The notes beneath the pieces were generated by a model. That model worked only from the letters and a program-made list of their open reading frames with translations, had not been told where the DNA came from and ran no database searches. Below, one piece after another: positions 1 to 64,000 of a stretch of DNA of 64,000 nucleotides. The stretch is taken from IMG/VR virus record IMGVR_UViG_3300030019_000030; one strand, written 5' to 3'. The translations under genes and the position numbers were made by a program. This DNA is from a virus. The stretch's first letter is position 1, and every line of letters begins with the position of its first letter.

Positions 1-358
1 TGCCAGTTTCATTATTCCAACCTAAATCGTACCAATCTTTTAGAATTTTGAAGCAAAAAATTTGATAGTCATCATTTTGGTTAAGATTAAATACAATAGA
101 CAGATCATCTATATGTGTTTTTTCTGGCATCATAATAAACGCTCTTGTAGAGTATTTAAATCTTTGAACACCAGTTGATAAATCAGGATAAGTTGGGAAT
201 TTTGCTGATTTAGTATTTTCCAAAAGAAGGTGAGTTGCATTTGGATGTAAAGATTGAAGAACAGTTGGTAAAATAATTGTTACTTCGTATAAATTTTTGT
301 GAATAGGTTCCCATTTTTCTCTTGCCGTATCCACTGTTGTAAAGTGTGCTAATCCCAT
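1..358 (-). CDS. Tail tube protein (T4 gp19-like), runs off window start
   Basis: Not in ORF track; read manually from ATG at 358: MGLAHFTTVDTAREKWEPIHKNLYEVTIILP...FKILKDWYDLGWNNETG. Lies downstream of the sheath on the same strand and has a TTAATATATA motif upstream. Confidence 0.7.
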   Translation of the reverse strand, partial: MGLAHFTTVDTAREKWEPIHKNLYEVTIILPTVLQSLHPNATHLLLENTKSAKFPTYPDLSTGVQRFKYSTRAFIMMPEKTHIDDLSIVFNLNQNDDYQIFCFKILKDWYDLGWNNETG

Positions 359-535
359 TTTTTATTAGATTATTTTTTATAAATATATTAATATTCTATC
401 TATATATTAAATTTAACACACTGTAATGAAAAAAACCAACTAATATTTTATTTTACCTAAATAGGTGCTTATATACATAGTTTTTCATAAAAATACTAAA
501 AAACCGAAAAAAAATATTTATATATAATAGGTTTT

Positions 536-1063
536 TTATATGTTATATTTTGATGTTAAAAATAATTCAGGATATTTTTCAATTAAAAAATCATATATTT
601 TAATTACCTCATCAAAATTACTTTCTTTTATATCTTCAATCGATGTTATAGTCAAATTATCAATTTTTATTCTATTATATTTATTTGTTAGTATTGGAAT
701 AACTTCATATAATTCTGATATTTTATTCAAATCTAAAGTTAATGAATTTATTATTTCATAATAGTAATTTATAAAATTATCAACAGATTTTTTAGAATTC
801 AGAACTTTCAATTTTATTTGTCTATCATAAATCTCATCTCCATCAAAATTTGAAACTGAAATCGGAAGGAATTGTTCATCTTCCCAATATGGAGTAGCAT
901 ATACATAAAAATCATGATTACCCCATGTAAAAGCACCTGAACCATAATCCACATAAAACTCAAATCCATTAATTATTTTATTATCAGTTTTAATTTTATC
1001 ATATAGTATATCTATATATGTACTATCTTCATCAACACTTTCATTAAATCTTTTCAATTTCAT
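536..1063 (-). CDS. Hypothetical protein with CTS-like leader and KYNI tail
   Basis: Starts MKLKRFNES and ends TSKYNI*. Confidence 0.8.
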   Translation of the reverse strand: MKLKRFNESVDEDSTYIDILYDKIKTDNKIINGFEFYVDYGSGAFTWGNHDFYVYATPYWEDEQFLPISVSNFDGDEIYDRQIKLKVLNSKKSVDNFINYYYEIINSLTLDLNKISELYEVIPILTNKYNRIKIDNLTITSIEDIKESNFDEVIKIYDFLIEKYPELFLTSKYNI

Positions 1064-1066
1064 ATA

Positions 1067-1423
1067 TTATATATTAAATTTATTCACATTTTGTCTTAAT
1101 TTATATCTATCAATCAAATCCTGTTTTTCTTCTGATAAGTCAAGAATTTCTTTTGTACCAACAATAATCGAATTATCTTTATCGAAATAAAATTTAATAT
1201 CAAATGGAATATTAGTATATTTAACTTCTATCTCTAACTCATAATAACCTTTATTTATATCAACAATTTCTCCTATTGTATTATTAGTAAATTCTACTAT
1301 TTTATTTTTTTTAGCATCAGAGCTTCCGTTCCAAATATCATTTTTTTTTATATTTAGTACAACATAATTTCCTATTTTAATATCAGAATATTTGTATTCT
1401 TCATAAATTTTCAAATACTTCAT
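1067..1423 (-). CDS. SH3/KOW-like small protein with CTS-like leader and KFNI tail
   Basis: Starts MKYLKIYEE, contains IKIGNYVVL, ends VNKFNI*. Confidence 0.8.
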   Translation of the reverse strand: MKYLKIYEEYKYSDIKIGNYVVLNIKKNDIWNGSSDAKKNKIVEFTNNTIGEIVDINKGYYELEIEVKYTNIPFDIKFYFDKDNSIIVGTKEILDLSEEKQDLIDRYKLRQNVNKFNI

Positions 1424-1469
1424 ATTGTTATATATTAAAATTTAAAATTTATTTTTTATATATATTATT

Positions 1470-1871
1470 ATGAGATATATAAAAACTTTTGAAGATTTAA
1501 AAAATACAGTAATATCAATTAAAAAATTAATGGATGATTGCTTAACATATGATATTGATTTTTTTGATTTACTTAAAGAAATGATATTAAATAATATAAT
1601 AACATTTCAATGTTTTAAAAATTATGACAATGAAGGTAATTATACATATGATAATATTAGCAAAACTGGTAGAATTGAAGATGTTGATTTAGTTTCTGAA
1701 TACAGAAATGTTTATGAATATGATATATTAGTTAAAATGAATAAACGATGGTACCAGTTGACAGATAAAAAAATAAATTTATCACAAACTTTCACTTTAT
1801 ATAATCACAAAAAAGGTAAATTGGAGGAGGAATTAGAATTAGCAAAAAGTGCAGAAAAATTTAGAATATAA
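1470..1871 (+). CDS. Hypothetical protein with CTS-like leader and KFRI tail
   Basis: Starts MRYIKTFED and ends AEKFRI*. Confidence 0.8.
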   Translation: MRYIKTFEDLKNTVISIKKLMDDCLTYDIDFFDLLKEMILNNIITFQCFKNYDNEGNYTYDNISKTGRIEDVDLVSEYRNVYEYDILVKMNKRWYQLTDKKINLSQTFTLYNHKKGKLEEELELAKSAEKFRI

Positions 1872-1905
1872 AAAAAGAGAGAAATTAAATTTCTCTCTTT
1901 TTTTT
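1870..1905. terminator. Bidirectional intrinsic terminator
   Basis: Hairpin AAAAAAAGAGAGAAATT-A-AATTTCTCTCTTTTTTT between convergent genes. Confidence 0.85.
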
Positions 1906-1921
1906 AGTTATTTATATTTGA

Positions 1922-4900
1922 TTAATGAAATCCCATTGATTTAATATCACCTTTTTTCATTATTGTAATATTATTTACAATTATACCCATTCCTTTTATA
2001 AGTTCTACATAAGTATCAATAACTCCCATTTGCAGATCAATAACATAATCAGTATTATTACTTTCATCACAAACATTCCAGAAATCATATAATGCATTAT
2101 TATCCAACATATCTTTACAAATTTTATCTGCTCTATATTTAATTTCTGCTCTGATTTCAGCGGTATTAAATTGCCATTGATAACCTAATAACATATCATA
2201 CATTCTATTTTCAAGTTCAATAAGAACTTCTCTTGAATGTAAGAAGCTAAGAGATGAGAATGGAAACACTTGTGCAGTTACTTCATCATTAATACAATAT
2301 CCATTATTTAATTTATATACAATAGGATTTGCATTCATGCCATGTAAATATTCAAGATCTGTATTATTAAAGTCCATTTCAGTTTTAGTAATAGTTTGAA
2401 CTCTACCATTTGTAATACCAGCGCATATTGTCCAAGGAGTCATACCTGCTACATTAGATGTAAATTTCTGCATATAAGTTGTAGCTGCATAAGCTGCAGG
2501 TGGAACCCATTTTGGTATTCCATTATCATATATTCTTATATATGGAAAGAAATATCCAACACAACTTCTACCATCTACACCTTGATGAGTTTGAGCAAAT
2601 TGGTAATAATAATCTGGATTCTTACTATCATCAGCTCCTGCTTTAACAAAATCTAAATTAAGGGTATAATCAGCATTAACAAATGATGGATTATTTGATT
2701 CTCTAAATATTTTAGCACTTGGCATACTTATAAATCCTAAGCAATTAAGTTTCAAACCACAAAGATCAACAAGTTGTTGTTTTGAGCCATATCCTGACAT
2801 TGGAGTAAGTCCTAAACCAAATGAATCTATTAAATATCTCCATGAGATTTTATTTTTATCAGCTAATGCTTTTCCAAGATTCGTGTCCATTCCAACGATA
2901 TCAAGAATTGAATTTTGTCTAACATCAGTACCATTAGGTATAGAATCTGCATGTACTTTAAATGGAGATAAAACCAAAGCTTTATATTCATCAACATAAA
3001 CATCAATTTCTGAATAACTGAATGTCTGTAATGATGGAGTCTGTCCACTCAAATTGAAATATCCAATTTTTATAGGAGAATCAGTATACATTATTTTTCT
3101 ATCAACATTTGTCGGATCATTTTTAACATTTATAATTCTAGTTAATTTTCTAGGAACTGATCCTTCTAAATAACCTTCTCCATTAGGTGCAGCCCAATAT
3201 GATTCATCATAATATGCAGTTAAGAAATTACCTATTGTTATTTCTGAATATCTATTTTTATCAATTGCAATTTGTCTACAATCTGTAAGGTCATCACCAT
3301 ACCATTGTAATATTTCAACAGATTGTTTCCAATTAGATCTATTTGAAAATACAATTAATTTACTATTATATTCATTCACATCTATCCAGTTAGCATTTGG
3401 AATAGAAGTTGGAGTTGAAGGATTAATTGATGATAAGAAATTAACAGTTAATATATCATTTTGATCTATAAACATTTCTAAATATATTTTATTTGTCAAT
3501 CCACTATTATTATTAACATAAAAATAATCATAATTATTAATAACACCATTATAATAATCCAAATAAAATTGAGAATATTTTGCTACTATACCAGTAGTAT
3601 TTGAATCACCAAGAACATCATATCTTGTTGTTAATGTTGTACTGTCATGTAGCAAAAATTCATTGTCTGTATAATACATTAAGAAAGAATTATTATAATG
3701 ACATAAGCTAGGATTATTACTATTAATATATATTTTAATATTTGCATTTTGTGTTGACGTAGCTTCTGTTGCAGTTACCGCAGATATTGGATCTTTAGAT
3801 TCCGATACAAAAGAACCGTTATTTTGCTGAATCAAAACACTCTTAGTAGTAATATTATCATACATTTCATAAAATGCTTGAGATTCTCTAAGAGAATTAT
3901 AATCATTATAAACACCAATTTTTCCTGATGTTCCTTTAAATTCAATATTCATATAATTTTGATTATCAAAACCATTACTTATTAATGTTTCATATCCTGA
4001 ATTTGTACCAAATGAAACATATCCATTAGTATCTACAGATATTGGATTGTATGTTAATGTTAAACTTGATCCAGAATTAACAATTTGTACATATCCTAGA
4101 ATTATTGTATTATCTAAGCTAAATAAATAATCAGGTAGAACTGCACCAGTCACGTTAGGTGATGCAATACCTTCTAATACATCTACTACATTATTAGTAA
4201 GATAAATAACATCTACTCTTGATCCGTATTCATATGGAACACTTGATGATGATACAGTTGAAAATGTAACACCAGTAATAATTTCTCCACCTATGACATA
4301 ATATGAATTAGGAGAAACAGTAAAACTAGTATCTAATGTAGTTCCTATTGTAGTATCGCATTTAATTCCAAATGTCATTCCATTTGTATATACTCCAGTT
4401 CTAACATTTGCTCCATTCGTCATGAAATCTATATTATAACTATCTAAATTGTTAGTTATAACGTTATTTGGAGAATCTAAATATTTTTGAGCATATATGA
4501 TTTGCTCATTAAGAGTTGTACTATATGACATAAAATTTACGCTATTAACATCTTCTCCAACAATTGTACCACCTATAATATCAAGGCTACTTACTCTGAA
4601 ATCAGTTCCAAGTAAAACATCTTCATTATATGTACAGAACAATCCAGTTTTATCTGTATTATTATTTATAATATTTTTAATGTACATATCTCTATTATTC
4701 AAATCTTTAAAATATGGAATCAATGAGCAATCATAACTTGCAAGAATTGATACAGTACTTTCATTTAGGAATGCTGATATTTGAGTTTTAATTAAACCAT
4801 TTCTATCAAAATATTTACTAAATGTATTATCATTAGATAATGTTTTATAATCAGACCAATCACCTGCAACTACTACAACGGATACCAAGTAATCTGAAAT

Positions 4901-5524
4901 CCAATCCCTGTAATCAAGGTATGCAGGAACTTTTGTTCTATCACCATACCAAGCTTCTGCAGTAACATCAAATCCAGTAACAGATGACTTAAACATAAAT
5001 ACACTAATTTCAGTATCTCCCATATTTGTTATATGAAAAAGTCTATCAGTATCTTGTACTCCAAAGTTATTTGCTTTTACTACATTCAAAAATGAATCAG
5101 TATCTCTTTCCCAGAAATCTTGTCTATTATAAAATGATTCATAAGCAGATCTTATAACATCACTATTTTGAGAGTTGCTACTGGCAGAAACTCCTATAGA
5201 TTGCCAGTCTACTTTATCTCTATTTGGATCTGTGGCTAACAGATTCAATGCCCAAACTGGACCACTTTTTAACATTTGTTTAACAGTTTTATGAAAAAAA
5301 GAACCTTTATTTTCTAATCTTCTATCATCATCTCCAAATATTGTACTGAAATCAGTTGGATTTGTTACATAGATTGGAGTATTGAATGGACCTTTTTTTG
5401 AAAATCCAGGAACTAAATTAATTAAAACATTTTGCACTGGAAGTTGAACAATACTTTGATCTATTTCCTGAAAGAAAATACCTGGTCTTTTGTATTTTCC
5501 GAAATCTGCGTCTTTTATTGGCAT
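1922..5524 (-). CDS. Contractile tail sheath protein (large, 1200 aa)
   Basis: N-terminal RPGIFFQEID and PGFSKKGPFNTP; C-terminal WVPPAA, AGITNGRV, NANPI and VCDESNNT motifs typical of gp18-like sheaths. Confidence 0.92.
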   Translation of the reverse strand: MPIKDADFGKYKRPGIFFQEIDQSIVQLPVQNVLINLVPGFSKKGPFNTPIYVTNPTDFSTIFGDDDRRLENKGSFFHKTVKQMLKSGPVWALNLLATDPNRDKVDWQSIGVSASSNSQNSDVIRSAYESFYNRQDFWERDTDSFLNVVKANNFGVQDTDRLFHITNMGDTEISVFMFKSSVTGFDVTAEAWYGDRTKVPAYLDYRDWISDYLVSVVVVAGDWSDYKTLSNDNTFSKYFDRNGLIKTQISAFLNESTVSILASYDCSLIPYFKDLNNRDMYIKNIINNNTDKTGLFCTYNEDVLLGTDFRVSSLDIIGGTIVGEDVNSVNFMSYSTTLNEQIIYAQKYLDSPNNVITNNLDSYNIDFMTNGANVRTGVYTNGMTFGIKCDTTIGTTLDTSFTVSPNSYYVIGGEIITGVTFSTVSSSSVPYEYGSRVDVIYLTNNVVDVLEGIASPNVTGAVLPDYLFSLDNTIILGYVQIVNSGSSLTLTYNPISVDTNGYVSFGTNSGYETLISNGFDNQNYMNIEFKGTSGKIGVYNDYNSLRESQAFYEMYDNITTKSVLIQQNNGSFVSESKDPISAVTATEATSTQNANIKIYINSNNPSLCHYNNSFLMYYTDNEFLLHDSTTLTTRYDVLGDSNTTGIVAKYSQFYLDYYNGVINNYDYFYVNNNSGLTNKIYLEMFIDQNDILTVNFLSSINPSTPTSIPNANWIDVNEYNSKLIVFSNRSNWKQSVEILQWYGDDLTDCRQIAIDKNRYSEITIGNFLTAYYDESYWAAPNGEGYLEGSVPRKLTRIINVKNDPTNVDRKIMYTDSPIKIGYFNLSGQTPSLQTFSYSEIDVYVDEYKALVLSPFKVHADSIPNGTDVRQNSILDIVGMDTNLGKALADKNKISWRYLIDSFGLGLTPMSGYGSKQQLVDLCGLKLNCLGFISMPSAKIFRESNNPSFVNADYTLNLDFVKAGADDSKNPDYYYQFAQTHQGVDGRSCVGYFFPYIRIYDNGIPKWVPPAAYAATTYMQKFTSNVAGMTPWTICAGITNGRVQTITKTEMDFNNTDLEYLHGMNANPIVYKLNNGYCINDEVTAQVFPFSSLSFLHSREVLIELENRMYDMLLGYQWQFNTAEIRAEIKYRADKICKDMLDNNALYDFWNVCDESNNTDYVIDLQMGVIDTYVELIKGMGIIVNNITIMKKGDIKSMGFH

Positions 5525-5544
5525 AATTTAAAATTATTTTTATG

Positions 5545-5554
5545 TATATATTAA
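5545..5554 (-). promoter_or_regulatory. Putative late promoter TTAATATATA upstream of sheath
   Basis: The same 10-mer or a close variant lies shortly upstream of many structural and tagged genes; function inferred. Confidence 0.55.
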
Positions 5555-5669
5555 ATATTTATTGTAAAAAAATACTAATTGTTAATATTTCACTTATTCA
5601 CTTACAATATATATTAAATAGATTTTTTGAAAAATGTCAGAAAAAGATGCAAAATAAAAGATGATATAA

Positions 5670-5700
5670 TTTGTTTTATTCAATTTTTTTATTACCTTTA
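5670..5700 (+). promoter_or_regulatory. Near-consensus Bacteroidota sigma70 promoter
   Basis: TTTG-N19-TACCTTTA (consensus TTTG-N19-21-TAnnTTTG, last base differs). Confidence 0.45.
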
Positions 5701-6226
5701 TATAAGTGAAAAACAAAAAGAAATTACATTGAAAATAATAAAATTCAATAAGTAATTTTTAGATATAAATAACAGAAATAAAATAACAGAATCTTAGATA
5801 TAAATGATATGATGTTAAGTGAGTTGAATATAGAAATGCTGACTTCAAAAAGTGATGATATTTAAAAAAATTATAGTATAAGATATGAGATAATTAACCA
5901 AAATAATATTAACTAAAAAAGAAAAAGAAAAAGAAAAAGAAAAAAATGAATTATAATATTTAAATTTAGATTATTATTAAAAATAATCAGTTAAAGATAG
6001 AATATATCATTCTAATGTTGAACAAATTAAAATTATCAGCACATAATTTATAATGTGTCATAAAATGAATTAATTTCTCAACTCAATCATAACTATGTAA
6101 CATAGTATGACTTATATTAGTCTGTATGATAGAATCATATATTACAAAAAAAATAAATAGTTAAATAAATGTATTTTCTAAAACAAATGAATACATTTTG
6201 AATACAATAAATCAAACATAAACTTT

Positions 6227-6853
6227 ATGATATCAACTAAAAATAATGAACTTGAAAAACAGTTCGAAGTGCGTACAGGTATAAATTTTCAAGAATTTTA
6301 TAAAAATCACAAACCTAAATTAATATGGTATATCGCAAAATACACTAAAGACTCTGGAATTGCAGAGGATCATGTAGAAGATGCGTTTATTCAAGCATTA
6401 TTGAATATTGAAACTTATAAAAGACCTGATGAAGGTGGAGCACAACTAAACACTTGGATTTATAAAATCGCAGAAAATATAGTTAAAAAAGTTCACAAAG
6501 ACAGTGAAAGATTACCAACTGATTCAATTGATAAAGATTTAGCAATAAATTTTAGCTTATCTAACATTATAGCATATGATGATAGTAAAAAACCAACTGA
6601 AGAATATAATGTTTTTGTAAAAAAAGCAACAATCATAAAAGATGCAATATATAATCTACCTGAAAAAGATTCAAAATATAAGAAAGTTCTTATAATGAGA
6701 GAGATTGAAGGTATGCAATATAAAGAAATTTCAGATGAATTAAACATAAATCTATCTACTATAAAATCTCAAATCAAAAAAGGAAGAACAATAATCAGGA
6801 AAAAAGTAGAAAAAAAATTCAAAGATATAGATTATAATGAAGGTGAGAAATGA
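6227..6853 (+). CDS. ECF-type sigma-70 family RNA polymerase sigma factor
   Basis: Region 2 AEDHVEDAFIQAL...LNTWIYKIAEN; region 4 KVLIMREIEGMQYKEISDELNINLSTIKSQIKKGR. Confidence 0.9.
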   Translation: MISTKNNELEKQFEVRTGINFQEFYKNHKPKLIWYIAKYTKDSGIAEDHVEDAFIQALLNIETYKRPDEGGAQLNTWIYKIAENIVKKVHKDSERLPTDSIDKDLAINFSLSNIIAYDDSKKPTEEYNVFVKKATIIKDAIYNLPEKDSKYKKVLIMREIEGMQYKEISDELNINLSTIKSQIKKGRTIIRKKVEKKFKDIDYNEGEK

Positions 6854-7097
6854 TATAATGTCTTATGAGTCATCAAAATGGTATATAAAATTATGGAGAA
6901 ATAGATGGTATTTATATGCCATCTTTCTTCATTTTAAAAATTTTATTGACGTACAACTATGGATTGATTATTTAATACAGGATCACAACATATCTGATGA
7001 TACTAAAAATCTAACAACTAGATGGAGAGAAATAAAGCATCACATTGAAATCAGCAAGATGTACAAATTTTCAACAAAAATAGAAAGGGAAGACTAA
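6837..7097 (+). CDS. Hypothetical protein
   Basis: ORF overlapping the sigma-factor stop, with phage-like codon bias. Confidence 0.65.
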   Translation: MKVRNDIMSYESSKWYIKLWRNRWYLYAIFLHFKNFIDVQLWIDYLIQDHNISDDTKNLTTRWREIKHHIEISKMYKFSTKIERED

Positions 7098-7182
7098 TCT
7101 AATAATCAGCAATTTAAGTTATTTTTAAAATATTAATTTAAAATCTTGTTATATTTATAATAAATTATTCAAAAAATAATAT

Positions 7183-7190
7183 TATCTTTG
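7183..7190 (+). promoter_or_regulatory. Bacteroidota -7 element TATCTTTG
   Basis: TAnnTTTG about 40 nt upstream of the rhomboid ATG; no clear -33 TTTG. Confidence 0.5.
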
Positions 7191-7229
7191 TAACTCAATT
7201 TAAAAATAAATTTTAATAAAAAAAAAATT

Positions 7230-7961
7230 ATGACTGATCCAAATGGTAACAATTTTTCACCAAAGATGAAATCTATTAGAGAACTTCTTGATACTCCTGA
7301 ATTTAGAGATTATAAATTCAAGATTAAAAAAACTCAAAAGAGAAAAGAAACAGCCTACAAATTTACATCAATTGGTTATTCTACAGATGCAGTAAAGTAT
7401 CTAATAATTATAAATACTGTTATATTTATAGTTACTTCTTTTTTTATGCCTTCATTAATTGACATTGGTGCAATTTATAATATTTCAGATCAAAATTTTC
7501 AACCATATCAAATCATAACATCCATGTTTCTTCATGGTAGTTTTATTCATTTAATTGGAAACATGCTTGCATTATGGTTTGCAGGTAATTTTATAGATAA
7601 ATCAATTAGCAGCAAAAAATTCTTATTGTTATATTTCATAAGTGGTATTGCATCTAGTCTATTATGTATGCTAATTAGTCCATCACCTGCTGTTGGAGCA
7701 TCTGGCGCAATTGCTGGTGTAATGGCTGCACTTTTATTTTTAGCACCAGAATCTGAAGTTCTTTTATTCTTTGTTATTCCAATGAAAATAAAGAATTTTA
7801 TATATGGATTTGCAGCATTTTCTTTAATATTTGGCATATTATCAATAATTAATTCAAATTTAGGATTTGGAATAGCACATTTTGGACATTTAGGAGGATT
7901 GATTGGTGGATATTTAACAATGCTATATTGGAAAAATAAACGACAAATTCGTACTTATTAA
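7230..7961 (+). CDS. Rhomboid family intramembrane serine protease
   Basis: FLHGSFIHLIGNM, catalytic GASG and AHFGHLGG motifs, multiple hydrophobic helices. Confidence 0.93.
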   Translation: MTDPNGNNFSPKMKSIRELLDTPEFRDYKFKIKKTQKRKETAYKFTSIGYSTDAVKYLIIINTVIFIVTSFFMPSLIDIGAIYNISDQNFQPYQIITSMFLHGSFIHLIGNMLALWFAGNFIDKSISSKKFLLLYFISGIASSLLCMLISPSPAVGASGAIAGVMAALLFLAPESEVLLFFVIPMKIKNFIYGFAAFSLIFGILSIINSNLGFGIAHFGHLGGLIGGYLTMLYWKNKRQIRTY

Positions 7962-7962
7962 T

Positions 7963-8235
7963 ATGAAAACAAAATCAGGATACGAAACCAATGGAGATTA
8001 TATAAAATTCAAAAGTGGATTTACATCATTTTGGAAGGTCGAAACAGAAAATGATATCAAGCATTTTAAAACAGAATTTGATGCAGATATCCACATAATC
8101 ACAAAAATTGTAGGTTGTGAAAAAGGATATACTAATTGTAAGTATTATAAGGAGCAATTAAACGGTTGTCAAAATTGTAAAATAGGATATAATAAAAATT
8201 GTTCAAATTTACAAACACACACTGAAAAAATATAA
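7963..8235 (+). CDS. Hypothetical Cys-rich protein
   Basis: ORF with C-terminal CEKGYTNC...CQNC...NC. Confidence 0.6.
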   Translation: MKTKSGYETNGDYIKFKSGFTSFWKVETENDIKHFKTEFDADIHIITKIVGCEKGYTNCKYYKEQLNGCQNCKIGYNKNCSNLQTHTEKI

Positions 8236-8237
8236 AT

Positions 8238-8531
8238 ATGAAAAAATTATTTATTATATTAATATTATTAATTCCTTTGTTTTCATATTCTAATGTATCA
8301 TCAGAGGAAAAAGAACTTGATCCAAAGCAAGTTGTCAAAGACATAACAGAACAAAAAAAACTAATAGTTGAAACTCTTAATGAAGGAGGAAAAGGAGTTT
8401 CAATCATAACAGATGAAGTTCGTGTGTATGGATTAAAAAAAACAATAAAAGCAAATTCTGCTATTTTTGTACCTCTATTCATTTTTATAGTTTTTTTCTT
8501 GCTTTTTTTAAAAAATAGAGGTAAAGAATAG
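8238..8531 (+). CDS. Membrane protein with signal peptide and C-terminal TM helix
   Basis: MKKLFIILILLIPLFSYS signal; C-terminal AIFVPLFIFIVFFLLFLKNR. Confidence 0.75.
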   Translation: MKKLFIILILLIPLFSYSNVSSEEKELDPKQVVKDITEQKKLIVETLNEGGKGVSIITDEVRVYGLKKTIKANSAIFVPLFIFIVFFLLFLKNRGKE

Positions 8532-8551
8532 GTTATTAGAAAAAAATGTAT

Positions 8552-8559
8552 TACTTTTG
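8552..8559 (+). promoter_or_regulatory. Bacteroidota -7 element TACTTTTG
   Basis: TAnnTTTG about 30 nt upstream of the VWA gene. Confidence 0.55.
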
Positions 8560-8588
8560 TATATCAAATAAATAAATAATTAAAAAAT

Positions 8589-10217
8589 ATGACAGATTTT
8601 TATAAATTCGTAATTCCTGATCAAATGCACGAAAAGCTTACTGAAGCAGTCGTAGCTATGATGGCAACTGGTAATTTACCATACTATGGTGAGTTTGCTT
8701 TGTTCATCAATTTCTTTGAAAGTAAAAATAATCCTTATATTCCTACAGCAGGTGTGAATGTCACATCATCTGGTATGAATTTTTATTGGGATAGAAAATT
8801 CATTGATTCATTACCTCAGCCAGAAATAAACTTTCTTTTGATACACGAAGAATTTCACATTCTTTTTGATCATATCAAAAGAAGTGTAGGTTACAATTTA
8901 AAAGATGCTAATGTTGTACAGGATATGATCATCAATCAGATAATCTATGATGAAATAATGAAAAAACAAGGACTTGGAACAGGTTCTAAACCTTTCATTG
9001 GAATACCAAGAGATGAATTAGGAAATAATAGTGCTCTTATGGTACCAAAAGAGTACAAAGGAGAACAAATATTTGAAGATTTGTATGAATGGTATGTTAC
9101 AAAAAAAAGAGAGTGGCAAGAAAAGAATAAAGAAAATATTCAGAAAATGCAAAGCCAAGCCAACAAGTGTCCAAAATGTGGATCACCTATGACACCAAAT
9201 GATAATGGAGAGCCAAAAGATGGAGATGGAAATCAAGATGGAAAGGGCAAAAAATCAGAAAAAAAAGAAAAAGGTCAAGGTGAAGGACAAGGTGATGGTG
9301 ATCAAGGTGAAGGACAGGGTGAAGGACAAGGTGAAGGACAAGGCGAAGGTCAAGGTGAAGGTCAAGGTGATGGTACTCAAGGAGATGGCAAAAAATGTCC
9401 AAATTGTGGACATGAGCACAACAACAATCAATCTCGTCAAGGAAAAACGGATACATCTGGTAAAGATAGATATGGTAAATATGGCAAGAATGATGCAGAA
9501 TGCTACTCTCTTGAAACAATCTTTGAAGGAGAAGAACGTCAAGAACAAAATACTCTTGATGCGCACTTAGGAGATGATATTCCTCAAGAATTAAAAAGAG
9601 AAATCGTTGAAGGTATCATGACAAGACTTAAAAATCGTGGTTTGGAATCAGGAGATGTTGACGCCATTCTTAATAAACTTAGAAAATCTAAAAAAGATTA
9701 TTTAAAAGAGATTAAGAGAGCAATGAGTAGCCAAGTTTTTGGTGCAAGAAAAGAAAAGACAATTGTACGTCCTAATCGTAAAGGAATACCAGGAATGAAG
9801 GGGCACAAGAAATTCAAGAACGAAATTAATGTTCTTCTTGATACAAGTGGCTCAATGTCAGGAGAATTTGAAAAAGTTCTATCTTACATCTTTCAGAACG
9901 ATATACAAATTAATTTAATTCAGTGTGATGCTCAAATTCAAAAGGTTCTTCACATTAAAGATAAAAAAGAAATTGAAAAAATGAAGATATCTGGGCTCGG
10001 TGGCACAACTTTAAATCCAGGAATTGACTATATTGCTGATCCTCACAACAAACTAAGTACATTTAACACTGTAATTTTGACTGACGGTTATACTGATAGT
10101 TTGGATTTCAAAAAAGTAAAAACACGAACTTTAATATTATCAACTGCAGAAAAATGTCCTATATCATATGATAATGGTAAAGTAAAACAGATTGTAAATA
10201 TTGGAAAACAAGATTAA
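8589..10217 (+). CDS. DUF2201-like metallopeptidase/VWA domain protein
   Basis: HExxH (LIHEEFH) in the N-terminal domain; MIDAS DTSGS, GGT and LTDG in the C-terminal VWA domain; central GEGQ repeats. Confidence 0.85.
   Translation: MTDFYKFVIPDQMHEKLTEAVVAMMATGNLPYYGEFALFINFFESKNNPYIPTAGVNVTSSGMNFYWDRKFIDSLPQPEINFLLIHEEFHILFDHIKRSVGYNLKDANVVQDMIINQIIYDEIMKKQGLGTGSKPFIGIPRDELGNNSALMVPKEYKGEQIFEDLYEWYVTKKREWQEKNKENIQKMQSQANKCPKCGSPMTPNDNGEPKDGDGNQDGKGKKSEKKEKGQGEGQGDGDQGEGQGEGQGEGQGEGQGEGQGDGTQGDGKKCPNCGHEHNNNQSRQGKTDTSGKDRYGKYGKNDAECYSLETIFEGEERQEQNTLDAHLGDDIPQELKREIVEGIMTRLKNRGLESGDVDAILNKLRKSKKDYLKEIKRAMSSQVFGARKEKTIVRPNRKGIPGMKGHKKFKNEINVLLDTSGSMSGEFEKVLSYIFQNDIQINLIQCDAQIQKVLHIKDKKEIEKMKISGLGGTTLNPGIDYIADPHNKLSTFNTVILTDGYTDSLDFKKVKTRTLILSTAEKCPISYDNGKVKQIVNIGKQD
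9270..9385 (+). repeat. 12-bp tandem repeat encoding (GEGQ)n
   Basis: GAAGGACAAGGT / GAAGGTCAAGGT variants in tandem. Confidence 0.9.
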
Positions 10218-11020
10218 ATATTAAATTGAGTTTCTATTTTAATATTTTTAGTAGAATTTATATAATTTTTAGTTATACATAAATTAGAAATATCACCTAT
10301 TATATCAGGTGATATTTCTTTTTTAAATCCGTACCAAATAGATATTTTATGATCAATAGAAGGATAATTAACGTTGTGTCCATCAAGTGAAAAATTATTT
10401 TTTATATATTCATTATCATAATAATCTAAACCATTCCATTTCAATAATAACAATTTCTTATTTTTTTTAGTTATTCTATTAACTTTCCTTTTATATAGCA
10501 CAAAATCAGATATCATATAATCAGGTAATTGAATACCTAATTTTATTCTTGTATTTTTCATCTTATCAATAACTTCATCATTTTTACTTGCTCTATCAAA
10601 ACCATATTTTATTAAATTTGTTTCTTTAATTTTATTTTTAAATTTTTCTACTTGAAAAGTACAGCCATATCCATATTTTTCAATATTATTTTTATATCTT
10701 TTTTCTCTCATTTCAATAGACTGAAATGTATGTTCCACTCCATATTTTTCTTTATTAGTTTTTATATTCTTATTCATTGAACATTTTTTACAACAATAAT
10801 AATTGTGATGGGTTAAAGATTTTGTGTATGATCTCATTTTTATTTTATTTTCAAATCCGCAATCATCACATTTTGCTATAATTTCATAATTACTATTATC
10901 AGATAATTGTGTAGTCAAAACTTCAATTTGATAACCTACTTTAACATCATAACCACAATTTTTAAAATGATTAAAATTCTTAGAATTTATAATAATTAAT
11001 ATTTTTTCTTCAATTATCAT
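10214..11020 (-). CDS. HNH homing endonuclease-like protein with zinc ribbon and EKYG repeats
   Basis: CDDC...CKKC zinc ribbon; KEKYG/EKYG/IKYG repeats; C-terminal SIDHKIS...NL...N HNH-like motif; opposite strand to its neighbours. Confidence 0.7.
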   Translation of the reverse strand: MIIEEKILIIINSKNFNHFKNCGYDVKVGYQIEVLTTQLSDNSNYEIIAKCDDCGFENKIKMRSYTKSLTHHNYYCCKKCSMNKNIKTNKEKYGVEHTFQSIEMREKRYKNNIEKYGYGCTFQVEKFKNKIKETNLIKYGFDRASKNDEVIDKMKNTRIKLGIQLPDYMISDFVLYKRKVNRITKKNKKLLLLKWNGLDYYDNEYIKNNFSLDGHNVNYPSIDHKISIWYGFKKEISPDIIGDISNLCITKNYINSTKNIKIETQFNI

Positions 11021-11159
11021 TTTTAGATTTTATTTTTTCAAATTCTTTTTTAATTATTTTTTCAACCCAATCATTTAATTTGAGTGAATTTTCTTTTGCA
11101 TAAGTTTTTAACTCAGTGTGCAAATTTTCGTCTATTTTCATATTTTTCAATTTCTTCAT
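11010..11159 (-). CDS. 49-aa ribbon-helix-helix-like DNA-binding protein
   Basis: Not in ORF track; read manually as MKKLKNMKIDENLHTELKTYAKENSLKLNDWVEKIIKKEFEKIKSKNDN; overlaps the HNH start. Confidence 0.65.
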   Translation of the reverse strand: MKKLKNMKIDENLHTELKTYAKENSLKLNDWVEKIIKKEFEKIKSKNDN

Positions 11160-11230
11160 AATCTATATATAAATATAACAGTATCAAAAAAGATAAAAGT
11201 TTATCTTTTTTGAAAATAATTTAAATTTCT

Positions 11231-11261
11231 TTTGGTATATCAATTATTTTTATTACTTTTG
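11231..11261 (+). promoter_or_regulatory. Bacteroidota sigma70 promoter (-33/-7)
   Basis: Exact TTTG-N19-TACTTTTG. Confidence 0.8.
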
Positions 11262-11278
11262 TAATACAAAAAACAAAC

Positions 11279-11458
11279 ATGATTTATATAATAGCATATT
11301 TGATATTAGCATTATTATGGGCTATTTATTGTTCATTTAGAACCAGTAAAATGGGAAGATTAGGTAGAAATTTTATAAATTTATTTATTACTTTTATTAC
11401 AAATTTTTTAATTTTTCCTTATTCAGTTTATTACTCAATAAAAAACAAAAAAATATAA
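11279..11458 (+). CDS. 59-aa two-helix membrane protein
   Basis: Not in ORF track; MIYIIAYLILALLWAIYCSFRTSKMGRLGRNFINLFITFITNFLIFPYSVYYSIKNKKI, directly after the consensus promoter. Confidence 0.7.
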   Translation: MIYIIAYLILALLWAIYCSFRTSKMGRLGRNFINLFITFITNFLIFPYSVYYSIKNKKI

Positions 11459-11464
11459 AATAGT

Positions 11465-12619
11465 ATGACAAATAAAGAAAGATTATTATCATTATTTTCA
11501 GATGATGTAGAGTATAATTATCACATTGTACCTACAACTGAGCCAAATGGTAATCTGATTTATATGATTAGAAATGGAAAAGAATTAAATTTAGAAACAT
11601 TAGAATTTTCTACATTAAAAATAGCAGAAGAATTAGTCAATCAATGCTCAGTTAAAATTGAAAAATTTGCACCATCAATTTATTTTACTGATGAAAGTGA
11701 TATAAATGAATTATCAGGCAAATTAGATATTAAAATGTCTAAAAATTCAGATTTTTCAATTTTCATTGATAGTATAAAAGATGAATATAGAATATTAGAA
11801 GTAACTGATTCACTTTTATATAAGAAAGATCCTGAAGCTTATCAAGAAGCTAAACAAAAAGAACATATTGTTCATCAGAAAGAGTTGTGGGATGAATACG
11901 CTAAGCAAATAGAGAGTAAAACTAAAAGCAGAGAAGATGCATTGAAAGTATATCAAAATGACTTAATTAATCTTTTAAAAGAGTATTTTGAAGGAGTAAT
12001 AGAATACGAAAAACATGATTTTTTATTTGATATTGAATTTCAAAAAATAATTGGAAATTTAGTAAATCCTGAAACATGGATAAAAATAAATGAAATACCA
12101 TATGTTTGTAGGATTGATGTATTATCTATTGAAAAAGATAGAATTGAAGTATATTTAACAGATAATAATGATTATTCATATACTGCAACATTAAGATTTC
12201 AAGATACTATGATTGAAACTGAAAATGTAGTAAAAATTGAAAATGGTGATATCGTTCCAAACATATTACCAGATTATGAAATATTGTCAATATTATATGA
12301 CATTAACTTAACATCAATAAAAGATTGGGAATTTAAGAATGAAACAGAAAAATTTGAATATGTAATTGACTATTTAGTTCCTATTTTTAAAGAAGCAAAA
12401 GAAGCAAAAACTAAAGAATTTTTAAAAACATTATCTGACTCTGAAAGTTCTGAAAATAAAGAAGAAGTAAATGAATTATTAGAAAATCCACTTAATGCAT
12501 TTAAATCAAATGATACGACAGAAGAACAATCTGATGATAGTAATAATGAGATAGAATCATTAACAACAAAAATAAATGAAGAAGATATTGACAATGATGA
12601 ATATGAAAGTATTCTATAA
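11465..12619 (+). CDS. Hypothetical acidic protein
   Basis: Long ORF, no recognised motif. Confidence 0.75.
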   Translation: MTNKERLLSLFSDDVEYNYHIVPTTEPNGNLIYMIRNGKELNLETLEFSTLKIAEELVNQCSVKIEKFAPSIYFTDESDINELSGKLDIKMSKNSDFSIFIDSIKDEYRILEVTDSLLYKKDPEAYQEAKQKEHIVHQKELWDEYAKQIESKTKSREDALKVYQNDLINLLKEYFEGVIEYEKHDFLFDIEFQKIIGNLVNPETWIKINEIPYVCRIDVLSIEKDRIEVYLTDNNDYSYTATLRFQDTMIETENVVKIENGDIVPNILPDYEILSILYDINLTSIKDWEFKNETEKFEYVIDYLVPIFKEAKEAKTKEFLKTLSDSESSENKEEVNELLENPLNAFKSNDTTEEQSDDSNNEIESLTTKINEEDIDNDEYESIL

Positions 12620-12658
12620 AAAAATACAATAATATTTTTTTATATCAATAATAAGTAG

Positions 12659-12666
12659 TATCTTTG
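12659..12666 (+). promoter_or_regulatory. Bacteroidota -7 element TATCTTTG
   Basis: TAnnTTTG upstream of the AAA ATPase gene. Confidence 0.55.
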
Positions 12667-12732
12667 CAGTGTATTAAAAATATAAAATATCAATTAAACA
12701 AAACATTAATAAAACAGTAAATTGAATTAATT

Positions 12733-14004
12733 ATGTCAGAAAAAAACTTGAGTAAAGGTGTGACAATGACGTCAGCAAAAAGATTTCCAGAAGGCTACGA
12801 AGCTCTATCAGATAGAGAAAAAAAGTATTTTAAGATGATGAATTCCAAAAGTGGAGTTCTATTTATAACATCTGCTCCTGGATACGCGAAATCAGCAATC
12901 ATGAGATCCATTGCTGGAAAAATTGGTTATCAATATTTTGATATTCGGTTATCAATGATTGATGAAACAGATGTTGGTTTATATCCATCATTAGATGAAG
13001 AAACAATTGATGGAGTATCTCAAAGGATGTTGGCTCACGTTGCACCTAAGTGGGCATATAAGGCTAATGACAAACCTACAATTATTCACTTTGAAGAATT
13101 GAACCGTTCCACTCTTGCAGTACGAAATGCAGCTCTTCAAATTTTACTTGAAAGAGAAATTGGAGCATTTTTCGCATTCAATTCAAATGTTCTTATGTGT
13201 TCTTCTGGTAATCTTGGTGAAGAAGATGGTACAGATGTAGAAGAATTTGACCAAGCTCTGAACAATCGTTTAATTCACATTGAACACACAATGCCATTTC
13301 CTGAATGGGTTGATCAATATGCTAATAAAAATGTAGCACCAGTAATCGTTCAATTTTTGAAAACTCACACTGAACATTATTACAAGAAACCTGATCAAAG
13401 GAACACAACCAACAAAACGAGCAAAGCTTATGCAACTCCTCGTTCTTGGACATTTTTAAGTGATTACATTTTTGAAAATCATGGTGAATGGATCGAAAAA
13501 ACTGGTATTGATGGAACTACAATCAAAGACAGTGAAGGAAATGCAGTAATGATTAAGAAATTTCCAAATATCCGTACTTGGATCAGTGAAGTAAAAGAAA
13601 TTGGACATGGTTATATTGGAGCATCAAACGCACCATTTATCAGATATTGTGAAGATACTCTTAAAATTACACTTGATGATGTTCTTGATCGTTTTGACGA
13701 CATTCTTGAAGATGTAAAAAACTTCAATCGTGATAAGAAATCTGAACTTCTTGCAAACATGAAGGAACGTAGTGTTTCAGTATTGAAACCTAAACAACTT
13801 GAAAATCTTGTTAAATTCCTTGGTACAATTTCAGATGATGAAGTTATTGGTTATTTACTTCATGTTCTTGATACTGAATATACATTATCTGAAGATTCTA
13901 AACCTAACAAAACTACTGAAAAGTTCTTAGCAGATAAGAGGTTTAATAAATTCAGAGACACTATCTTCAAACATGTTGATGATGATGAAGATAACAAAAA
14001 ATAA
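12733..14004 (+). CDS. MoxR/dynein-related AAA+ ATPase
   Basis: SAPGYAKS (Walker A variant), IHFEELNRS (Walker B variant), SSGN, ALNNRL, ATPRSW; near the VWA gene. Confidence 0.85.
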   Translation: MSEKNLSKGVTMTSAKRFPEGYEALSDREKKYFKMMNSKSGVLFITSAPGYAKSAIMRSIAGKIGYQYFDIRLSMIDETDVGLYPSLDEETIDGVSQRMLAHVAPKWAYKANDKPTIIHFEELNRSTLAVRNAALQILLEREIGAFFAFNSNVLMCSSGNLGEEDGTDVEEFDQALNNRLIHIEHTMPFPEWVDQYANKNVAPVIVQFLKTHTEHYYKKPDQRNTTNKTSKAYATPRSWTFLSDYIFENHGEWIEKTGIDGTTIKDSEGNAVMIKKFPNIRTWISEVKEIGHGYIGASNAPFIRYCEDTLKITLDDVLDRFDDILEDVKNFNRDKKSELLANMKERSVSVLKPKQLENLVKFLGTISDDEVIGYLLHVLDTEYTLSEDSKPNKTTEKFLADKRFNKFRDTIFKHVDDDEDNKK

Positions 14005-14027
14005 TAATAAACATTATTATTAAACAC

Positions 14028-14060
14028 AAAAAAGCTACTAATTTAATTAGTAGCTTTTTT
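14028..14060. terminator. Bidirectional intrinsic terminator
   Basis: Hairpin AAAAAAGCTACTAA...TTAGTAGCTTTTTT between convergent genes. Confidence 0.85.
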
Positions 14061-14066
14061 ATATCT

Positions 14067-14783
14067 TTATGATTTAGAAAACTCTAAAACACCCTCTTGA
14101 TTTGTTTTTTCTGTATTACTTAAATCATCAAATGATTTGCATTTTATATGATCAACATAAATTGAATTATTAAAATAATTATAAGTAATATCTTCTAACA
14201 TATATTTATCTTTACACGATGTATAGTATTCATCCTGACTATTATACTTACAAAAAAAATATTTTAGTACATTCACTCTACCAGAAAAAAATCCAGTACA
14301 ATAAGCAGGAGTATCAAATCCTCTATCATAATACTCATAAAATATAGCATCAGTATGTAACTCAGAATCTAATATATTTTCGTTATCGATTAACTCTTCA
14401 TTGCTTATTTGATAATCATAATTTATAATATGAACATTTTCATAACCTCTATCTTTAGCAAATCTCATTCCATTATTAATTAGAGTATATGCTGCAAAAC
14501 CATGTTCATAATCGAATAACTTATAGATTCTCTCTCCATTATCATCCAAACACCAGTAATAATAAGTAATATTATACTTACCATAATCTTCTTTATACAA
14601 TAATGGATTATTACTATCATATAAAGAATATTTACACATTAGTTGAATATCAGAATCAATTGGATAATTAGATGATATAAGAACATCATAATCAATAGAT
14701 TCTACACATTTTTTAAGAAGTTCCTTTCTAAATATTGTATCAGCATGAGAAAGAACAATTGCTAATGTTTTATTATTTTTCAT
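14067..14783 (-). CDS. Possible glycosyltransferase-like protein
   Basis: AIVLSHA start, EHGFAAY..INNGMRFAK and HIINYDY (DxD-like) pattern reminiscent of GT-A folds. Confidence 0.4.
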   Translation of the reverse strand: MKNNKTLAIVLSHADTIFRKELLKKCVESIDYDVLISSNYPIDSDIQLMCKYSLYDSNNPLLYKEDYGKYNITYYYWCLDDNGERIYKLFDYEHGFAAYTLINNGMRFAKDRGYENVHIINYDYQISNEELIDNENILDSELHTDAIFYEYYDRGFDTPAYCTGFFSGRVNVLKYFFCKYNSQDEYYTSCKDKYMLEDITYNYFNNSIYVDHIKCKSFDDLSNTEKTNQEGVLEFSKS

Positions 14784-14873
14784 TTTTATTATTTTATTTT
14801 ATTATCAAATTTTAAAAATAACTTCACACAAATATTATTTATGTGAAGTTATTCTTAACTATTTGATTATCAA

Positions 14874-17432
14874 CTATTCACATTTTGACCATCCACAAGC
14901 CTTACATGTTTTGCAACCATTTTCATATACTAAATCATCTCCTGTTGCTCCACAATTAGGACATTTTTCTCCAATAATTGCAGAATTGATATATTTCTTA
15001 ATAATTCTTTTTACTCCACTCTTCCATGTTCCAAATGCAGCATTATCTGTCATTTCTAATGTATCAATAAGGTGAATGACACTTGGTAAGTGAATTCTAT
15101 GTCTCAAGAAAGCAGATAATAATTTACTTGTATTCCATAATTCTCTATTAAATGCTCTGTTCAAGCCTTCCATAGTTACATTATATCCATCTTTATCTTT
15201 ATAAACAAAGTCATATCTACTTTTACCTTCTTCACCATTTTTTGACTCTAATTTAATTCTAACAATCTCTCCTTTTTCGACACTAATAGGAATAAGAAAT
15301 GCTTCAGCTACACCAGTAAATAATTCGTATGGATATTTTTCACTTTTATCATCTACGTCCAATCCTAAGAATCCAATCCATTTTTCACCTTTATTTGTGA
15401 ATCTAACAACATCGCATTCTAATTTTTTTGGACGTTTTCTTGCATTATTTTCTCCGGATTCTGATACTACATTTTTAGTAGTACCTTCATTTGACATAAT
15501 AACACCTTCTCTTGATCCATCACGATAAACTGTGATACCTTTACAGCCACTTCTCCATCCTGTTTCATAAACTTTTGATACAATTTCTTCTGTTACATTA
15601 TTTGGTAGATTAACTGTAACTGAAATAGAATGATCAACAAATTTCTGAATACTACCTTGCATCTTAACTTTTTCAACCCAATTTACATCATTAGCTGTTG
15701 CTTTATTGTATGGAGATTTTTCAATAATTGGTTTCAACTCTGAATCTTTCATCAATTTAACTTTTGCTACATCGTAACCATTAATTTCCAGCCACACTTC
15801 AAATTTCTTATGAAATACATAATATTCTTCCCATTTTTGTCCTTCTGCATCAATAAAGTCTACACTAGCATTTTTATCACTTGGGTTTATCTTCCTTCTT
15901 CTCTTATATGACACTTTATATGCTGGCTCTATACCTGATGTAGTTTGAGTCAAGATTGAAACTGAGCCTGTTGGTGCAATCGTGAGCAGTGCGATATTTC
16001 TTCTACCATATTCTTTAAGCATTGAATCTAATTCAGGATCAACATCTTTCAATCTTTGAATGAATGGATTATTAATCTCACTATCATAATCGTAGATTGG
16101 AAAAGCCCCTCTTTCTTTTGCCATTATAGAAGATGATTTATATGCTCCTATAGCTAATTTTTTATGAACTTCTGTTGAAAAATCTGTTGCATCTGATGTA
16201 CCATAAATCAATCCAAGTGCAGCTAGCATATCTCCTTCTGCTGTCACTCCTAATCCTGTTCTACGACCTTTAATAGTCATATTTTGAATTTTAATCCAAG
16301 TTTCTCTTTCTACTCTTTTAGTATGATCAGTTTCTGGATCAATTTCAATTTTTTCTAAAATTTTATCAATTTTTTCTAGTTCCAAATCAACAATATCATC
16401 CATAAATCTTTCTGCATAAATGGTATGTTCGTTAAATAAATCCCAATCAAAATATGCTTCTGGAGTAAAAGGATTTACCACATAACTATATAGATTAATA
16501 GCAAGTAATCTACAACTATCATATGGACACAAAGTTATTTCTCCACAAGGATTTGTTGAAACTGTTTTAAATCCATGTTGTTGATAACAATCTGGAACAG
16601 ATTCTCTCATAACAGTATCCCAGAATAAAATACCAGGTTCTGCTGATTTCCATGCATTGTGAATAATTTTCTTCCAAAGTTTATTTGCATCTATTTGTTT
16701 TGTAATTATTGGATTTTTTGAATCAATTGGAAACAATTGAGTAAACATACCAGAATTTATTGATGCTGTCATAAATTCATCTGTCAATTTAATTGATATA
16801 TTTGCTCCAGTAACTTTTCCTTGTTCCAATTTAGCATCTATAAATGCTTCTGAATCAGGATGAAGAACAGAACACGATAACATCAATGCACCTCGTCTTC
16901 CTCCTTGTGCAACTTCATTTGTGGAATTTGAATATCTACTCATAAATGGAACCAGTCCAGTAGAAGTCAAAGCGGAATTTTTTACTGGCATTCCTGCTGG
17001 CCTAATATGAGAAAGATCATGTCCAACTCCTCCACGTCTTTTCATTAATTGTATTTGTTCTTCATCAACTTGCATAATTGATCCGTAAGAATCAGCAGGA
17101 TTTCCAATAACAAAGCAATTTGATATCGACACAACTTGATTATCATTACCAATTCCTGACATTGGAGAACCTTGTGGTATAATATATTTAAAATCTTTTA
17201 TTAAATCAAATATAAAATCTTCAGATAATGGATTTTTATATTTTAGTTCTATTCTATGTAACTCTTTTGAGAGTCTTCTGTGCATATCATCAGGTGTCAA
17301 TTCATAATAAACAGTATCATTATCAACTGTATCTTTTAACGCATACTTATTTACCCAAACATCAGAGGCTAATGTATCACCTTTGAAATATTTTAATGAT
17401 GCATCAAATGCGTCTTCCCTTTTAAAATTCAT
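14874..17432 (-). CDS. nrdJ: Adenosylcobalamin-dependent class II ribonucleotide reductase
   Basis: PQGSPM, SNCFV, RRGGVG, TNPCGEI, TIAPTGS, KGITVYRDGSR, C-terminal CPNC...CKACGWSKC; no beta-subunit gene nearby. Confidence 0.92.
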   Translation of the reverse strand: MNFKREDAFDASLKYFKGDTLASDVWVNKYALKDTVDNDTVYYELTPDDMHRRLSKELHRIELKYKNPLSEDFIFDLIKDFKYIIPQGSPMSGIGNDNQVVSISNCFVIGNPADSYGSIMQVDEEQIQLMKRRGGVGHDLSHIRPAGMPVKNSALTSTGLVPFMSRYSNSTNEVAQGGRRGALMLSCSVLHPDSEAFIDAKLEQGKVTGANISIKLTDEFMTASINSGMFTQLFPIDSKNPIITKQIDANKLWKKIIHNAWKSAEPGILFWDTVMRESVPDCYQQHGFKTVSTNPCGEITLCPYDSCRLLAINLYSYVVNPFTPEAYFDWDLFNEHTIYAERFMDDIVDLELEKIDKILEKIEIDPETDHTKRVERETWIKIQNMTIKGRRTGLGVTAEGDMLAALGLIYGTSDATDFSTEVHKKLAIGAYKSSSIMAKERGAFPIYDYDSEINNPFIQRLKDVDPELDSMLKEYGRRNIALLTIAPTGSVSILTQTTSGIEPAYKVSYKRRRKINPSDKNASVDFIDAEGQKWEEYYVFHKKFEVWLEINGYDVAKVKLMKDSELKPIIEKSPYNKATANDVNWVEKVKMQGSIQKFVDHSISVTVNLPNNVTEEIVSKVYETGWRSGCKGITVYRDGSREGVIMSNEGTTKNVVSESGENNARKRPKKLECDVVRFTNKGEKWIGFLGLDVDDKSEKYPYELFTGVAEAFLIPISVEKGEIVRIKLESKNGEEGKSRYDFVYKDKDGYNVTMEGLNRAFNRELWNTSKLLSAFLRHRIHLPSVIHLIDTLEMTDNAAFGTWKSGVKRIIKKYINSAIIGEKCPNCGATGDDLVYENGCKTCKACGWSKCE

Positions 17433-17455
17433 GTTATTTCTATTTTTTGTTTTTA

Positions 17456-18163
17456 TTATATAAAATTTATATTATTTAGGCTTGTTAAATACCCACGTTG
17501 TTTTAGTTCTACTATTATGTGTGTTGCATATTCTTTGTCTAACAACTTAAACATGTTAAATATATTATCAGTGAAATAATAAGATAATTCAACGAATATT
17601 TCAGACTTACTATATTCTTTTCCGATATTATTCAATAACATTCTATAATAGTCATTAAATGCCTGTTTGTTTGGTTTTCTTCTATTTGAGGAAAAATCTA
17701 AATCTGTTTTATCACTTAGCAAATCATAAATATCTCTTTGAAGATTTAATCTATCTATGTAATCTTCATAGTGTTTACTTTCAAATTCATAAGATGATCC
17801 TGCTTCTATTGGCAATCCATCATTCAGATTAAAATCTTCTTGCTGATTAATATTATAATCATATTCTTGCTGATCACCACTATCTTCTACTTTACCTTTA
17901 AATATAGTATCTCTTGATAACGCATGTTTACCTTCAAGTTTATGATTATTAGTATTAAATTTAACCATAATATCTATTTCATCTTCTTCATCTTCTTCTT
18001 CTTCTTCAATAGATGTATCATCAGTAACTGAACTATCATCATCTGACGAAATATCTAAATTTTCATCTAATAGATTCAGATCATCTTCTAGTTCTTCTAT
18101 TTCTTCTGATTCATTATTTAAATCATCATTTAAATAATCATCAATTTCTTCATTATTTTTCAT
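17456..18163 (-). CDS. Hypothetical protein with acidic N-terminus
   Basis: ORF in the replication operon with an Asp/Glu-rich first third. Confidence 0.75.
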   Translation of the reverse strand: MKNNEEIDDYLNDDLNNESEEIEELEDDLNLLDENLDISSDDDSSVTDDTSIEEEEEDEEDEIDIMVKFNTNNHKLEGKHALSRDTIFKGKVEDSGDQQEYDYNINQQEDFNLNDGLPIEAGSSYEFESKHYEDYIDRLNLQRDIYDLLSDKTDLDFSSNRRKPNKQAFNDYYRMLLNNIGKEYSKSEIFVELSYYFTDNIFNMFKLLDKEYATHIIVELKQRGYLTSLNNINFI

Positions 18164-18184
18164 TTATTATTAATATTATTAGTT

Positions 18185-19525
18185 TTATTTAACTCCGATT
18201 AAAGCATCATTTTCCATAGTTAAAAAATTTGTATTAAAATCAAATCTTACTTGTTCTTCATGATGTTCTCCATCTCTCAATTTTAATATTTTAAGCCTAT
18301 AAATATTATTTCTTTTCATTTCTGGATTCCTAATAATACCCCAAACAGAATCAGCGGTATCTGCAATTGCCTTACTTTCAGGAATAGCAGCAAGATTAAT
18401 ATCTGATGCACCCCAAACACTTTTATCTGTTTGAGTTGCTGTTATAACTGCACATTCATATTTATCAGCAATTCGTCTTAATCCTTCAGCTAAATGTTTA
18501 CCTTTTAAATATAACATATTTGAGATATCAAATCCTTTTTCAATTGACATAATATTTATATAATCTACAATTACCATCCCAACTTTAATTCTTTTAACTT
18601 CTTCAAATTTTTTAATATAATTGTCAATATCAGTAACAGTACAATCACTAGTATTATATTTTTTTACATATATTTTACCAGGTTGTGAATCAAATAATCC
18701 ACCAACTGTTGATTGTGATTTGATATTGTTCAATTTGTGCTTCATATAAGTTGAATCTTTTGATTTCTCATCATATTCATCTACATTTATTTTAAGCCTC
18801 ATTGAACCTAACCTTTTCATTACTTTCCTTGTTGCCATTTCTAATGTAATAAGTAGAACATTAGCTCCAGCATTTGCTGCGTTAGTTGCTATATTATGTA
18901 GCCACATTGATTTTCCAACATTGGTTTCTCCCATTATAACATTAAATGTAGATTTACTCCATCCTCCACCTAATATATTATCTATACTTGGCCAACCTGA
19001 TGGAATACAATTCTTTGAAATCATTTGTTTATGAGATTCAGGATCATCAAAATCTGAACCTAAATCATTATCATCATCATCTACCATAAGTACATTTGAA
19101 AACATGCCTTTCATTTTTTGAGCTATTTCAAGAGCATTATCATAATTAACTTCTTCAATTCCTCTAACCATATCAATACTTTTTAGTACGTCACCTTTTA
19201 ATTGGTTTTGAATTTTCCATCCTTTAAACATAGGAAGTAACCATTCAGGACTGAAATCACTGTTATCAGATTGAAGAAGTAATTTTATAACTTTATCATT
19301 TATTTTGTTATCAGAATCAGCAAGTTTAACCATTGAATAAATTTGTTGAGAACTTGGTACAGTATGACTTTCACTTTTAATATATTCTTCTCTTATTACA
19401 GTGTAAATAAATTGTATATCAGAATTTCTAAAGAAAAAAGGATCTACTTTGGAAAATTGGTCAGGATTGTCCAATATGTGAACAAAGTAATGTTTTTCCA
19501 TGTTTGTGTTTGTTGTATCTGCCAT
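18185..19525 (-). CDS. dnaB: Replicative DNA helicase (DnaB/T4 gp41-like)
   Basis: GETNVGKS Walker A, IVDYINIM Walker B, ITATQT, ESKAIADTAD, KLRDG. Confidence 0.92.
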   Translation of the reverse strand: MADTTNTNMEKHYFVHILDNPDQFSKVDPFFFRNSDIQFIYTVIREEYIKSESHTVPSSQQIYSMVKLADSDNKINDKVIKLLLQSDNSDFSPEWLLPMFKGWKIQNQLKGDVLKSIDMVRGIEEVNYDNALEIAQKMKGMFSNVLMVDDDDNDLGSDFDDPESHKQMISKNCIPSGWPSIDNILGGGWSKSTFNVIMGETNVGKSMWLHNIATNAANAGANVLLITLEMATRKVMKRLGSMRLKINVDEYDEKSKDSTYMKHKLNNIKSQSTVGGLFDSQPGKIYVKKYNTSDCTVTDIDNYIKKFEEVKRIKVGMVIVDYINIMSIEKGFDISNMLYLKGKHLAEGLRRIADKYECAVITATQTDKSVWGASDINLAAIPESKAIADTADSVWGIIRNPEMKRNNIYRLKILKLRDGEHHEEQVRFDFNTNFLTMENDALIGVK

Positions 19526-19592
19526 ATAAAAGTATTATATAAAAATTGTATTATTGTTTATTTATTATCTATTATTTAATTATTATTTGTAT

Positions 19593-20837
19593 TTAAACAA
19601 ATAATTTATCATCAGAATCAAGATCAAATTCTTCTGAAGTTAGCATATCTTTATCTTCAATTTCATTCAATCTTTCATCAATTTCTTCTAATTCTTTCAT
19701 ACATTCTTCATATGAAGGATATTTGAAATAATCAAAAATAATTGGATCCATTTTTTCTAATACTTCTTGAGTAAATACTTTTCTATTGAATAATTGTGTT
19801 GCGGCAACTGATTTATCCAAATGTTTAACATACCATCTATTTGTTGGCTGATAAGTTATTTCGCCTGTTTCTTTATTTAATACTGGTTTAACTTTTGCTA
19901 TACCAATCTTACTGAAATTTTCAGGAGTACAAAACAAATCCAATCCTTTAAATGGATTAATACCTTTTGTGTGATCAATTTCAAATTTAACCTTTTTTGG
20001 TTTAGCCAATCTATTTTTTCCGGCTTTTGCTGTAATCACAGAGCCAGAACGACCAAGATCCATCTCATCTTCTTCACCAGTTTTCAACTTTGCATCACTT
20101 AAAAATACAATACTACTAGCAGCATAATATAAACCTTCTCCACCTGACATGATTGTTTGAGGAAACATATCTTGAGTTAAATAAACGTGATTAGTTGCTA
20201 CCAATGGAATTCCTAAAAAACCTAAATCATTTGTGATAAGTCTAACAAGAGATTTGATTTGTTTTGCACGTGTCATATCTTGTTTAATATCTAATTTAAG
20301 AGTATCAGCTTTTTCTTTTTCTGAAGATAACATACCAATTGAATCTAAAAAGAAAATTGTTTTTGAAACATCCATTCCTTTTTCCTTAAGTTTTGTCATA
20401 TCATCTAACATTGATGTCATAAACATTTTGATTTTTTCAACAATATTAGTTCTAATTAACATAAATTTATTTGAATCAGATGTATCAATACCATACATAT
20501 CGAAATCAGATTTTTCAATAGAAAACTCAGTATCAATCCATACAATATTATATCCTATTTTTTGCGCATTTCTAGCAATGTTAAGAGAAAGAAAAGATTT
20601 ACCTGTTTGCTTTGGTCCAGCCAAAAGAGTTATTCTATTATTAGATATTCCACCATGTAAAATACTTTTAGATAAAAGAGCATCTAAAATATAAACACCA
20701 GTTGAAATAAAACTTTTTTCCTTTTCAAAATCCTCAATTGATATAATCTCTTTTTTTGACATAGTATCTATCAATCCAGAAATGTTAGAAAAATTAAAAC
20801 TATTTTTTTGTGAAGTTTGTGTGGTTTTTTTTGCCAT
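19593..20837 (-). CDS. recA: RecA/UvsX-like recombinase
   Basis: ISTG, AGPKQTGKS, WIDTE, FLDSIGML, TNHVY, SGGEGLYYAAS, KNRL. Confidence 0.92.
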   Translation of the reverse strand: MAKKTTQTSQKNSFNFSNISGLIDTMSKKEIISIEDFEKEKSFISTGVYILDALLSKSILHGGISNNRITLLAGPKQTGKSFLSLNIARNAQKIGYNIVWIDTEFSIEKSDFDMYGIDTSDSNKFMLIRTNIVEKIKMFMTSMLDDMTKLKEKGMDVSKTIFFLDSIGMLSSEKEKADTLKLDIKQDMTRAKQIKSLVRLITNDLGFLGIPLVATNHVYLTQDMFPQTIMSGGEGLYYAASSIVFLSDAKLKTGEEDEMDLGRSGSVITAKAGKNRLAKPKKVKFEIDHTKGINPFKGLDLFCTPENFSKIGIAKVKPVLNKETGEITYQPTNRWYVKHLDKSVAATQLFNRKVFTQEVLEKMDPIIFDYFKYPSYEECMKELEEIDERLNEIEDKDMLTSEEFDLDSDDKLFV

Positions 20838-21088
20838 CTTTAATTTAATTATTTTTTATTATAACAATCAGATATTATATGAAACAGTACATAAAAAGTT
20901 TTCATAATATTATTAGTTTCACAAATAAGATTGATATAATTACATACGTTGTATAATTAGTTTAAATACTAATATATGTATTAATTTTATACACAAAATC
21001 GACAAAAGTTTTAAATATATTAGTATATTATTTTTGAATCGAACCTATTCAAAAATATATATAATTCAAAATTAATATTATAAGATTT

Positions 21089-21490
21089 ATGGAATTCTAC
21101 ATAGTGTTCGTGAAAAACCGAAAAAAACTTGATAAATATATAAAAATAAATAAAATTCGTAACAAAACTATAATAGATATCAGACAACAATTGGATGATC
21201 ATGGTTTAGAGGATGTAAACGAATGGAAAGAATATTTTAATCTTATAATTTATACTAAGATATCTCAAACAATAAGAAAAAATAAAGATGTATATTATAT
21301 ACCAAATTTACACAAAATTAATACATTAGAAATTGATGATATATTTCAAATAAAAGAAAATTTAATAGGAAAAATAAATTTTAACTTATTATTTTTTTAT
21401 GAAGATTTCAAAGACAATCAAAAACTATTTGATGATTTACTATCAAGCATTTCTTTATTTGACTCAATTCAAATAATTAGAGATTATTAA
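21089..21490 (+). CDS. Hypothetical protein
   Basis: ORF with typical codon bias. Confidence 0.7.
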   Translation: MEFYIVFVKNRKKLDKYIKINKIRNKTIIDIRQQLDDHGLEDVNEWKEYFNLIIYTKISQTIRKNKDVYYIPNLHKINTLEIDDIFQIKENLIGKINFNLLFFYEDFKDNQKLFDDLLSSISLFDSIQIIRDY

Positions 21491-21539
21491 TATTCAGCAG
21501 AAGTTTTTTTTATATATAAGATAAATTATATAAATAAAA

Positions 21540-23570
21540 ATGGCGCATTATTCTGAAATGGATTTTTTATTTGACAGTGAAACAAATAGAAATTCAATCA
21601 CACAGCAGTTAAATAATACAAGTGTTGGAAATACTCATAGCATTTTTAATTCTAAATATACGGTATATAAAAAGAATGATAAAAGTGTTCTTGTTGCAGG
21701 AACCAATAAAATAAAAGCATATACACAGGAGAATATATATAATAATGAAAATAATAGTATAAATCCTTATGTTAAAATATTAAAAGATCCTACATTTAAT
21801 ACACTTGCACCTAAACCAGGAGCAGGATTAAGATTGAAACCATCATATTTTGCTTATCTACGTGATTTAGGAGTATATCCTATTAATAGAATGGCTATTC
21901 TTAGAAGATATCCAGAAGGAGTTTTTGTACCTGAAAATTTGGGACTTATGAACGCTGAACCAGTATCTACTATAATTGGATGGATTAAGCAAGATGATAA
22001 TTTTGGAACCATAAATTTCAATGAAACTTGGGGAATTACAAACAAAAGATTTGATGAAAAAATAGCGGACATTGTTAAAAAAGTAACAAAAGTTGATATC
22101 GCTAACATTATACCTATACCAAGTTTTGCTCAAGGAATGTTATTTGAGATATACAAAAAAATGGGATTGACAGGAGCAGGAGTGAATGAGGAGGCTGATA
22201 ATGGCTCACCAAATTATTGGGGACTTAATAATATACCAATAGGGGATCCTAATGTATTAAAAGAAGGACCTTTCAGAGACCCAGAAACACAAAACATAAA
22301 ATCATCTTTCAGTTTTGAGCTAATTACTGTATATGAGCAAAAATTGGTAGGTGAAGTTGATCCAGGTTCAGCAATGTTAGATATATTAGATAATATATAT
22401 GCAATGGGCACATCAAATATGTCATTCTATTGGAGCGATTCATCAAAAATAATGCAAAAGGCAAAAGGTGCTGTAGATAAAAGAGGAAATAATTTAAGTG
22501 AATGGTGGGATTTAGTAGTGACAATAACAGAAAGTTTTTGGGAAACATTGAAAACATTATTCACAGAATTCACAACAGAAGCAACAGTGGCAGCAAAAAC
22601 TTTATTAACAACAGAATCGACAAAAGATAAAAAAACTCAAGCAGAAAATGAAGCAGCCACAAAAAAAAGTCAAGAAAATCGAGCAAAATATGTAGGATGG
22701 AAAGATAATGCATCTTCGAATAGAAACAAATATAAGAAAGGTACTCCAGACTATTTAAAATGGGACAAAAAATATAATGATGATGTTGAAGCAATTAAAA
22801 AAATAGACAATGAAGGAAAAACAGATCCATTATCTGCAGCAAAACAAAGTGTCGAGACTAATAGTGCAACAGCTAAAGTTGCAGCATCTTCGTTATTGAC
22901 TAAAATTGTTGGAGAAGGATTAAAAATAATTCAAACAATATTAACTAGTACTGTTGCAATTCACAGATTTGAACTTAGAGGGTCAATAGAATTGATGACT
23001 GGAGGTCAAGATAGTGCTGCGCCTTGGCATTTAACAATAGGAAATCCATATTCCCCTTGGTTAAATACAAGTCACATAATAGTAAAAACATGTTCAGTTG
23101 AAACAAGCAATGAAATGGGATTCAATGATATGCCTCAAAGATTAACTGCAAAATTTCAATGCGAATTTTCTAGATCATTAGGTAAACAAGAATTAATGAG
23201 AATGTTTAATAATACATACAGAAGAGAATATTCATCAATTCCAACAACTCCAATTCAATATCAAGGAGAAGTCAAGCCAGAGGCTGATAAAATATATGAT
23301 GGAGGTAGTCTACCAGAAATAGTTGTAACACCAGATACTAATATGCCTGGTAACACTTCGGTATTAGACCCATCAATAGAAAATTATATGCACAGTAAGG
23401 ATGGAAATTGGTACACATACAAACAAAGAAAGGCAATGGCTGCAAAAGCAGGAATTCAAAACTATAGAGGAACTGCTGAGCAAAATACTCAATGGTTAGA
23501 CTCTCTTAGGGCACAAGATAATGCTAATGGATTCGTTGATAAAGTTCAAAGTAATGATAACATAACTTAA
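21540..23570 (+). CDS. Putative tail/baseplate protein with C-terminal cell-wall-binding-like motif
   Basis: First gene of the baseplate cluster; C-terminal RKAMAAKAGIQNYRGTAEQNTQWL. Confidence 0.55.
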   Translation: MAHYSEMDFLFDSETNRNSITQQLNNTSVGNTHSIFNSKYTVYKKNDKSVLVAGTNKIKAYTQENIYNNENNSINPYVKILKDPTFNTLAPKPGAGLRLKPSYFAYLRDLGVYPINRMAILRRYPEGVFVPENLGLMNAEPVSTIIGWIKQDDNFGTINFNETWGITNKRFDEKIADIVKKVTKVDIANIIPIPSFAQGMLFEIYKKMGLTGAGVNEEADNGSPNYWGLNNIPIGDPNVLKEGPFRDPETQNIKSSFSFELITVYEQKLVGEVDPGSAMLDILDNIYAMGTSNMSFYWSDSSKIMQKAKGAVDKRGNNLSEWWDLVVTITESFWETLKTLFTEFTTEATVAAKTLLTTESTKDKKTQAENEAATKKSQENRAKYVGWKDNASSNRNKYKKGTPDYLKWDKKYNDDVEAIKKIDNEGKTDPLSAAKQSVETNSATAKVAASSLLTKIVGEGLKIIQTILTSTVAIHRFELRGSIELMTGGQDSAAPWHLTIGNPYSPWLNTSHIIVKTCSVETSNEMGFNDMPQRLTAKFQCEFSRSLGKQELMRMFNNTYRREYSSIPTTPIQYQGEVKPEADKIYDGGSLPEIVVTPDTNMPGNTSVLDPSIENYMHSKDGNWYTYKQRKAMAAKAGIQNYRGTAEQNTQWLDSLRAQDNANGFVDKVQSNDNIT

Positions 23571-23583
23571 AATAATAATTAAT

Positions 23584-24069
23584 ATGAAAATACTATCATT
23601 TGATAATAACGGAAATTATAGAATAAAAAGAGACTCTGATCAAAATAATCTTTTTGATATATTTCAAAAAAACATAGTCAATAATCTATCAATAGGCAAA
23701 AGAATATATATTGTACCTAGAGAATATGAAATGAGATTAGATAGAATATCTGAGCATCTATATGGATCTTCTGATTATGTAGAAGAGTTAATGATTCTAA
23801 ATGATTTGATAAGTCCGTATTCTGTCAAAGAAGGACAATATATATATTTTTGTCAATATGAGGATTTGGTACAATTATACACAACAGATGAGATACCAAC
23901 TCAGCAAGACAAGGCAAGACAAGCATTAATAAACTCTATTCAAACAGATAGAAACAAAAAGAATTTATTTAATGATGCTAATTTACCAATATCAATAAAA
24001 CCTACAATATTAAAGCAAGTTAGTGTAACAAATGACAACAAAATAAAAATAATAAATACCTTTGAATAA
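23584..24069 (+). CDS. Baseplate wedge protein (gp53/LysM-like)
   Basis: RLDRISEHLYGSSDYVEELMILNDLISPYSVKEGQYI. Confidence 0.65.
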   Translation: MKILSFDNNGNYRIKRDSDQNNLFDIFQKNIVNNLSIGKRIYIVPREYEMRLDRISEHLYGSSDYVEELMILNDLISPYSVKEGQYIYFCQYEDLVQLYTTDEIPTQQDKARQALINSIQTDRNKKNLFNDANLPISIKPTILKQVSVTNDNKIKIINTFE

Positions 24070-24083
24070 AAAAATATTAAAAT

Positions 24084-25547
24084 ATGATACAAGTTATTGA
24101 AAAAGCTAAAATAAAAACAAAAGAATTGAATTTTCAATTATACGACAAAGCAGCAACAGATGTTTTTGTTCAATCTCTTGATTATGTGCCTCTTGTATTT
24201 ATTAGTAAATTATTTGATACTAGTAATCCTCCACTAAATGGGACAACAATAGATCCAAGTGATATAATATCACTAAAATTATTCAATGATAAATTCTTAC
24301 CGTCAGTAGAATTATTTTGTGAGGATTCTCTTGGTGTCATATTCACAGATTTCTATCCTTTTGATCATGATACAATAATAAGTGTATTTGTGAAATCTAG
24401 TTCGGAGCAGTTAATGCCATTAAGAATGGATTTTAGGTTAACAGAATTACAAACAATAAAATCTGATCCTGAATCTCATGGATTACAATTTTTAATAAAA
24501 GGAATATTAGATGTAGATGATTTGCAATATTCAAATTATGAATCAATAAACGCTACTAGTTATCAAGCAATAAAACAATTAGCTCTTAGAATGAATTTAG
24601 GATTTGCATCAAACATTGATGATAGTGCGGATTCAATGAAATGGATAAATCCAAGTGACGTCAATCAAGTATTCATAAAAGATATAACAAAATATTCTTA
24701 TGTTTCAGACCAATCTTTTGTTTGGACATTTATTGATTTTTATTACAACTTGAATTACGTTGATGTTCAAGCAGAATTAAATAGTGTATTAAAAGATGAA
24801 TCTCATAGTTTAGCAAATCCTCAATTAGAAAAAGTTCCACAAGAAAAAAATGTACTTTTATATTTGAGTAATAATGATGCTCTCAAAGGAACAAATCAAT
24901 ACTTTAGTAAATTTAATATTATGAATCAATCATATAGTATAAATTTAGAATTATGCTATCAAACATATTCGACTTGGTACACAAAAAATTCCAACACTGT
25001 AACAAAGAAACTAATAACAGATTTAGAAACAGATGAAAATAAAGTAGGAAGTAAATTAAAAATATTAAAAGATAAGCAATCACAAATATTCAATAATAAT
25101 GTAAATGATGAATATTTCATTGGTAAAATGGATGATGAAAATGTTCATGAAAATTATAACTATGCTAAATTATCAAATGAATACAATCTAATTTCAATGG
25201 AAAGAATGAAATTAGTTCTAACATTAGATGTTATAAATTTTTCAATAAAAAGATTTCAAAATATTAAAGTAGAAGTTTTTAATATTAATGATTTATTTTC
25301 AAATAATGCGAACACAAAAAAACCATTAAATAACATAAACAATAAACTATCTGGATTTTGGTATGTAACAGGAATAAATTACATATTTAAATACGAAGAA
25401 GGAGTAGAGCAAGAGATTACACTAATGAGAAGAGATCTTAATATAGATTATGGAAATGGAAACAATGAACAACACGATTTATCTGCAGCAGCTACATCAA
25501 ATAATGCAGGAGGAACAACTGTCAGCACAGGACCAAAAACAAAATAA
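24084..25547 (+). CDS. Putative baseplate hub protein
   Basis: Position before the gp5-like gene; C-terminal LSGFWYVTGINYIF...QEITLMRR beta-barrel pattern typical of hub proteins. Confidence 0.55.
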   Translation: MIQVIEKAKIKTKELNFQLYDKAATDVFVQSLDYVPLVFISKLFDTSNPPLNGTTIDPSDIISLKLFNDKFLPSVELFCEDSLGVIFTDFYPFDHDTIISVFVKSSSEQLMPLRMDFRLTELQTIKSDPESHGLQFLIKGILDVDDLQYSNYESINATSYQAIKQLALRMNLGFASNIDDSADSMKWINPSDVNQVFIKDITKYSYVSDQSFVWTFIDFYYNLNYVDVQAELNSVLKDESHSLANPQLEKVPQEKNVLLYLSNNDALKGTNQYFSKFNIMNQSYSINLELCYQTYSTWYTKNSNTVTKKLITDLETDENKVGSKLKILKDKQSQIFNNNVNDEYFIGKMDDENVHENYNYAKLSNEYNLISMERMKLVLTLDVINFSIKRFQNIKVEVFNINDLFSNNANTKKPLNNINNKLSGFWYVTGINYIFKYEEGVEQEITLMRRDLNIDYGNGNNEQHDLSAAATSNNAGGTTVSTGPKTK

Positions 25548-25556
25548 TAATGAAAT

Positions 25557-27029
25557 ATGAGTATAGTTGGAATGATAACAAGTGAAATTTTAGGTAATAT
25601 TAATGATACCAGTAGTAACAGTGCAAAATACATTAAAGGGTATTCTGATCAATCTGCATTAGGACAATTATCTAATAGTATGATAGGCAATTCCTTAGGA
25701 TTAACTCAAGGACAAACTGATGCATATGATCCTAATCACATATCAGATGCAAAGCAAGAAGAATTTTGGTATACATCTGATGATACAACTAAAAGTTTTG
25801 GTAGAGACGTACAAAAAAAATATGATTCTGATACTAACACATTCAAAAGATCATTAAATATAAAAGATGATGATTTCTATTATGAAGATCCACTTATACC
25901 ATCGTTTGAATTATTCTTTGAACAAAATTCTCCATTCTTTGTGGAAAATTATTCAATTGAGAATAGTTTTTCATCTTTTATAAATAAATACACTAGCATA
26001 AGTTCAACAGATTACACAAATAGATTTAAACTTTGGCAAGAATTTAGAAACACATTTTTTAAAATATTCGAAAATACATTAAACGGTAAATCGAACAGAA
26101 ACATATCGGCCAAATCATATTATATAACAAAAATTGACGGAATTAATAATTTAAATAATAAAATGACTAAATATGGAGAAGATAAAATTACAATAACACT
26201 AAATGAAGATGTGTCTATGATAGGCTGGTATTTAGCTGAATTATATAATACTATGATTTATAGTTATAAGAATAAACGACACATGTTTCCTGAGAATGTT
26301 TTGAGATTTAATATGATGATTCAAATAAATGATATGAGGAATTTTACTATTCCACAAAATAAATCTACATCATCTGATAATACATCAATTAATACTAATA
26401 ATATAAATAATGATGTTAAAAATATTGCATCAAGCAAGTCATCAATAATATATACATTAAATGATTGCAATTTTAATTTTTTTGAGAGTAGAAATTATGG
26501 TGATAGTATAGAAATAGGAGGATATGGCAATGGAGTATCAAATACGCCATCCACAATTTCTTTTGACATTTATTATAAATCAGTAGAAAGATCAAGTAGT
26601 TTTCCATTAATTAAAAATAGTTATACCATTGAACCATATGAAGATATTATAGCATCAAATGGTAAATCTGATAATATTAGCAGTATAATGACTTATACCA
26701 AAGATTTGAAAGACATAGAAAGCAATAGTCCAATTCAATCTAAAGGATTTTTCAATAGTCTAATGACTAAAGCTGAAACAACTATAAGTACAATAGGAAG
26801 CAACTATGTATCAAGTCTTGAAACAAAATTAAGAGAGTCAAGAGGATCAGCAGTAAATGGATTATTAAATCAATTCACTAAACTGACAGGCATAAATAAA
26901 ATAGAGCCTGATAATGTTTATAACTCAGATTTTAACAACAGAACAAGTATAAAAAATCTTGGAAAAGAACTTGCTTCAGGATTATTAACAGATTTGATTG
27001 ATGAAACAAAATCAGCTTTAAATTTTTAA
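25557..27029 (+). CDS. Putative baseplate/tail structural protein
   Basis: Position in the baseplate operon only. Confidence 0.45.
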   Translation: MSIVGMITSEILGNINDTSSNSAKYIKGYSDQSALGQLSNSMIGNSLGLTQGQTDAYDPNHISDAKQEEFWYTSDDTTKSFGRDVQKKYDSDTNTFKRSLNIKDDDFYYEDPLIPSFELFFEQNSPFFVENYSIENSFSSFINKYTSISSTDYTNRFKLWQEFRNTFFKIFENTLNGKSNRNISAKSYYITKIDGINNLNNKMTKYGEDKITITLNEDVSMIGWYLAELYNTMIYSYKNKRHMFPENVLRFNMMIQINDMRNFTIPQNKSTSSDNTSINTNNINNDVKNIASSKSSIIYTLNDCNFNFFESRNYGDSIEIGGYGNGVSNTPSTISFDIYYKSVERSSSFPLIKNSYTIEPYEDIIASNGKSDNISSIMTYTKDLKDIESNSPIQSKGFFNSLMTKAETTISTIGSNYVSSLETKLRESRGSAVNGLLNQFTKLTGINKIEPDNVYNSDFNNRTSIKNLGKELASGLLTDLIDETKSALNF

Positions 27030-27046
27030 ATAAAATAATAAAATAA

Positions 27047-28891
27047 ATGGAATTATTAAGAGATTTTTACGTTGGAATAGTAGAAGAAAATATTGATTCA
27101 GCAAAAAAAGGTAGAATAAAAGTAAGAGTGCAAACATTATATCATGGAATTGATGTTAAAGATATTCCATGGGCTTATCCATTTGGAGATTTAAGTGGAA
27201 AAGAATTTTCTGTTCCAGCAATTGGTAAATTAGTTAATATTCTTTACTTATCAGATGATTTATATTCACCATATTATATATATTCAGAGAATAATAATAT
27301 AAATTTACAAACTAGACTTAACGGGTTAAGTGATGATGAATATACAAGATTCACTGCATTATTATATGATGATAGAACACAAATATATTCAGATGATACA
27401 TCACTATCTCTTGATTATTATTATAATAAACTTTCATTAGAAAGAGATTCTATAAATTTAGAACTTAAAGACAATACTCAAACATTAAATTTAGGATCAA
27501 AAAACGCAGGTCAAGAAGCAGTATTAGGCACAAGATTTTTTGATTGGATGGATAAATTTATAAATGAATTTAGAAGCGTAACATCAATGATTGATAGTAT
27601 TGGAGGACCACTAATAAAGACAAAACTTGATATGATATGTGATGAGTACACAGCGATAAGAGAAGATTTTGTATCAAGAAATGTTAAAATTGTTGATAAT
27701 GGAGCTGTTAGTTCAGCGGAAAGACCATCAGAAACATTTAGTTCAGTAAATGACACTGATTTGATAATGCCAAATGATGCTGATTATGCAAACTTATTAA
27801 ATCGTATAAATATGTTAAACTCCGCTGGATGTGAAGAATTAAAATCAAACACTGCAACAGATTATATACCAACAAGTTCAGAAATGGTTCTTCCATTATT
27901 AGGTGTTAGAGTATCATGTAGATTTGGACCAAGACAACTTAAAGGAGAAGGAGTGACATTTCATGCAGGATTAGATATAGCAGCACCAATAGGAACTGTT
28001 GTGGTAAGTTCATTTGACGGTATTGTAGTATCAGCATCATTTGATAGTCAATATGGAGGAGGAAACACAATTGTAATAAAACACACAAATGGTTTCAAAA
28101 CTGGATATTGTCATTTGAGTAAAATGTTAGTCAATGCAAATTCAATTGTAAAAACAGGAAATCCAATAGGCTTAGTAGGAAACACTGGAGGACACACGAC
28201 AGGACCACATTTACATTTCTCAGTAACTACTCCAGCAAATAAAAAAGTTGATCCCGAATTATATTTTGAATGGCCAGTAAGAAAAGGAGATGCTCAAAAA
28301 GGTTCAAATACAGGAAAAGGAGAATATAAAGGTAGTTCATATTCTGCATCATCATCAAGCATACCATGTGATGTAAACAATAATATATCATTGGAAGATA
28401 TATACGGCTCTCCTATAGTTATTGGTGATTCTGTTAGTGCAGAGTTAGCTAAAAAATCAGCAGATTCATATTTGGGTAGAAAAATGAGTGAAACAGAATG
28501 GAATATGTTAATAAGAGCGGTATACGCAGAAGCATCCCATAATACTGAAGAAAGAGCTTGGTGTATGGCTGTAATGTTAAATAGAGCTAGAACAAAAGGA
28601 GGATCAAATAGTGTATATTCTATATTGACAGCAAAAAATCAATTTCAATCTGTCACTGGAACAAATGCAAATGGACACAGACCAAGTAAAAATTTTACAG
28701 ATGGTCCAAATGCTAAAAATCAAAAAAGTATATTTCAGTCTGCAATTTATATATTATCAAAAGTTCCTAAAAATATAGTAAAATTCACAGCAGCATCATC
28801 AAAAGCGTATGGAGCAGGAACTAATATTGGATATAGAAACAAATTACTTGCAAGTGGTGGAGTAACAATAGGCGGAACAGTATTTGCATAA
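27047..28891 (+). CDS. gp5-like baseplate spike with M23 peptidase and SleB-like cell-wall hydrolase domains
   Basis: N-terminal YVGIVEEN.D...GRIKVRV...PWA..FSVPAIG OB fold; HAGLDI/YCHL/GPHLHF M23 motifs; IRAVYAEA...VMLNR...NQFQSV Hydrolase_2 motif. Confidence 0.85.
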   Translation: MELLRDFYVGIVEENIDSAKKGRIKVRVQTLYHGIDVKDIPWAYPFGDLSGKEFSVPAIGKLVNILYLSDDLYSPYYIYSENNNINLQTRLNGLSDDEYTRFTALLYDDRTQIYSDDTSLSLDYYYNKLSLERDSINLELKDNTQTLNLGSKNAGQEAVLGTRFFDWMDKFINEFRSVTSMIDSIGGPLIKTKLDMICDEYTAIREDFVSRNVKIVDNGAVSSAERPSETFSSVNDTDLIMPNDADYANLLNRINMLNSAGCEELKSNTATDYIPTSSEMVLPLLGVRVSCRFGPRQLKGEGVTFHAGLDIAAPIGTVVVSSFDGIVVSASFDSQYGGGNTIVIKHTNGFKTGYCHLSKMLVNANSIVKTGNPIGLVGNTGGHTTGPHLHFSVTTPANKKVDPELYFEWPVRKGDAQKGSNTGKGEYKGSSYSASSSSIPCDVNNNISLEDIYGSPIVIGDSVSAELAKKSADSYLGRKMSETEWNMLIRAVYAEASHNTEERAWCMAVMLNRARTKGGSNSVYSILTAKNQFQSVTGTNANGHRPSKNFTDGPNAKNQKSIFQSAIYILSKVPKNIVKFTAASSKAYGAGTNIGYRNKLLASGGVTIGGTVFA

Positions 28892-28948
28892 AATCTATAA
28901 AACTTTTTTTATAAATATTTATATAACTCCATAAATAATTTTTTATAA

Positions 28949-29926
28949 ATGACAATATTTAAAAATAAAAAAATATTAATCATAGGAGATGTTATGCTCG
29001 ATTCTTATTTTTTTGGTAATGTTGATAGAATTTCACCAGAAGCACCTGTACCAATTGTAGATATAATAAAAAAAGAAAATAAATTAGGCGGAGCTGCAAA
29101 CGTAGCATACAACATAAAAAATCTTGGTGGTACTCCTATATTATGCTCAGTTATCGGTAAAGATAATAATGGAGATGCAATATTATCTTTATTGAAAGAA
29201 AAAGAAATATCAACAAATTATATTATTCAATCTAGCATCAGAATAACTACAAACAAAACCAGAATAATTGGAAATAAATGCCAAATTTTAAGAATAGATG
29301 AAGAAATAACTGAAGATTTAAATAATGAATCAGATAACCTAATTTCATTGGTTATCTCAACAATAGAAAATGAACATGTAGATTGCGTGTTATTTCAAGA
29401 TTATGATAAAGGAGTATTAAATGAAAACATAATAAAAATTATAATCGAAAAAGCAAATTCATTAGGAATTTCTATATTAGTAGATCCTAAGAAAAAAAAT
29501 TTCAACTATTACGAAAATATTAAACTATTCAAACCAAATTTTAAGGAATTCAAAGAAAGTATTAATTTAAATATATCAGATAAAAATGAACTACTTAAAG
29601 AAGGATCCATTATACTTCATAATAAAGGAATAAATATTATATTTATTACACTATCAGAAAATGGTATATTTATTTCTTATAAAAAAGAAGGTAAAATAAT
29701 AAGTAAGATAATACCTACAACACAAAGAAACATAATTGATGTGTCTGGTGCTGGTGATTCTGTTATATCTGTTTTATCAATGTTAATTAATGATATAGAA
29801 ATAGAAGAGATAGCAAAAATTTCAAATTTAGCAGGAGGAATTGCATGTGAAAAAGTTGGAGTAGTTTCAATTGATAAAAATAGATTACTAAATGAATATT
29901 ATAATGATTCAAACAATACAAAATGA
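28949..29926 (+). CDS. rfaE: HldE/RfaE-type heptose-7-phosphate kinase (PfkB family)
   Basis: IGDVMLD, RISPEAPVP, GGAANVA, QDYDKG, VDPK, DVSGAGDSV. Confidence 0.9.
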   Translation: MTIFKNKKILIIGDVMLDSYFFGNVDRISPEAPVPIVDIIKKENKLGGAANVAYNIKNLGGTPILCSVIGKDNNGDAILSLLKEKEISTNYIIQSSIRITTNKTRIIGNKCQILRIDEEITEDLNNESDNLISLVISTIENEHVDCVLFQDYDKGVLNENIIKIIIEKANSLGISILVDPKKKNFNYYENIKLFKPNFKEFKESINLNISDKNELLKEGSIILHNKGINIIFITLSENGIFISYKKEGKIISKIIPTTQRNIIDVSGAGDSVISVLSMLINDIEIEEIAKISNLAGGIACEKVGVVSIDKNRLLNEYYNDSNNTK

Positions 29927-30224
29927 AATATACAAATTATTAGATGATTTAATTATATCTGAAAATAATAGTAATTCAAGGTACATGATAAAATCTTATA
30001 TATCTAATATTCTAAATAAAAATATATCTAATAACAATATAAATTTATATAAAGTTATATGCGATGAAACAAACAACATAGAAATAGACTCCATATATAT
30101 AGACGTTTATATTTTTATACATAATAGTAATTGCTCAACTGTAATTAGTTTTTTTAAAAATGTTAATAAAATAAGCAGATTGAGAAAATTAAGAAAAGAT
30201 AAGCTAAAAAAAATATACAAATGA
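29892..30224 (+). CDS. Miniature tail-sheath C-terminal-domain paralog with RKxK tail
   Basis: Gapless match to this window's sheath C-terminus (R..IK.....I......NN....[FY]..[VI]CDE.NN); ends LRKDKLKKIYK. Confidence 0.65.
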   Translation: MNIIMIQTIQNEIYKLLDDLIISENNSNSRYMIKSYISNILNKNISNNNINLYKVICDETNNIEIDSIYIDVYIFIHNSNCSTVISFFKNVNKISRLRKLRKDKLKKIYK

Positions 30225-30421
30225 CAGCATCAGAACTTGATAATATAGCATATGGTTTATATTTAAAATATATAAATGAAATGTTGATAAATAAAAATAT
30301 TGAGCACATAAAAATAGAAGAATTTATAAATTATAAAAAAATTTTCATATCTTTTTATAAAGATGCAAACATATTTTTAAGAAAAGAAAAAATAAATAAC
30401 ATAAATGAAAAATTATTATGA
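30221..30421 (+). CDS. Small hypothetical protein with RKxK tail
   Basis: Ends LRKEKINNINEKLL. Confidence 0.65.
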   Translation: MTASELDNIAYGLYLKYINEMLINKNIEHIKIEEFINYKKIFISFYKDANIFLRKEKINNINEKLL

Positions 30422-30695
30422 AGATGAAGAATCTGGATATGAAGATGAAGATGAATATGATGCAGAAAATAATCCAATAGAAGAAATTATAGATAAGTTG
30501 AATTTTTGTAGATTAGATTATTATAAACTTTACAAAAAAGATTTTAAAATTGCATCCATACGATTAAGACAGAATTTAGAATTTGTAATACAAACATCTA
30601 AACAACTAAAAAGGGATGCTCTTAAACACAGAAAAGAAATTGAAGAAAGACAAAGATTAGCAATAGAAGAAGCAAAAAATGAAGGAATATTATAA
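30405..30695 (+). CDS. Hypothetical protein, possibly related to Bacteroidota histone H1-like (Hc1) proteins
   Basis: Acidic N-terminus, then KKDFKIASIRLRQNL...KQLKRD helix resembling the GNKAAGTRARK..L..K pattern; weak. Confidence 0.35.
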   Translation: MKNYYEDEESGYEDEDEYDAENNPIEEIIDKLNFCRLDYYKLYKKDFKIASIRLRQNLEFVIQTSKQLKRDALKHRKEIEERQRLAIEEAKNEGIL

Positions 30696-31201
30696 TGACA
30701 AATGAATGGCTTAAGATTAAAGTAATTAGAGATATAAAAAATATCAAAAGAAATCAAAAATTATCTGGTATGTCATTATACACAATAAGAGACAAATATA
30801 GCATAACTTCAAAATTTACTAAAGAATATAGAAATCTAATAGAATTGATAAACAACTCATTAATAAAATGTGATAATACTAATATTTCAGAATCATATTT
30901 AAATAGTATTGATTTTGATTTATTCACAGAAGTATCAAAATTAAATAATGTAACAATAATAGACCAACCATCATTTATATACGGTTCAATGAAAAATAAT
31001 AATATAATTACACATCAAAGTAGTGTCATATCTTACGAAGGTGATCAATTAAATCACATAAAACATTCTAATAATAGTATTTATCTATATCAGATAGAAA
31101 AAAATTATGCAAGATTCAAAGAAATGAGTGATAATAAATTCTTCAAAATTAATATAAAAAATAAATTAAATAATTTAAGAATCAATGATAGTTTAATCTA
31201 A
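30695..31201 (+). CDS. Hypothetical protein
   Basis: Translationally coupled ORF. Confidence 0.65.
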   Translation: MTNEWLKIKVIRDIKNIKRNQKLSGMSLYTIRDKYSITSKFTKEYRNLIELINNSLIKCDNTNISESYLNSIDFDLFTEVSKLNNVTIIDQPSFIYGSMKNNNIITHQSSVISYEGDQLNHIKHSNNSIYLYQIEKNYARFKEMSDNKFFKINIKNKLNNLRINDSLI

Positions 31202-31642
31202 TGTATTGGTATTTGACAATTTTTCATAGTAATCAGGACTAAATATATCTTTACCTTCCAAAATATATTTTAGGTAATTCTTATCAGGTAATATATTTTT
31301 TCTAACCATAGATGAATTAGCAACATAAATTAATGCTCTAACTTTTTCGTCATCACAAAAAACATCAATTTCTTCTCTTGTATAATGCATGGGATGTCCT
31401 TCAAATTTATCTATTCTTTTAATATCAGACTCTTCAATCTCATATAACGCACCTTCGACAATATCATCATCAGATGGAATAACATTAGCAAATCCTAAAT
31501 AACAATTTTTCTTAGATACTTTATTAAAAACTAATTTATAATTTTCTAACGTTGCGAATTTTCTTGATGAAAAATTAATATTTCTTTCATTTTTCATTCT
31601 ATACTCAGATATATTACTACCATATGCAAAATATTTTATCAT
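31193..31642 (-). CDS. Gamma-glutamylcyclotransferase family protein
   Basis: YFAYGSN, VEGALYEI, IDKFEG..Y, ALIYVA. Confidence 0.88.
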   Translation of the reverse strand: MIKYFAYGSNISEYRMKNERNINFSSRKFATLENYKLVFNKVSKKNCYLGFANVIPSDDDIVEGALYEIEESDIKRIDKFEGHPMHYTREEIDVFCDDEKVRALIYVANSSMVRKNILPDKNYLKYILEGKDIFSPDYYEKLSNTNTLD

Positions 31643-31746
31643 TATTACTTAATTATTTTTTTTATATATTAAAAAATATCAGTTCAATGAATATGAATAA
31701 ACAATTCATTTTTTTTATAATACAAAAAATAAAATAATATCATATA

Positions 31747-32181
31747 ATGAGCACAACAATTAACAATATAGATTTTGATATCACAAATCTAAAAATAACA
31801 AACAACTCATTACCAATACAATTTAGTGGTGGGAGACTACAACATTATACCAATATGCAAAGTTCTACAATAGAAATGACAGCAACAACATCATTAAATA
31901 ACTTCGAAAAATTAAAAGATTGGTGCTTCAGTGATCAATATAATTATAAATCAGTTCATAAAGTTAATACTGATTACAACGGTAGAATATTAAATGGAGT
32001 ATTTCCTGTAAAATTTGAAATTAATCAAGATTACAATTTAATAGAAACTGATTTCTCTGTTGACTATGTATATTATGATGATGATTTAATTAAAGCAATA
32101 AGAAAGAAGGAAGAAAGAAAGAAAAGAAAAGATAAGATAAATAAATTAAATCATATTTGTGAATTAAGTAATAAAATTTAA
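31747..32181 (+). CDS. Tail-tube-like small protein with RKxK tail
   Basis: LKDW, ILNGVFP and ETDFSVDY resemble gp19-like tube motifs; ends RKDKINKL. Confidence 0.45.
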   Translation: MSTTINNIDFDITNLKITNNSLPIQFSGGRLQHYTNMQSSTIEMTATTSLNNFEKLKDWCFSDQYNYKSVHKVNTDYNGRILNGVFPVKFEINQDYNLIETDFSVDYVYYDDDLIKAIRKKEERKKRKDKINKLNHICELSNKI

Positions 32182-32188
32182 TATTTAT

Positions 32189-32554
32189 ATGCTAGTTTCA
32201 AACAAAATAAATTTCAAAAAATATATCATAAATATAAAAATATATGATATGTTATTCAAATTATCAGATATTATATTTTATGGTGATTACATAAAAATAT
32301 CAGCAACAACATCTAATGAAAATTATAAATTTATAAGCAATTTATTAGATTATAGCATCAATTCTCACATAAAAAAACAAGATGTGACAATATATAAAGA
32401 CACAAAAATACTTGGTATTTCTATAATAGATTTTGATTTCAACCAATGGAATATGAATGTTGAATTCAATGCTGAACGCATAATAGGTGATATCGAAAAC
32501 AGCTTAATTCAGTTAGAAAGAAAAGAAAAAATTAAAAAAATAAATAATATATGA
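32189..32554 (+). CDS. Paralog of the preceding ORF, with RKxK tail
   Basis: IKISATTSNENY vs IEMTATTSLNNF; ends ERKEKIKKINNI. Confidence 0.55.
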   Translation: MLVSNKINFKKYIINIKIYDMLFKLSDIIFYGDYIKISATTSNENYKFISNLLDYSINSHIKKQDVTIYKDTKILGISIIDFDFNQWNMNVEFNAERIIGDIENSLIQLERKEKIKKINNI

Positions 32555-32907
32555 AAGATGACATATGCAGTGACAATTTCAGTAGATATGGACAAAAATA
32601 TTCTGAATTGATATTAAAATATCTAAATATTAAATATTATCATTCAAGAATCGATTGGTCAATATTGATAATAATTAAAAATGATGATTATTTATTGCGT
32701 AGTATATTAGACAATTTTTTTTATTTTGAAAAAATAACTAATTTAGATGATGATACATTTTTAAACTATTATTCTATAGAAATAGACAATGAAAACACAC
32801 ATGTCTTAAAAATTGTAGATTTTTCAACTAATGTTTTTAAATCATATAAGAAAATTCTAAGAAAAATTAAATTAAAATTTATAGAAGGATGTCAAAAATA
32901 TTCATAA
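32551..32907 (+). CDS. Hypothetical protein with RKxK tail
   Basis: Ends LRKIKLKFIEGCQKYS. Confidence 0.65.
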   Translation: MKDDICSDNFSRYGQKYSELILKYLNIKYYHSRIDWSILIIIKNDDYLLRSILDNFFYFEKITNLDDDTFLNYYSIEIDNENTHVLKIVDFSTNVFKSYKKILRKIKLKFIEGCQKYS

Positions 32908-33869
32908 TAAGTAACACAAATTTTAATATATCTAAAAATATATCAGCAAAAGATTGGCTTAAAAATATGGAGATTTATTATAACAATGAATTTATTCCAT
33001 ATCTAACAGAAAATGTAAAACCAAATGATATTCTAATTCATTTAGGTAACTTTCTATACAAATCAAAGAATATTGATTTGACTGTTCTAAATTTCATACA
33101 AAAATTATTTGAAAGAATATCAGAAATTTTACCTGTTTATATAATAGAAGGAGAAAATGATAAACTATCACTTAACATACTTAAAAATTTCAAAAACATA
33201 GAAGTAATTAATGAGCCTACTCAAATAAAATTATTAGTTGAACAAGTATTCACAATATTACCATATAATACAAAAATTGAAGATATTGATAAATTTGAAT
33301 CAGATATATGTTTCTTCAATTTTGACTATTTAAATTCATCAAAAAAAGACATCATCATAAACAAATTAAGAAAATTTAAAAAGTGTTATAATGGATTTTA
33401 TGATAAAAATGGTGTAGTAAAAAACATAAAAAATTTAGGATCACCATACAATACAGAAAGTGATGAAACCAAAGGATTCATCATACTTGATGTTTATAAT
33501 GATAAAGATAAATTTGTAAAAAATAAAATAAGTCCAAATTTCAAAAAGATTTCAATAAATTCCGAATCAGATTTAAATATTAATAAAGAAATATTTAATA
33601 ATAATTATGTTAGTCTTAATATAAATAAAAAAATATTAATTGACAACAAAATCAAAATAGATATGTTAATTTCAGAAAATGACATAGTGAATATAAGTTA
33701 TTCAGATGATGAAATAATAAAAGATAAGGAAGATATATTGGAATTAAATGAAAGTTCATTATCATTAAATGAAATGGTGATTGACTATATAAACAAATCA
33801 GATTCTATCAATAAAAATAAAATATTAGAAGAATTTAAAACCATAATAGAATTAAATAAAAAAAAGTGA
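32889..33869 (+). CDS. SbcD/Mre11 (gp47)-like metallophosphoesterase fold, catalytically degenerate
   Basis: Motif spacing ISNTN / HLGNF / EGEND / NGFY / LGSPY matches DxH / GD / GNHD / GHxH / GSP but the metal ligands are replaced. Confidence 0.7.
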   Translation: MSKIFIISNTNFNISKNISAKDWLKNMEIYYNNEFIPYLTENVKPNDILIHLGNFLYKSKNIDLTVLNFIQKLFERISEILPVYIIEGENDKLSLNILKNFKNIEVINEPTQIKLLVEQVFTILPYNTKIEDIDKFESDICFFNFDYLNSSKKDIIINKLRKFKKCYNGFYDKNGVVKNIKNLGSPYNTESDETKGFIILDVYNDKDKFVKNKISPNFKKISINSESDLNINKEIFNNNYVSLNINKKILIDNKIKIDMLISENDIVNISYSDDEIIKDKEDILELNESSLSLNEMVIDYINKSDSINKNKILEEFKTIIELNKKK

Positions 33870-33891
33870 TTTCAATTGAAATCACTTTTTT
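33860..33891. terminator. Perfect palindrome / bidirectional terminator
   Basis: AAAAAAGTGATTTCAATTGAAATCACTTTTTT between convergent genes. Confidence 0.8.
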
Positions 33892-33895
33892 ATGG

Positions 33896-34081
33896 TCATA
33901 TTTGTATTCTTGATAAAATTGCTAATAATCCAAAAACTTTAAGAAGCCAAATAACCAAAATGATAATAACTACAATGTTCAAGATATTTTTTATTTTGGC
34001 ATCCATAGGAATATACGAATTCACCAACCATAAAATAATACCAACCACGATCAAAACCAATAATACTGTTAATATAGACAT
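33896..34081 (-). CDS. Small membrane protein (Thivi_2564-like)
   Basis: LLVLIVVGIILWLVNSYIPMDAKIKNILNIVVIIILVIWLL two-helix pattern. Confidence 0.7.
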   Translation of the reverse strand: MSILTVLLVLIVVGIILWLVNSYIPMDAKIKNILNIVVIIILVIWLLKVFGLLAILSRIQI

Positions 34082-34157
34082 AGTTTTTTATTATATATAT
34101 AAAATGTGAAATATGTTAAATAGCCAAATAAAAAATGATTTCAATTGAAATATTTTG

Positions 34158-34541
34158 TTAATATGTGAATATTTTATCTCTTAATTTTTTACATTCTAAA
34201 TACTCTTCAGTGTTCAATTTTTCTACATAATTTTTAAAATCTATATAAATATCTGGAAATTTCACACCTTCATCTGTACTAGGTTGTTTACGATCATAAT
34301 GATATTTTAAGGACCATTCTTCATTAATACTATCAAAATATTTAATAATATCATCTTTACATGTGAAATAATTTATCATAAATTGATATGGATTTTTAAA
34401 TTCTTTTTTTATACCCATTTTAGCCAATTCTATCATATCTTCAAGTTCTTGTTCTGCATTTATATCATCTTTATGAGATAAAATTTCATCTATATTTTTA
34501 AACATATTGACTACTGTATCAAAAATTTCTATATTCATCAT
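34158..34541 (-). CDS. Hypothetical protein
   Basis: ORF downstream of the AAA ATPase. Confidence 0.65.
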   Translation of the reverse strand: MMNIEIFDTVVNMFKNIDEILSHKDDINAEQELEDMIELAKMGIKKEFKNPYQFMINYFTCKDDIIKYFDSINEEWSLKYHYDRKQPSTDEGVKFPDIYIDFKNYVEKLNTEEYLECKKLRDKIFTY

Positions 34542-34555
34542 TTTTAGTTTTTTAT

Positions 34556-35707
34556 TTAAAATCCTATTTTATTAGTATCATTATCTGAATCAATTAATTG
34601 CTTTCCACCATCAACTTCTTCATAAATATCAGCCAATGTAGCGGGTTCATTGTATTTTTTATTCAATCCTATATGTTCAGATAGTTTAGTTGCTTGCTTA
34701 GATGTCAATTTTTTAAACTTACAATCAACCATAAGTCTTCCTTTTCTTAACAATGCCTTATCTATTATCTTTTTATCTACATTAAATGTTGCTATTATTT
34801 GCATATCCATATGATCATTTAATAATCCATCACTAATATTCAAAATATTACTAACAGCTTGATTTCTTTCTTCTTGAGGAGATGTCAATATTGATTCTGC
34901 ATCTTCCAATAATAATATAGCATTTTTAAATTTTGAAATAAATGATATTAATCCAGGACTTGCTATATCCATCATCAAAAATGATGGAACATAAATTATA
35001 GTTTTTTCATTTGCTAATTCAGAAACAAGTTTACGAAGATACATAGTTTTTCCACAGCCTTCTAATCCATGAAATAAAAATAATCCATGTTTATTTTTTT
35101 TTATTTTTTTTAATATTTCTACGTGTTTATCAACAAAAGAGTCACCATAATTTAAATCTATATCAATATCATAATCTTTTATTGAAGCAGGATGTAATTC
35201 ATAGCCCATTGAATTGGATGCTATTATAAAAAAGGTTTTATTTATTGGTTGAACAAATACAATATCTCTAAGTTCATTAGATATAGTATCTACGTATTCT
35301 ATTGCATCTGAATCAAAGTATATCAACAAATCTGATATTTTATTTTTTTGTGATTCTTCTGTGTCATATAATTGAATATCATTTATTTTTTCTTCATCAT
35401 AGAATTGAATAATAAGTTTAAATGGCTTATCAACTTTAATTATATATTTATAACTTTTTTCAACTCTATTCTTAGTATCAGAATGTACATCACAAAAAAA
35501 CGTAATATTTTCAGGTTTCAATTTAAATTTATTATTTATATATTTCCAAAAGTCATCTGAATATATTTGATCGCTTAAAAAAAGTCTATTTACAATTTTT
35601 CCAAATTCAGTGAGAGAATAAACATCCTCTCTTCTATCTAATGCTTGATCTGTTAATAGATAAGGTGGTAATTTATTCGATATTGATTTTTCATTCATAT
35701 CACTCAT
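34556..35707 (-). CDS. AAA+ ATPase (BCS1-like C-terminal module)
   Basis: HGLEGCGKT, LLLEDAE, ILNISDGLL, IATFN, DKALLRKGRL. Confidence 0.85.
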   Translation of the reverse strand: MSDMNEKSISNKLPPYLLTDQALDRREDVYSLTEFGKIVNRLFLSDQIYSDDFWKYINNKFKLKPENITFFCDVHSDTKNRVEKSYKYIIKVDKPFKLIIQFYDEEKINDIQLYDTEESQKNKISDLLIYFDSDAIEYVDTISNELRDIVFVQPINKTFFIIASNSMGYELHPASIKDYDIDIDLNYGDSFVDKHVEILKKIKKNKHGLFLFHGLEGCGKTMYLRKLVSELANEKTIIYVPSFLMMDIASPGLISFISKFKNAILLLEDAESILTSPQEERNQAVSNILNISDGLLNDHMDMQIIATFNVDKKIIDKALLRKGRLMVDCKFKKLTSKQATKLSEHIGLNKKYNEPATLADIYEEVDGGKQLIDSDNDTNKIGF

Positions 35708-35780
35708 TATTATAATACTTTATTTTAAATAATATATGATATAATTTTTTAATAGTTTATTTTTAATATATAGATTAACT

Positions 35781-36059
35781 ATGAGATACATAAAAACATT
35801 TGAAGATAAATCAGATAAAATAGAAGTAGGAGACTATGTTATCATTAAAAATAATACAGCATGTCATCCGAAATTTAATCATTTTTTTATAAATCCTTGT
35901 GAAGTCACATCATTAGATAATTCAGCAATTGATGGACACAACATAAAATTAAAATGTAAAACAGATAATATATGGTGGAAGAAAACAGACATCTATTATC
36001 ATTCAAAAAGAAAAGAAGATGTAGAATCAATTTTAAATACAAGAAAATTCAATTTATGA
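35781..36059 (+). CDS. SH3/KOW-like protein, CTS-like leader + KFNL tail
   Basis: MRYIKTFED; IEVGDYVII; TRKFNL*. Confidence 0.8.
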   Translation: MRYIKTFEDKSDKIEVGDYVIIKNNTACHPKFNHFFINPCEVTSLDNSAIDGHNIKLKCKTDNIWWKKTDIYYHSKRKEDVESILNTRKFNL

Positions 36060-36069
36060 GAAAAATCAT

Positions 36070-36378
36070 ATGAAAAATATTAGATTATATGAAGAATATA
36101 TAATCACAAACTATGAAGTTGGTGATTACATTTTATTTAAAGATGATTATCTAAAGTTCTGGAAGAAAAATAAATCTGGAATATCTAATGATGTTTTCAA
36201 ATTTGCAAAAATAACTGGATTAAACGCAAAAAATGATGATAGATATATTCTTGAAGTAATAGAAGATAATGATATAGTTACATATTATTTAGAAGAAAAA
36301 TATTTTGAAAGAAAATTAACATCAGAAGAAATAGAAGAATTTGAAATAACAAAAAAGTCATTAAAATTTAATATATGA
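36070..36378 (+). CDS. SH3/KOW-like protein, CTS-like leader + KFNI tail
   Basis: MKNIRLYEE; YEVGDYILF; SLKFNI*. Confidence 0.8.
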   Translation: MKNIRLYEEYIITNYEVGDYILFKDDYLKFWKKNKSGISNDVFKFAKITGLNAKNDDRYILEVIEDNDIVTYYLEEKYFERKLTSEEIEEFEITKKSLKFNI

Positions 36379-36977
36379 TAAAAAATTATACACAATACAT
36401 AAAAGAATCATACAATGAAATACACAGCAACTACGTAATGATAGATGATGATGAAACTGATAAGATATATATCGGAAAGGTAAAATTATCAAACAGAAAT
36501 AATTTTGTAGATTTATCATATTTTTATTGGTTTGATAAGTCTAAATTAAAATTAGAAAAAATTAGCGGTACAATTAGATTTAATGATTACACATTAAATA
36601 TTACATATCAATCTGATAGCTTAAAAAACTGTTTAATTAAAATATCTAACCTATATGACGGCATACAAAAATTCAAGACTTATAAAAAATATATCATAGG
36701 AGAAAATGATAAATATATAGGATTATACGAAGTTGAATATTCTGAACCATGGATTAAATATATGAATAAATATCCAAATGTAAAATTACATTTTTCATAT
36801 TATCCTGAATCAGAAAGAAAGAAAATATTTGACCATACAAACTCTAAATATGAGAATTCACCAAAATCAATAATGAGTTTCAACGTAGATATGAATACAA
36901 TAAAAGAATTTGATTCATTTGATGACGCATATTCAGTGTTAGAGATAAAGCAAGACGCAAACAAATTTAATTTGTAA
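36375..36977 (+). CDS. Hypothetical protein, CTS-like leader + KFNL tail
   Basis: MIKNYTQYIKES; ANKFNL*. Confidence 0.8.
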   Translation: MIKNYTQYIKESYNEIHSNYVMIDDDETDKIYIGKVKLSNRNNFVDLSYFYWFDKSKLKLEKISGTIRFNDYTLNITYQSDSLKNCLIKISNLYDGIQKFKTYKKYIIGENDKYIGLYEVEYSEPWIKYMNKYPNVKLHFSYYPESERKKIFDHTNSKYENSPKSIMSFNVDMNTIKEFDSFDDAYSVLEIKQDANKFNL

Positions 36978-37013
36978 ATATATAATTTCGAGTAAAAAAA
37001 AAAATTAAAATAT

Positions 37014-37433
37014 ATGATATATTTAAAAAAATTTGAATCAGAAAATATAATGGAAAACGAACAATGTTTTGTTTTCCTCCAAGGAAATGATGCAAATGAA
37101 GAACATTACTATGATTTGGTTCGTGAAAGTAAAAATGACAATTTAATACTTTATCCAGAAAGATCCATGACATTTGCTGATACTGTTGATTATAAACGTT
37201 ATGTTAAATCAGTAGTTACTGAAAATCCATTTATAATATCTTGTTATCCAAGAGAGAATGTATGGATATTACAAGATGATGATTGGACTCATCCAGATCA
37301 ACAAACATATGGAGCTAGTGTAAATCTTATAACATCTTCAATTTTACAATATAGAAACACTATACCAACTTCTGTGTTAGGCGGTGGTAAATTTAAAGAT
37401 AAAGTTAAAAAGTTAAAAAATTATAATGATTAA
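37014..37433 (+). CDS. CTS-like leader protein resembling the C-terminal part of an ABC/AAA_21-type ATPase
   Basis: MIYLKKFESE; VVTENPFIISCYPRENVWIL...QTYGASVNLI; no Walker A. Confidence 0.5.
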   Translation: MIYLKKFESENIMENEQCFVFLQGNDANEEHYYDLVRESKNDNLILYPERSMTFADTVDYKRYVKSVVTENPFIISCYPRENVWILQDDDWTHPDQQTYGASVNLITSSILQYRNTIPTSVLGGGKFKDKVKKLKNYND

Positions 37434-37451
37434 AAAATTATTACACACATA

Positions 37452-37718
37452 ATGAAATACGTTAAAAAATACGAAAATTTAAAAAAAGTCACTCCAAATT
37501 TCAAAGAAGGAGACTATGTCATTTGCATAGATAGCGAAGACTCAATCTTAACTAAAGACATGATATATTTAGTGAAAAAAATATTAAAAAATGTAAATGG
37601 TTATTATGTTTGTAAAGTAAATAGTAAATTAGGAAAAATTGGTGAAAATTTAGGAACATTTTTATGTGATAGATTTATATCAGAAATTGAATATAATACA
37701 AACAAATTTAATTTATAA
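37452..37718 (+). CDS. SH3/KOW-like protein, CTS-like leader + KFNL tail
   Basis: MKYVKKYEN; FKEGDYVIC; TNKFNL*. Confidence 0.8.
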   Translation: MKYVKKYENLKKVTPNFKEGDYVICIDSEDSILTKDMIYLVKKILKNVNGYYVCKVNSKLGKIGENLGTFLCDRFISEIEYNTNKFNL

Positions 37719-37721
37719 AAA

Positions 37722-38303
37722 ATGATAAAAAAATATTTACAATACATAACTGAATCAATAACAACCGATGTTGATGGATTATTGAACAGTATAAATGACA
37801 CTAAAATAGATTTCTTTAAAATTGGATTATCAAATGATGATTATATAGAAAAAACTATAGATTTTTTATATGATGATAGTGATTTTAATCAACAATTATT
37901 TAAACAGAATCTCAAAAAAGGAGAGATGGAAACTACAATGGAAATTGAGAATTTTTTAAGAAAAGACATTGACATGAAATTTTTCTTTCTATATAGTAGA
38001 GATGAAACAGTTTTAGATAATCCAAATTATATAATTTTACAATATTACAAAGATGATAAATGGTACCCTATTGAAATATATTCAATAAAAGGAAAAGTGG
38101 AAGAATTCTACAAAAAACTAACAGCAAAAACTATAAAATTAACTCTTGATAATATTACATATATTTATCAAACATCTAATTCTGGTAATAATTGGTTATT
38201 AAAAGAACCAGAAAAGAAAACTTCTAAATTCAAAGAAAATATAAATACAGATGATATAAAAACGTTAATAAAGGGCGGAGCTAAATTAAAAATTATAGAC
38301 TAA
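37722..38303 (+). CDS. Hypothetical protein with CTS-like leader
   Basis: MIKKYLQYITES. Confidence 0.75.
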   Translation: MIKKYLQYITESITTDVDGLLNSINDTKIDFFKIGLSNDDYIEKTIDFLYDDSDFNQQLFKQNLKKGEMETTMEIENFLRKDIDMKFFFLYSRDETVLDNPNYIILQYYKDDKWYPIEIYSIKGKVEEFYKKLTAKTIKLTLDNITYIYQTSNSGNNWLLKEPEKKTSKFKENINTDDIKTLIKGGAKLKIID

Positions 38304-38666
38304 ATGAAATATTTGAAAACATATGAAAACTTAAATGTTCCTAAAGAATACATTCTTTGTTTACTTGATCACAAAGATAGATGGGATAGAAATTTCTATC
38401 ATGAAGGTAAAGAACCTGTATATGTAATATTCAAAGTTTTAAAGCATGAAAAAAATAATAGTAATTATTATGATACAGATTTGAAAATAATTTATGAATA
38501 TCAAGATGAAGATAATTATTGTGATCGTAGATGGGACAAAATAAGAAACGAAGAAAGATTATTTTTTGAAAGTATAAAAGATAAAATAATCTATCAATCC
38601 AACAATTCAAAAGATGTATTAAACAAACTAAATATAATTAGGCAATCAAACAAATTTAATCTATAA
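38304..38666 (+). CDS. Hypothetical protein, CTS-like leader + KFNL tail
   Basis: MKYLKTYEN; SNKFNL*. Confidence 0.8.
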   Translation: MKYLKTYENLNVPKEYILCLLDHKDRWDRNFYHEGKEPVYVIFKVLKHEKNNSNYYDTDLKIIYEYQDEDNYCDRRWDKIRNEERLFFESIKDKIIYQSNNSKDVLNKLNIIRQSNKFNL

Positions 38667-38667
38667 C

Positions 38668-38988
38668 ATGAATCATTTAAAAAAATTTGAGAACATAAAT
38701 AAAGAAGATATAGATTACAATAAAATTTATTTATATAAGAATAAAGGTGGATATGTAGCAATTGGAAAAATAAAATTAATCAATAATTGCTACACATTTT
38801 ATGAATATTATGATAATCATGATACCTTTGAATTTGGAAATCTAATAGTAAAAATAGATTATTCTAAATATTATGAGGATGATTATATGAGGATGAATTC
38901 AGAAGATTTTGATTATTTAAATATTGCACCACAAGATGAAATCAAAAAATACAATTTTGCATTAGACTCTAAAAAATTCAATTTATAA
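38668..38988 (+). CDS. Hypothetical protein, CTS-like leader + KFNL tail
   Basis: MNHLKKFEN; SKKFNL*. Confidence 0.8.
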   Translation: MNHLKKFENINKEDIDYNKIYLYKNKGGYVAIGKIKLINNCYTFYEYYDNHDTFEFGNLIVKIDYSKYYEDDYMRMNSEDFDYLNIAPQDEIKKYNFALDSKKFNL

Positions 38989-38989
38989 T

Positions 38990-39262
38990 ATGAAACATTT
39001 AAAAATATTTGAGACATTTGATGAAGAATATAATATTGGCGATTGTGTAATAGTCATCAGTGAATTTAATAACATAGATGATGAGCCAATGATAATAATA
39101 TCTGATAATGATTTTGGTAGTTACACATGTAAGTTTTTAAATCAAGGTAGCCATGACTATCCTGATGTTAAAATTTATCCAGATGAGATTACAAGAAAAG
39201 CAACATCAGAAGATTTAGAAATATCTAAAATGTCTATAACAACAAGTAAATTCAATTTATGA
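38990..39262 (+). CDS. SH3/KOW-like protein, CTS-like leader + KFNL tail
   Basis: MKHLKIFET; YNIGDCVIV; TSKFNL*. Confidence 0.8.
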   Translation: MKHLKIFETFDEEYNIGDCVIVISEFNNIDDEPMIIISDNDFGSYTCKFLNQGSHDYPDVKIYPDEITRKATSEDLEISKMSITTSKFNL

Positions 39263-39784
39263 TTTTATTTCAAAACATTGTCCGAAGTCAGAAAACAACA
39301 AATCAAATTTTTCATAATTTGAACCAAAGTAAATGAAGCAGCAAGCCATTGGAGCACCTTTTTTATCTTCAACACCTTCACTCCAAAATTTCAATCTTGT
39401 ATCTTTTAAAAAACACAAACCTTTTGCTTTTTTGAATATTAAATCTTTAAAATGCTTAGTGTTAGTAGCAACTGGAATCAGATACAAAATTTCACTTTTA
39501 TAATTTTCATTTGCATCGACTCCTTTTTTAATCCAATCATATATTCTTGTTTTATTTTCAACATCTGAACCATAAGGAGGATTAACAAATAAAGTTTTAT
39601 AGTTCCAACTTTCTTTTAATCCATCTGTTGGTAAAATATATTTAATTTTAGCATCTATCATACTAGTTTCATTACTACATGGATCTAATACTACTTCTCC
39701 TAACATTTTATTTATTAATTCTACAAATTTAGGTGGAGTGTTCCATGTTTTATTTTTAGATATACTATTTCTTCCTGCAGTCAT
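39257..39784 (-). CDS. Phage DNA N6-adenine methyltransferase (Dam-like)
   Basis: WNTPP, LDPCS, LFVNPPYG, LIPVATNTKHF. Confidence 0.85.
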   Translation of the reverse strand: MTAGRNSISKNKTWNTPPKFVELINKMLGEVVLDPCSNETSMIDAKIKYILPTDGLKESWNYKTLFVNPPYGSDVENKTRIYDWIKKGVDANENYKSEILYLIPVATNTKHFKDLIFKKAKGLCFLKDTRLKFWSEGVEDKKGAPMACCFIYFGSNYEKFDLLFSDFGQCFEIKS

Positions 39785-39834
39785 TAAATTGATTATTATT
39801 TTTTAATATATATAGAAAAATAAGGTTTCAAAAC

Positions 39835-40524
39835 ATGATTGTCTATAAAAAAATTTTAGAATATTTAGATAATAAAGAAAAGAATGAAAACTACAAATTA
39901 ATTGATTATACTAGATTATCAGATAGTTTAACTAATGATCAAATTAAAGATTTGTGTAAAGAAGCGGAAGATAATAATTTTTATGCAATTTCTGTATTAC
40001 CAGAATTTGTAGCATCAGTAGAATCATTCGTTAAAAATGAAATTAAAGTATCTGCATTAATTGATTTTCCTAAAGGAAATTCAATCACAAAATATAAACT
40101 TGATCAAATTGATAAATCAATTGTCAATGGAGCTGATGAAATTGATGTTGTACTTAATTATGAATTGATAAAAAAAGATAAAACAGAAGAATTAGAAACA
40201 GAAATAAGAAAATTGACGGAATATTGTCACAAAGAAGGTTCAATCATAAAATTAACAATTGAAATTGGAGCACTTAACAATGAAGAAATTGAAAAAATTT
40301 GTAGAATGTGCATTGAAAATAATGTAGATTATATATCTACATCTACTGGAAAATTACCTAATGATGAATCATTTGAACAAAAAATTGAGAAAGTTAAATT
40401 CATGAGAAAAATATTACCTGATTATGTTAAAATAAAATTCACTGGTGGTATTAGAACAACCGAACAAATAAAAGAGATTAAATCTCTGGTAGATAGAATC
40501 GGAACAAGTATAATTCCACAATAA
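39835..40524 (+). CDS. deoC: Deoxyribose-phosphate aldolase-like protein lacking the Schiff-base Lys
   Basis: IDYTRL, IDFPKG, GADEIDVV, IKFTGGIRT; YISTSTG where active enzymes have KTSTG. Confidence 0.8.
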   Translation: MIVYKKILEYLDNKEKNENYKLIDYTRLSDSLTNDQIKDLCKEAEDNNFYAISVLPEFVASVESFVKNEIKVSALIDFPKGNSITKYKLDQIDKSIVNGADEIDVVLNYELIKKDKTEELETEIRKLTEYCHKEGSIIKLTIEIGALNNEEIEKICRMCIENNVDYISTSTGKLPNDESFEQKIEKVKFMRKILPDYVKIKFTGGIRTTEQIKEIKSLVDRIGTSIIPQ

Positions 40525-40536
40525 AAAATATAATTT

Positions 40537-40869
40537 ATGAAACATTTAAAATACTTTGAAAATAAAATAAAAAAATACGAAATTGGAGATTTTGTTATAG
40601 GTAAAGTTGATTGGACAGAAACAGACGGTTATACAATTGATGAGATAAATAATTACTTGAGTAATGAAGCAGGAGAAATAGTAGACATGGAACTAAATGG
40701 AATAGATGATGATTTCATAACTCTACGTTATATGAATTTATCACTACCTATGTTTGAGTTTTGTGAAGATATAATATGTTTTGATACTAATCAAATACTA
40801 AGATATGCAACACAGAAGGAAATAGAAATATTTAAAATGAAAGAAAACACAGAAAAATTCAATTTATAA
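40537..40869 (+). CDS. SH3/KOW-like protein, CTS-like leader + KFNL tail
   Basis: MKHLKYFEN; YEIGDFVIG; TEKFNL*. Confidence 0.8.
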   Translation: MKHLKYFENKIKKYEIGDFVIGKVDWTETDGYTIDEINNYLSNEAGEIVDMELNGIDDDFITLRYMNLSLPMFEFCEDIICFDTNQILRYATQKEIEIFKMKENTEKFNL

Positions 40870-40901
40870 AAAAAGTGATTATCAATTGATAATCACTTTT
40901 T
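40870..40901. terminator. Perfect palindrome / bidirectional terminator
   Basis: AAAAAGTGATTATCAATTGATAATCACTTTTT, near-identical to the palindrome at 33860. Confidence 0.8.
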
Positions 40902-40903
40902 AT

Positions 40904-41698
40904 TTATTTTAAAATATTAAAATATTTATTAAAAATAGCTATTCTGTCATCCAACCCATTTGTACCTCCATTAATACGTTTAGTTAATTCAGTTATAACT
41001 TGGGTAGAACTTCCTTTATCACAAATAGTCCATAAATTATTAGTGTTGAAGAAAAAAGCTGCACTCATCAATGGATATTTAGTTGCTACCAAACCTGGAT
41101 TAGTCAATAAATCTTCAGTAACAAGTTTATCAAATGCAGAATAATTCACTTTACCAGTAAGTTGAATATAACCCCTTCCGCAATATTTATAACCATCACC
41201 AGATGCTTCATCTCCATTACCCATTCGATTTGCATATGCTCTATCAGCTATTTGTTCTGGTTTTCTTGCATATGATTCATTTAATTTTCCTGGAAAATAT
41301 TTAGGAAAAGTAGATTTCAGTGCAGAAGCAGAATAATTTAAATTTTCTTTCACAGCAGTAAAATTCATACTCTCGTGAGCACACTGTGATAAAAAATGAC
41401 ATAATCTAAGAGATGTTGTAATATTAAACTTTGCTGCAGTATCAGGTATTTGAGCCAATACTACATCTGGAATATGTCCTTTTAATTTGTCAATAATTGT
41501 TTGTTCCATATTTTTATCATTATTTTTATTTGTAGTGGTACTTGTAGTAGTACTTGTAGTAGTACTTGTAGCAACTCTTTCAATAGTACTTGAAGTAGTA
41601 GTACTTGTAGTCGTACTTGTAGTAGTACTTGTATCAGAACTTGAACTATTTATTAAATCAAATATAAACTTGAAAAAACTTTTTAATAATTCTATCAT
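40904..41698 (-). CDS. Glycoside hydrolase family 19 endolysin
   Basis: HFLSQCAHES, ENLNYS, YANRMGNG, GRGYIQLTGKVNY, TKRINGGTNGLDDR; Thr/Ser-rich N-terminal linker; start codon uncertain. Confidence 0.9.
   Translation of the reverse strand: MIELLKSFFKFIFDLINSSSSDTSTTTSTTTSTTTSSTIERVATSTTTSTTTSTTTNKNNDKNMEQTIIDKLKGHIPDVVLAQIPDTAAKFNITTSLRLCHFLSQCAHESMNFTAVKENLNYSASALKSTFPKYFPGKLNESYARKPEQIADRAYANRMGNGDEASGDGYKYCGRGYIQLTGKVNYSAFDKLVTEDLLTNPGLVATKYPLMSAAFFFNTNNLWTICDKGSSTQVITELTKRINGGTNGLDDRIAIFNKYFNILK
41531..41634 (-). repeat. 12-bp tandem repeat encoding (TTTS)n
   Basis: GTAGTACTTGTA-type units on the + strand. Confidence 0.85.
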
Positions 41699-41792
41699 TT
41701 TTATAAGTATATATAATTATTTTTATATATACTTTGGTATTACCAATATAAAAATGTATATTTGCATTCTAAAAAATTACACAGACATTTTA

Positions 41793-42443
41793 ATGATAAC
41801 AAATTTTAAAAATTTTAATATGAATGAATCTCTATCAAATTTTGACTTGAGCAAATTAGTAACGATTATATCAATAAATAAAGACTCAGAAGGAAACTGG
41901 ATTTATAAAACAGATGATAGAAAAGAATTTAAACTACCAAAAGAACAAGCAGGAAAATTAACATTGATTGATGATAATTTTGCAAATTTTGTAAACTCTG
42001 GACATCCAATAACAAAATATTTCGAAATAACAGATGATAATATTATATCATATGTAGCGAATTTTGCTGTTGATGCTGTGGCTTTAAGAGAGGGTAGGGT
42101 TTATCTAATAGAAAGGCAAGACGGTAGAGGCTGGGCTTTACCAGGAGGCTTTATTGATGCTGGAGAAACACCTCAGCAAGCAGTTCTAAGAGAACTAACT
42201 GAAGAAACAAAGGCAAAGAGTGATGACATTAAAAGTATAGAGTCATTAGATATGATTAGAACTAATGATCCAAGAGAAATAAATTTCTTCACATTTCCTT
42301 TTGTTATTCATATAAAAAATACATCAGAGCTATCATTTGATGATGATGCAAAAAGTGGAAAATGGATGTTATTAAATAGGGCGTCAAAATCACAATTAGC
42401 ATTCTCTCATCACAATGATATTCTCAAAAAAGTATCATTCTAA
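41793..42443 (+). CDS. Nudix hydrolase with CTS-like leader
   Basis: WALPGGFIDAGETPQQAVLRELTEET Nudix box. Start moved from 41487 to ATG 41793 (MITNFKNFNMNES) because the upstream part is antisense to the lysin repeat. Confidence 0.85.
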   Translation: MITNFKNFNMNESLSNFDLSKLVTIISINKDSEGNWIYKTDDRKEFKLPKEQAGKLTLIDDNFANFVNSGHPITKYFEITDDNIISYVANFAVDAVALREGRVYLIERQDGRGWALPGGFIDAGETPQQAVLRELTEETKAKSDDIKSIESLDMIRTNDPREINFFTFPFVIHIKNTSELSFDDDAKSGKWMLLNRASKSQLAFSHHNDILKKVSF

Positions 42444-42459
42444 TTGTCAAAAAGATCAT

Positions 42460-42493
42460 AAAAAAAGCTGAAATTTAAATTTCAGCTTTTTTT
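42460..42493. terminator. Bidirectional intrinsic terminator
   Basis: AAAAAAAGCTGAAATTTAAATTTCAGCTTTTTTT. Confidence 0.85.
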
Positions 42494-42968
42494 ATAAATT
42501 AAATTTAGAAGTGTCTTTATATAGATTAAAATAAGTCAGATTAATATTAGAAATAATGTTATTTACATCATTCTGTTTAATAATACTTGAAAAACTATAA
42601 TATTCACCATAATCTTCTTTTGGCGACATTATATGTCTTAAAAATGATAGAGTATATGACCATTTATCTTCATAAACTTTTTTTACAGATTTACCCCAAT
42701 GAAAATCTATTTTAATATCAACATTATTAATTATAGTAAAAAGAACATAAAAAATAACATCAAATTCTGATGTAGGAAAACTACATCTATTAATAGTTAT
42801 CATATGTTCATAATCTGGAGGTGAATTTGTAGAATAAAATAAATCAGTATCAATAGTTTTTAAAAAATCAACAATTTTATCACCTAACTTAATTACTTTA
42901 TAATGAGAATCAAGATGAGCCACAAATTCTTCAGTATAAACTACATGTTCCTCAAATTTTATAATCAT
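42492..42968 (-). CDS. Hypothetical protein, CTS-like leader + KFNL tail
   Basis: MIIKFEE; TSKFNL*. Confidence 0.75.
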   Translation of the reverse strand: MIIKFEEHVVYTEEFVAHLDSHYKVIKLGDKIVDFLKTIDTDLFYSTNSPPDYEHMITINRCSFPTSEFDVIFYVLFTIINNVDIKIDFHWGKSVKKVYEDKWSYTLSFLRHIMSPKEDYGEYYSFSSIIKQNDVNNIISNINLTYFNLYKDTSKFNL

Positions 42969-42971
42969 AAA

Positions 42972-43433
42972 TTATATGTTAAATTTTTTAATGTCATTTG
43001 AAAGATCATATTCTTTAATTGACAATTTTTTAATTAAATATGGAATATCAGTAATATTTATTGAACTATGAAAAGAATAATATTGAAAAGTGTTATCAAA
43101 AGGCAATAGTAGTTTTTTAATAAACAGCAAAAAATCTTCACATTTTATCATATCTGTCATCCGACTGCAGTTTTCTATATCTATTCTAATAGAAGGAGTA
43201 TATTCTATCCAATCAAATTGTTCATCTTTAATATAAAATGATATACTGAAAATTTCACCAAATGAAATATTGTTTTTATAAAAAGTTAATTTATAATATT
43301 CATTATCCGCACGCCAACTGGATTGACATTCAATATTCTCACCTTTAATAATATGGTTAAAAATCAACAAAAAAGATTTTGCCAATTTTTCAACGTATTT
43401 TTTTGAATTATAGCAATTATAATTATACATCAT
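42972..43433 (-). CDS. Hypothetical protein with KFNI tail
   Basis: Ends IKKFNI*; C-terminal half similar to 42492..42968. Confidence 0.75.
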   Translation of the reverse strand: MMYNYNCYNSKKYVEKLAKSFLLIFNHIIKGENIECQSSWRADNEYYKLTFYKNNISFGEIFSISFYIKDEQFDWIEYTPSIRIDIENCSRMTDMIKCEDFLLFIKKLLLPFDNTFQYYSFHSSINITDIPYLIKKLSIKEYDLSNDIKKFNI

Positions 43434-44230
43434 TACAATTTATTTAATTTTTCTTGTGATTTTTTAATTGATATCTCAGCAGATTTTATTCTGTCTTGTT
43501 TCCAATAAATATGCTGTCTTTTCCAACTATCAACACAACTATCAACATATTCTTTTTGATGTATTTCCCAACTCTCTTTAGTATAATTTTGCTTTGCATA
43601 ACAATCATCACTTAATGCATTCCATGTAGTTAACAATAACCGTCCATGTTCTCCTTTTATCAACAAATCAATAATTTCATCATCTGTCAATACAATAGAT
43701 TCTGATATTTCTTTTTCACAAGAAGATATTATATTTTTATCATATTCTATTTCTTTTTGTAATTTTTCTTTTTTATTTAATTTTTTAATTTTTTCTGAAT
43801 AAATATTTGTCAATTCAGTATTATTAGTTTGAGGTAAAGTGGTTTTTGTAATATACCTGTAATGAGCTTTTTGAATATTATAGCCACCTGCAATAATAAC
43901 TTCGGTTGAGAAATTGTGAATCACTTCATCTCTTTCAATTTTTGCAATAATCTCAAGATTTCCTTTATTAGAATAACGTGTGCTTAAATAAATAAGTTTA
44001 TCTGTTGTCTTTGTGTATTTTTCAATTGATCTTATCATATCAAATACCAAATACAATATAGTATTCTCCTTTTGAAATTCAGTAAAATATCTACCAGTTT
44101 CTTCATAAAAATTTTCTTCATATTTAACCATCAATTTTTCTAAAGTTGGTTCAATTGTAGTAAGAATCTTATCAATCAACTCATTCTTAAACTTAATATC
44201 CAAAAAGCCTTTATAATTTAGAACACTCAT
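43433..44230 (-). CDS. Hypothetical protein (early-promoter driven)
   Basis: ORF preceded by a consensus Bacteroidota promoter. Confidence 0.75.
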   Translation of the reverse strand: MSVLNYKGFLDIKFKNELIDKILTTIEPTLEKLMVKYEENFYEETGRYFTEFQKENTILYLVFDMIRSIEKYTKTTDKLIYLSTRYSNKGNLEIIAKIERDEVIHNFSTEVIIAGGYNIQKAHYRYITKTTLPQTNNTELTNIYSEKIKKLNKKEKLQKEIEYDKNIISSCEKEISESIVLTDDEIIDLLIKGEHGRLLLTTWNALSDDCYAKQNYTKESWEIHQKEYVDSCVDSWKRQHIYWKQDRIKSAEISIKKSQEKLNKL

Positions 44231-44268
44231 GATTATATATTTTTAATTATTAATTATTAATTTATACA

Positions 44269-44300
44269 CAAAGATAATACATAATCAAATGATAATCAAA
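44269..44300 (-). promoter_or_regulatory. Bacteroidota sigma70 promoter (-33/-7)
   Basis: Exact TTTG-N20-TATCTTTG on the minus strand. Confidence 0.8.
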
Positions 44301-44324
44301 AATAATCATTCATATTAAGGATTA

Positions 44325-45557
44325 TTAATCAATGTTACTATTAATATACAAGGTCTCTACATTTTTTATTTTATTAGTTGAAATTAGTGTATCTTTATTA
44401 TCATATATTTCTTCATTTTTCAATGAATTATCAACTTGTTTATTATCAGGATATAAATTTTCATTTTTTAATTTATTATCATAATATACATTTTCAAATA
44501 ATTTTTCATTTGTTAATTTATTATTAGAATCTACATTTTTAAATATATCTGAATCCCTCAATTTATTATGAGAATCCACATTTAAATACAATTCTTCATA
44601 ATTTAGTGTATTATCTATTTCTATATTATTATACATTTTTTCATTAGTTAAAACATTATTATATTCAGAATTTTTAAATATCTCTTCATTACTCAAAGAA
44701 TTATTTACTATTATACTATCATCAAACAAACTTTCATTAGACAATATATTATTCACTATTGTATTTTCATCATATAATTGCTCATTTGTTAATTTATTAT
44801 CAGAACCTATATTTTTAAATAAATCTTCATTAATAAGTTTATTATCTGAACCTATATTTTTAAATAAATCTTCATTGATTAGATTATTATTTGATTCTAT
44901 ATTTTTAAATAAATCCTCATTAATTAAAGAATTATTCGATATAGTATTTTCATCATATAATTGCTCATTTGTTAATTTATTGTCTGAACCTATATTTTTA
45001 AATAAATCTTCATTGATTAGATTATTATTTGATTCTATATTTTTAAATAAATCCTCATTTGTTAATGTGTTGTCTGAACCTATATTTTTAAATAAATCTT
45101 CATTTGTTAAAGAATTATTATCTATTATATTATTAAATAATATTTCTTTATTTGGAGTTTTAATTATATTTATATTTTTAAATAATATCTCTTTTCTTGG
45201 TGTTTTAATTACATCTACATTTTTAAATAATATTTCTTTTCTTGGTGTTTTAATTAGTGAATTATTAGTAAATAAATATTCTTTATTTGGAGTTTTATTT
45301 CTTGATATGACATTTTCTGAATTACCAGTAACATCATCATTAACTCCAAATTCATATATAGATTTTGGAGGAGTTTTAGTTCTTGCTACAACAATTTCAT
45401 AATTTCCAGTAACATCACCCAATAATTTTCTTCTGATATTTATTGATGATGGTTGAGTATAAACAGTTTCATTATTAGGTGTTAATCCTAATAATCCATG
45501 ATTATTAACTACAATATTATCAATTACATAATTATTATTTAAATTACCCATTTCCAT
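44325..45557 (-). CDS. Asn-rich tandem-repeat protein
   Basis: About 16 copies of a 15-16 aa unit (N.L.NE.L[FY].N), preceded by several TP.KE.LF.N units. Confidence 0.8.
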   Translation of the reverse strand: MEMGNLNNNYVIDNIVVNNHGLLGLTPNNETVYTQPSSINIRRKLLGDVTGNYEIVVARTKTPPKSIYEFGVNDDVTGNSENVISRNKTPNKEYLFTNNSLIKTPRKEILFKNVDVIKTPRKEILFKNINIIKTPNKEILFNNIIDNNSLTNEDLFKNIGSDNTLTNEDLFKNIESNNNLINEDLFKNIGSDNKLTNEQLYDENTISNNSLINEDLFKNIESNNNLINEDLFKNIGSDNKLINEDLFKNIGSDNKLTNEQLYDENTIVNNILSNESLFDDSIIVNNSLSNEEIFKNSEYNNVLTNEKMYNNIEIDNTLNYEELYLNVDSHNKLRDSDIFKNVDSNNKLTNEKLFENVYYDNKLKNENLYPDNKQVDNSLKNEEIYDNKDTLISTNKIKNVETLYINSNID

Positions 45558-45996
45558 CTAATTTTCTTTTCTTAATCATTTCCTCAATATATTGATCAGT
45601 AGGCAATTTAATACTTGGATCTGACTTCTTAATAGGTTTATCAGAATTATCTTTAATACCTTCTTTATCATTTATCTCTTTAACTATTGAAGCTAAATAT
45701 TGTTCTGGACTCATTTTTAAATCATCATCAGTATAAATCATACCATAAACAGTATCATCATTAAATATATAAAATTCTTTTGATGATAAAGTAAAATCTT
45801 GATAAAAAATCAACTTACCTATTGAACCATATGTCAGAACTTGTTTTCCTGTCATTTCCAAATATTTATTCATAAATGGATCTTTAATTCTAACTGTTTC
45901 TTGTTTTAAATCAATAAAATTTTCTCCCAAATTCATTTTAAAAATTGATATCTTTCTAAATATATTTAGCATTTGTGTATTTGATACTATTATCAT
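45544..45996 (-). CDS. Hypothetical protein
   Basis: Coupled ORF. Confidence 0.7.
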   Translation of the reverse strand: MIIVSNTQMLNIFRKISIFKMNLGENFIDLKQETVRIKDPFMNKYLEMTGKQVLTYGSIGKLIFYQDFTLSSKEFYIFNDDTVYGMIYTDDDLKMSPEQYLASIVKEINDKEGIKDNSDKPIKKSDPSIKLPTDQYIEEMIKKRKLDGNG

Positions 45997-46544
45997 TGTG
46001 TATAAATATTATCTTTTAAGTCATTTTTATCTGTTCCTTCGTCATCTGATTTATCTTTTAATTGACCTAATTTATCAATCATAAAATCTTCTTTTATATC
46101 TTCAACATCAACCTCTTCGACCAATTCTCCTTTTTCTTCCATTTCATCGTTAAATTGATGAATTTTCAATAATATTTTATTTATTTCCAATGCTTTACCT
46201 TCAGTTGGAGTTTCAATTGGAGCAGCACCTTGTTCTTGAGATTGAGAATTATCAGTTCCTTTCATTTGATCTAGTCTAACCATAAATATAACTCTATATC
46301 TAAAAAATGAATCTTCATCTTCATCTTTATCTTCAGTTTCTTCTATAGGTTCAGAAAAATTAAAAATTAAAAATTTTTCCATTGGATTAGAATTAGAAAT
46401 ATCTATTTGACCATCCAATGAGCAGCCTTGAGCAGCCAATGAACCTTCACTAAACCATTTTTCGATTTGAGATTTTAATTCCTTAAAAAATACTGTTATT
46501 TTATAATCAGCAGATTCTACATATTCTTCAAAAAGTTTCTTCAT
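45993..46544 (-). CDS. Acidic hypothetical protein with CTS-like leader
   Basis: MKKLFEEYVES. Confidence 0.75.
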   Translation of the reverse strand: MKKLFEEYVESADYKITVFFKELKSQIEKWFSEGSLAAQGCSLDGQIDISNSNPMEKFLIFNFSEPIEETEDKDEDEDSFFRYRVIFMVRLDQMKGTDNSQSQEQGAAPIETPTEGKALEINKILLKIHQFNDEMEEKGELVEEVDVEDIKEDFMIDKLGQLKDKSDDEGTDKNDLKDNIYTQ

Positions 46545-46620
46545 TTATAATAATTATTTTAAAGTATATATAAAAATAACTTCATAGAAAATCACATAAA
46601 AAAATTAATATATAAGAAAC

Positions 46621-46977
46621 ATGAAGTATATTAAAAAATTCGAAGGTTCTAATGAAAAAGGTAAATTTTGGAAAATAAATACAGATGAGCCATATTTTGA
46701 AATATCATTACATAAACTTGGATTTGATGACTCAATAAAGGAGACAATTTACAGTATGAATAACTACCACATAAAAAATAGCGGGTTAGTTTATATTTAT
46801 ATAATTGACACAAACACATCATGGATGGGAATATCTGTAACATGGAGTCAAGTTTCAGATTTCAGAAAAGATACTGCAATAGAAAACGGTAATGAGTATA
46901 TGGGAGAAGTCGATATAACAGAAGAAGATATTAAAAAATGGAAACTAATTAAAACAGCCGAAAAATTTAATTTATGA
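46621..46977 (+). CDS. Hypothetical protein, CTS-like leader + KFNL tail
   Basis: MKYIKKFEG; AEKFNL*. Confidence 0.8.
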   Translation: MKYIKKFEGSNEKGKFWKINTDEPYFEISLHKLGFDDSIKETIYSMNNYHIKNSGLVYIYIIDTNTSWMGISVTWSQVSDFRKDTAIENGNEYMGEVDITEEDIKKWKLIKTAEKFNL

Positions 46978-47615
46978 AATATCTAAAAGCATTTGAATCA
47001 GAAGTATCATCAGGTAATGCATCAGGAAAGGCTGGGGTTGGATCAATTCCATTTGGAAGAGGTTATATGCAATCAGGTGGAAACAATGGAGCCAGTGGCA
47101 TAGTATTCACTGCGGTTGGAGAACCATCTTATACTACATACAAAAGTATGAAGCATTCGAAAAAAGAATTGAAAGAGAAAAGAAGAAGATTGAAAATGTA
47201 TAAAAAATTCAAAAAAGATTCTATAATATCAGAGAGAATTGTTGAGATTGATCAAAGTTCATGGAATTGGGGATCAGAAACAAATGATGAAAATATAGGC
47301 AAATATGTTATAATGAATGAATTTGAAAAAGATGCATTTGCATCTACTAGAGAAAATAAAAAAGAATTAAATGATTTTGTTAAAAATAATAGTGGTAAAA
47401 TAGTAGCATCAAAAAAATCAGGAGTTGGTGTTACTTATATGATAAAGTATAATAATATACCTGAGTATTTAAAAAAATATTTTGTTAGTTTTAACTTTAC
47501 AAATGACGCAGAACATAAATATATGAGAGCAATAAAAAGACATAACACAATTGAATTCATAGGATCAAAAGAAGAATGTGAAATTAAAATATCAACAAAA
47601 AAATATAATTTATAA
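46974..47615 (+). CDS. Two-part protein: Gly-rich N-terminus + SH3/KOW-like domain, KYNL tail
   Basis: MKYLKAFES; NIGKYVIM...NNSGKIV...KYNNIP resembles 1067..1423; TKKYNL*. Confidence 0.8.
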   Translation: MKYLKAFESEVSSGNASGKAGVGSIPFGRGYMQSGGNNGASGIVFTAVGEPSYTTYKSMKHSKKELKEKRRRLKMYKKFKKDSIISERIVEIDQSSWNWGSETNDENIGKYVIMNEFEKDAFASTRENKKELNDFVKNNSGKIVASKKSGVGVTYMIKYNNIPEYLKKYFVSFNFTNDAEHKYMRAIKRHNTIEFIGSKEECEIKISTKKYNL

Positions 47616-48058
47616 TGATAATACATTTCAAGGAATTTATAACAGAAGGATTTTTAAATATATTCAATAAAAAAAAAGAATCTATTGAAAATGATAATGA
47701 GAAAATTCTCAGAATGATTTATGATAAAGAGCCAGAACTACAAAAGTATAAATTTGAAGTAGATTCTTGGAATAGAAGAGGAGATTTATTACCAAGAGAA
47801 AAAAGAAATGATGAAATAATAACCAACCTAAATGGAATTGATGTTATTTTTGATACAGTAACAAAAATTTACGAAATTTCTATTGCGCCTAGATACGATT
47901 TTGATTTTTCTCTTAGAATACTCAATTTAATTGATGAAAATTATGACACACTTTCTCATAATTTATACAAATCTAGTATATCAACAAAATCAATATTATT
48001 CACAGAAATGAGTGAAGAAAGAAAATTTGAATTAGACACAAAAAAATATAATCTATAA
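47615..48058 (+). CDS. Hypothetical protein, CTS-like leader + KYNL tail
   Basis: MIIHFKEFITEG; TKKYNL*. Confidence 0.8.
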   Translation: MIIHFKEFITEGFLNIFNKKKESIENDNEKILRMIYDKEPELQKYKFEVDSWNRRGDLLPREKRNDEIITNLNGIDVIFDTVTKIYEISIAPRYDFDFSLRILNLIDENYDTLSHNLYKSSISTKSILFTEMSEERKFELDTKKYNL

Positions 48059-48059
48059 G

Positions 48060-48452
48060 ATGAAAAAATTTGATGAATTTATAAAAGAAGATGCATTTGC
48101 AACTATGGGAAACACAGGAGGAATGGGTGCTATTGTAGCTGCTCAACCAGGAAGTATTCCAGGATCTCAAGGAACTACTGGTTCTGGTGATATTAGTCAG
48201 CCTCTTGCTACATATTCTAAACCCGTAGTAAATTTAAAAAGACATAAAAAATCTAAGAAAAATAAAATGAGAAAAGTAGAATCATTTGATATTTTCATGA
48301 AAGAAGAAAATGAGATAATAGACAATTTCACTGCAAGATATTATGATAATTATGATGATGAAGAAGAACCAAGTTATGAAGTAAATATTCAAGATATTGA
48401 AGAAAATAATATTAAAAAAATTCAAATGTACGAAAAAGATGAAAATAAATAA
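48060..48452 (+). CDS. Gly-rich hypothetical protein with T4-like CTS
   Basis: MKKFDEFIKED, then MGNTGGMGAIV...GSGD. Confidence 0.8.
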   Translation: MKKFDEFIKEDAFATMGNTGGMGAIVAAQPGSIPGSQGTTGSGDISQPLATYSKPVVNLKRHKKSKKNKMRKVESFDIFMKEENEIIDNFTARYYDNYDDEEEPSYEVNIQDIEENNIKKIQMYEKDENK

Positions 48453-48735
48453 ATTTAGCCAACTAAATGAATCTAATGAAATACCATATAATAAATCATT
48501 AGGATATGATATGTCAATGATAGATTATCTAGCCAAAAGTTTTCAATTATGGACAGATGCATAAGATTTATCACCAAAATCCGCTGATGAATATAGCATA
48601 GATGAATTAACAGATGTTCAGTATGATTATATAAAAAAATTCATAATTTTATGGGATTCAACTGAAGAATTTGAGAGAGATTATAATATAAATGGAATTA
48701 AATTAGAACAAAAAGCAAAAAAATTTAATATATAA
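48439..48735 (+). pseudogene. CTS/KFNI family gene interrupted by an in-frame TAA
   Basis: Read manually: MKINKFSQLNES...WTDA*DLSPK...EQKAKKFNI*; TAA at 48562-48564 and the frame continues to the family tail. Confidence 0.75.
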
Positions 48736-48746
48736 AATAAGAAATA

Positions 48747-49292
48747 ATGGATAGTATAAGATCAAAATATCAGAAATATGGAGTTAAAAATTTCTATGAA
48801 TGGAATTTTGATCAATATAATAATCCGCATGAGCCAATAATACAAAAATCAATAAAATTTGTAAATGATAATTGGAATATAAATTTCAACAAATCATTAG
48901 ATTTGGCTGCAGGTAAAGGAGAAATTTCTAAAACATTAATAAATCTTGGATATAAAAACATTGATGCTTGTGATGCATATTCATGTGATTACTACAAAAC
49001 AAACGACAACACAAAATGTGAAAAAATATCATTTGATGATATCATAAACGGTTCATTAGATAATAAAAAATATAATATCATAATTTGCAGTTTTGCACTA
49101 CACTTATTAGAGCAATCAAAATTACCAACATTTCTATATAAATTAACTCAAATTAGTAACCAATTACTAATATTATCACCTCACAAAAGACCAGAAATAA
49201 GAGAAGAATGGGGCTGGAAACTTCAAAATGAAATAGTTATAGAAAAAGTCAGAACTAGACTATTTGATAATATTTTTTCTAAACAATCTTAA
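48747..49292 (+). CDS. Class I SAM-dependent methyltransferase
   Basis: SLDLAAGKGEI motif I, IDACD, IICSFALH. Confidence 0.75.
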   Translation: MDSIRSKYQKYGVKNFYEWNFDQYNNPHEPIIQKSIKFVNDNWNINFNKSLDLAAGKGEISKTLINLGYKNIDACDAYSCDYYKTNDNTKCEKISFDDIINGSLDNKKYNIIICSFALHLLEQSKLPTFLYKLTQISNQLLILSPHKRPEIREEWGWKLQNEIVIEKVRTRLFDNIFSKQS

Positions 49293-49332
49293 TAATTTTT
49301 TATATAACATTATAAAATAAAATTATAAAATA

Positions 49333-50340
49333 ATGGACTATAAAAAGGATTATTATAAAGAATTAGGATTAAATAAAGATTCATCTGAGGAAGAAATAAA
49401 AAAGAAATATCGAAAGCTTGCAATAAAATATCATCCTGACAAAAATCAAGGAGATAAAGAAAGCGAGGAAAAATTCAAATCAGTATCAGAAGCTTACGAA
49501 GTATTATCTGATAATTCAAAAAAACAAGAATATGACACGCGTAGTCCAAATGGAAATTCATTTTCACAATTTGGTGGGCAAGAATCAAGTTTTTTTGGAG
49601 GAGGCATGAATTCTAGTTTTTTCAATCAATTCTTTGGTGGAAATAGTCCATTTGGAAATTTTTCCGGTAAAGAAGAATTTTCTGAAAACTTAGACATAAA
49701 CATAAATGTAGATATAGATTTTAAACAGATATATAAAAATGATAAAATTAAAGTAAAATACAACAAATTAATTAGTTGTGATGACTGCAAAGGTACTGGA
49801 TTTGATAAATCTGGACATTCAGATGATTGTGATGTATGTGATGGTACAGGAATAAATAATGGAAGAGATTGTGAGTACTGTCAAGGTACTGGAAAAATTC
49901 ATAGTGATAAATGCAAAAAATGTAATGGGGAAAAAGTAATATTAAAAGAAACTGAAATAGAATTACAAAACATATCGGAAATTAGATCCTCCAATAGAAA
50001 TTTGCAATATGGTTATGGTAGTCAATCAAAATACTATAAAGATAGAGTAGGAAGCTTAATTTTAAATATAAATATTATAAATAGAAGTAAATGCAGCATA
50101 ATAAATAATTATGATTTAATTTCAGAATTAGATATACATTTTCAAGATGCCATTGATGGAAGCAAAATATATTATACTCATGTTGATGATACTAAATTAG
50201 AAATTAAATTACCTAATAAAACCAAGGACAAAGATACAATAAAAATAAAAGAAAAAGGTTTATTAAGACAGAATGGCAAAAGAGCAGATTTATATCTGAA
50301 ATTAAATATTGTCATAGACTATGACAAATTAAATATATAA
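49333..50340 (+). CDS. dnaJ: DnaJ chaperone
   Basis: J domain with HPD, G/F-rich region, four CxxCxGx[GK] repeats, C-terminal domain. Confidence 0.92.
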
Positions 50341-50361
50341 TAAAAATAAAAATAAAATGAT

Positions 50362-50646
50362 ATGAAAAGAAACGATTTTGATGTTGCTGCAGGATTAATA
50401 TATAGAATTGATAAACTTGAAAAAACCATTTTCGAATTACAATCAATAACAAAGTGTGATAAATTTAAAATAACAGGACAAAGTTCTGATAAATTATTCA
50501 ACATAAGTGAAGTTGAACTAAATACAGGTGACATTTCAACTGAAGTATTCTCTCAAGATATTCTTGAATATTTCATAAATACACTAAATTTGGAATTAAA
50601 TGAATTAAGAGAAAATTTTGATAAATTATTTTCAAAGGAAGACTAA
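50362..50646 (+). CDS. Hypothetical protein
   Basis: ORF downstream of dnaJ. Confidence 0.6.
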   Translation: MKRNDFDVAAGLIYRIDKLEKTIFELQSITKCDKFKITGQSSDKLFNISEVELNTGDISTEVFSQDILEYFINTLNLELNELRENFDKLFSKED

Positions 50647-50666
50647 TAAATTTAAAATATTTATAT

Positions 50667-50702
50667 AAAAAGAAAGTCAATCATAAGATTGACTTTCTTT
50701 TT
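50667..50702. terminator. Bidirectional intrinsic terminator
   Basis: AAAAAGAAAGTCAATC-ATAA-GATTGACTTTCTTTTT. Confidence 0.85.
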
Positions 50703-51180
50703 CATTATCAAATATTTCTTGTAATTTAAGTTTACGTACAATTCTTTTAGATTCTGATAAAATTTCATCTTTTGATTTATAACAAATAATATTATTCAAA
50801 TCAATATACAATCTATCACTACATATTGAAGTTCTATAATATCTATACGTATCCATAGGAATATAGTCATCATAATATATAGGTCTGCGTATTAAATATT
50901 TAAGATCATTATCAAGTAAGTATTTAAAATTATGCTGTACCTTTTTTAATATTTCAGAATAAACATCATTCCAATTTTCACCAATTTTAGAATCCAAAAA
51001 ATCAGACAAAGGTTTATTGTCATAATGATGACAATGATAATTGTCTCCATATTTTTTCATTGATTCATGATAAGGTAAATCTGAAAACAAATCAATATCA
51101 TTATTTCTTTTTGTTTTAACATATTGATATTGTCGTCTTGAAAAATTAGATCTTCTATATAAAAATTTATTTTTAAGCAT
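50677..51180 (-). CDS. Hypothetical protein with RKxK motif
   Basis: PLSDFLDSKIGENWNDVYSEI; near the C-terminus VRKLKLQEI. Confidence 0.7.
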   Translation of the reverse strand: MLKNKFLYRRSNFSRRQYQYVKTKRNNDIDLFSDLPYHESMKKYGDNYHCHHYDNKPLSDFLDSKIGENWNDVYSEILKKVQHNFKYLLDNDLKYLIRRPIYYDDYIPMDTYRYYRTSICSDRLYIDLNNIICYKSKDEILSESKRIVRKLKLQEIFDNEKESQSYD

Positions 51181-51200
51181 AATTAGAAGTCATTAATTTT

Positions 51201-51647
51201 TTATGACTCCTTAATAAGATCTCTATATTTTGCAGCGGTTTCGTAATCTTCTACATTAACACAATCCAGCATTTTCTCATTAAGAATTCCTTGTTGTATT
51301 CCACGTATTTCAGGATCATCATATTTATAATTTTCTATCAAATCTTGAAATATATTAAAATATTTTTCTGTTTCACGAATAACATCTTCTTTTTTAAGAT
51401 TAGCAACTTTAAACATATCTATCATATCAATATGTTCATTTACCTTTTTCATTTTATTATAAACACCATAAGCATCTAGCATAAGCTCATCAATATGTAA
51501 AACATTAGAATCCACTAAAACACTATCTATTGATATAGATTTATCAAGCAACATTTGATGATTAAATTTTTTGTGCTCAAATAAATAAAATGTTTGAACC
51601 CAAAAAATAAGGGTTCTGATGTCGTTAACATTAATCTTTGTTTTCAT
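51201..51647 (-). CDS. Protein with C-terminal UVR (UvrB/C) coiled-coil motif
   Basis: MLDCVNVEDYETAAKYRDLI. Confidence 0.7.
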   Translation of the reverse strand: MKTKINVNDIRTLIFWVQTFYLFEHKKFNHQMLLDKSISIDSVLVDSNVLHIDELMLDAYGVYNKMKKVNEHIDMIDMFKVANLKKEDVIRETEKYFNIFQDLIENYKYDDPEIRGIQQGILNEKMLDCVNVEDYETAAKYRDLIKES

Positions 51648-51660
51648 AATTTCAATATAA

Positions 51661-52053
51661 TTATTTAAATTGTTTTATTTTTTCTTTTTCAATAATCTCA
51701 TCAATAATAATCAAATCACTAAGAGATAAACTATTAAGAATATTATTAAAATCATCTAAATTTAGTGATTTTATTTTTTCTATTAATTCTTCAATAAATG
51801 GAATTTTTTCTAATCGTTCAAGTTTATCCGCTCTTTCTTTTTTTATATCTGGACCTGGTTTCAATTTACCTGATTTGTATAAATCTATCAAATCTTTACT
51901 TTCTTTCAATCCTAATTTAGAATATTCTTTCATCATTTTAACAGACATAATATATTCAGTTCCTGAAATGTATGCTTCAAATTCAGATTTGTGATCAAAT
52001 AAAATTTTTGCGCCTAATATTAAATGATCTGCATTAATAATTACTGAATTCAT
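51661..52053 (-). CDS. Protein with ribosomal bL12 C-terminal-like motif
   Basis: IMSVKMMKEYSKLGLKESKDLID resembles the bL12 KI..IK.VR..TGLGLKEAKDLVE helix-turn-helix. Confidence 0.55.
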   Translation of the reverse strand: MNSVIINADHLILGAKILFDHKSEFEAYISGTEYIMSVKMMKEYSKLGLKESKDLIDLYKSGKLKPGPDIKKERADKLERLEKIPFIEELIEKIKSLNLDDFNNILNSLSLSDLIIIDEIIEKEKIKQFK

Positions 52054-52094
52054 AATGAAATATTTTATTTAAAATTATACATCTATTTATGCAG

Positions 52095-52125
52095 CAAAGA
52101 TAATACAATATTTTTAAATAACAAA
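52095..52125 (-). promoter_or_regulatory. Bacteroidota sigma70 promoter (-33/-7)
   Basis: Exact TTTG-N19-TATCTTTG on the minus strand. Confidence 0.8.
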
Positions 52126-52127
52126 AA

Positions 52128-52439
52128 CTAATTGAATATTTTTTTCAATTTCTTTTTTCTTAGCATTTTTATTCCACCAATAATCTCTACATTATCAAAC
52201 TTAAATTCTTCACGTTCATTTTTTTTAGAAACATACAAAGTACTATACATTACTAACAAAAAGTATTGTTCTTTGAAAAGTGGATGGTCTTTTTTTATTT
52301 TATTTTTCAATTGAAATGTTTTCAATTGAAATAAATATGTAATAAAAGCATCACTTTTTGAAGATAACTCAATAGGATTTTTATTTTTTATATGAAAATC
52401 AATATCCTTAATGAAATCATATAATTGATAATTTGACAT
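52128..52439 (-). CDS. Hypothetical protein with RKxK tail
   Basis: Ends LRKKKLKKIFN. Confidence 0.7.
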   Translation of the reverse strand: MSNYQLYDFIKDIDFHIKNKNPIELSSKSDAFITYLFQLKTFQLKNKIKKDHPLFKEQYFLLVMYSTLYVSKKNEREEFKFDNVEIIGGIKMLRKKKLKKIFN

Positions 52440-52444
52440 AATTT

Positions 52445-53647
52445 TTAATCTAAATAAATAGTAGGAACAGATGATAAATAATACAGATTTAAATTTTGAT
52501 TAATTAATATAGCATCTGATGGCTGATAGCCTAATTCTCCATCATTAAATACAACATCATTAAATAATCCACAAATAAACAATCCATTGTTAATTGTTCC
52601 TCCTGACCAAAATCCATTCCACCAAGTTCCATTATTGAATGTTCCATTTTCCCATATTCCTTCTAACCAAGTTCCATTATTAAATGTACCATTTAAATGA
52701 GTACCTCCATACCAAGTACCATTATTCCATGTTCCTCCTGACCAAATAGTTCTATTATGATTATCTGACAATGATGTTAAACCTGATTGAATATTCAATC
52801 CTGAATGAAATTCTCCTTGATAAAATATACCATCATGCCAAATAACAGAAGGGAAAGCCAATTCTGTTGTACCAGACACAGGCCATGAACCAAATCTACT
52901 TCTAACATTAATATCTGTTTGATTAAATTCACCATTCCACCAATGACTAGCAGAAGAGCCCAATGATTGAACAACTTCAGTATTACCAATAAAATCTCCT
53001 CCATTAAATTTTCCATTCCACCATTCATACCCTTGAAATGTTCCATTTAAAAATGTTCCATTAACCCACTCACTATTATAAAATATACCATCTTTAAATA
53101 TACTATCATTAACATAATAGCTCAACCAAACAGCATTTCTAAAAATACCATTATTAAATATACCAGTTTCCCATCTAGTATGATAATAAATAATCTCACT
53201 ATTTAACATTTGATCCCAAGTATCAACGTCTTTATCAGTACCTTGATCAATTCCTGGTCCGAAATATCCATTAAAAAATTCGCCTCTTCTCCAAATACCA
53301 CGTCTAAATTGTGAATATATTGGATTATTTTTTTCTATAATTCTTATATTTCTTTGTAATAATTGATTAGTATCAAAGCGATAAGAATAGAATTTTCCAT
53401 TTTTCCATTCACCATCTTCCCATATTCCAGAATACCAAGTACCATCTTCCCATTCTCCTGCTTTCCAAGTACCTGAATACCAAACCAATCCATAATCATC
53501 CTGTCCTATTATTGCATTCTCAATAATTGCATTTAATAACCAAATATATTTTCTTTTGATAATATCTGGTGTTAATCCATCAATCATAACACAATTTAAT
53601 AATGCATCAGAATAATTGGTTATATTATAAATTTTTGTTGTTGCCAT
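52445..53647 (-). CDS. W-x-x-G pentapeptide-repeat (beta-helix-like) protein
   Basis: Many W/F-x-N/D-G repeats, e.g. WYSGTWKAGEWEDGTWYSGIWEDGEWKNG. Confidence 0.75.
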   Translation of the reverse strand: MATTKIYNITNYSDALLNCVMIDGLTPDIIKRKYIWLLNAIIENAIIGQDDYGLVWYSGTWKAGEWEDGTWYSGIWEDGEWKNGKFYSYRFDTNQLLQRNIRIIEKNNPIYSQFRRGIWRRGEFFNGYFGPGIDQGTDKDVDTWDQMLNSEIIYYHTRWETGIFNNGIFRNAVWLSYYVNDSIFKDGIFYNSEWVNGTFLNGTFQGYEWWNGKFNGGDFIGNTEVVQSLGSSASHWWNGEFNQTDINVRSRFGSWPVSGTTELAFPSVIWHDGIFYQGEFHSGLNIQSGLTSLSDNHNRTIWSGGTWNNGTWYGGTHLNGTFNNGTWLEGIWENGTFNNGTWWNGFWSGGTINNGLFICGLFNDVVFNDGELGYQPSDAILINQNLNLYYLSSVPTIYLD

Positions 53648-53732
53648 ATTAACCTATATATAAAAAAACTTCATTTAAAATAAAACATATAAAAAAATAA
53701 TGACTAAAAAATAAAAATTAAATTGAATTAAT

Positions 53733-54089
53733 ATGGATATGAAAAAAACAATATTTCTTGATATTGATGGTACATTATTTAAACACAAAGGTAATTTATC
53801 AAATATACTATTTGAAGAGTCTGAAATTTTACCAGGAGTTATTGAAAAAATAAATAAATGGAATTCAGATGGACACAAAATAATATTAACTACTGGAAGA
53901 ACAGAATCTATGAGAAAAAGAACAGATGAACAATTACAAAAAAATGGAATATTTTATGATCAATTAATAATGGGATTAACAAGAGGAGAAAGAATAATTA
54001 TAAATGACAAGAAGCCAGACAATGACATGATTACTGCATCTGCTGTTGAAATAAATAGAAATGTAGGCTTAATAAATATTAATATTTGA
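53733..54089 (+). CDS. HAD-superfamily phosphatase-like protein
   Basis: IFLDIDGTL, ILTTGR, IINDK. Confidence 0.75.
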   Translation: MDMKKTIFLDIDGTLFKHKGNLSNILFEESEILPGVIEKINKWNSDGHKIILTTGRTESMRKRTDEQLQKNGIFYDQLIMGLTRGERIIINDKKPDNDMITASAVEINRNVGLININI

Positions 54090-54145
54090 TTTATATCAAT
54101 GTAATTAAAATATTTTATATTACATTTACAAAAAATTAATGAATT

Positions 54146-54430
54146 ATGAAATTTTTTAGTATATTCAAAAAGAAAAAAGAAGAAGATAAAAAAGAAAAAA
54201 AGAAAAAATTCATACTTGATGACTCATCAAATATTGAAAAATTCAATTATTGGTTTTGTCATGAATATGAAGGTTATGACGGAAGAAAAGGTGCAATTGG
54301 AATATTCAAAAGACTAGATAAACTATCACCTAACATGATAGAAGATTGGTTTAAACATTTGAATGTTTATTATGAATTCACAGATATATCCAGAATGATA
54401 GATTTAATTAGATTAAATTGGAGAAATTAA
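54146..54430 (+). CDS. Hypothetical protein
   Basis: ORF followed by a terminator. Confidence 0.6.
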   Translation: MKFFSIFKKKKEEDKKEKKKKFILDDSSNIEKFNYWFCHEYEGYDGRKGAIGIFKRLDKLSPNMIEDWFKHLNVYYEFTDISRMIDLIRLNWRN

Positions 54431-54466
54431 AATAAAACCAAAACTTAATTGTTTTGGTTTTATTTT
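54429..54466. terminator. Bidirectional intrinsic terminator
   Basis: AAAATAAAACCAAAAC-TTAATT-GTTTTGGTTTTATTTT. Confidence 0.8.
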
Positions 54467-54467
54467 A

Positions 54468-56855
54468 TTAGGCTATTGCATCTACTATCGTGGTTGCATC
54501 AAATACTAATTTATTAACTCCTGTTGAACTAACAAATAAAATTTTTGTGTATGTAAGATAAACATAAGTTGATATTGTAAAATTAGAATGTGAAAAATTA
54601 TTATTAACCTGATTTGACTGAAAATTACTACCAATAACATTAAACATAAAGTTACATCCGATATTATTTCCAGTAAAATTATTTCCAACAGTATTTTGTG
54701 TATATTCATTTCCTATTATATTAACACTAAAATCACTTCCGATTACATTAGTAACAAAATTGTCTTCTATTGAGTTAGCTTGAAAATTCGAAATAATGTT
54801 ATTATTACTGAAATTGGTTCCAATTCTATTACCTGCAAAATTGTCACCTGATATGATATTAATTTGAAATCTATCACCAACAATATTAGACGTAAAATTA
54901 TTATCTATAGTATTCTGATAAAATCCATTACCAATATCATTTGAATCAAATCCAGATTTAATATTATTCTGATAAAATCCATTTTTAATTGAATTAGAAT
55001 TAAAAAGATTTGTGATTATATTATATCGAAAATTATACCCAATAATATTAATTTTAAAATTGTCACCAATTTTATTATATTGAAAATTATCACAAACAAT
55101 ATTATTAATAAAATTAATACCAATAATATTATGATGATGCAGATTATTCATTATATTATATTGAAAATTAGACTTAATAATATTGTTAAAAAATTGAATT
55201 TTAATATTATTATACATAAATGTTGCTCCAATTGAATTAGTATAAAAAGAATATTTTATCACATTAAGTACAAAATTCTTTGAAATTATATTTTTTGAAA
55301 AATTTTGTCCAATTGAATTTTGACTAAATCCATAACCAATTGAATTACCTTCATTAATATTTCCGTTATAATAACCAAAATAATTACCAATTGAATTATT
55401 ATTAAAATTGGATCCAATTGAGTTGTGCATAAACCCACTTCCAATTGAGTTATTATAAAAACTTTCACCAATTGAGTTATTAGTAAAATTAAATCCTATC
55501 GTGTTACCATAAAATATATTTCCAAAAATAACACTAGTACAATTATTAAGAATATTATTATATCCATTATAAGATCCTATATGATTATTATAAATATTAC
55601 TAGTATATGACACAAACATAGCATAGTCTGAATATAATGTTGTACAAGGTATATTTGAGTTTATGTTATTATAATTAATTGCAGTTGTACTCACATAACT
55701 TAAATTATTCCATTCAAATAATTTCCAAACATTGTCATTATCAGAAGATGGATTAATTCCAGTCACTCCACTATTTAAACAAACATAAATAGTTACTCCA
55801 CTATATAAAACTACATCATTATTGTTATATGTAGTTGAAGGATCCCAAATATTAGTAACATTTATTTGCCATCTACGAAACTTAACATTTCTAAAATCAA
55901 AAGGAATATTATTATTCTGAAGAGTATCAATTCTTCTATAAATATAACCCTTTGTACAACCAGGTACAATTGCTTGATCACTTACTGAATTATAATAAAT
56001 TATATCTTTAGGATATAAAACTGAATAAGCTTCAGGTTTTAATGTGTTTGAGCTACTTGCAGTTACTAATAAAGGTTCTGTTATTCCACTATTGATATCA
56101 GAAGTACCTACAATAGTATGAACTGTCTGATAATCTGTAATCGAATAAGTTCTATTAATATTTAATCCATTAGAAAGGATCAAAGCTCTCAAATCTGCAT
56201 ATAATATATTAGTGACACCTGATGTAGTATTTATTCCATTTATTCCATTTATTCCATTTATTCCTGATGTTCCATTTGTACCACTCGCACCTGATGATCC
56301 ATTAGTTCCATTTGATCCATTAGTTCCATTTATACCTGATGTACCAGTTTGACCATTTATACCTGATGTACCAGTTTGACCATTTATACCTGATGTACCT
56401 GATGACCCAGCTGGTCCAATTGGAATATTAGTATATGACAGCACTCCATCAACATCTGAAACTAATATTTTACCTACTCCATATCCAGGAGATAAACAAG
56501 TAATACCAGATTCAATATTTATATTTTTAGTGTGTAGAGTATCAGTATCTGAGTCAAAATATAAAGTATCAGTTGTTGTACCAGAATCTTCAAAAAAATA
56601 CATTTGTTTTATTGTATTTTCTCCTACTCTCATCCACACATTTTCATCCGTTTCATTAAGAAAAAACTCTCCGATATAAATATCAGTTGTTCTCCATGAT
56701 GGTAGCAATGTATGATCATCATGTGATCCTCCCAACGCTGGAATTGTTGCAACATCACCAGAAACAGTATTTCGTTTTACAATAACTCTACTATATTTTT
56801 CAACTTTAGACATTAATAATTTATTATTTTTATTATATATTATTTTATTAAACAA
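54468..56855 (-). CDS. Tail fibre/spike-like virion protein
   Basis: N-terminal KRNTVSG...GEFFLNETD attachment-like motif; G-x-x collagen-like repeats (GTSGING); C-terminal 11-aa N.IG..F..N beta-helix repeats. Confidence 0.65.
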   Translation of the reverse strand: MFNKIIYNKNNKLLMSKVEKYSRVIVKRNTVSGDVATIPALGGSHDDHTLLPSWRTTDIYIGEFFLNETDENVWMRVGENTIKQMYFFEDSGTTTDTLYFDSDTDTLHTKNINIESGITCLSPGYGVGKILVSDVDGVLSYTNIPIGPAGSSGTSGINGQTGTSGINGQTGTSGINGTNGSNGTNGSSGASGTNGTSGINGINGINGINTTSGVTNILYADLRALILSNGLNINRTYSITDYQTVHTIVGTSDINSGITEPLLVTASSSNTLKPEAYSVLYPKDIIYYNSVSDQAIVPGCTKGYIYRRIDTLQNNNIPFDFRNVKFRRWQINVTNIWDPSTTYNNNDVVLYSGVTIYVCLNSGVTGINPSSDNDNVWKLFEWNNLSYVSTTAINYNNINSNIPCTTLYSDYAMFVSYTSNIYNNHIGSYNGYNNILNNCTSVIFGNIFYGNTIGFNFTNNSIGESFYNNSIGSGFMHNSIGSNFNNNSIGNYFGYYNGNINEGNSIGYGFSQNSIGQNFSKNIISKNFVLNVIKYSFYTNSIGATFMYNNIKIQFFNNIIKSNFQYNIMNNLHHHNIIGINFINNIVCDNFQYNKIGDNFKINIIGYNFRYNIITNLFNSNSIKNGFYQNNIKSGFDSNDIGNGFYQNTIDNNFTSNIVGDRFQINIISGDNFAGNRIGTNFSNNNIISNFQANSIEDNFVTNVIGSDFSVNIIGNEYTQNTVGNNFTGNNIGCNFMFNVIGSNFQSNQVNNNFSHSNFTISTYVYLTYTKILFVSSTGVNKLVFDATTIVDAIA

Positions 56856-56869
56856 AAAATATACACTTT

Positions 56870-59023
56870 TTATATATTAGAATTTTTACCACCGTCAATT
56901 AATGTATATAATAACGGAGGATTATTTGGTCCAGGTAAACTAACATCTAATCCAGAATCCATAATATCTCCTAATTCATTTCCTTTCATACCATTCAAAG
57001 AATCTTCATCACCTCCATTCAAAACATTCCAATAAATTTCAATGGTAGAACCAGACAATACTGTTAAAGGAACTGGTAATCTTGATTTTCTATCAGAACC
57101 AATATATACCAATTCAATTGTAGAAAAATATAAAAGAGGATCAGCATTTTTATCAATATTAGATCCTAAATTGAATAACTTTAATATGAATTCATTATTT
57201 TCATTTTCATATAATAGTCCAGTAGCGTACAATCTAAAATACTTATCTAATACTAAAATATCAGCATATGATTTACAGATATATTTTCTTTCATTATCAT
57301 TTTTTTGAATATACCAATCATATGGAACATTCATATAAACTTGATATAATATATCTGATATGTTTAATAAACCATCTATATTTTGAATTGATATTATATC
57401 AGTAGCAGGATAAAAAGGAAATGATGAAGGTTTTTCAATTATCATTTCTGTATCATGAACACTATAAATTAAAGACTTACCATTAATTATTACTCCTGAT
57501 ATATTAATATATGTATATTCTTTAAATTTATTTAATAATCCTCCTTGTGCATAAATAATTCTTATTCTATTATTATCAGTATATTGATATGTGAATCCAG
57601 TAAGTAAAAAATTATTATAAAGAGAATAATCTTCTTTGAATCCATTAGGTTCTAGTCTATTCAAATTATCGAATAACTTATAACTAACATATTGATTATA
57701 TGTAATAAAAGAATGATCAATCCAATTATTATTATCATTTAACGATATTTTCAATCCATCATAATCAAAATATTTATCATATTCACAAATTTTTGCAGTA
57801 AATCTTATATCTAAATAATTTGTATTATAAGTTCTAACTTTTATATCATAATAATCAGAATATGGTGAGTTAAAAGACAATTTATCAAGAGCATCTTCCC
57901 AACTTATTCCAACATTTAGATTTTCCACCGAAAATGAATTGGGTTTTAAATCATTCATTATTCTATTTGGAATAGTTTCTTCTAAAATTAAATAACCTGA
58001 TTTAATATCCTTTATAAAGGTATTTAATTTTAGAATACTTATTGAATTTAAATCTAATGTATCACCACTATAAATATTTAACTCAATATAATCTCCTATC
58101 ACACAATCAAAATATTGTGAATAAGGAATAGCAGTAAATCCTTTTAATATATTATTACTAATTTTATTGGTAATACCAGTAAATTCTGAACTAATAGTTA
58201 ATCCTGATCTAATAATATATGAATTGTGATGATAATCTATTTTAGCAATTTCTGAAGATAAATACAAACTATTAATATCAAAATCTATTTCGTTATATTT
58301 TTCTGCATTAGTATTTAATTGTTTTCTTGCAACATCATAATCTGTAAAAAAAATTTTAGATGTACTTCCAGAATCCGAATATAATCTTTCTAAATCATAT
58401 TTAACTAAATTTTTAAGTATAAAAGATTTACCTTCAATAAAATATTTAACTTCTCCTGTAATTGGAAAAGTAGAACCTGCATTAGATAAAAAGAATTGTT
58501 TATCAGAATTATTACCTAATTTAACACTACAACTAAATTTATCAGATTTTTCTCTATTATTTAAAACATTAGAATTTATTAAAAAATTTTTATTTGTTAC
58601 AGTATAAATATCATTTTCTGACTCACTACCTATATTTTGATTTTTTAACAAAATTAAATGTCCTGGCTTGATATTAACTCCATTAATTTGAGTCCATTGT
58701 TTAGATATGTCAATGTGGGTATCTGCTGCTACATCTACAAATATTATATTTTTAAGTACTCTATCAATAACATCATATTCATTATACATATTAACAATAG
58801 AATAACCATCTCCTGTTAATAGATTTTCTTTATTATAAATATCATCTAAACTATTAATATATGTATATGTGACTCCTGTTAAATATTTATTAAATCTAAA
58901 ATAAATATCTCCAACTGCAATAAATTTATCTTCATCATATTTAACAGAACGAGTTTTCTGAACAAATGTTCCATCATTTTGTTTAATCCAATCAAATTTT
59001 CTAGATTTTCTATTTTTTTGCAT
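56870..59023 (-). CDS. Putative virion structural protein
   Basis: VAADTHIDI...INGVNIKPGHLILLKNQ...ENDIY motif seen in phage fibre/baseplate proteins; TTAATATATA upstream. Confidence 0.5.
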   Translation of the reverse strand: MQKNRKSRKFDWIKQNDGTFVQKTRSVKYDEDKFIAVGDIYFRFNKYLTGVTYTYINSLDDIYNKENLLTGDGYSIVNMYNEYDVIDRVLKNIIFVDVAADTHIDISKQWTQINGVNIKPGHLILLKNQNIGSESENDIYTVTNKNFLINSNVLNNREKSDKFSCSVKLGNNSDKQFFLSNAGSTFPITGEVKYFIEGKSFILKNLVKYDLERLYSDSGSTSKIFFTDYDVARKQLNTNAEKYNEIDFDINSLYLSSEIAKIDYHHNSYIIRSGLTISSEFTGITNKISNNILKGFTAIPYSQYFDCVIGDYIELNIYSGDTLDLNSISILKLNTFIKDIKSGYLILEETIPNRIMNDLKPNSFSVENLNVGISWEDALDKLSFNSPYSDYYDIKVRTYNTNYLDIRFTAKICEYDKYFDYDGLKISLNDNNNWIDHSFITYNQYVSYKLFDNLNRLEPNGFKEDYSLYNNFLLTGFTYQYTDNNRIRIIYAQGGLLNKFKEYTYINISGVIINGKSLIYSVHDTEMIIEKPSSFPFYPATDIISIQNIDGLLNISDILYQVYMNVPYDWYIQKNDNERKYICKSYADILVLDKYFRLYATGLLYENENNEFILKLFNLGSNIDKNADPLLYFSTIELVYIGSDRKSRLPVPLTVLSGSTIEIYWNVLNGGDEDSLNGMKGNELGDIMDSGLDVSLPGPNNPPLLYTLIDGGKNSNI

Positions 59024-59044
59024 CTATAAACTTTATTTCTTTAG

Positions 59045-59323
59045 TTGTATATATTAAAAATAAATAAGGTAATTATGAAAGTCATAAAAAAAGGTAGCAT
59101 TGTAACTCAGGATAAAAATTTTTTTTATTATTGGACATGTCCAAAATTTAAATTAGAAGTAATTAAAATTGATGGACGAATAGCTTATTTTAAATATGAC
59201 ATTATAATGAAAAATTCAAATAATATAATGCAATCAACTAAAAGCATAAACATTGATTATATAAAAATAGACATATCAGAAACAAGAAAACAAAAATTAT
59301 TAAAAATAAATGAGCGAATTTGA
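59045..59323 (+). CDS. Hypothetical protein with RKxK tail
   Basis: Ends TRKQKLLKINERI; true start may be the later MKVIKKG. Confidence 0.65.
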   Translation: MYILKINKVIMKVIKKGSIVTQDKNFFYYWTCPKFKLEVIKIDGRIAYFKYDIIMKNSNNIMQSTKSINIDYIKIDISETRKQKLLKINERI

Positions 59324-59642
59324 TGAAATAAATTCCTTAAAAGAAGGAACAGAAAAAATAGATAAACTAATAAATTTCTATAAAGTAACGGTAAAAATTA
59401 ATGAATGGTTAAATGGGACAAATAAAAATTCTATTATACACTTCAAAGATAGAATTGAATATAAAAGAAATAATCAATATCATAGACTAAATGGACCTGC
59501 TATTGATTATGAGAATGAAGACAAAAATAAATATTACTATAAGGGAATATTATACAATTCAAAAGATGAATGGTCGAAGATTACACAAAAAGAAGTAAGA
59601 AAAACAAAACTAAAAAGAATAAAAAAAGAAAGTTCAGAATAA
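59310..59642 (+). CDS. HRxxGPA-motif protein with RKxK tail
   Basis: YHRLNGPAIDY; ends VRKTKLKRIKKESSE. Confidence 0.7.
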   Translation: MSEFDEINSLKEGTEKIDKLINFYKVTVKINEWLNGTNKNSIIHFKDRIEYKRNNQYHRLNGPAIDYENEDKNKYYYKGILYNSKDEWSKITQKEVRKTKLKRIKKESSE

Positions 59643-59657
59643 TCTGAACTTTCTTTT
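59624..59657. terminator. Bidirectional intrinsic terminator
   Basis: AAAAGAAAGTTCAGA-ATAA-TCTGAACTTTCTTTT. Confidence 0.8.
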
Positions 59658-59928
59658 ATTTTTTATAAATTATACAAAATGGAGTATTATCACATATCTC
59701 TAAATAACTTTGATATTTTTTTCTCACCAATTCTGGATCAGGATTAGGATTAGAATCTGACAATGGAATTATCTTCTTTAATAATTTATAATTTATATCA
59801 TTAGGCTCTCCTTTATATAAAACTTTATCTATTTTATCTGATAATATAAAATCAACAATATCTTCATTTAATTTTACTCTTTTATCATATGTTTTAAAAT
59901 AAATATTTTCTTTAATATTAATTTCCAC
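59656..59928 (-). CDS. Hypothetical protein
   Basis: GTG-start ORF ending at the terminator. Confidence 0.6.
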   Translation of the reverse strand: MEINIKENIYFKTYDKRVKLNEDIVDFILSDKIDKVLYKGEPNDINYKLLKKIIPLSDSNPNPDPELVRKKYQSYLEICDNTPFCIIYKK

Positions 59929-60008
59929 AATAATTTCATTTTTTCTTAATATATAACTATTTAAGAAAAAAGTTTATATTTCAAATGTTCATATCTAAAT
60001 CAAATATA

Positions 60009-61070
60009 TTATACTATAAACCAATTATATCCATCAGTTATAAATGTTACAGTTTTATAAGCTGGTATAGAATACGGCGGAGCTACTCCATCAATATTAC
60101 CGCCTAAAGAACCTACTGTTATAATTGATGAAGATGTGTTGATATATCTATATAAAGTTTTTATTACTCCATTTCCAGGACTCATAAGGGATTCAGAATG
60201 AGTAGAAAATGTCGTTACTACAGTTTCAAAATTGCTCACTATATTTCTATTATAAAGTTGGTTATTAGAAATACAATTCTCAATTTTAAGCAATGGTAAA
60301 TTTCCAGTAATTGTAATTTGAAATGTTCCACAATTCAATCCTTTTATAAATACATCATTTCCTGTAATATTTATTCCATCTATCATCACATCAGCATTAC
60401 CTGTAAGAGAAACAATATCAATCCACTGTCCATCAACTGTAAATTTATTTGTACCAAAAGTATAATTTGAAGGTGGTACAATTATAGTGAATCTATTAGT
60501 TGCATCCGAGCTATAATCTCTGGCATTGGTATATGCATCTTGTAATTCAGCAGCATTAACATTAGAATCATAGCTATCACCTTTTAATAGAATATAATTA
60601 CTTCCCTGAAGACCACTCTTTGGTTCTTCAATCATCATTCTTAATACAGTACCTTGTGAAGCATCCAATGCGGTTCCAGTAGAACCCATAGTAAGATTGT
60701 TAGTTAACGTAATAGCTTCAATAAGATTTGATCCAGTACCACACCATAATTTATAATCTAAAATATTTACATATAATTCTCCTTTAATAGGACTGCCTTT
60801 TACAATCCATCCGGAACCAGTTTTTTTGTATATTAAACTTTGTGTAGTATTATAAGTTAAATCATTCAAATTACCTGCTTGAATAGGAAGATTAGTTGGA
60901 CCAAAACTAATCAATTTATTGACCCTTCCAGACAATAATGGAGATTCCCAAAGCTGACTCACTGGTATTAAGTTATTCTCATAATTAGGATTTACACCGT
61001 CTATAGCACAAAACATTGTTGTATTGTCTATATTTATAATAGGTTTCTGAGACCATTTTTCATTTGCCAT
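60009..61070 (-). CDS. Putative tail-fibre-like virion protein
   Basis: Beta-rich; NAAELQDAY motif and C-terminal TVTFITDGYNWFIV typical of fibre tips. Confidence 0.5.
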   Translation of the reverse strand: MANEKWSQKPIINIDNTTMFCAIDGVNPNYENNLIPVSQLWESPLLSGRVNKLISFGPTNLPIQAGNLNDLTYNTTQSLIYKKTGSGWIVKGSPIKGELYVNILDYKLWCGTGSNLIEAITLTNNLTMGSTGTALDASQGTVLRMMIEEPKSGLQGSNYILLKGDSYDSNVNAAELQDAYTNARDYSSDATNRFTIIVPPSNYTFGTNKFTVDGQWIDIVSLTGNADVMIDGINITGNDVFIKGLNCGTFQITITGNLPLLKIENCISNNQLYNRNIVSNFETVVTTFSTHSESLMSPGNGVIKTLYRYINTSSSIITVGSLGGNIDGVAPPYSIPAYKTVTFITDGYNWFIV

Positions 61071-61102
61071 ATTTTTTATTTATTTTTTATACATTAAAAA
61101 TA

Positions 61103-62005
61103 CTAATCAAATTTTTTCTTCAATTTTATATCTATATTACTCAAATATCCAGTTTTTATATGAACGTCATTTTCATCATCATCAATAATATCATCAGTAT
61201 CATATTCAAAATCAAAAATAAATAAGTCATAATCTTCTCTTTCTTTTGGTAATTTATCAAAATCATTATTCTTACTCAAATACATATCATCATAATTCCA
61301 ACCAACTACCAATTTATCTAATTCTTTATTTTTAATATTTAGTGGTTGATTATCTTCTATCATACCAGAATATTTAGATGATTTATCTTTTTTGTATCCT
61401 CTCCAATATAAACAATAACCATGATTTATTTTTTTAATCGGATAATTAATAATACTATTAATCCATTCATCATCCTTTATAATTTTAAATCCATCTTGAA
61501 CATATATTTCTCCAAATAGTTCTTTTATTTTAGGTATGAATTTTTTAAGAAATTCAGGAATTGTCAATCTAACTCCATTATAATATCCACCATCACTATC
61601 AAACCATCCAGAGTCTTTCAATCTTTCTATTTTTGATTTAATTATTATAAATTTTTTAGTATACTTACTAATATTTTTTATTTTTTGAGTTTTTATCAAT
61701 TCTTCATTTTCGTGAAACCATATTCGTTTTCTTGATCCATAACTTCCTACTTCAATTGAAGGGAATGCAAAAGGAGAAATCTTATAATTATCACTTATTT
61801 TATCTCCATCTAATTCTAACTTAAATAAGGTAACAGGAGAATCACCAACATAATGATTCATACTTTTATTTCTTGTAGTTGAAATATTTGTAAATTTATA
61901 AGATGATATTGAATTTGTATTTAATATATATTCACACTTACTCAAATCAAATATATGATATAAACTACCCAATTGCTTACCTTCATAACATTTTAAATAC
62001 TTCAT
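61103..62005 (-). CDS. CTS-like leader protein with ADP-ribosyltransferase-like motifs
   Basis: MKYLKCYEG; LYH, ISTTRN, HENEELI. Confidence 0.5.
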   Translation of the reverse strand: MKYLKCYEGKQLGSLYHIFDLSKCEYILNTNSISSYKFTNISTTRNKSMNHYVGDSPVTLFKLELDGDKISDNYKISPFAFPSIEVGSYGSRKRIWFHENEELIKTQKIKNISKYTKKFIIIKSKIERLKDSGWFDSDGGYYNGVRLTIPEFLKKFIPKIKELFGEIYVQDGFKIIKDDEWINSIINYPIKKINHGYCLYWRGYKKDKSSKYSGMIEDNQPLNIKNKELDKLVVGWNYDDMYLSKNNDFDKLPKEREDYDLFIFDFEYDTDDIIDDDENDVHIKTGYLSNIDIKLKKKFD

Positions 62006-62027
62006 TTAGTTATTTATTTAATTTATA

Positions 62028-62453
62028 TTAAATATTGAATTTGCCTGCTATTGAATATAACTCAATATCAGATTCTTTCAAATTACGAATAATTTCAATC
62101 GCATCATTATAATATTTAACATCAAATGTAACAGAAAAATAATCCCAATAATTATCAATATGAGATTTATATGGCTCAATTATAATATTATTTTCTATCA
62201 ATTTATTTATAATTAAATCTGAAATAAATTCTATTTTAGGATCAAAATCATATGCAGTGAAACCTATACAAATTTTATTTTTATTTTTATTAATACTTAT
62301 ATAATTTTGATTTTTTTTATAATCATTACCTTCAAATTTAATTTCATTTTTTGATATGAAACAAGAAAAGTTATTATTTAATTTAAGACGCAAAGTATTT
62401 AATAATTCTGCTGAAAAAAATTTACTTTCGAATATTTTAAAATTTTTAATCAT
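62028..62453 (-). CDS. Hypothetical protein, CTS-like leader + KFNI tail
   Basis: Start moved to ATG 62453 (MIKNFKIFES); ends AGKFNI*. Confidence 0.75.
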   Translation of the reverse strand: MIKNFKIFESKFFSAELLNTLRLKLNNNFSCFISKNEIKFEGNDYKKNQNYISINKNKNKICIGFTAYDFDPKIEFISDLIINKLIENNIIIEPYKSHIDNYWDYFSVTFDVKYYNDAIEIIRNLKESDIELYSIAGKFNI

Positions 62454-62463
62454 ATTTTTCTTT

Positions 62464-62817
62464 TTATTCGTAAATTGATTGTCCATGTTTATCATTATGT
62501 AAATCATGAATAGCAACAAAGTAATCACCACTAATATACAATGAATCCAATTTTATATACATATTAAAAATTACAGGAGTTTTAGATCCTGTCATCAAAC
62601 TATATCTTCTGGCAATATCTATATCAGGAGAAAACCAAGTTCCATTTTTAAATTTACCTGTTCTTATTATTTTTTTTGAATTCTCTCTATTTGTACCATG
62701 ATACAATAAAATATATACATCACCGTCGATATACATTTTTTCAATTCCTCTATCAGTAACATTTTTTAAGTATTCATCTGACAAATGATTCTCATATATT
62801 TTAAATTCTATTATCAT
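62464..62817 (-). CDS. CTS-like leader protein with ART-fold motif
   Basis: MIIEFKIYEN; LYHGT, GTWFSPD, ARRYS. Confidence 0.55.
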   Translation of the reverse strand: MIIEFKIYENHLSDEYLKNVTDRGIEKMYIDGDVYILLYHGTNRENSKKIIRTGKFKNGTWFSPDIDIARRYSLMTGSKTPVIFNMYIKLDSLYISGDYFVAIHDLHNDKHGQSIYE

Positions 62818-62887
62818 AATATGTTATATATTATTTTTTACATATAAGAAATTGTTTTTTTATATATATAAGAAAAAACCAATTTCT

Positions 62888-64000
62888 GTGGACAATTCAA
62901 AGTATATTTTTTTCAATAAAGAAGGGTTTCCTCACAATTTTACATACAATAAATATTCTGAAAGTTGGAATGGTAAAATAATATTTGATGAAAATTCAGA
63001 TCAGACATTTAAAACACAAAGTTTATATATGTTTGAAAGTGTTAATCCAATAGATTTTACTGTTCCTGCAAATTTACTATCAATGAACTATAACAATAAT
63101 AGTGGAATGACAATTTCAGGATTATCTAAATCTGGTGATACTATTTATCAAAATGAAACAATAACCAACATAACAAAAGTCAATGATTCTACTGATTTTT
63201 ATTCTAAGTGGATATATGGAATAGATTTTCATAAAAAATTCCCAGTAGGTACAGTGATTAATTTTTCAGGTATAACAAACTCATCAGATTTTAGTAATGA
63301 TAAATACTTCAATGTATTATCAGTTAAAAAGAACGCTTTTTTAATTATAACAAATACAAGTAATGACATTTTCAATTATACATTTTCATCTGGTACAACA
63401 AGTTCATTAAACATGATTTCTATTAATGATTATAATAGAAAATTATCAGATAATAATTTATTAATTCAAAATTTATATTCAGGAAAAGTTTTTTCATTAA
63501 TAAACACTACACATAATGATGGAATTGTTAGTGTAATAGAATCTGGAACAACTAAATCATATTTAAATGAAATACAAATTGATGATGAAATAGATAAAAT
63601 TTTTACATTAACAATAGAATTATTCACTGAAAGACCAACTATTTTACAAAATAATATCATATTAAATTCTTCTTCATACAATACTGGAACTCTTAATATT
63701 GGTAAATATGCATATTTATTAGCTCCTACTACAATTTATACAGAATCAGGAATAGAGCAATCTAAAATGAACGTAATATTTGAAGATGATTTAGGTAATA
63801 AATTATTCAGTGGATATACTTTTACAATTGAATCATTAGTGACAGACAATATTTTAGGCGATAAATTTTTGAATTTCAAGACATTTTACGATTCATCTAA
63901 TGTAAAATATAAATCATATAGTGTAACTAGTAATACAACACAATGGAACACTATTCAATTTGAAGGAACATTAGATATTAAAATTGGTAGTATAATACAA
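62888..64000 (+). CDS. Large putative structural protein, runs off window end
   Basis: Not in ORF track; GTG start MDNSKYIFFNKEGFPHNF..., frame appears open toward the window end; preceded by TTTTTATATATA. Confidence 0.7.
   Translation, partial: MDNSKYIFFNKEGFPHNFTYNKYSESWNGKIIFDENSDQTFKTQSLYMFESVNPIDFTVPANLLSMNYNNNSGMTISGLSKSGDTIYQNETITNITKVNDSTDFYSKWIYGIDFHKKFPVGTVINFSGITNSSDFSNDKYFNVLSVKKNAFLIITNTSNDIFNYTFSSGTTSSLNMISINDYNRKLSDNNLLIQNLYSGKVFSLINTTHNDGIVSVIESGTTKSYLNEIQIDDEIDKIFTLTIELFTERPTILQNNIILNSSSYNTGTLNIGKYAYLLAPTTIYTESGIEQSKMNVIFEDDLGNKLFSGYTFTIESLVTDNILGDKFLNFKTFYDSSNVKYKSYSVTSNTTQWNTIQFEGTLDIKIGSIIQ

Follow-up and report, generated by a model that had tools for sequence, protein, structure and literature searches.

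The window analysed here is a stretch of 64,000 nucleotides that holds many small open reading frames (ORFs) whose products share their ends. The N-terminal leader is M-K-[YH]-[LI]-K-x-[FY]-E or one of two variants, and the C-terminal tail is K-[FY]-N-[LI] directly before the stop codon. All ORFs named in the preliminary description exist with the N-termini given there, and the leader that it assigned to them matches in most; the match is loose in the ORFs at 536 (MKLKRFNE), 42492 (MIIKFEEH) and 45993 (MKKLFEEYVE) and in the 41-aa ORF at 48439. The features of the window are as follows.

536..1063, minus strand: tagged ORF of 175 aa, loose leader MKLKRFNE, tail KYNI; between the sheath and tube genes
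1067..1423, minus strand: tagged ORF of 118 aa, MKYLKIYE...KFNI, SH3-like subfamily; TAATATATA motif at 1429-1437
1470..1871, plus strand: tagged ORF of 133 aa, leader MRYIKTFE, tail KFRI; terminator-like hairpin downstream
35764..35772, plus strand: promoter-like motif TAATATATA, 9 nt before the gene that opens the main array
35781..36059, plus strand: tagged ORF of 92 aa, MRYIKTFE...KFNL, SH3-like
36070..36378, plus strand: tagged ORF of 102 aa, MKNIRLYE...KFNI, SH3-like
36375..36977, plus strand: tagged ORF of 200 aa, T4-CTS-like variant B leader MIKNYTQYIKE, tail KFNL
37014..37433, plus strand: ORF of 139 aa, leader MIYLKKFE, no tail
37452..37718, plus strand: tagged ORF of 88 aa, MKYVKKYE...KFNL, SH3-like
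37722..38303, plus strand: ORF of 193 aa, variant B leader MIKKYLQYITE, no tail
38304..38666, plus strand: tagged ORF of 120 aa, MKYLKTYE...KFNL
38668..38988, plus strand: tagged ORF of 106 aa, MNHLKKFE...KFNL
38990..39262, plus strand: tagged ORF of 90 aa, MKHLKIFE...KFNL, SH3-like; last gene of the array, convergent with the Dam gene
40537..40869, plus strand: tagged ORF of 110 aa, MKHLKYFE...KFNL; terminator-like hairpin downstream
41793..42443, plus strand: Nudix hydrolase, conserved start MITNFKNFNMNE resembling leader variant C, no tail
42492..42968, minus strand: ORF of 158 aa with a weak leader (MIIKFEEH) and tail KFNL; its operon is preceded by a host-type promoter
42972..43433, minus strand: ORF of 153 aa, tail KFNI, no leader
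45993..46544, minus strand: ORF of 183 aa, variant-B-like start MKKLFEEYVE, no tail
46621..46977, plus strand: tagged ORF of 118 aa, MKYIKKFE...KFNL; TAATATATA motif at 46606-46614
46974..47615, plus strand: tagged ORF of 213 aa, MKYLKAFE...KYNL
47615..48058, plus strand: tagged ORF of 147 aa, variant B leader MIIHFKEFITE, tail KYNL
48060..48452, plus strand: ORF of 130 aa, variant B leader MKKFDEFIKE (6/10 identical to the T4 CTS), no tail
61103..62005, minus strand: ORF of 300 aa, leader MKYLKCYE, no tail
62028..62453, minus strand: tagged ORF of 141 aa from an internal ATG, variant C leader MIKNFKIFE, tail KFNI
62464..62817, minus strand: ORF of 117 aa, variant C leader MIIEFKIYE, no tail

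In the main array, the body of the 36375..36977 ORF has no match in Pfam or PHROG, the orthologue of the 37014..37433 ORF is split in two in relative L004, the 37722..38303 ORF is well conserved (86-90% identity in relatives), and metagenome orthologues of the 38304..38666 ORF are 53-77% identical. No Pfam match was obtained for the 61103..62005 ORF, and the 62464..62817 ORF shows an ART-PolyVal-like domain (E 2.6e-5) at 25.4 bits, under the Pfam cut-off of 31.2 bits. The Nudix hydrolase, also listed as a cargo beforehand, has a start like variant C, but its leader is looser and it lacks the tail.

When the whole 235-kb viral contig (235,318 bp, 391 crude ORFs) was scanned, about 46 of the 391 ORFs were found to carry one or both tags. 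The set, put at about 24 for the window beforehand, is real and larger than described. The strict leader [KRN][YHN][LIV][KR]x[FY][EQ] stands at residue 2 of 23 ORFs against 0.016 expected, with 3 occurrences inside proteins among 72,257 residues. The tail closes 40 ORFs, most of those tagged; for K[FY]N[LIV] at the C-terminus 0.07 are expected, and there are 13 internal occurrences. These counts correspond to enrichments of about 1,400-fold for the leader and about 570-fold for the tail, and the tags are not due to chance. In the phages of this clade, 12-19% of the genes encode small proteins with the shared 8-residue start and 4-residue end.

The two tags also co-occur. Related contigs gave a sample of 1,832 unique ORFs, in which leader A (the dominant variant) is present in 369, and 313 of these (85%) also have the tail; variant B is found in 24, and the K[FY]N[LI]-stop tail on 523, across many folds. 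The tail is all-or-none in these ORFs, being either complete (83%) or absent, with 4.6% near-misses. It is strictly C-terminal, with Glu-rich positions -11 to -17, and the conservation of the leader falls abruptly to background after Glu8, where a polar linker follows. Conservation peaks at Lys and Glu in the leader and at Lys and Asn in the tail, with aromatic flanks.

The tagged proteins are small, fast-evolving and of unrelated folds. With the tags trimmed off, few of the 46 bodies were linked to each other by BLASTP, and in the wider sample 601 tagged ORFs fell into 245 clusters. The bodies include SH3-like barrels, ankyrin repeats (Ank_2, 2.9e-24), leucine-rich repeats (LRR_4, 8.1e-31), a methyltransferase (Methyltransf_24, 4.2e-9; all Pfam) and an ART-like domain. 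The tags are portable across folds, which bears out the earlier view of a portable leader on unrelated cargoes. Most of the proteins are acidic, with a median pI of 5.3, 65% below 6 and 9% above 9. In AlphaFold2 models of two unrelated folds, SH3-like and ankyrin, the leader is left undocked (pLDDT below 50 and 53, respectively) and the tail lies at the end of a helix, which places the tags outside the folded body. The SH3-like barrel is the 40537..40869 ORF, in which residues 1-10 have pLDDT <50 and the C-terminal helix spans 93-108. An intramolecular pilin-like Lys-Asn isopeptide domain was considered and rejected on account of the undocked leader and the helix-end tail in these models.

The conserved gene ends could in principle be chiefly an expression or cassette-junction device, with the peptide conservation as a by-product. 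In one version, an AT-only stop/start would give SD-free translational coupling, a promoter-like sequence and micro-homology for cassette swaps. Apart from Glu and His, every conserved residue is encoded by A/T-only codons, and the stop is TGA in 305 of the 523 tails, overlapping the next ATG (ATGA) in the contig's 15 TGA cases. Read as DNA, KFNI with a TAA stop gives the promoter-like motif TTAATATATAA, and codon bias is seen at some sites (tail Lys AAG 1.9% against 11% background; leader Phe TTC 4.8% against 14.5%). On the other hand, genes at operon ends retain the tail and those at operon starts retain the leader, and highly expressed structural genes lack the tags. Substitutions that remain AT-only but replace the residue (Phe by Leu, Lys by Asn, Glu by Lys) hardly occur. 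By contrast, synonymous codons ending in C are frequent, as are the conservative swaps (F/Y, L/I/V/M, K/R) to which the variable positions are confined. At the conserved F, K and E positions minor synonymous codons occur at about the background rate, the use of AAC at conserved tag positions is above background, and the conserved leader Glu takes a G-containing codon despite a genome of 24% GC. Codon usage and substitution patterns therefore point to selection on the tags as peptides rather than as DNA, and we regard a gene-end device as unlikely, the junction version with all its parts included.

The motif T[TA]ATATATA lies upstream of 17 family genes and of the sheath, tube, baseplate and large fibre-like genes, although overall it is enriched only modestly in the window, with 40 copies where 22 are expected. 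It is probably a late-gene motif. A host-type promoter stands immediately before none of the family genes, and two tail-only members (42492, 42972) lie in an operon behind one. Two family genes stand between the sheath and tube genes, and overall the tagged genes lie among tail genes and genes that appear to be of the late type.

The tagged set resembles the T4 internal proteins in having a short Met1-to-Glu peptide on unrelated, fast-evolving, non-essential proteins. According to PMC8442874, the T4 capsid-targeting sequence (CTS) is MKTYQEFIAE and the internal proteins of T4 are highly basic. Of the CTS likeness claimed beforehand, the part that stands is variant B (e.g. MKKYKEFINE), which agrees at up to 7 of 10 positions, I-x-E included, and the end of conservation at Glu. 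The dominant leader A, however, has 8 residues and ends in x-[FY]-E, with an aromatic P2 and a variable P3 in place of the T4 L/I-x-E site. The cargo here is acidic by pI rather than basic and DNA-binding, and it numbers 46 to >100 per contig compared with a handful in T4. A T4-type prohead protease (gp21-type, Peptidase_S77), gp23 and gp20 had no match in G000, G001, G002, G004 and G005, and these five clade contigs, all rated 30-46% complete, yielded no recognisable gene for a head protease, a major capsid protein or a portal. The head genes not found there, the acidic cargo and a tail that has no T4 counterpart speak against the T4 comparison. The earlier interpretation is partly supported. 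The tail, conserved as well as the leader, is absent from the preliminary description, and T4-like loading leaves it unexplained.

Other known systems share some of these properties. Many internal head proteins with conserved N-termini and Glu cutting occur among the head and ejection paralogues of phiKZ, 201phi2-1 and SPN3US; giant-phage head proteases cut after Glu, and diverged SPN3US head paralogues keep conserved N-termini (PMC5694885). The propeptides there mostly exceed 100 residues and have a small-x-Glu site, they stand on homologous bodies, and a C-terminal tag is not described, whereas the leader here has 8-11 aa and an aromatic P2 and stands on unrelated folds, so that assignment to this type was rejected. 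Encapsulin cargo-loading peptides are short, usually C-terminal and enough to load unrelated enzymes into an HK97-fold shell, and here too a short peptide is found at the exact C-terminus of unrelated cargo. The encapsulin system is cellular, is not a phage capsid and uses one tag rather than two; since the consensus differs, the likeness is one of logic only. Polyvalent proteins and MuF-fused toxins are virion-carried effector domains delivered with the DNA, and the leader-bearing ORF with the sub-threshold ART-PolyVal-like domain recalls them, but those are giant multi-domain or head-protein fusions rather than separate small tagged proteins.

We tentatively take both ends to be linear sorting peptides, by which the proteins are most likely loaded into the assembling virion, though we put this at somewhat less than an even chance. 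Fold-independent end peptides would put a large, fast-changing set of small binders and enzymes on one common route, and incorporation during assembly would let them reach the next host cell with the DNA. The 8-residue leader, amphipathic and Glu-ended, may act like the T4 CTS by binding the prohead core, and may be removed after Glu by a Glu-specific head protease. K-[FY]-N-[LI]-COOH, closing an amphipathic helix, would add a further contact that serves to retain, order or eject the proteins, and would be comparable in logic to the encapsulin peptides. That the proteins are packaged, cleaved and injected, and that they might act against defences of the host, is inferred. Virion loading is favoured by the variant B likeness to the CTS, the motif shared with tail genes, the position among these genes and the fast evolution of the family. 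Against it stand the head genes not found in the five incomplete contigs, the P2 and P3 residues of leader A, the acidic cargo, the modest enrichment of the motif, the two tail-only members behind a host-type promoter and the number of cargoes, which is far beyond that of any virion payload known to us. The more specific proposal, a two-part address code in which a CTS-like Glu-ended leader and a new C-terminal tag load dozens to >100 interchangeable binders and enzymes per genome into particles, is possible and only a little less likely. If true, it would exceed by a wide margin every injected protein arsenal known from phages, and would be a natural two-tag cargo-loading system reusable for protein encapsidation.

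The same peptides could instead be degrons or handling signals for a chaperone, unfoldase or protease, setting lifetime or folding with no packaging. AAA+ adaptors and tail-specific proteases read motifs at free N- and C-termini, exactly where the tags lie, and among the products of the phage are a double AAA+ protein of the ClpA/B/C type, which has a Clp_N domain, and several MoxR-like ATPases. A PF00004 AAA ATPase also divergently adjoins the main array, an arrangement kept in relatives, but these are close and fully syntenic. No ClpP-like peptidase was seen, the tags are unlike ClpX or ssrA signals, and there is no obvious reason for a degron on >100 diverse proteins, so we consider such signals improbable.

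A location in tail modules would also suit assembly or docking peptides, by which binders attach to a common site on the virion exterior or N-tag and C-tag pair into head-to-tail polymers. In the polymer version an isopeptide bond between Lys and Asn, catalysed by the conserved Glu, might fix the link; isopeptide chemistry of the pilin and HK97 types uses Lys, Glu, Asn and aromatics, and the same residues top the conservation of the tags. The ends are not brought together in either AlphaFold2 model, however, those of ankyrin or LRR solenoids are far apart, and the large fibre-like paralogues of the same phage share another N-terminus, not the leader; docking has, in our view, a low probability. 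Least probable, and very unlikely, are export signals for a host secretion system, with binders leaving the infected cell, possibly into a eukaryote harbouring the host. Ankyrin and LRR bodies, present here, are typical of eukaryote-aimed effectors, and strictly C-terminal, Glu-rich signals such as the tail with its Glu-rich approach loosely recall type IV secretion; but known secretion signals are degenerate rather than near-invariant four-residue motifs, and the contig gives no pointer to an intracellular host.

Whatever their route, the family genes turn over fast and evolve in arms-race style. Identity between relatives is 33-81% for family genes compared with 80-93% for neighbouring core genes, and family genes are gained and lost among relatives, with one copy broken. 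The SH3-like subfamily alone forms 2,459 clusters in metagenomes, and no copy was found among 50,697 GenBank phage records and about 185,000 prokaryote genomes. The phages bearing the two-ended tags are very large, uncultured and from peat bog.

Each of the proteins considered here carries, at one or both of its ends, a short conserved peptide: a leader at the N-terminus, a tail, K-[FY]-N-[LI] followed by the stop codon, at the C-terminus. The leader has three main forms, namely A (M-K-[YH]-[LI]-K-x-[FY]-E), B (M-[KI]-K-x-[FY]-x-[EQ]-[FY]-I-x-E) and C (M-I-T-x-F-K-[IL]-[FY]-E). The preliminary description covered the leader alone, and its observation is confirmed and extended. All the ORFs that it named are present with the starts it gave, and the leader is not there by chance, as across the whole contig the strict form stands at residue 2 in 23 ORFs, when its internal frequency predicts 0.016. 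The tail is conserved at least as strongly; K-[FY]-N-[LIV] forms the extreme C-terminus of 40 of the 391 ORFs of the contig, where 0.07 would be expected. In total about 46 ORFs of the contig have one or both tags. Other small ORFs have a second, different C-terminal ending, such as ...RKKKLKKIFN at window 52128-52439. Also, three adjacent genes at 150733-155255 of the contig (two for MoxR-like ATPases, one HNH-endonuclease-like) have the leader-like starts MIKKF..., MIKKY... and MKTLKNY....

Small ORFs with the second ending, R-K-x-K-[LI]-x-x-[IL] (window coordinates)
29892-32554
50677-52439
59045-59642

The conserved tag residues K, F, Y, N, I and L are exactly those with codons made of A and T only, and a tail and the next leader together make up one gene junction. 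Therefore, a signal at the DNA level was tested for, using the contig and 1,832 unique ORFs from related contigs. In both, minor synonymous codons appear at conserved tag positions at about the background rate. TTC encodes the tail Phe in 15.8% of cases compared to 14.5% in the background, codon use at leader Lys2, Lys5 and Glu8 is the same as background, and two minor codons exceed it (AAC at the tail Asn, 35% versus 11.7%; TAC at the leader Tyr, 21% versus 10%). Variable tag positions show conservative changes alone (F/Y, L/I/V/M, K/R), while residue-altering changes that would stay AT-only are almost absent, and the conserved leader Glu requires a G. In proteins with leader A the tail is complete in 83% and otherwise missing, near-misses amounting to 4.6%. 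Genes that precede a terminator or a convergent gene keep the tail, and the first genes of arrays keep the leader. These patterns point to the peptide, not the DNA, as the target of selection. There are also preferences at the nucleotide level: AAG is depleted at the tail Lys and TTC at the leader Phe, and the stop is TGA in 305 of 523 tails, overlapping the next ATG as ATGA in this contig. The junction may therefore also serve, secondarily, in coupled translation.

Taken over 200 non-SH3 clusters, the conserved part of the leader extends from residue 2 to Glu8, and conservation is at background level in the polar, variable linker that comes next. The last four positions of the tail are K (83%), Y/F (80%), N (79%) and L/I (81%), and ahead of them a weak amphipathic pattern reaches back to about position -17. 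In the AlphaFold2 model of an SH3-like member, leader residues 1-10 are undocked with pLDDT below 50, and a C-terminal helix spans residues 93-108; in that of an ankyrin member (pLDDT 88) the leader has a value of 53 and the tail comes after the last helix. An intramolecular clasp of the two ends was ruled out, since AlphaFold2 did not pair them and solenoid folds hold their ends too far apart for the tags to be one intramolecular module. We therefore read leader and tail as independent short linear motifs, probably recognised in trans.

The bodies between the tags are indeed unrelated. The 601 tagged ORFs from the junction-pattern loci, other related loci and the contig fell into 245 BLAST clusters, and neither Pfam nor PHROGs had a family for the ten array members. 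An SH3-like barrel of some 90-120 aa (AlphaFold2 pLDDT 79) makes up the largest cluster, for which Foldseek against PDB and BFVD returned generic SH3-like matches only, with no functional lead. The same leader and tail are found on an ankyrin-repeat cluster (Ank_2, 2.9e-24), leucine-rich-repeat clusters (LRR_4, 8.1e-31 and 3.8e-18) and a methyltransferase cluster (4.2e-9). Other tagged clusters have weaker matches, ExoX-like and DnaJ-zinc-finger-like, and many bodies have no match at all. Within the window, one ORF with leader C has an ART-PolyVal-like domain, though below the cut-off (E 2.6e-5), and the Nudix gene begins with a variant-C-like peptide.

Whatever the tags do, the family is large. 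The profile of the SH3-like subfamily matched 2,459 representative clusters (50% identity, E <=1e-3) among 1.84 billion, which are metagenomic and unnamed; among the 150 matches listed, nearly all are about 90-130 aa long, align end-to-end and have the same two ends. The ESM Atlas gave solely unnamed viral clusters. The DNA pattern of the junction was found in at least 117 stretches of IMG/VR, in contigs up to 330 kb. More than 40 genes of the SH3-like subfamily stand in tandem on one 54-kb contig, and 108 of the 570 genes of a 330-kb relative are tagged. When about 185,000 prokaryote genomes were searched with the junction pattern, 15 single, chance-like matches and no family members were obtained, and the literature searched held nothing relevant for the tag strings. 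The tagged family is virus-specific and unnamed, with no entry in Pfam or PHROGs and no mention in the literature searched. Nor did any of these, or the GenBank phages, show a tag system that sits at both ends independently of the fold.

For the expression of the tagged genes we considered the following features.

Promoter-like motifs and nearby genes (window coordinates)
401-409, 1429-1437, 5545-5553, 21510-21518, 35764-35772 and 46606-46614: examples of T[TA]ATATATA
11231-11261, 44269-44300 and 52095-52125: matches to the Bacteroidota-type promoter consensus
Immediately left of the window start: tail tube gene (phrog_45, 2.7e-6)
1922-5524: tail sheath gene (phrog_34521, 3.8e-80)
6227-6853, + strand: sigma factor gene, close to the sheath gene (phrog_1740, 3.1e-23)

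Across the contig 58 genes have T[TA]ATATATA upstream, and its spacing from the ATG falls into two preferred ranges: 13-17 nt ahead of 17 family genes, and 24-33 nt ahead of structural genes, namely those for the sheath, the baseplate, the collagen-like fibre and the large fibre-like paralogues. Over the window as a whole it is modestly enriched (40 observed versus 22 ± 5 expected). We regard it as a candidate late promoter, and the phage sigma factor could read a motif of this TATATA type. Two family genes, each with the motif, occupy the space between sheath and tube and share their strand. The Bacteroidota-type promoter (TTTG-N17-21-TAnnTTTG, often TATTATCTTTG) precedes ten genes of the contig and none of the family genes; two tail-only members are in an operon behind one. 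The tagged genes look late-expressed. The coding end KFNI followed by TAA itself spells the T[TA]ATATATA motif; the tail as a hitch-hiking promoter was ruled out, as this combination occurs in a minority of tails and related contigs mostly have KYNL. When the window was compared with two syntenic relatives, identity was 33-81% for family genes and 80-93% for core genes, and family genes were gained and lost, one being duplicated and one split. The split orthologue, of window 37014-37433, is at 8189-8608 of L004, a locus from a relative, as two ORFs of 50 and 88 aa, which suggests that individual tagged genes are dispensable.

The preliminary description had read the leader as T4-like and the proteins as packaged in the virion. 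The capsid-targeting sequence (CTS) of T4, MKTYQEFIAE, is cut once, and the T-even internal proteins are diverse, counter host defences and have the leader as their sole common part (PMC8442874, PMC3012670). In giant phages, head proteins are cut after Glu, and diverged head paralogues keep conserved N-termini (PMC5694885). Leader B is identical to the T4 CTS at up to 7 of 10 positions, and the preliminary reading is supported in part; the main leader misfits the T4 cleavage rule and the C-terminal tag has no T4 counterpart. The tag system is best placed as a variant on the CTS/internal-protein idea that stands outside the T4 family. A virion-loading signal would fit the leader B match together with the Glu-ended conservation of all variants, the undocked, portable leaders on effector-like bodies, and the late-looking expression with fast evolution. 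A tagged protein made late would be most useful against host defences when carried along with the DNA. The acidity of the tagged proteins (median pI 5.3 versus 7.7 for other small ORFs) counts as a misfit, and so does the unprecedented number of cargoes. We regard virion loading by the tags as the leading but tentative reading, with somewhat less than an even chance. The rivals, each of which we consider improbable, are that an AAA+ machine handles the tagged proteins, that the tags serve docking or polymerisation, that the junction is an expression device, and that a host system exports the proteins; the remaining probability is given to none of these.

No capsid, portal or head protease gene was recognised in the five large contigs of the clade, all incomplete and very divergent, with Peptidase_S77, Gp23, Portal_T4, Peptidase_S78 and Phage_capsid, with scans of some 40 large ORFs against PHROG and Pfam, or with a PDB sequence search of three large ORFs of G001, one of the five. 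A 407-aa ORF, with a weak match to a 'protease' PHROG and a sub-threshold one to NAL1_N, is not a prohead-type protease.

If the tags are sorting signals, they would form a new address code with two ends, very compact and applicable to any fold, and the loading of variable defence-countering proteins by a short leader, as in T4, would be scaled to 12-19% of contig genes. Hundreds of candidate host-manipulating proteins would then be marked by sequence alone in uncultured huge phages, including ankyrin, LRR and SH3-like binders, an ADP-ribosyltransferase-like domain and a methyltransferase. How large phages select the proteins that travel with their DNA becomes a testable question.

The window is bases 14,622-78,621 of a linear IMG/VR contig, G000, of 235,318 bp (GC 24.4%, CheckV completeness 33%). 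Judging from its genes, the phage is evidently contractile-tailed: besides sheath and tube, a baseplate wedge protein and a gp5-like spike with M23 peptidase were identified. It also encodes a DnaB-type helicase, a RecA/UvsX-like recombinase, ribonucleotide reductase, the sigma factor, Dam methylase, GH19 lysozyme and a Nudix hydrolase. At G000 94277-96811, equal to 6278-8812 of locus L010, lies the gene of a full-length chaperone of the ClpA/B/C type, comprising Clp_N, two AAA+ modules and ClpB_D2-small. The locus had no match among 50,697 GenBank phage records by megablast or tblastn; it is common in peat metagenomes, where at least 12 runs cover more than 75% of the array, and present in none of the RNA runs. 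The Bacteroidota-type promoters, together with the lack of Shine-Dalgarno sequences, suggest a Bacteroidota host. All five contigs (G000, G001, G002, G004 and G005; 214-330 kb) have CheckV completeness of 30-46%, which implies a reference genome size near 700 kb. G000 and G001 have almost no large proteins in common and so may come from different regions of very large genomes; the sole ones shared are from homing-endonuclease-like genes (phrog_12131), at window 10214-11020 (- strand) and in several G001 ORFs. Finally, seven large paralogues (508-1335 aa) at G000 206081-232392 (- strand) have different bodies and their own common MINIQLASEEWV-like N-terminus; probably they are tail fibres that can replace one another and attach by a shared end.
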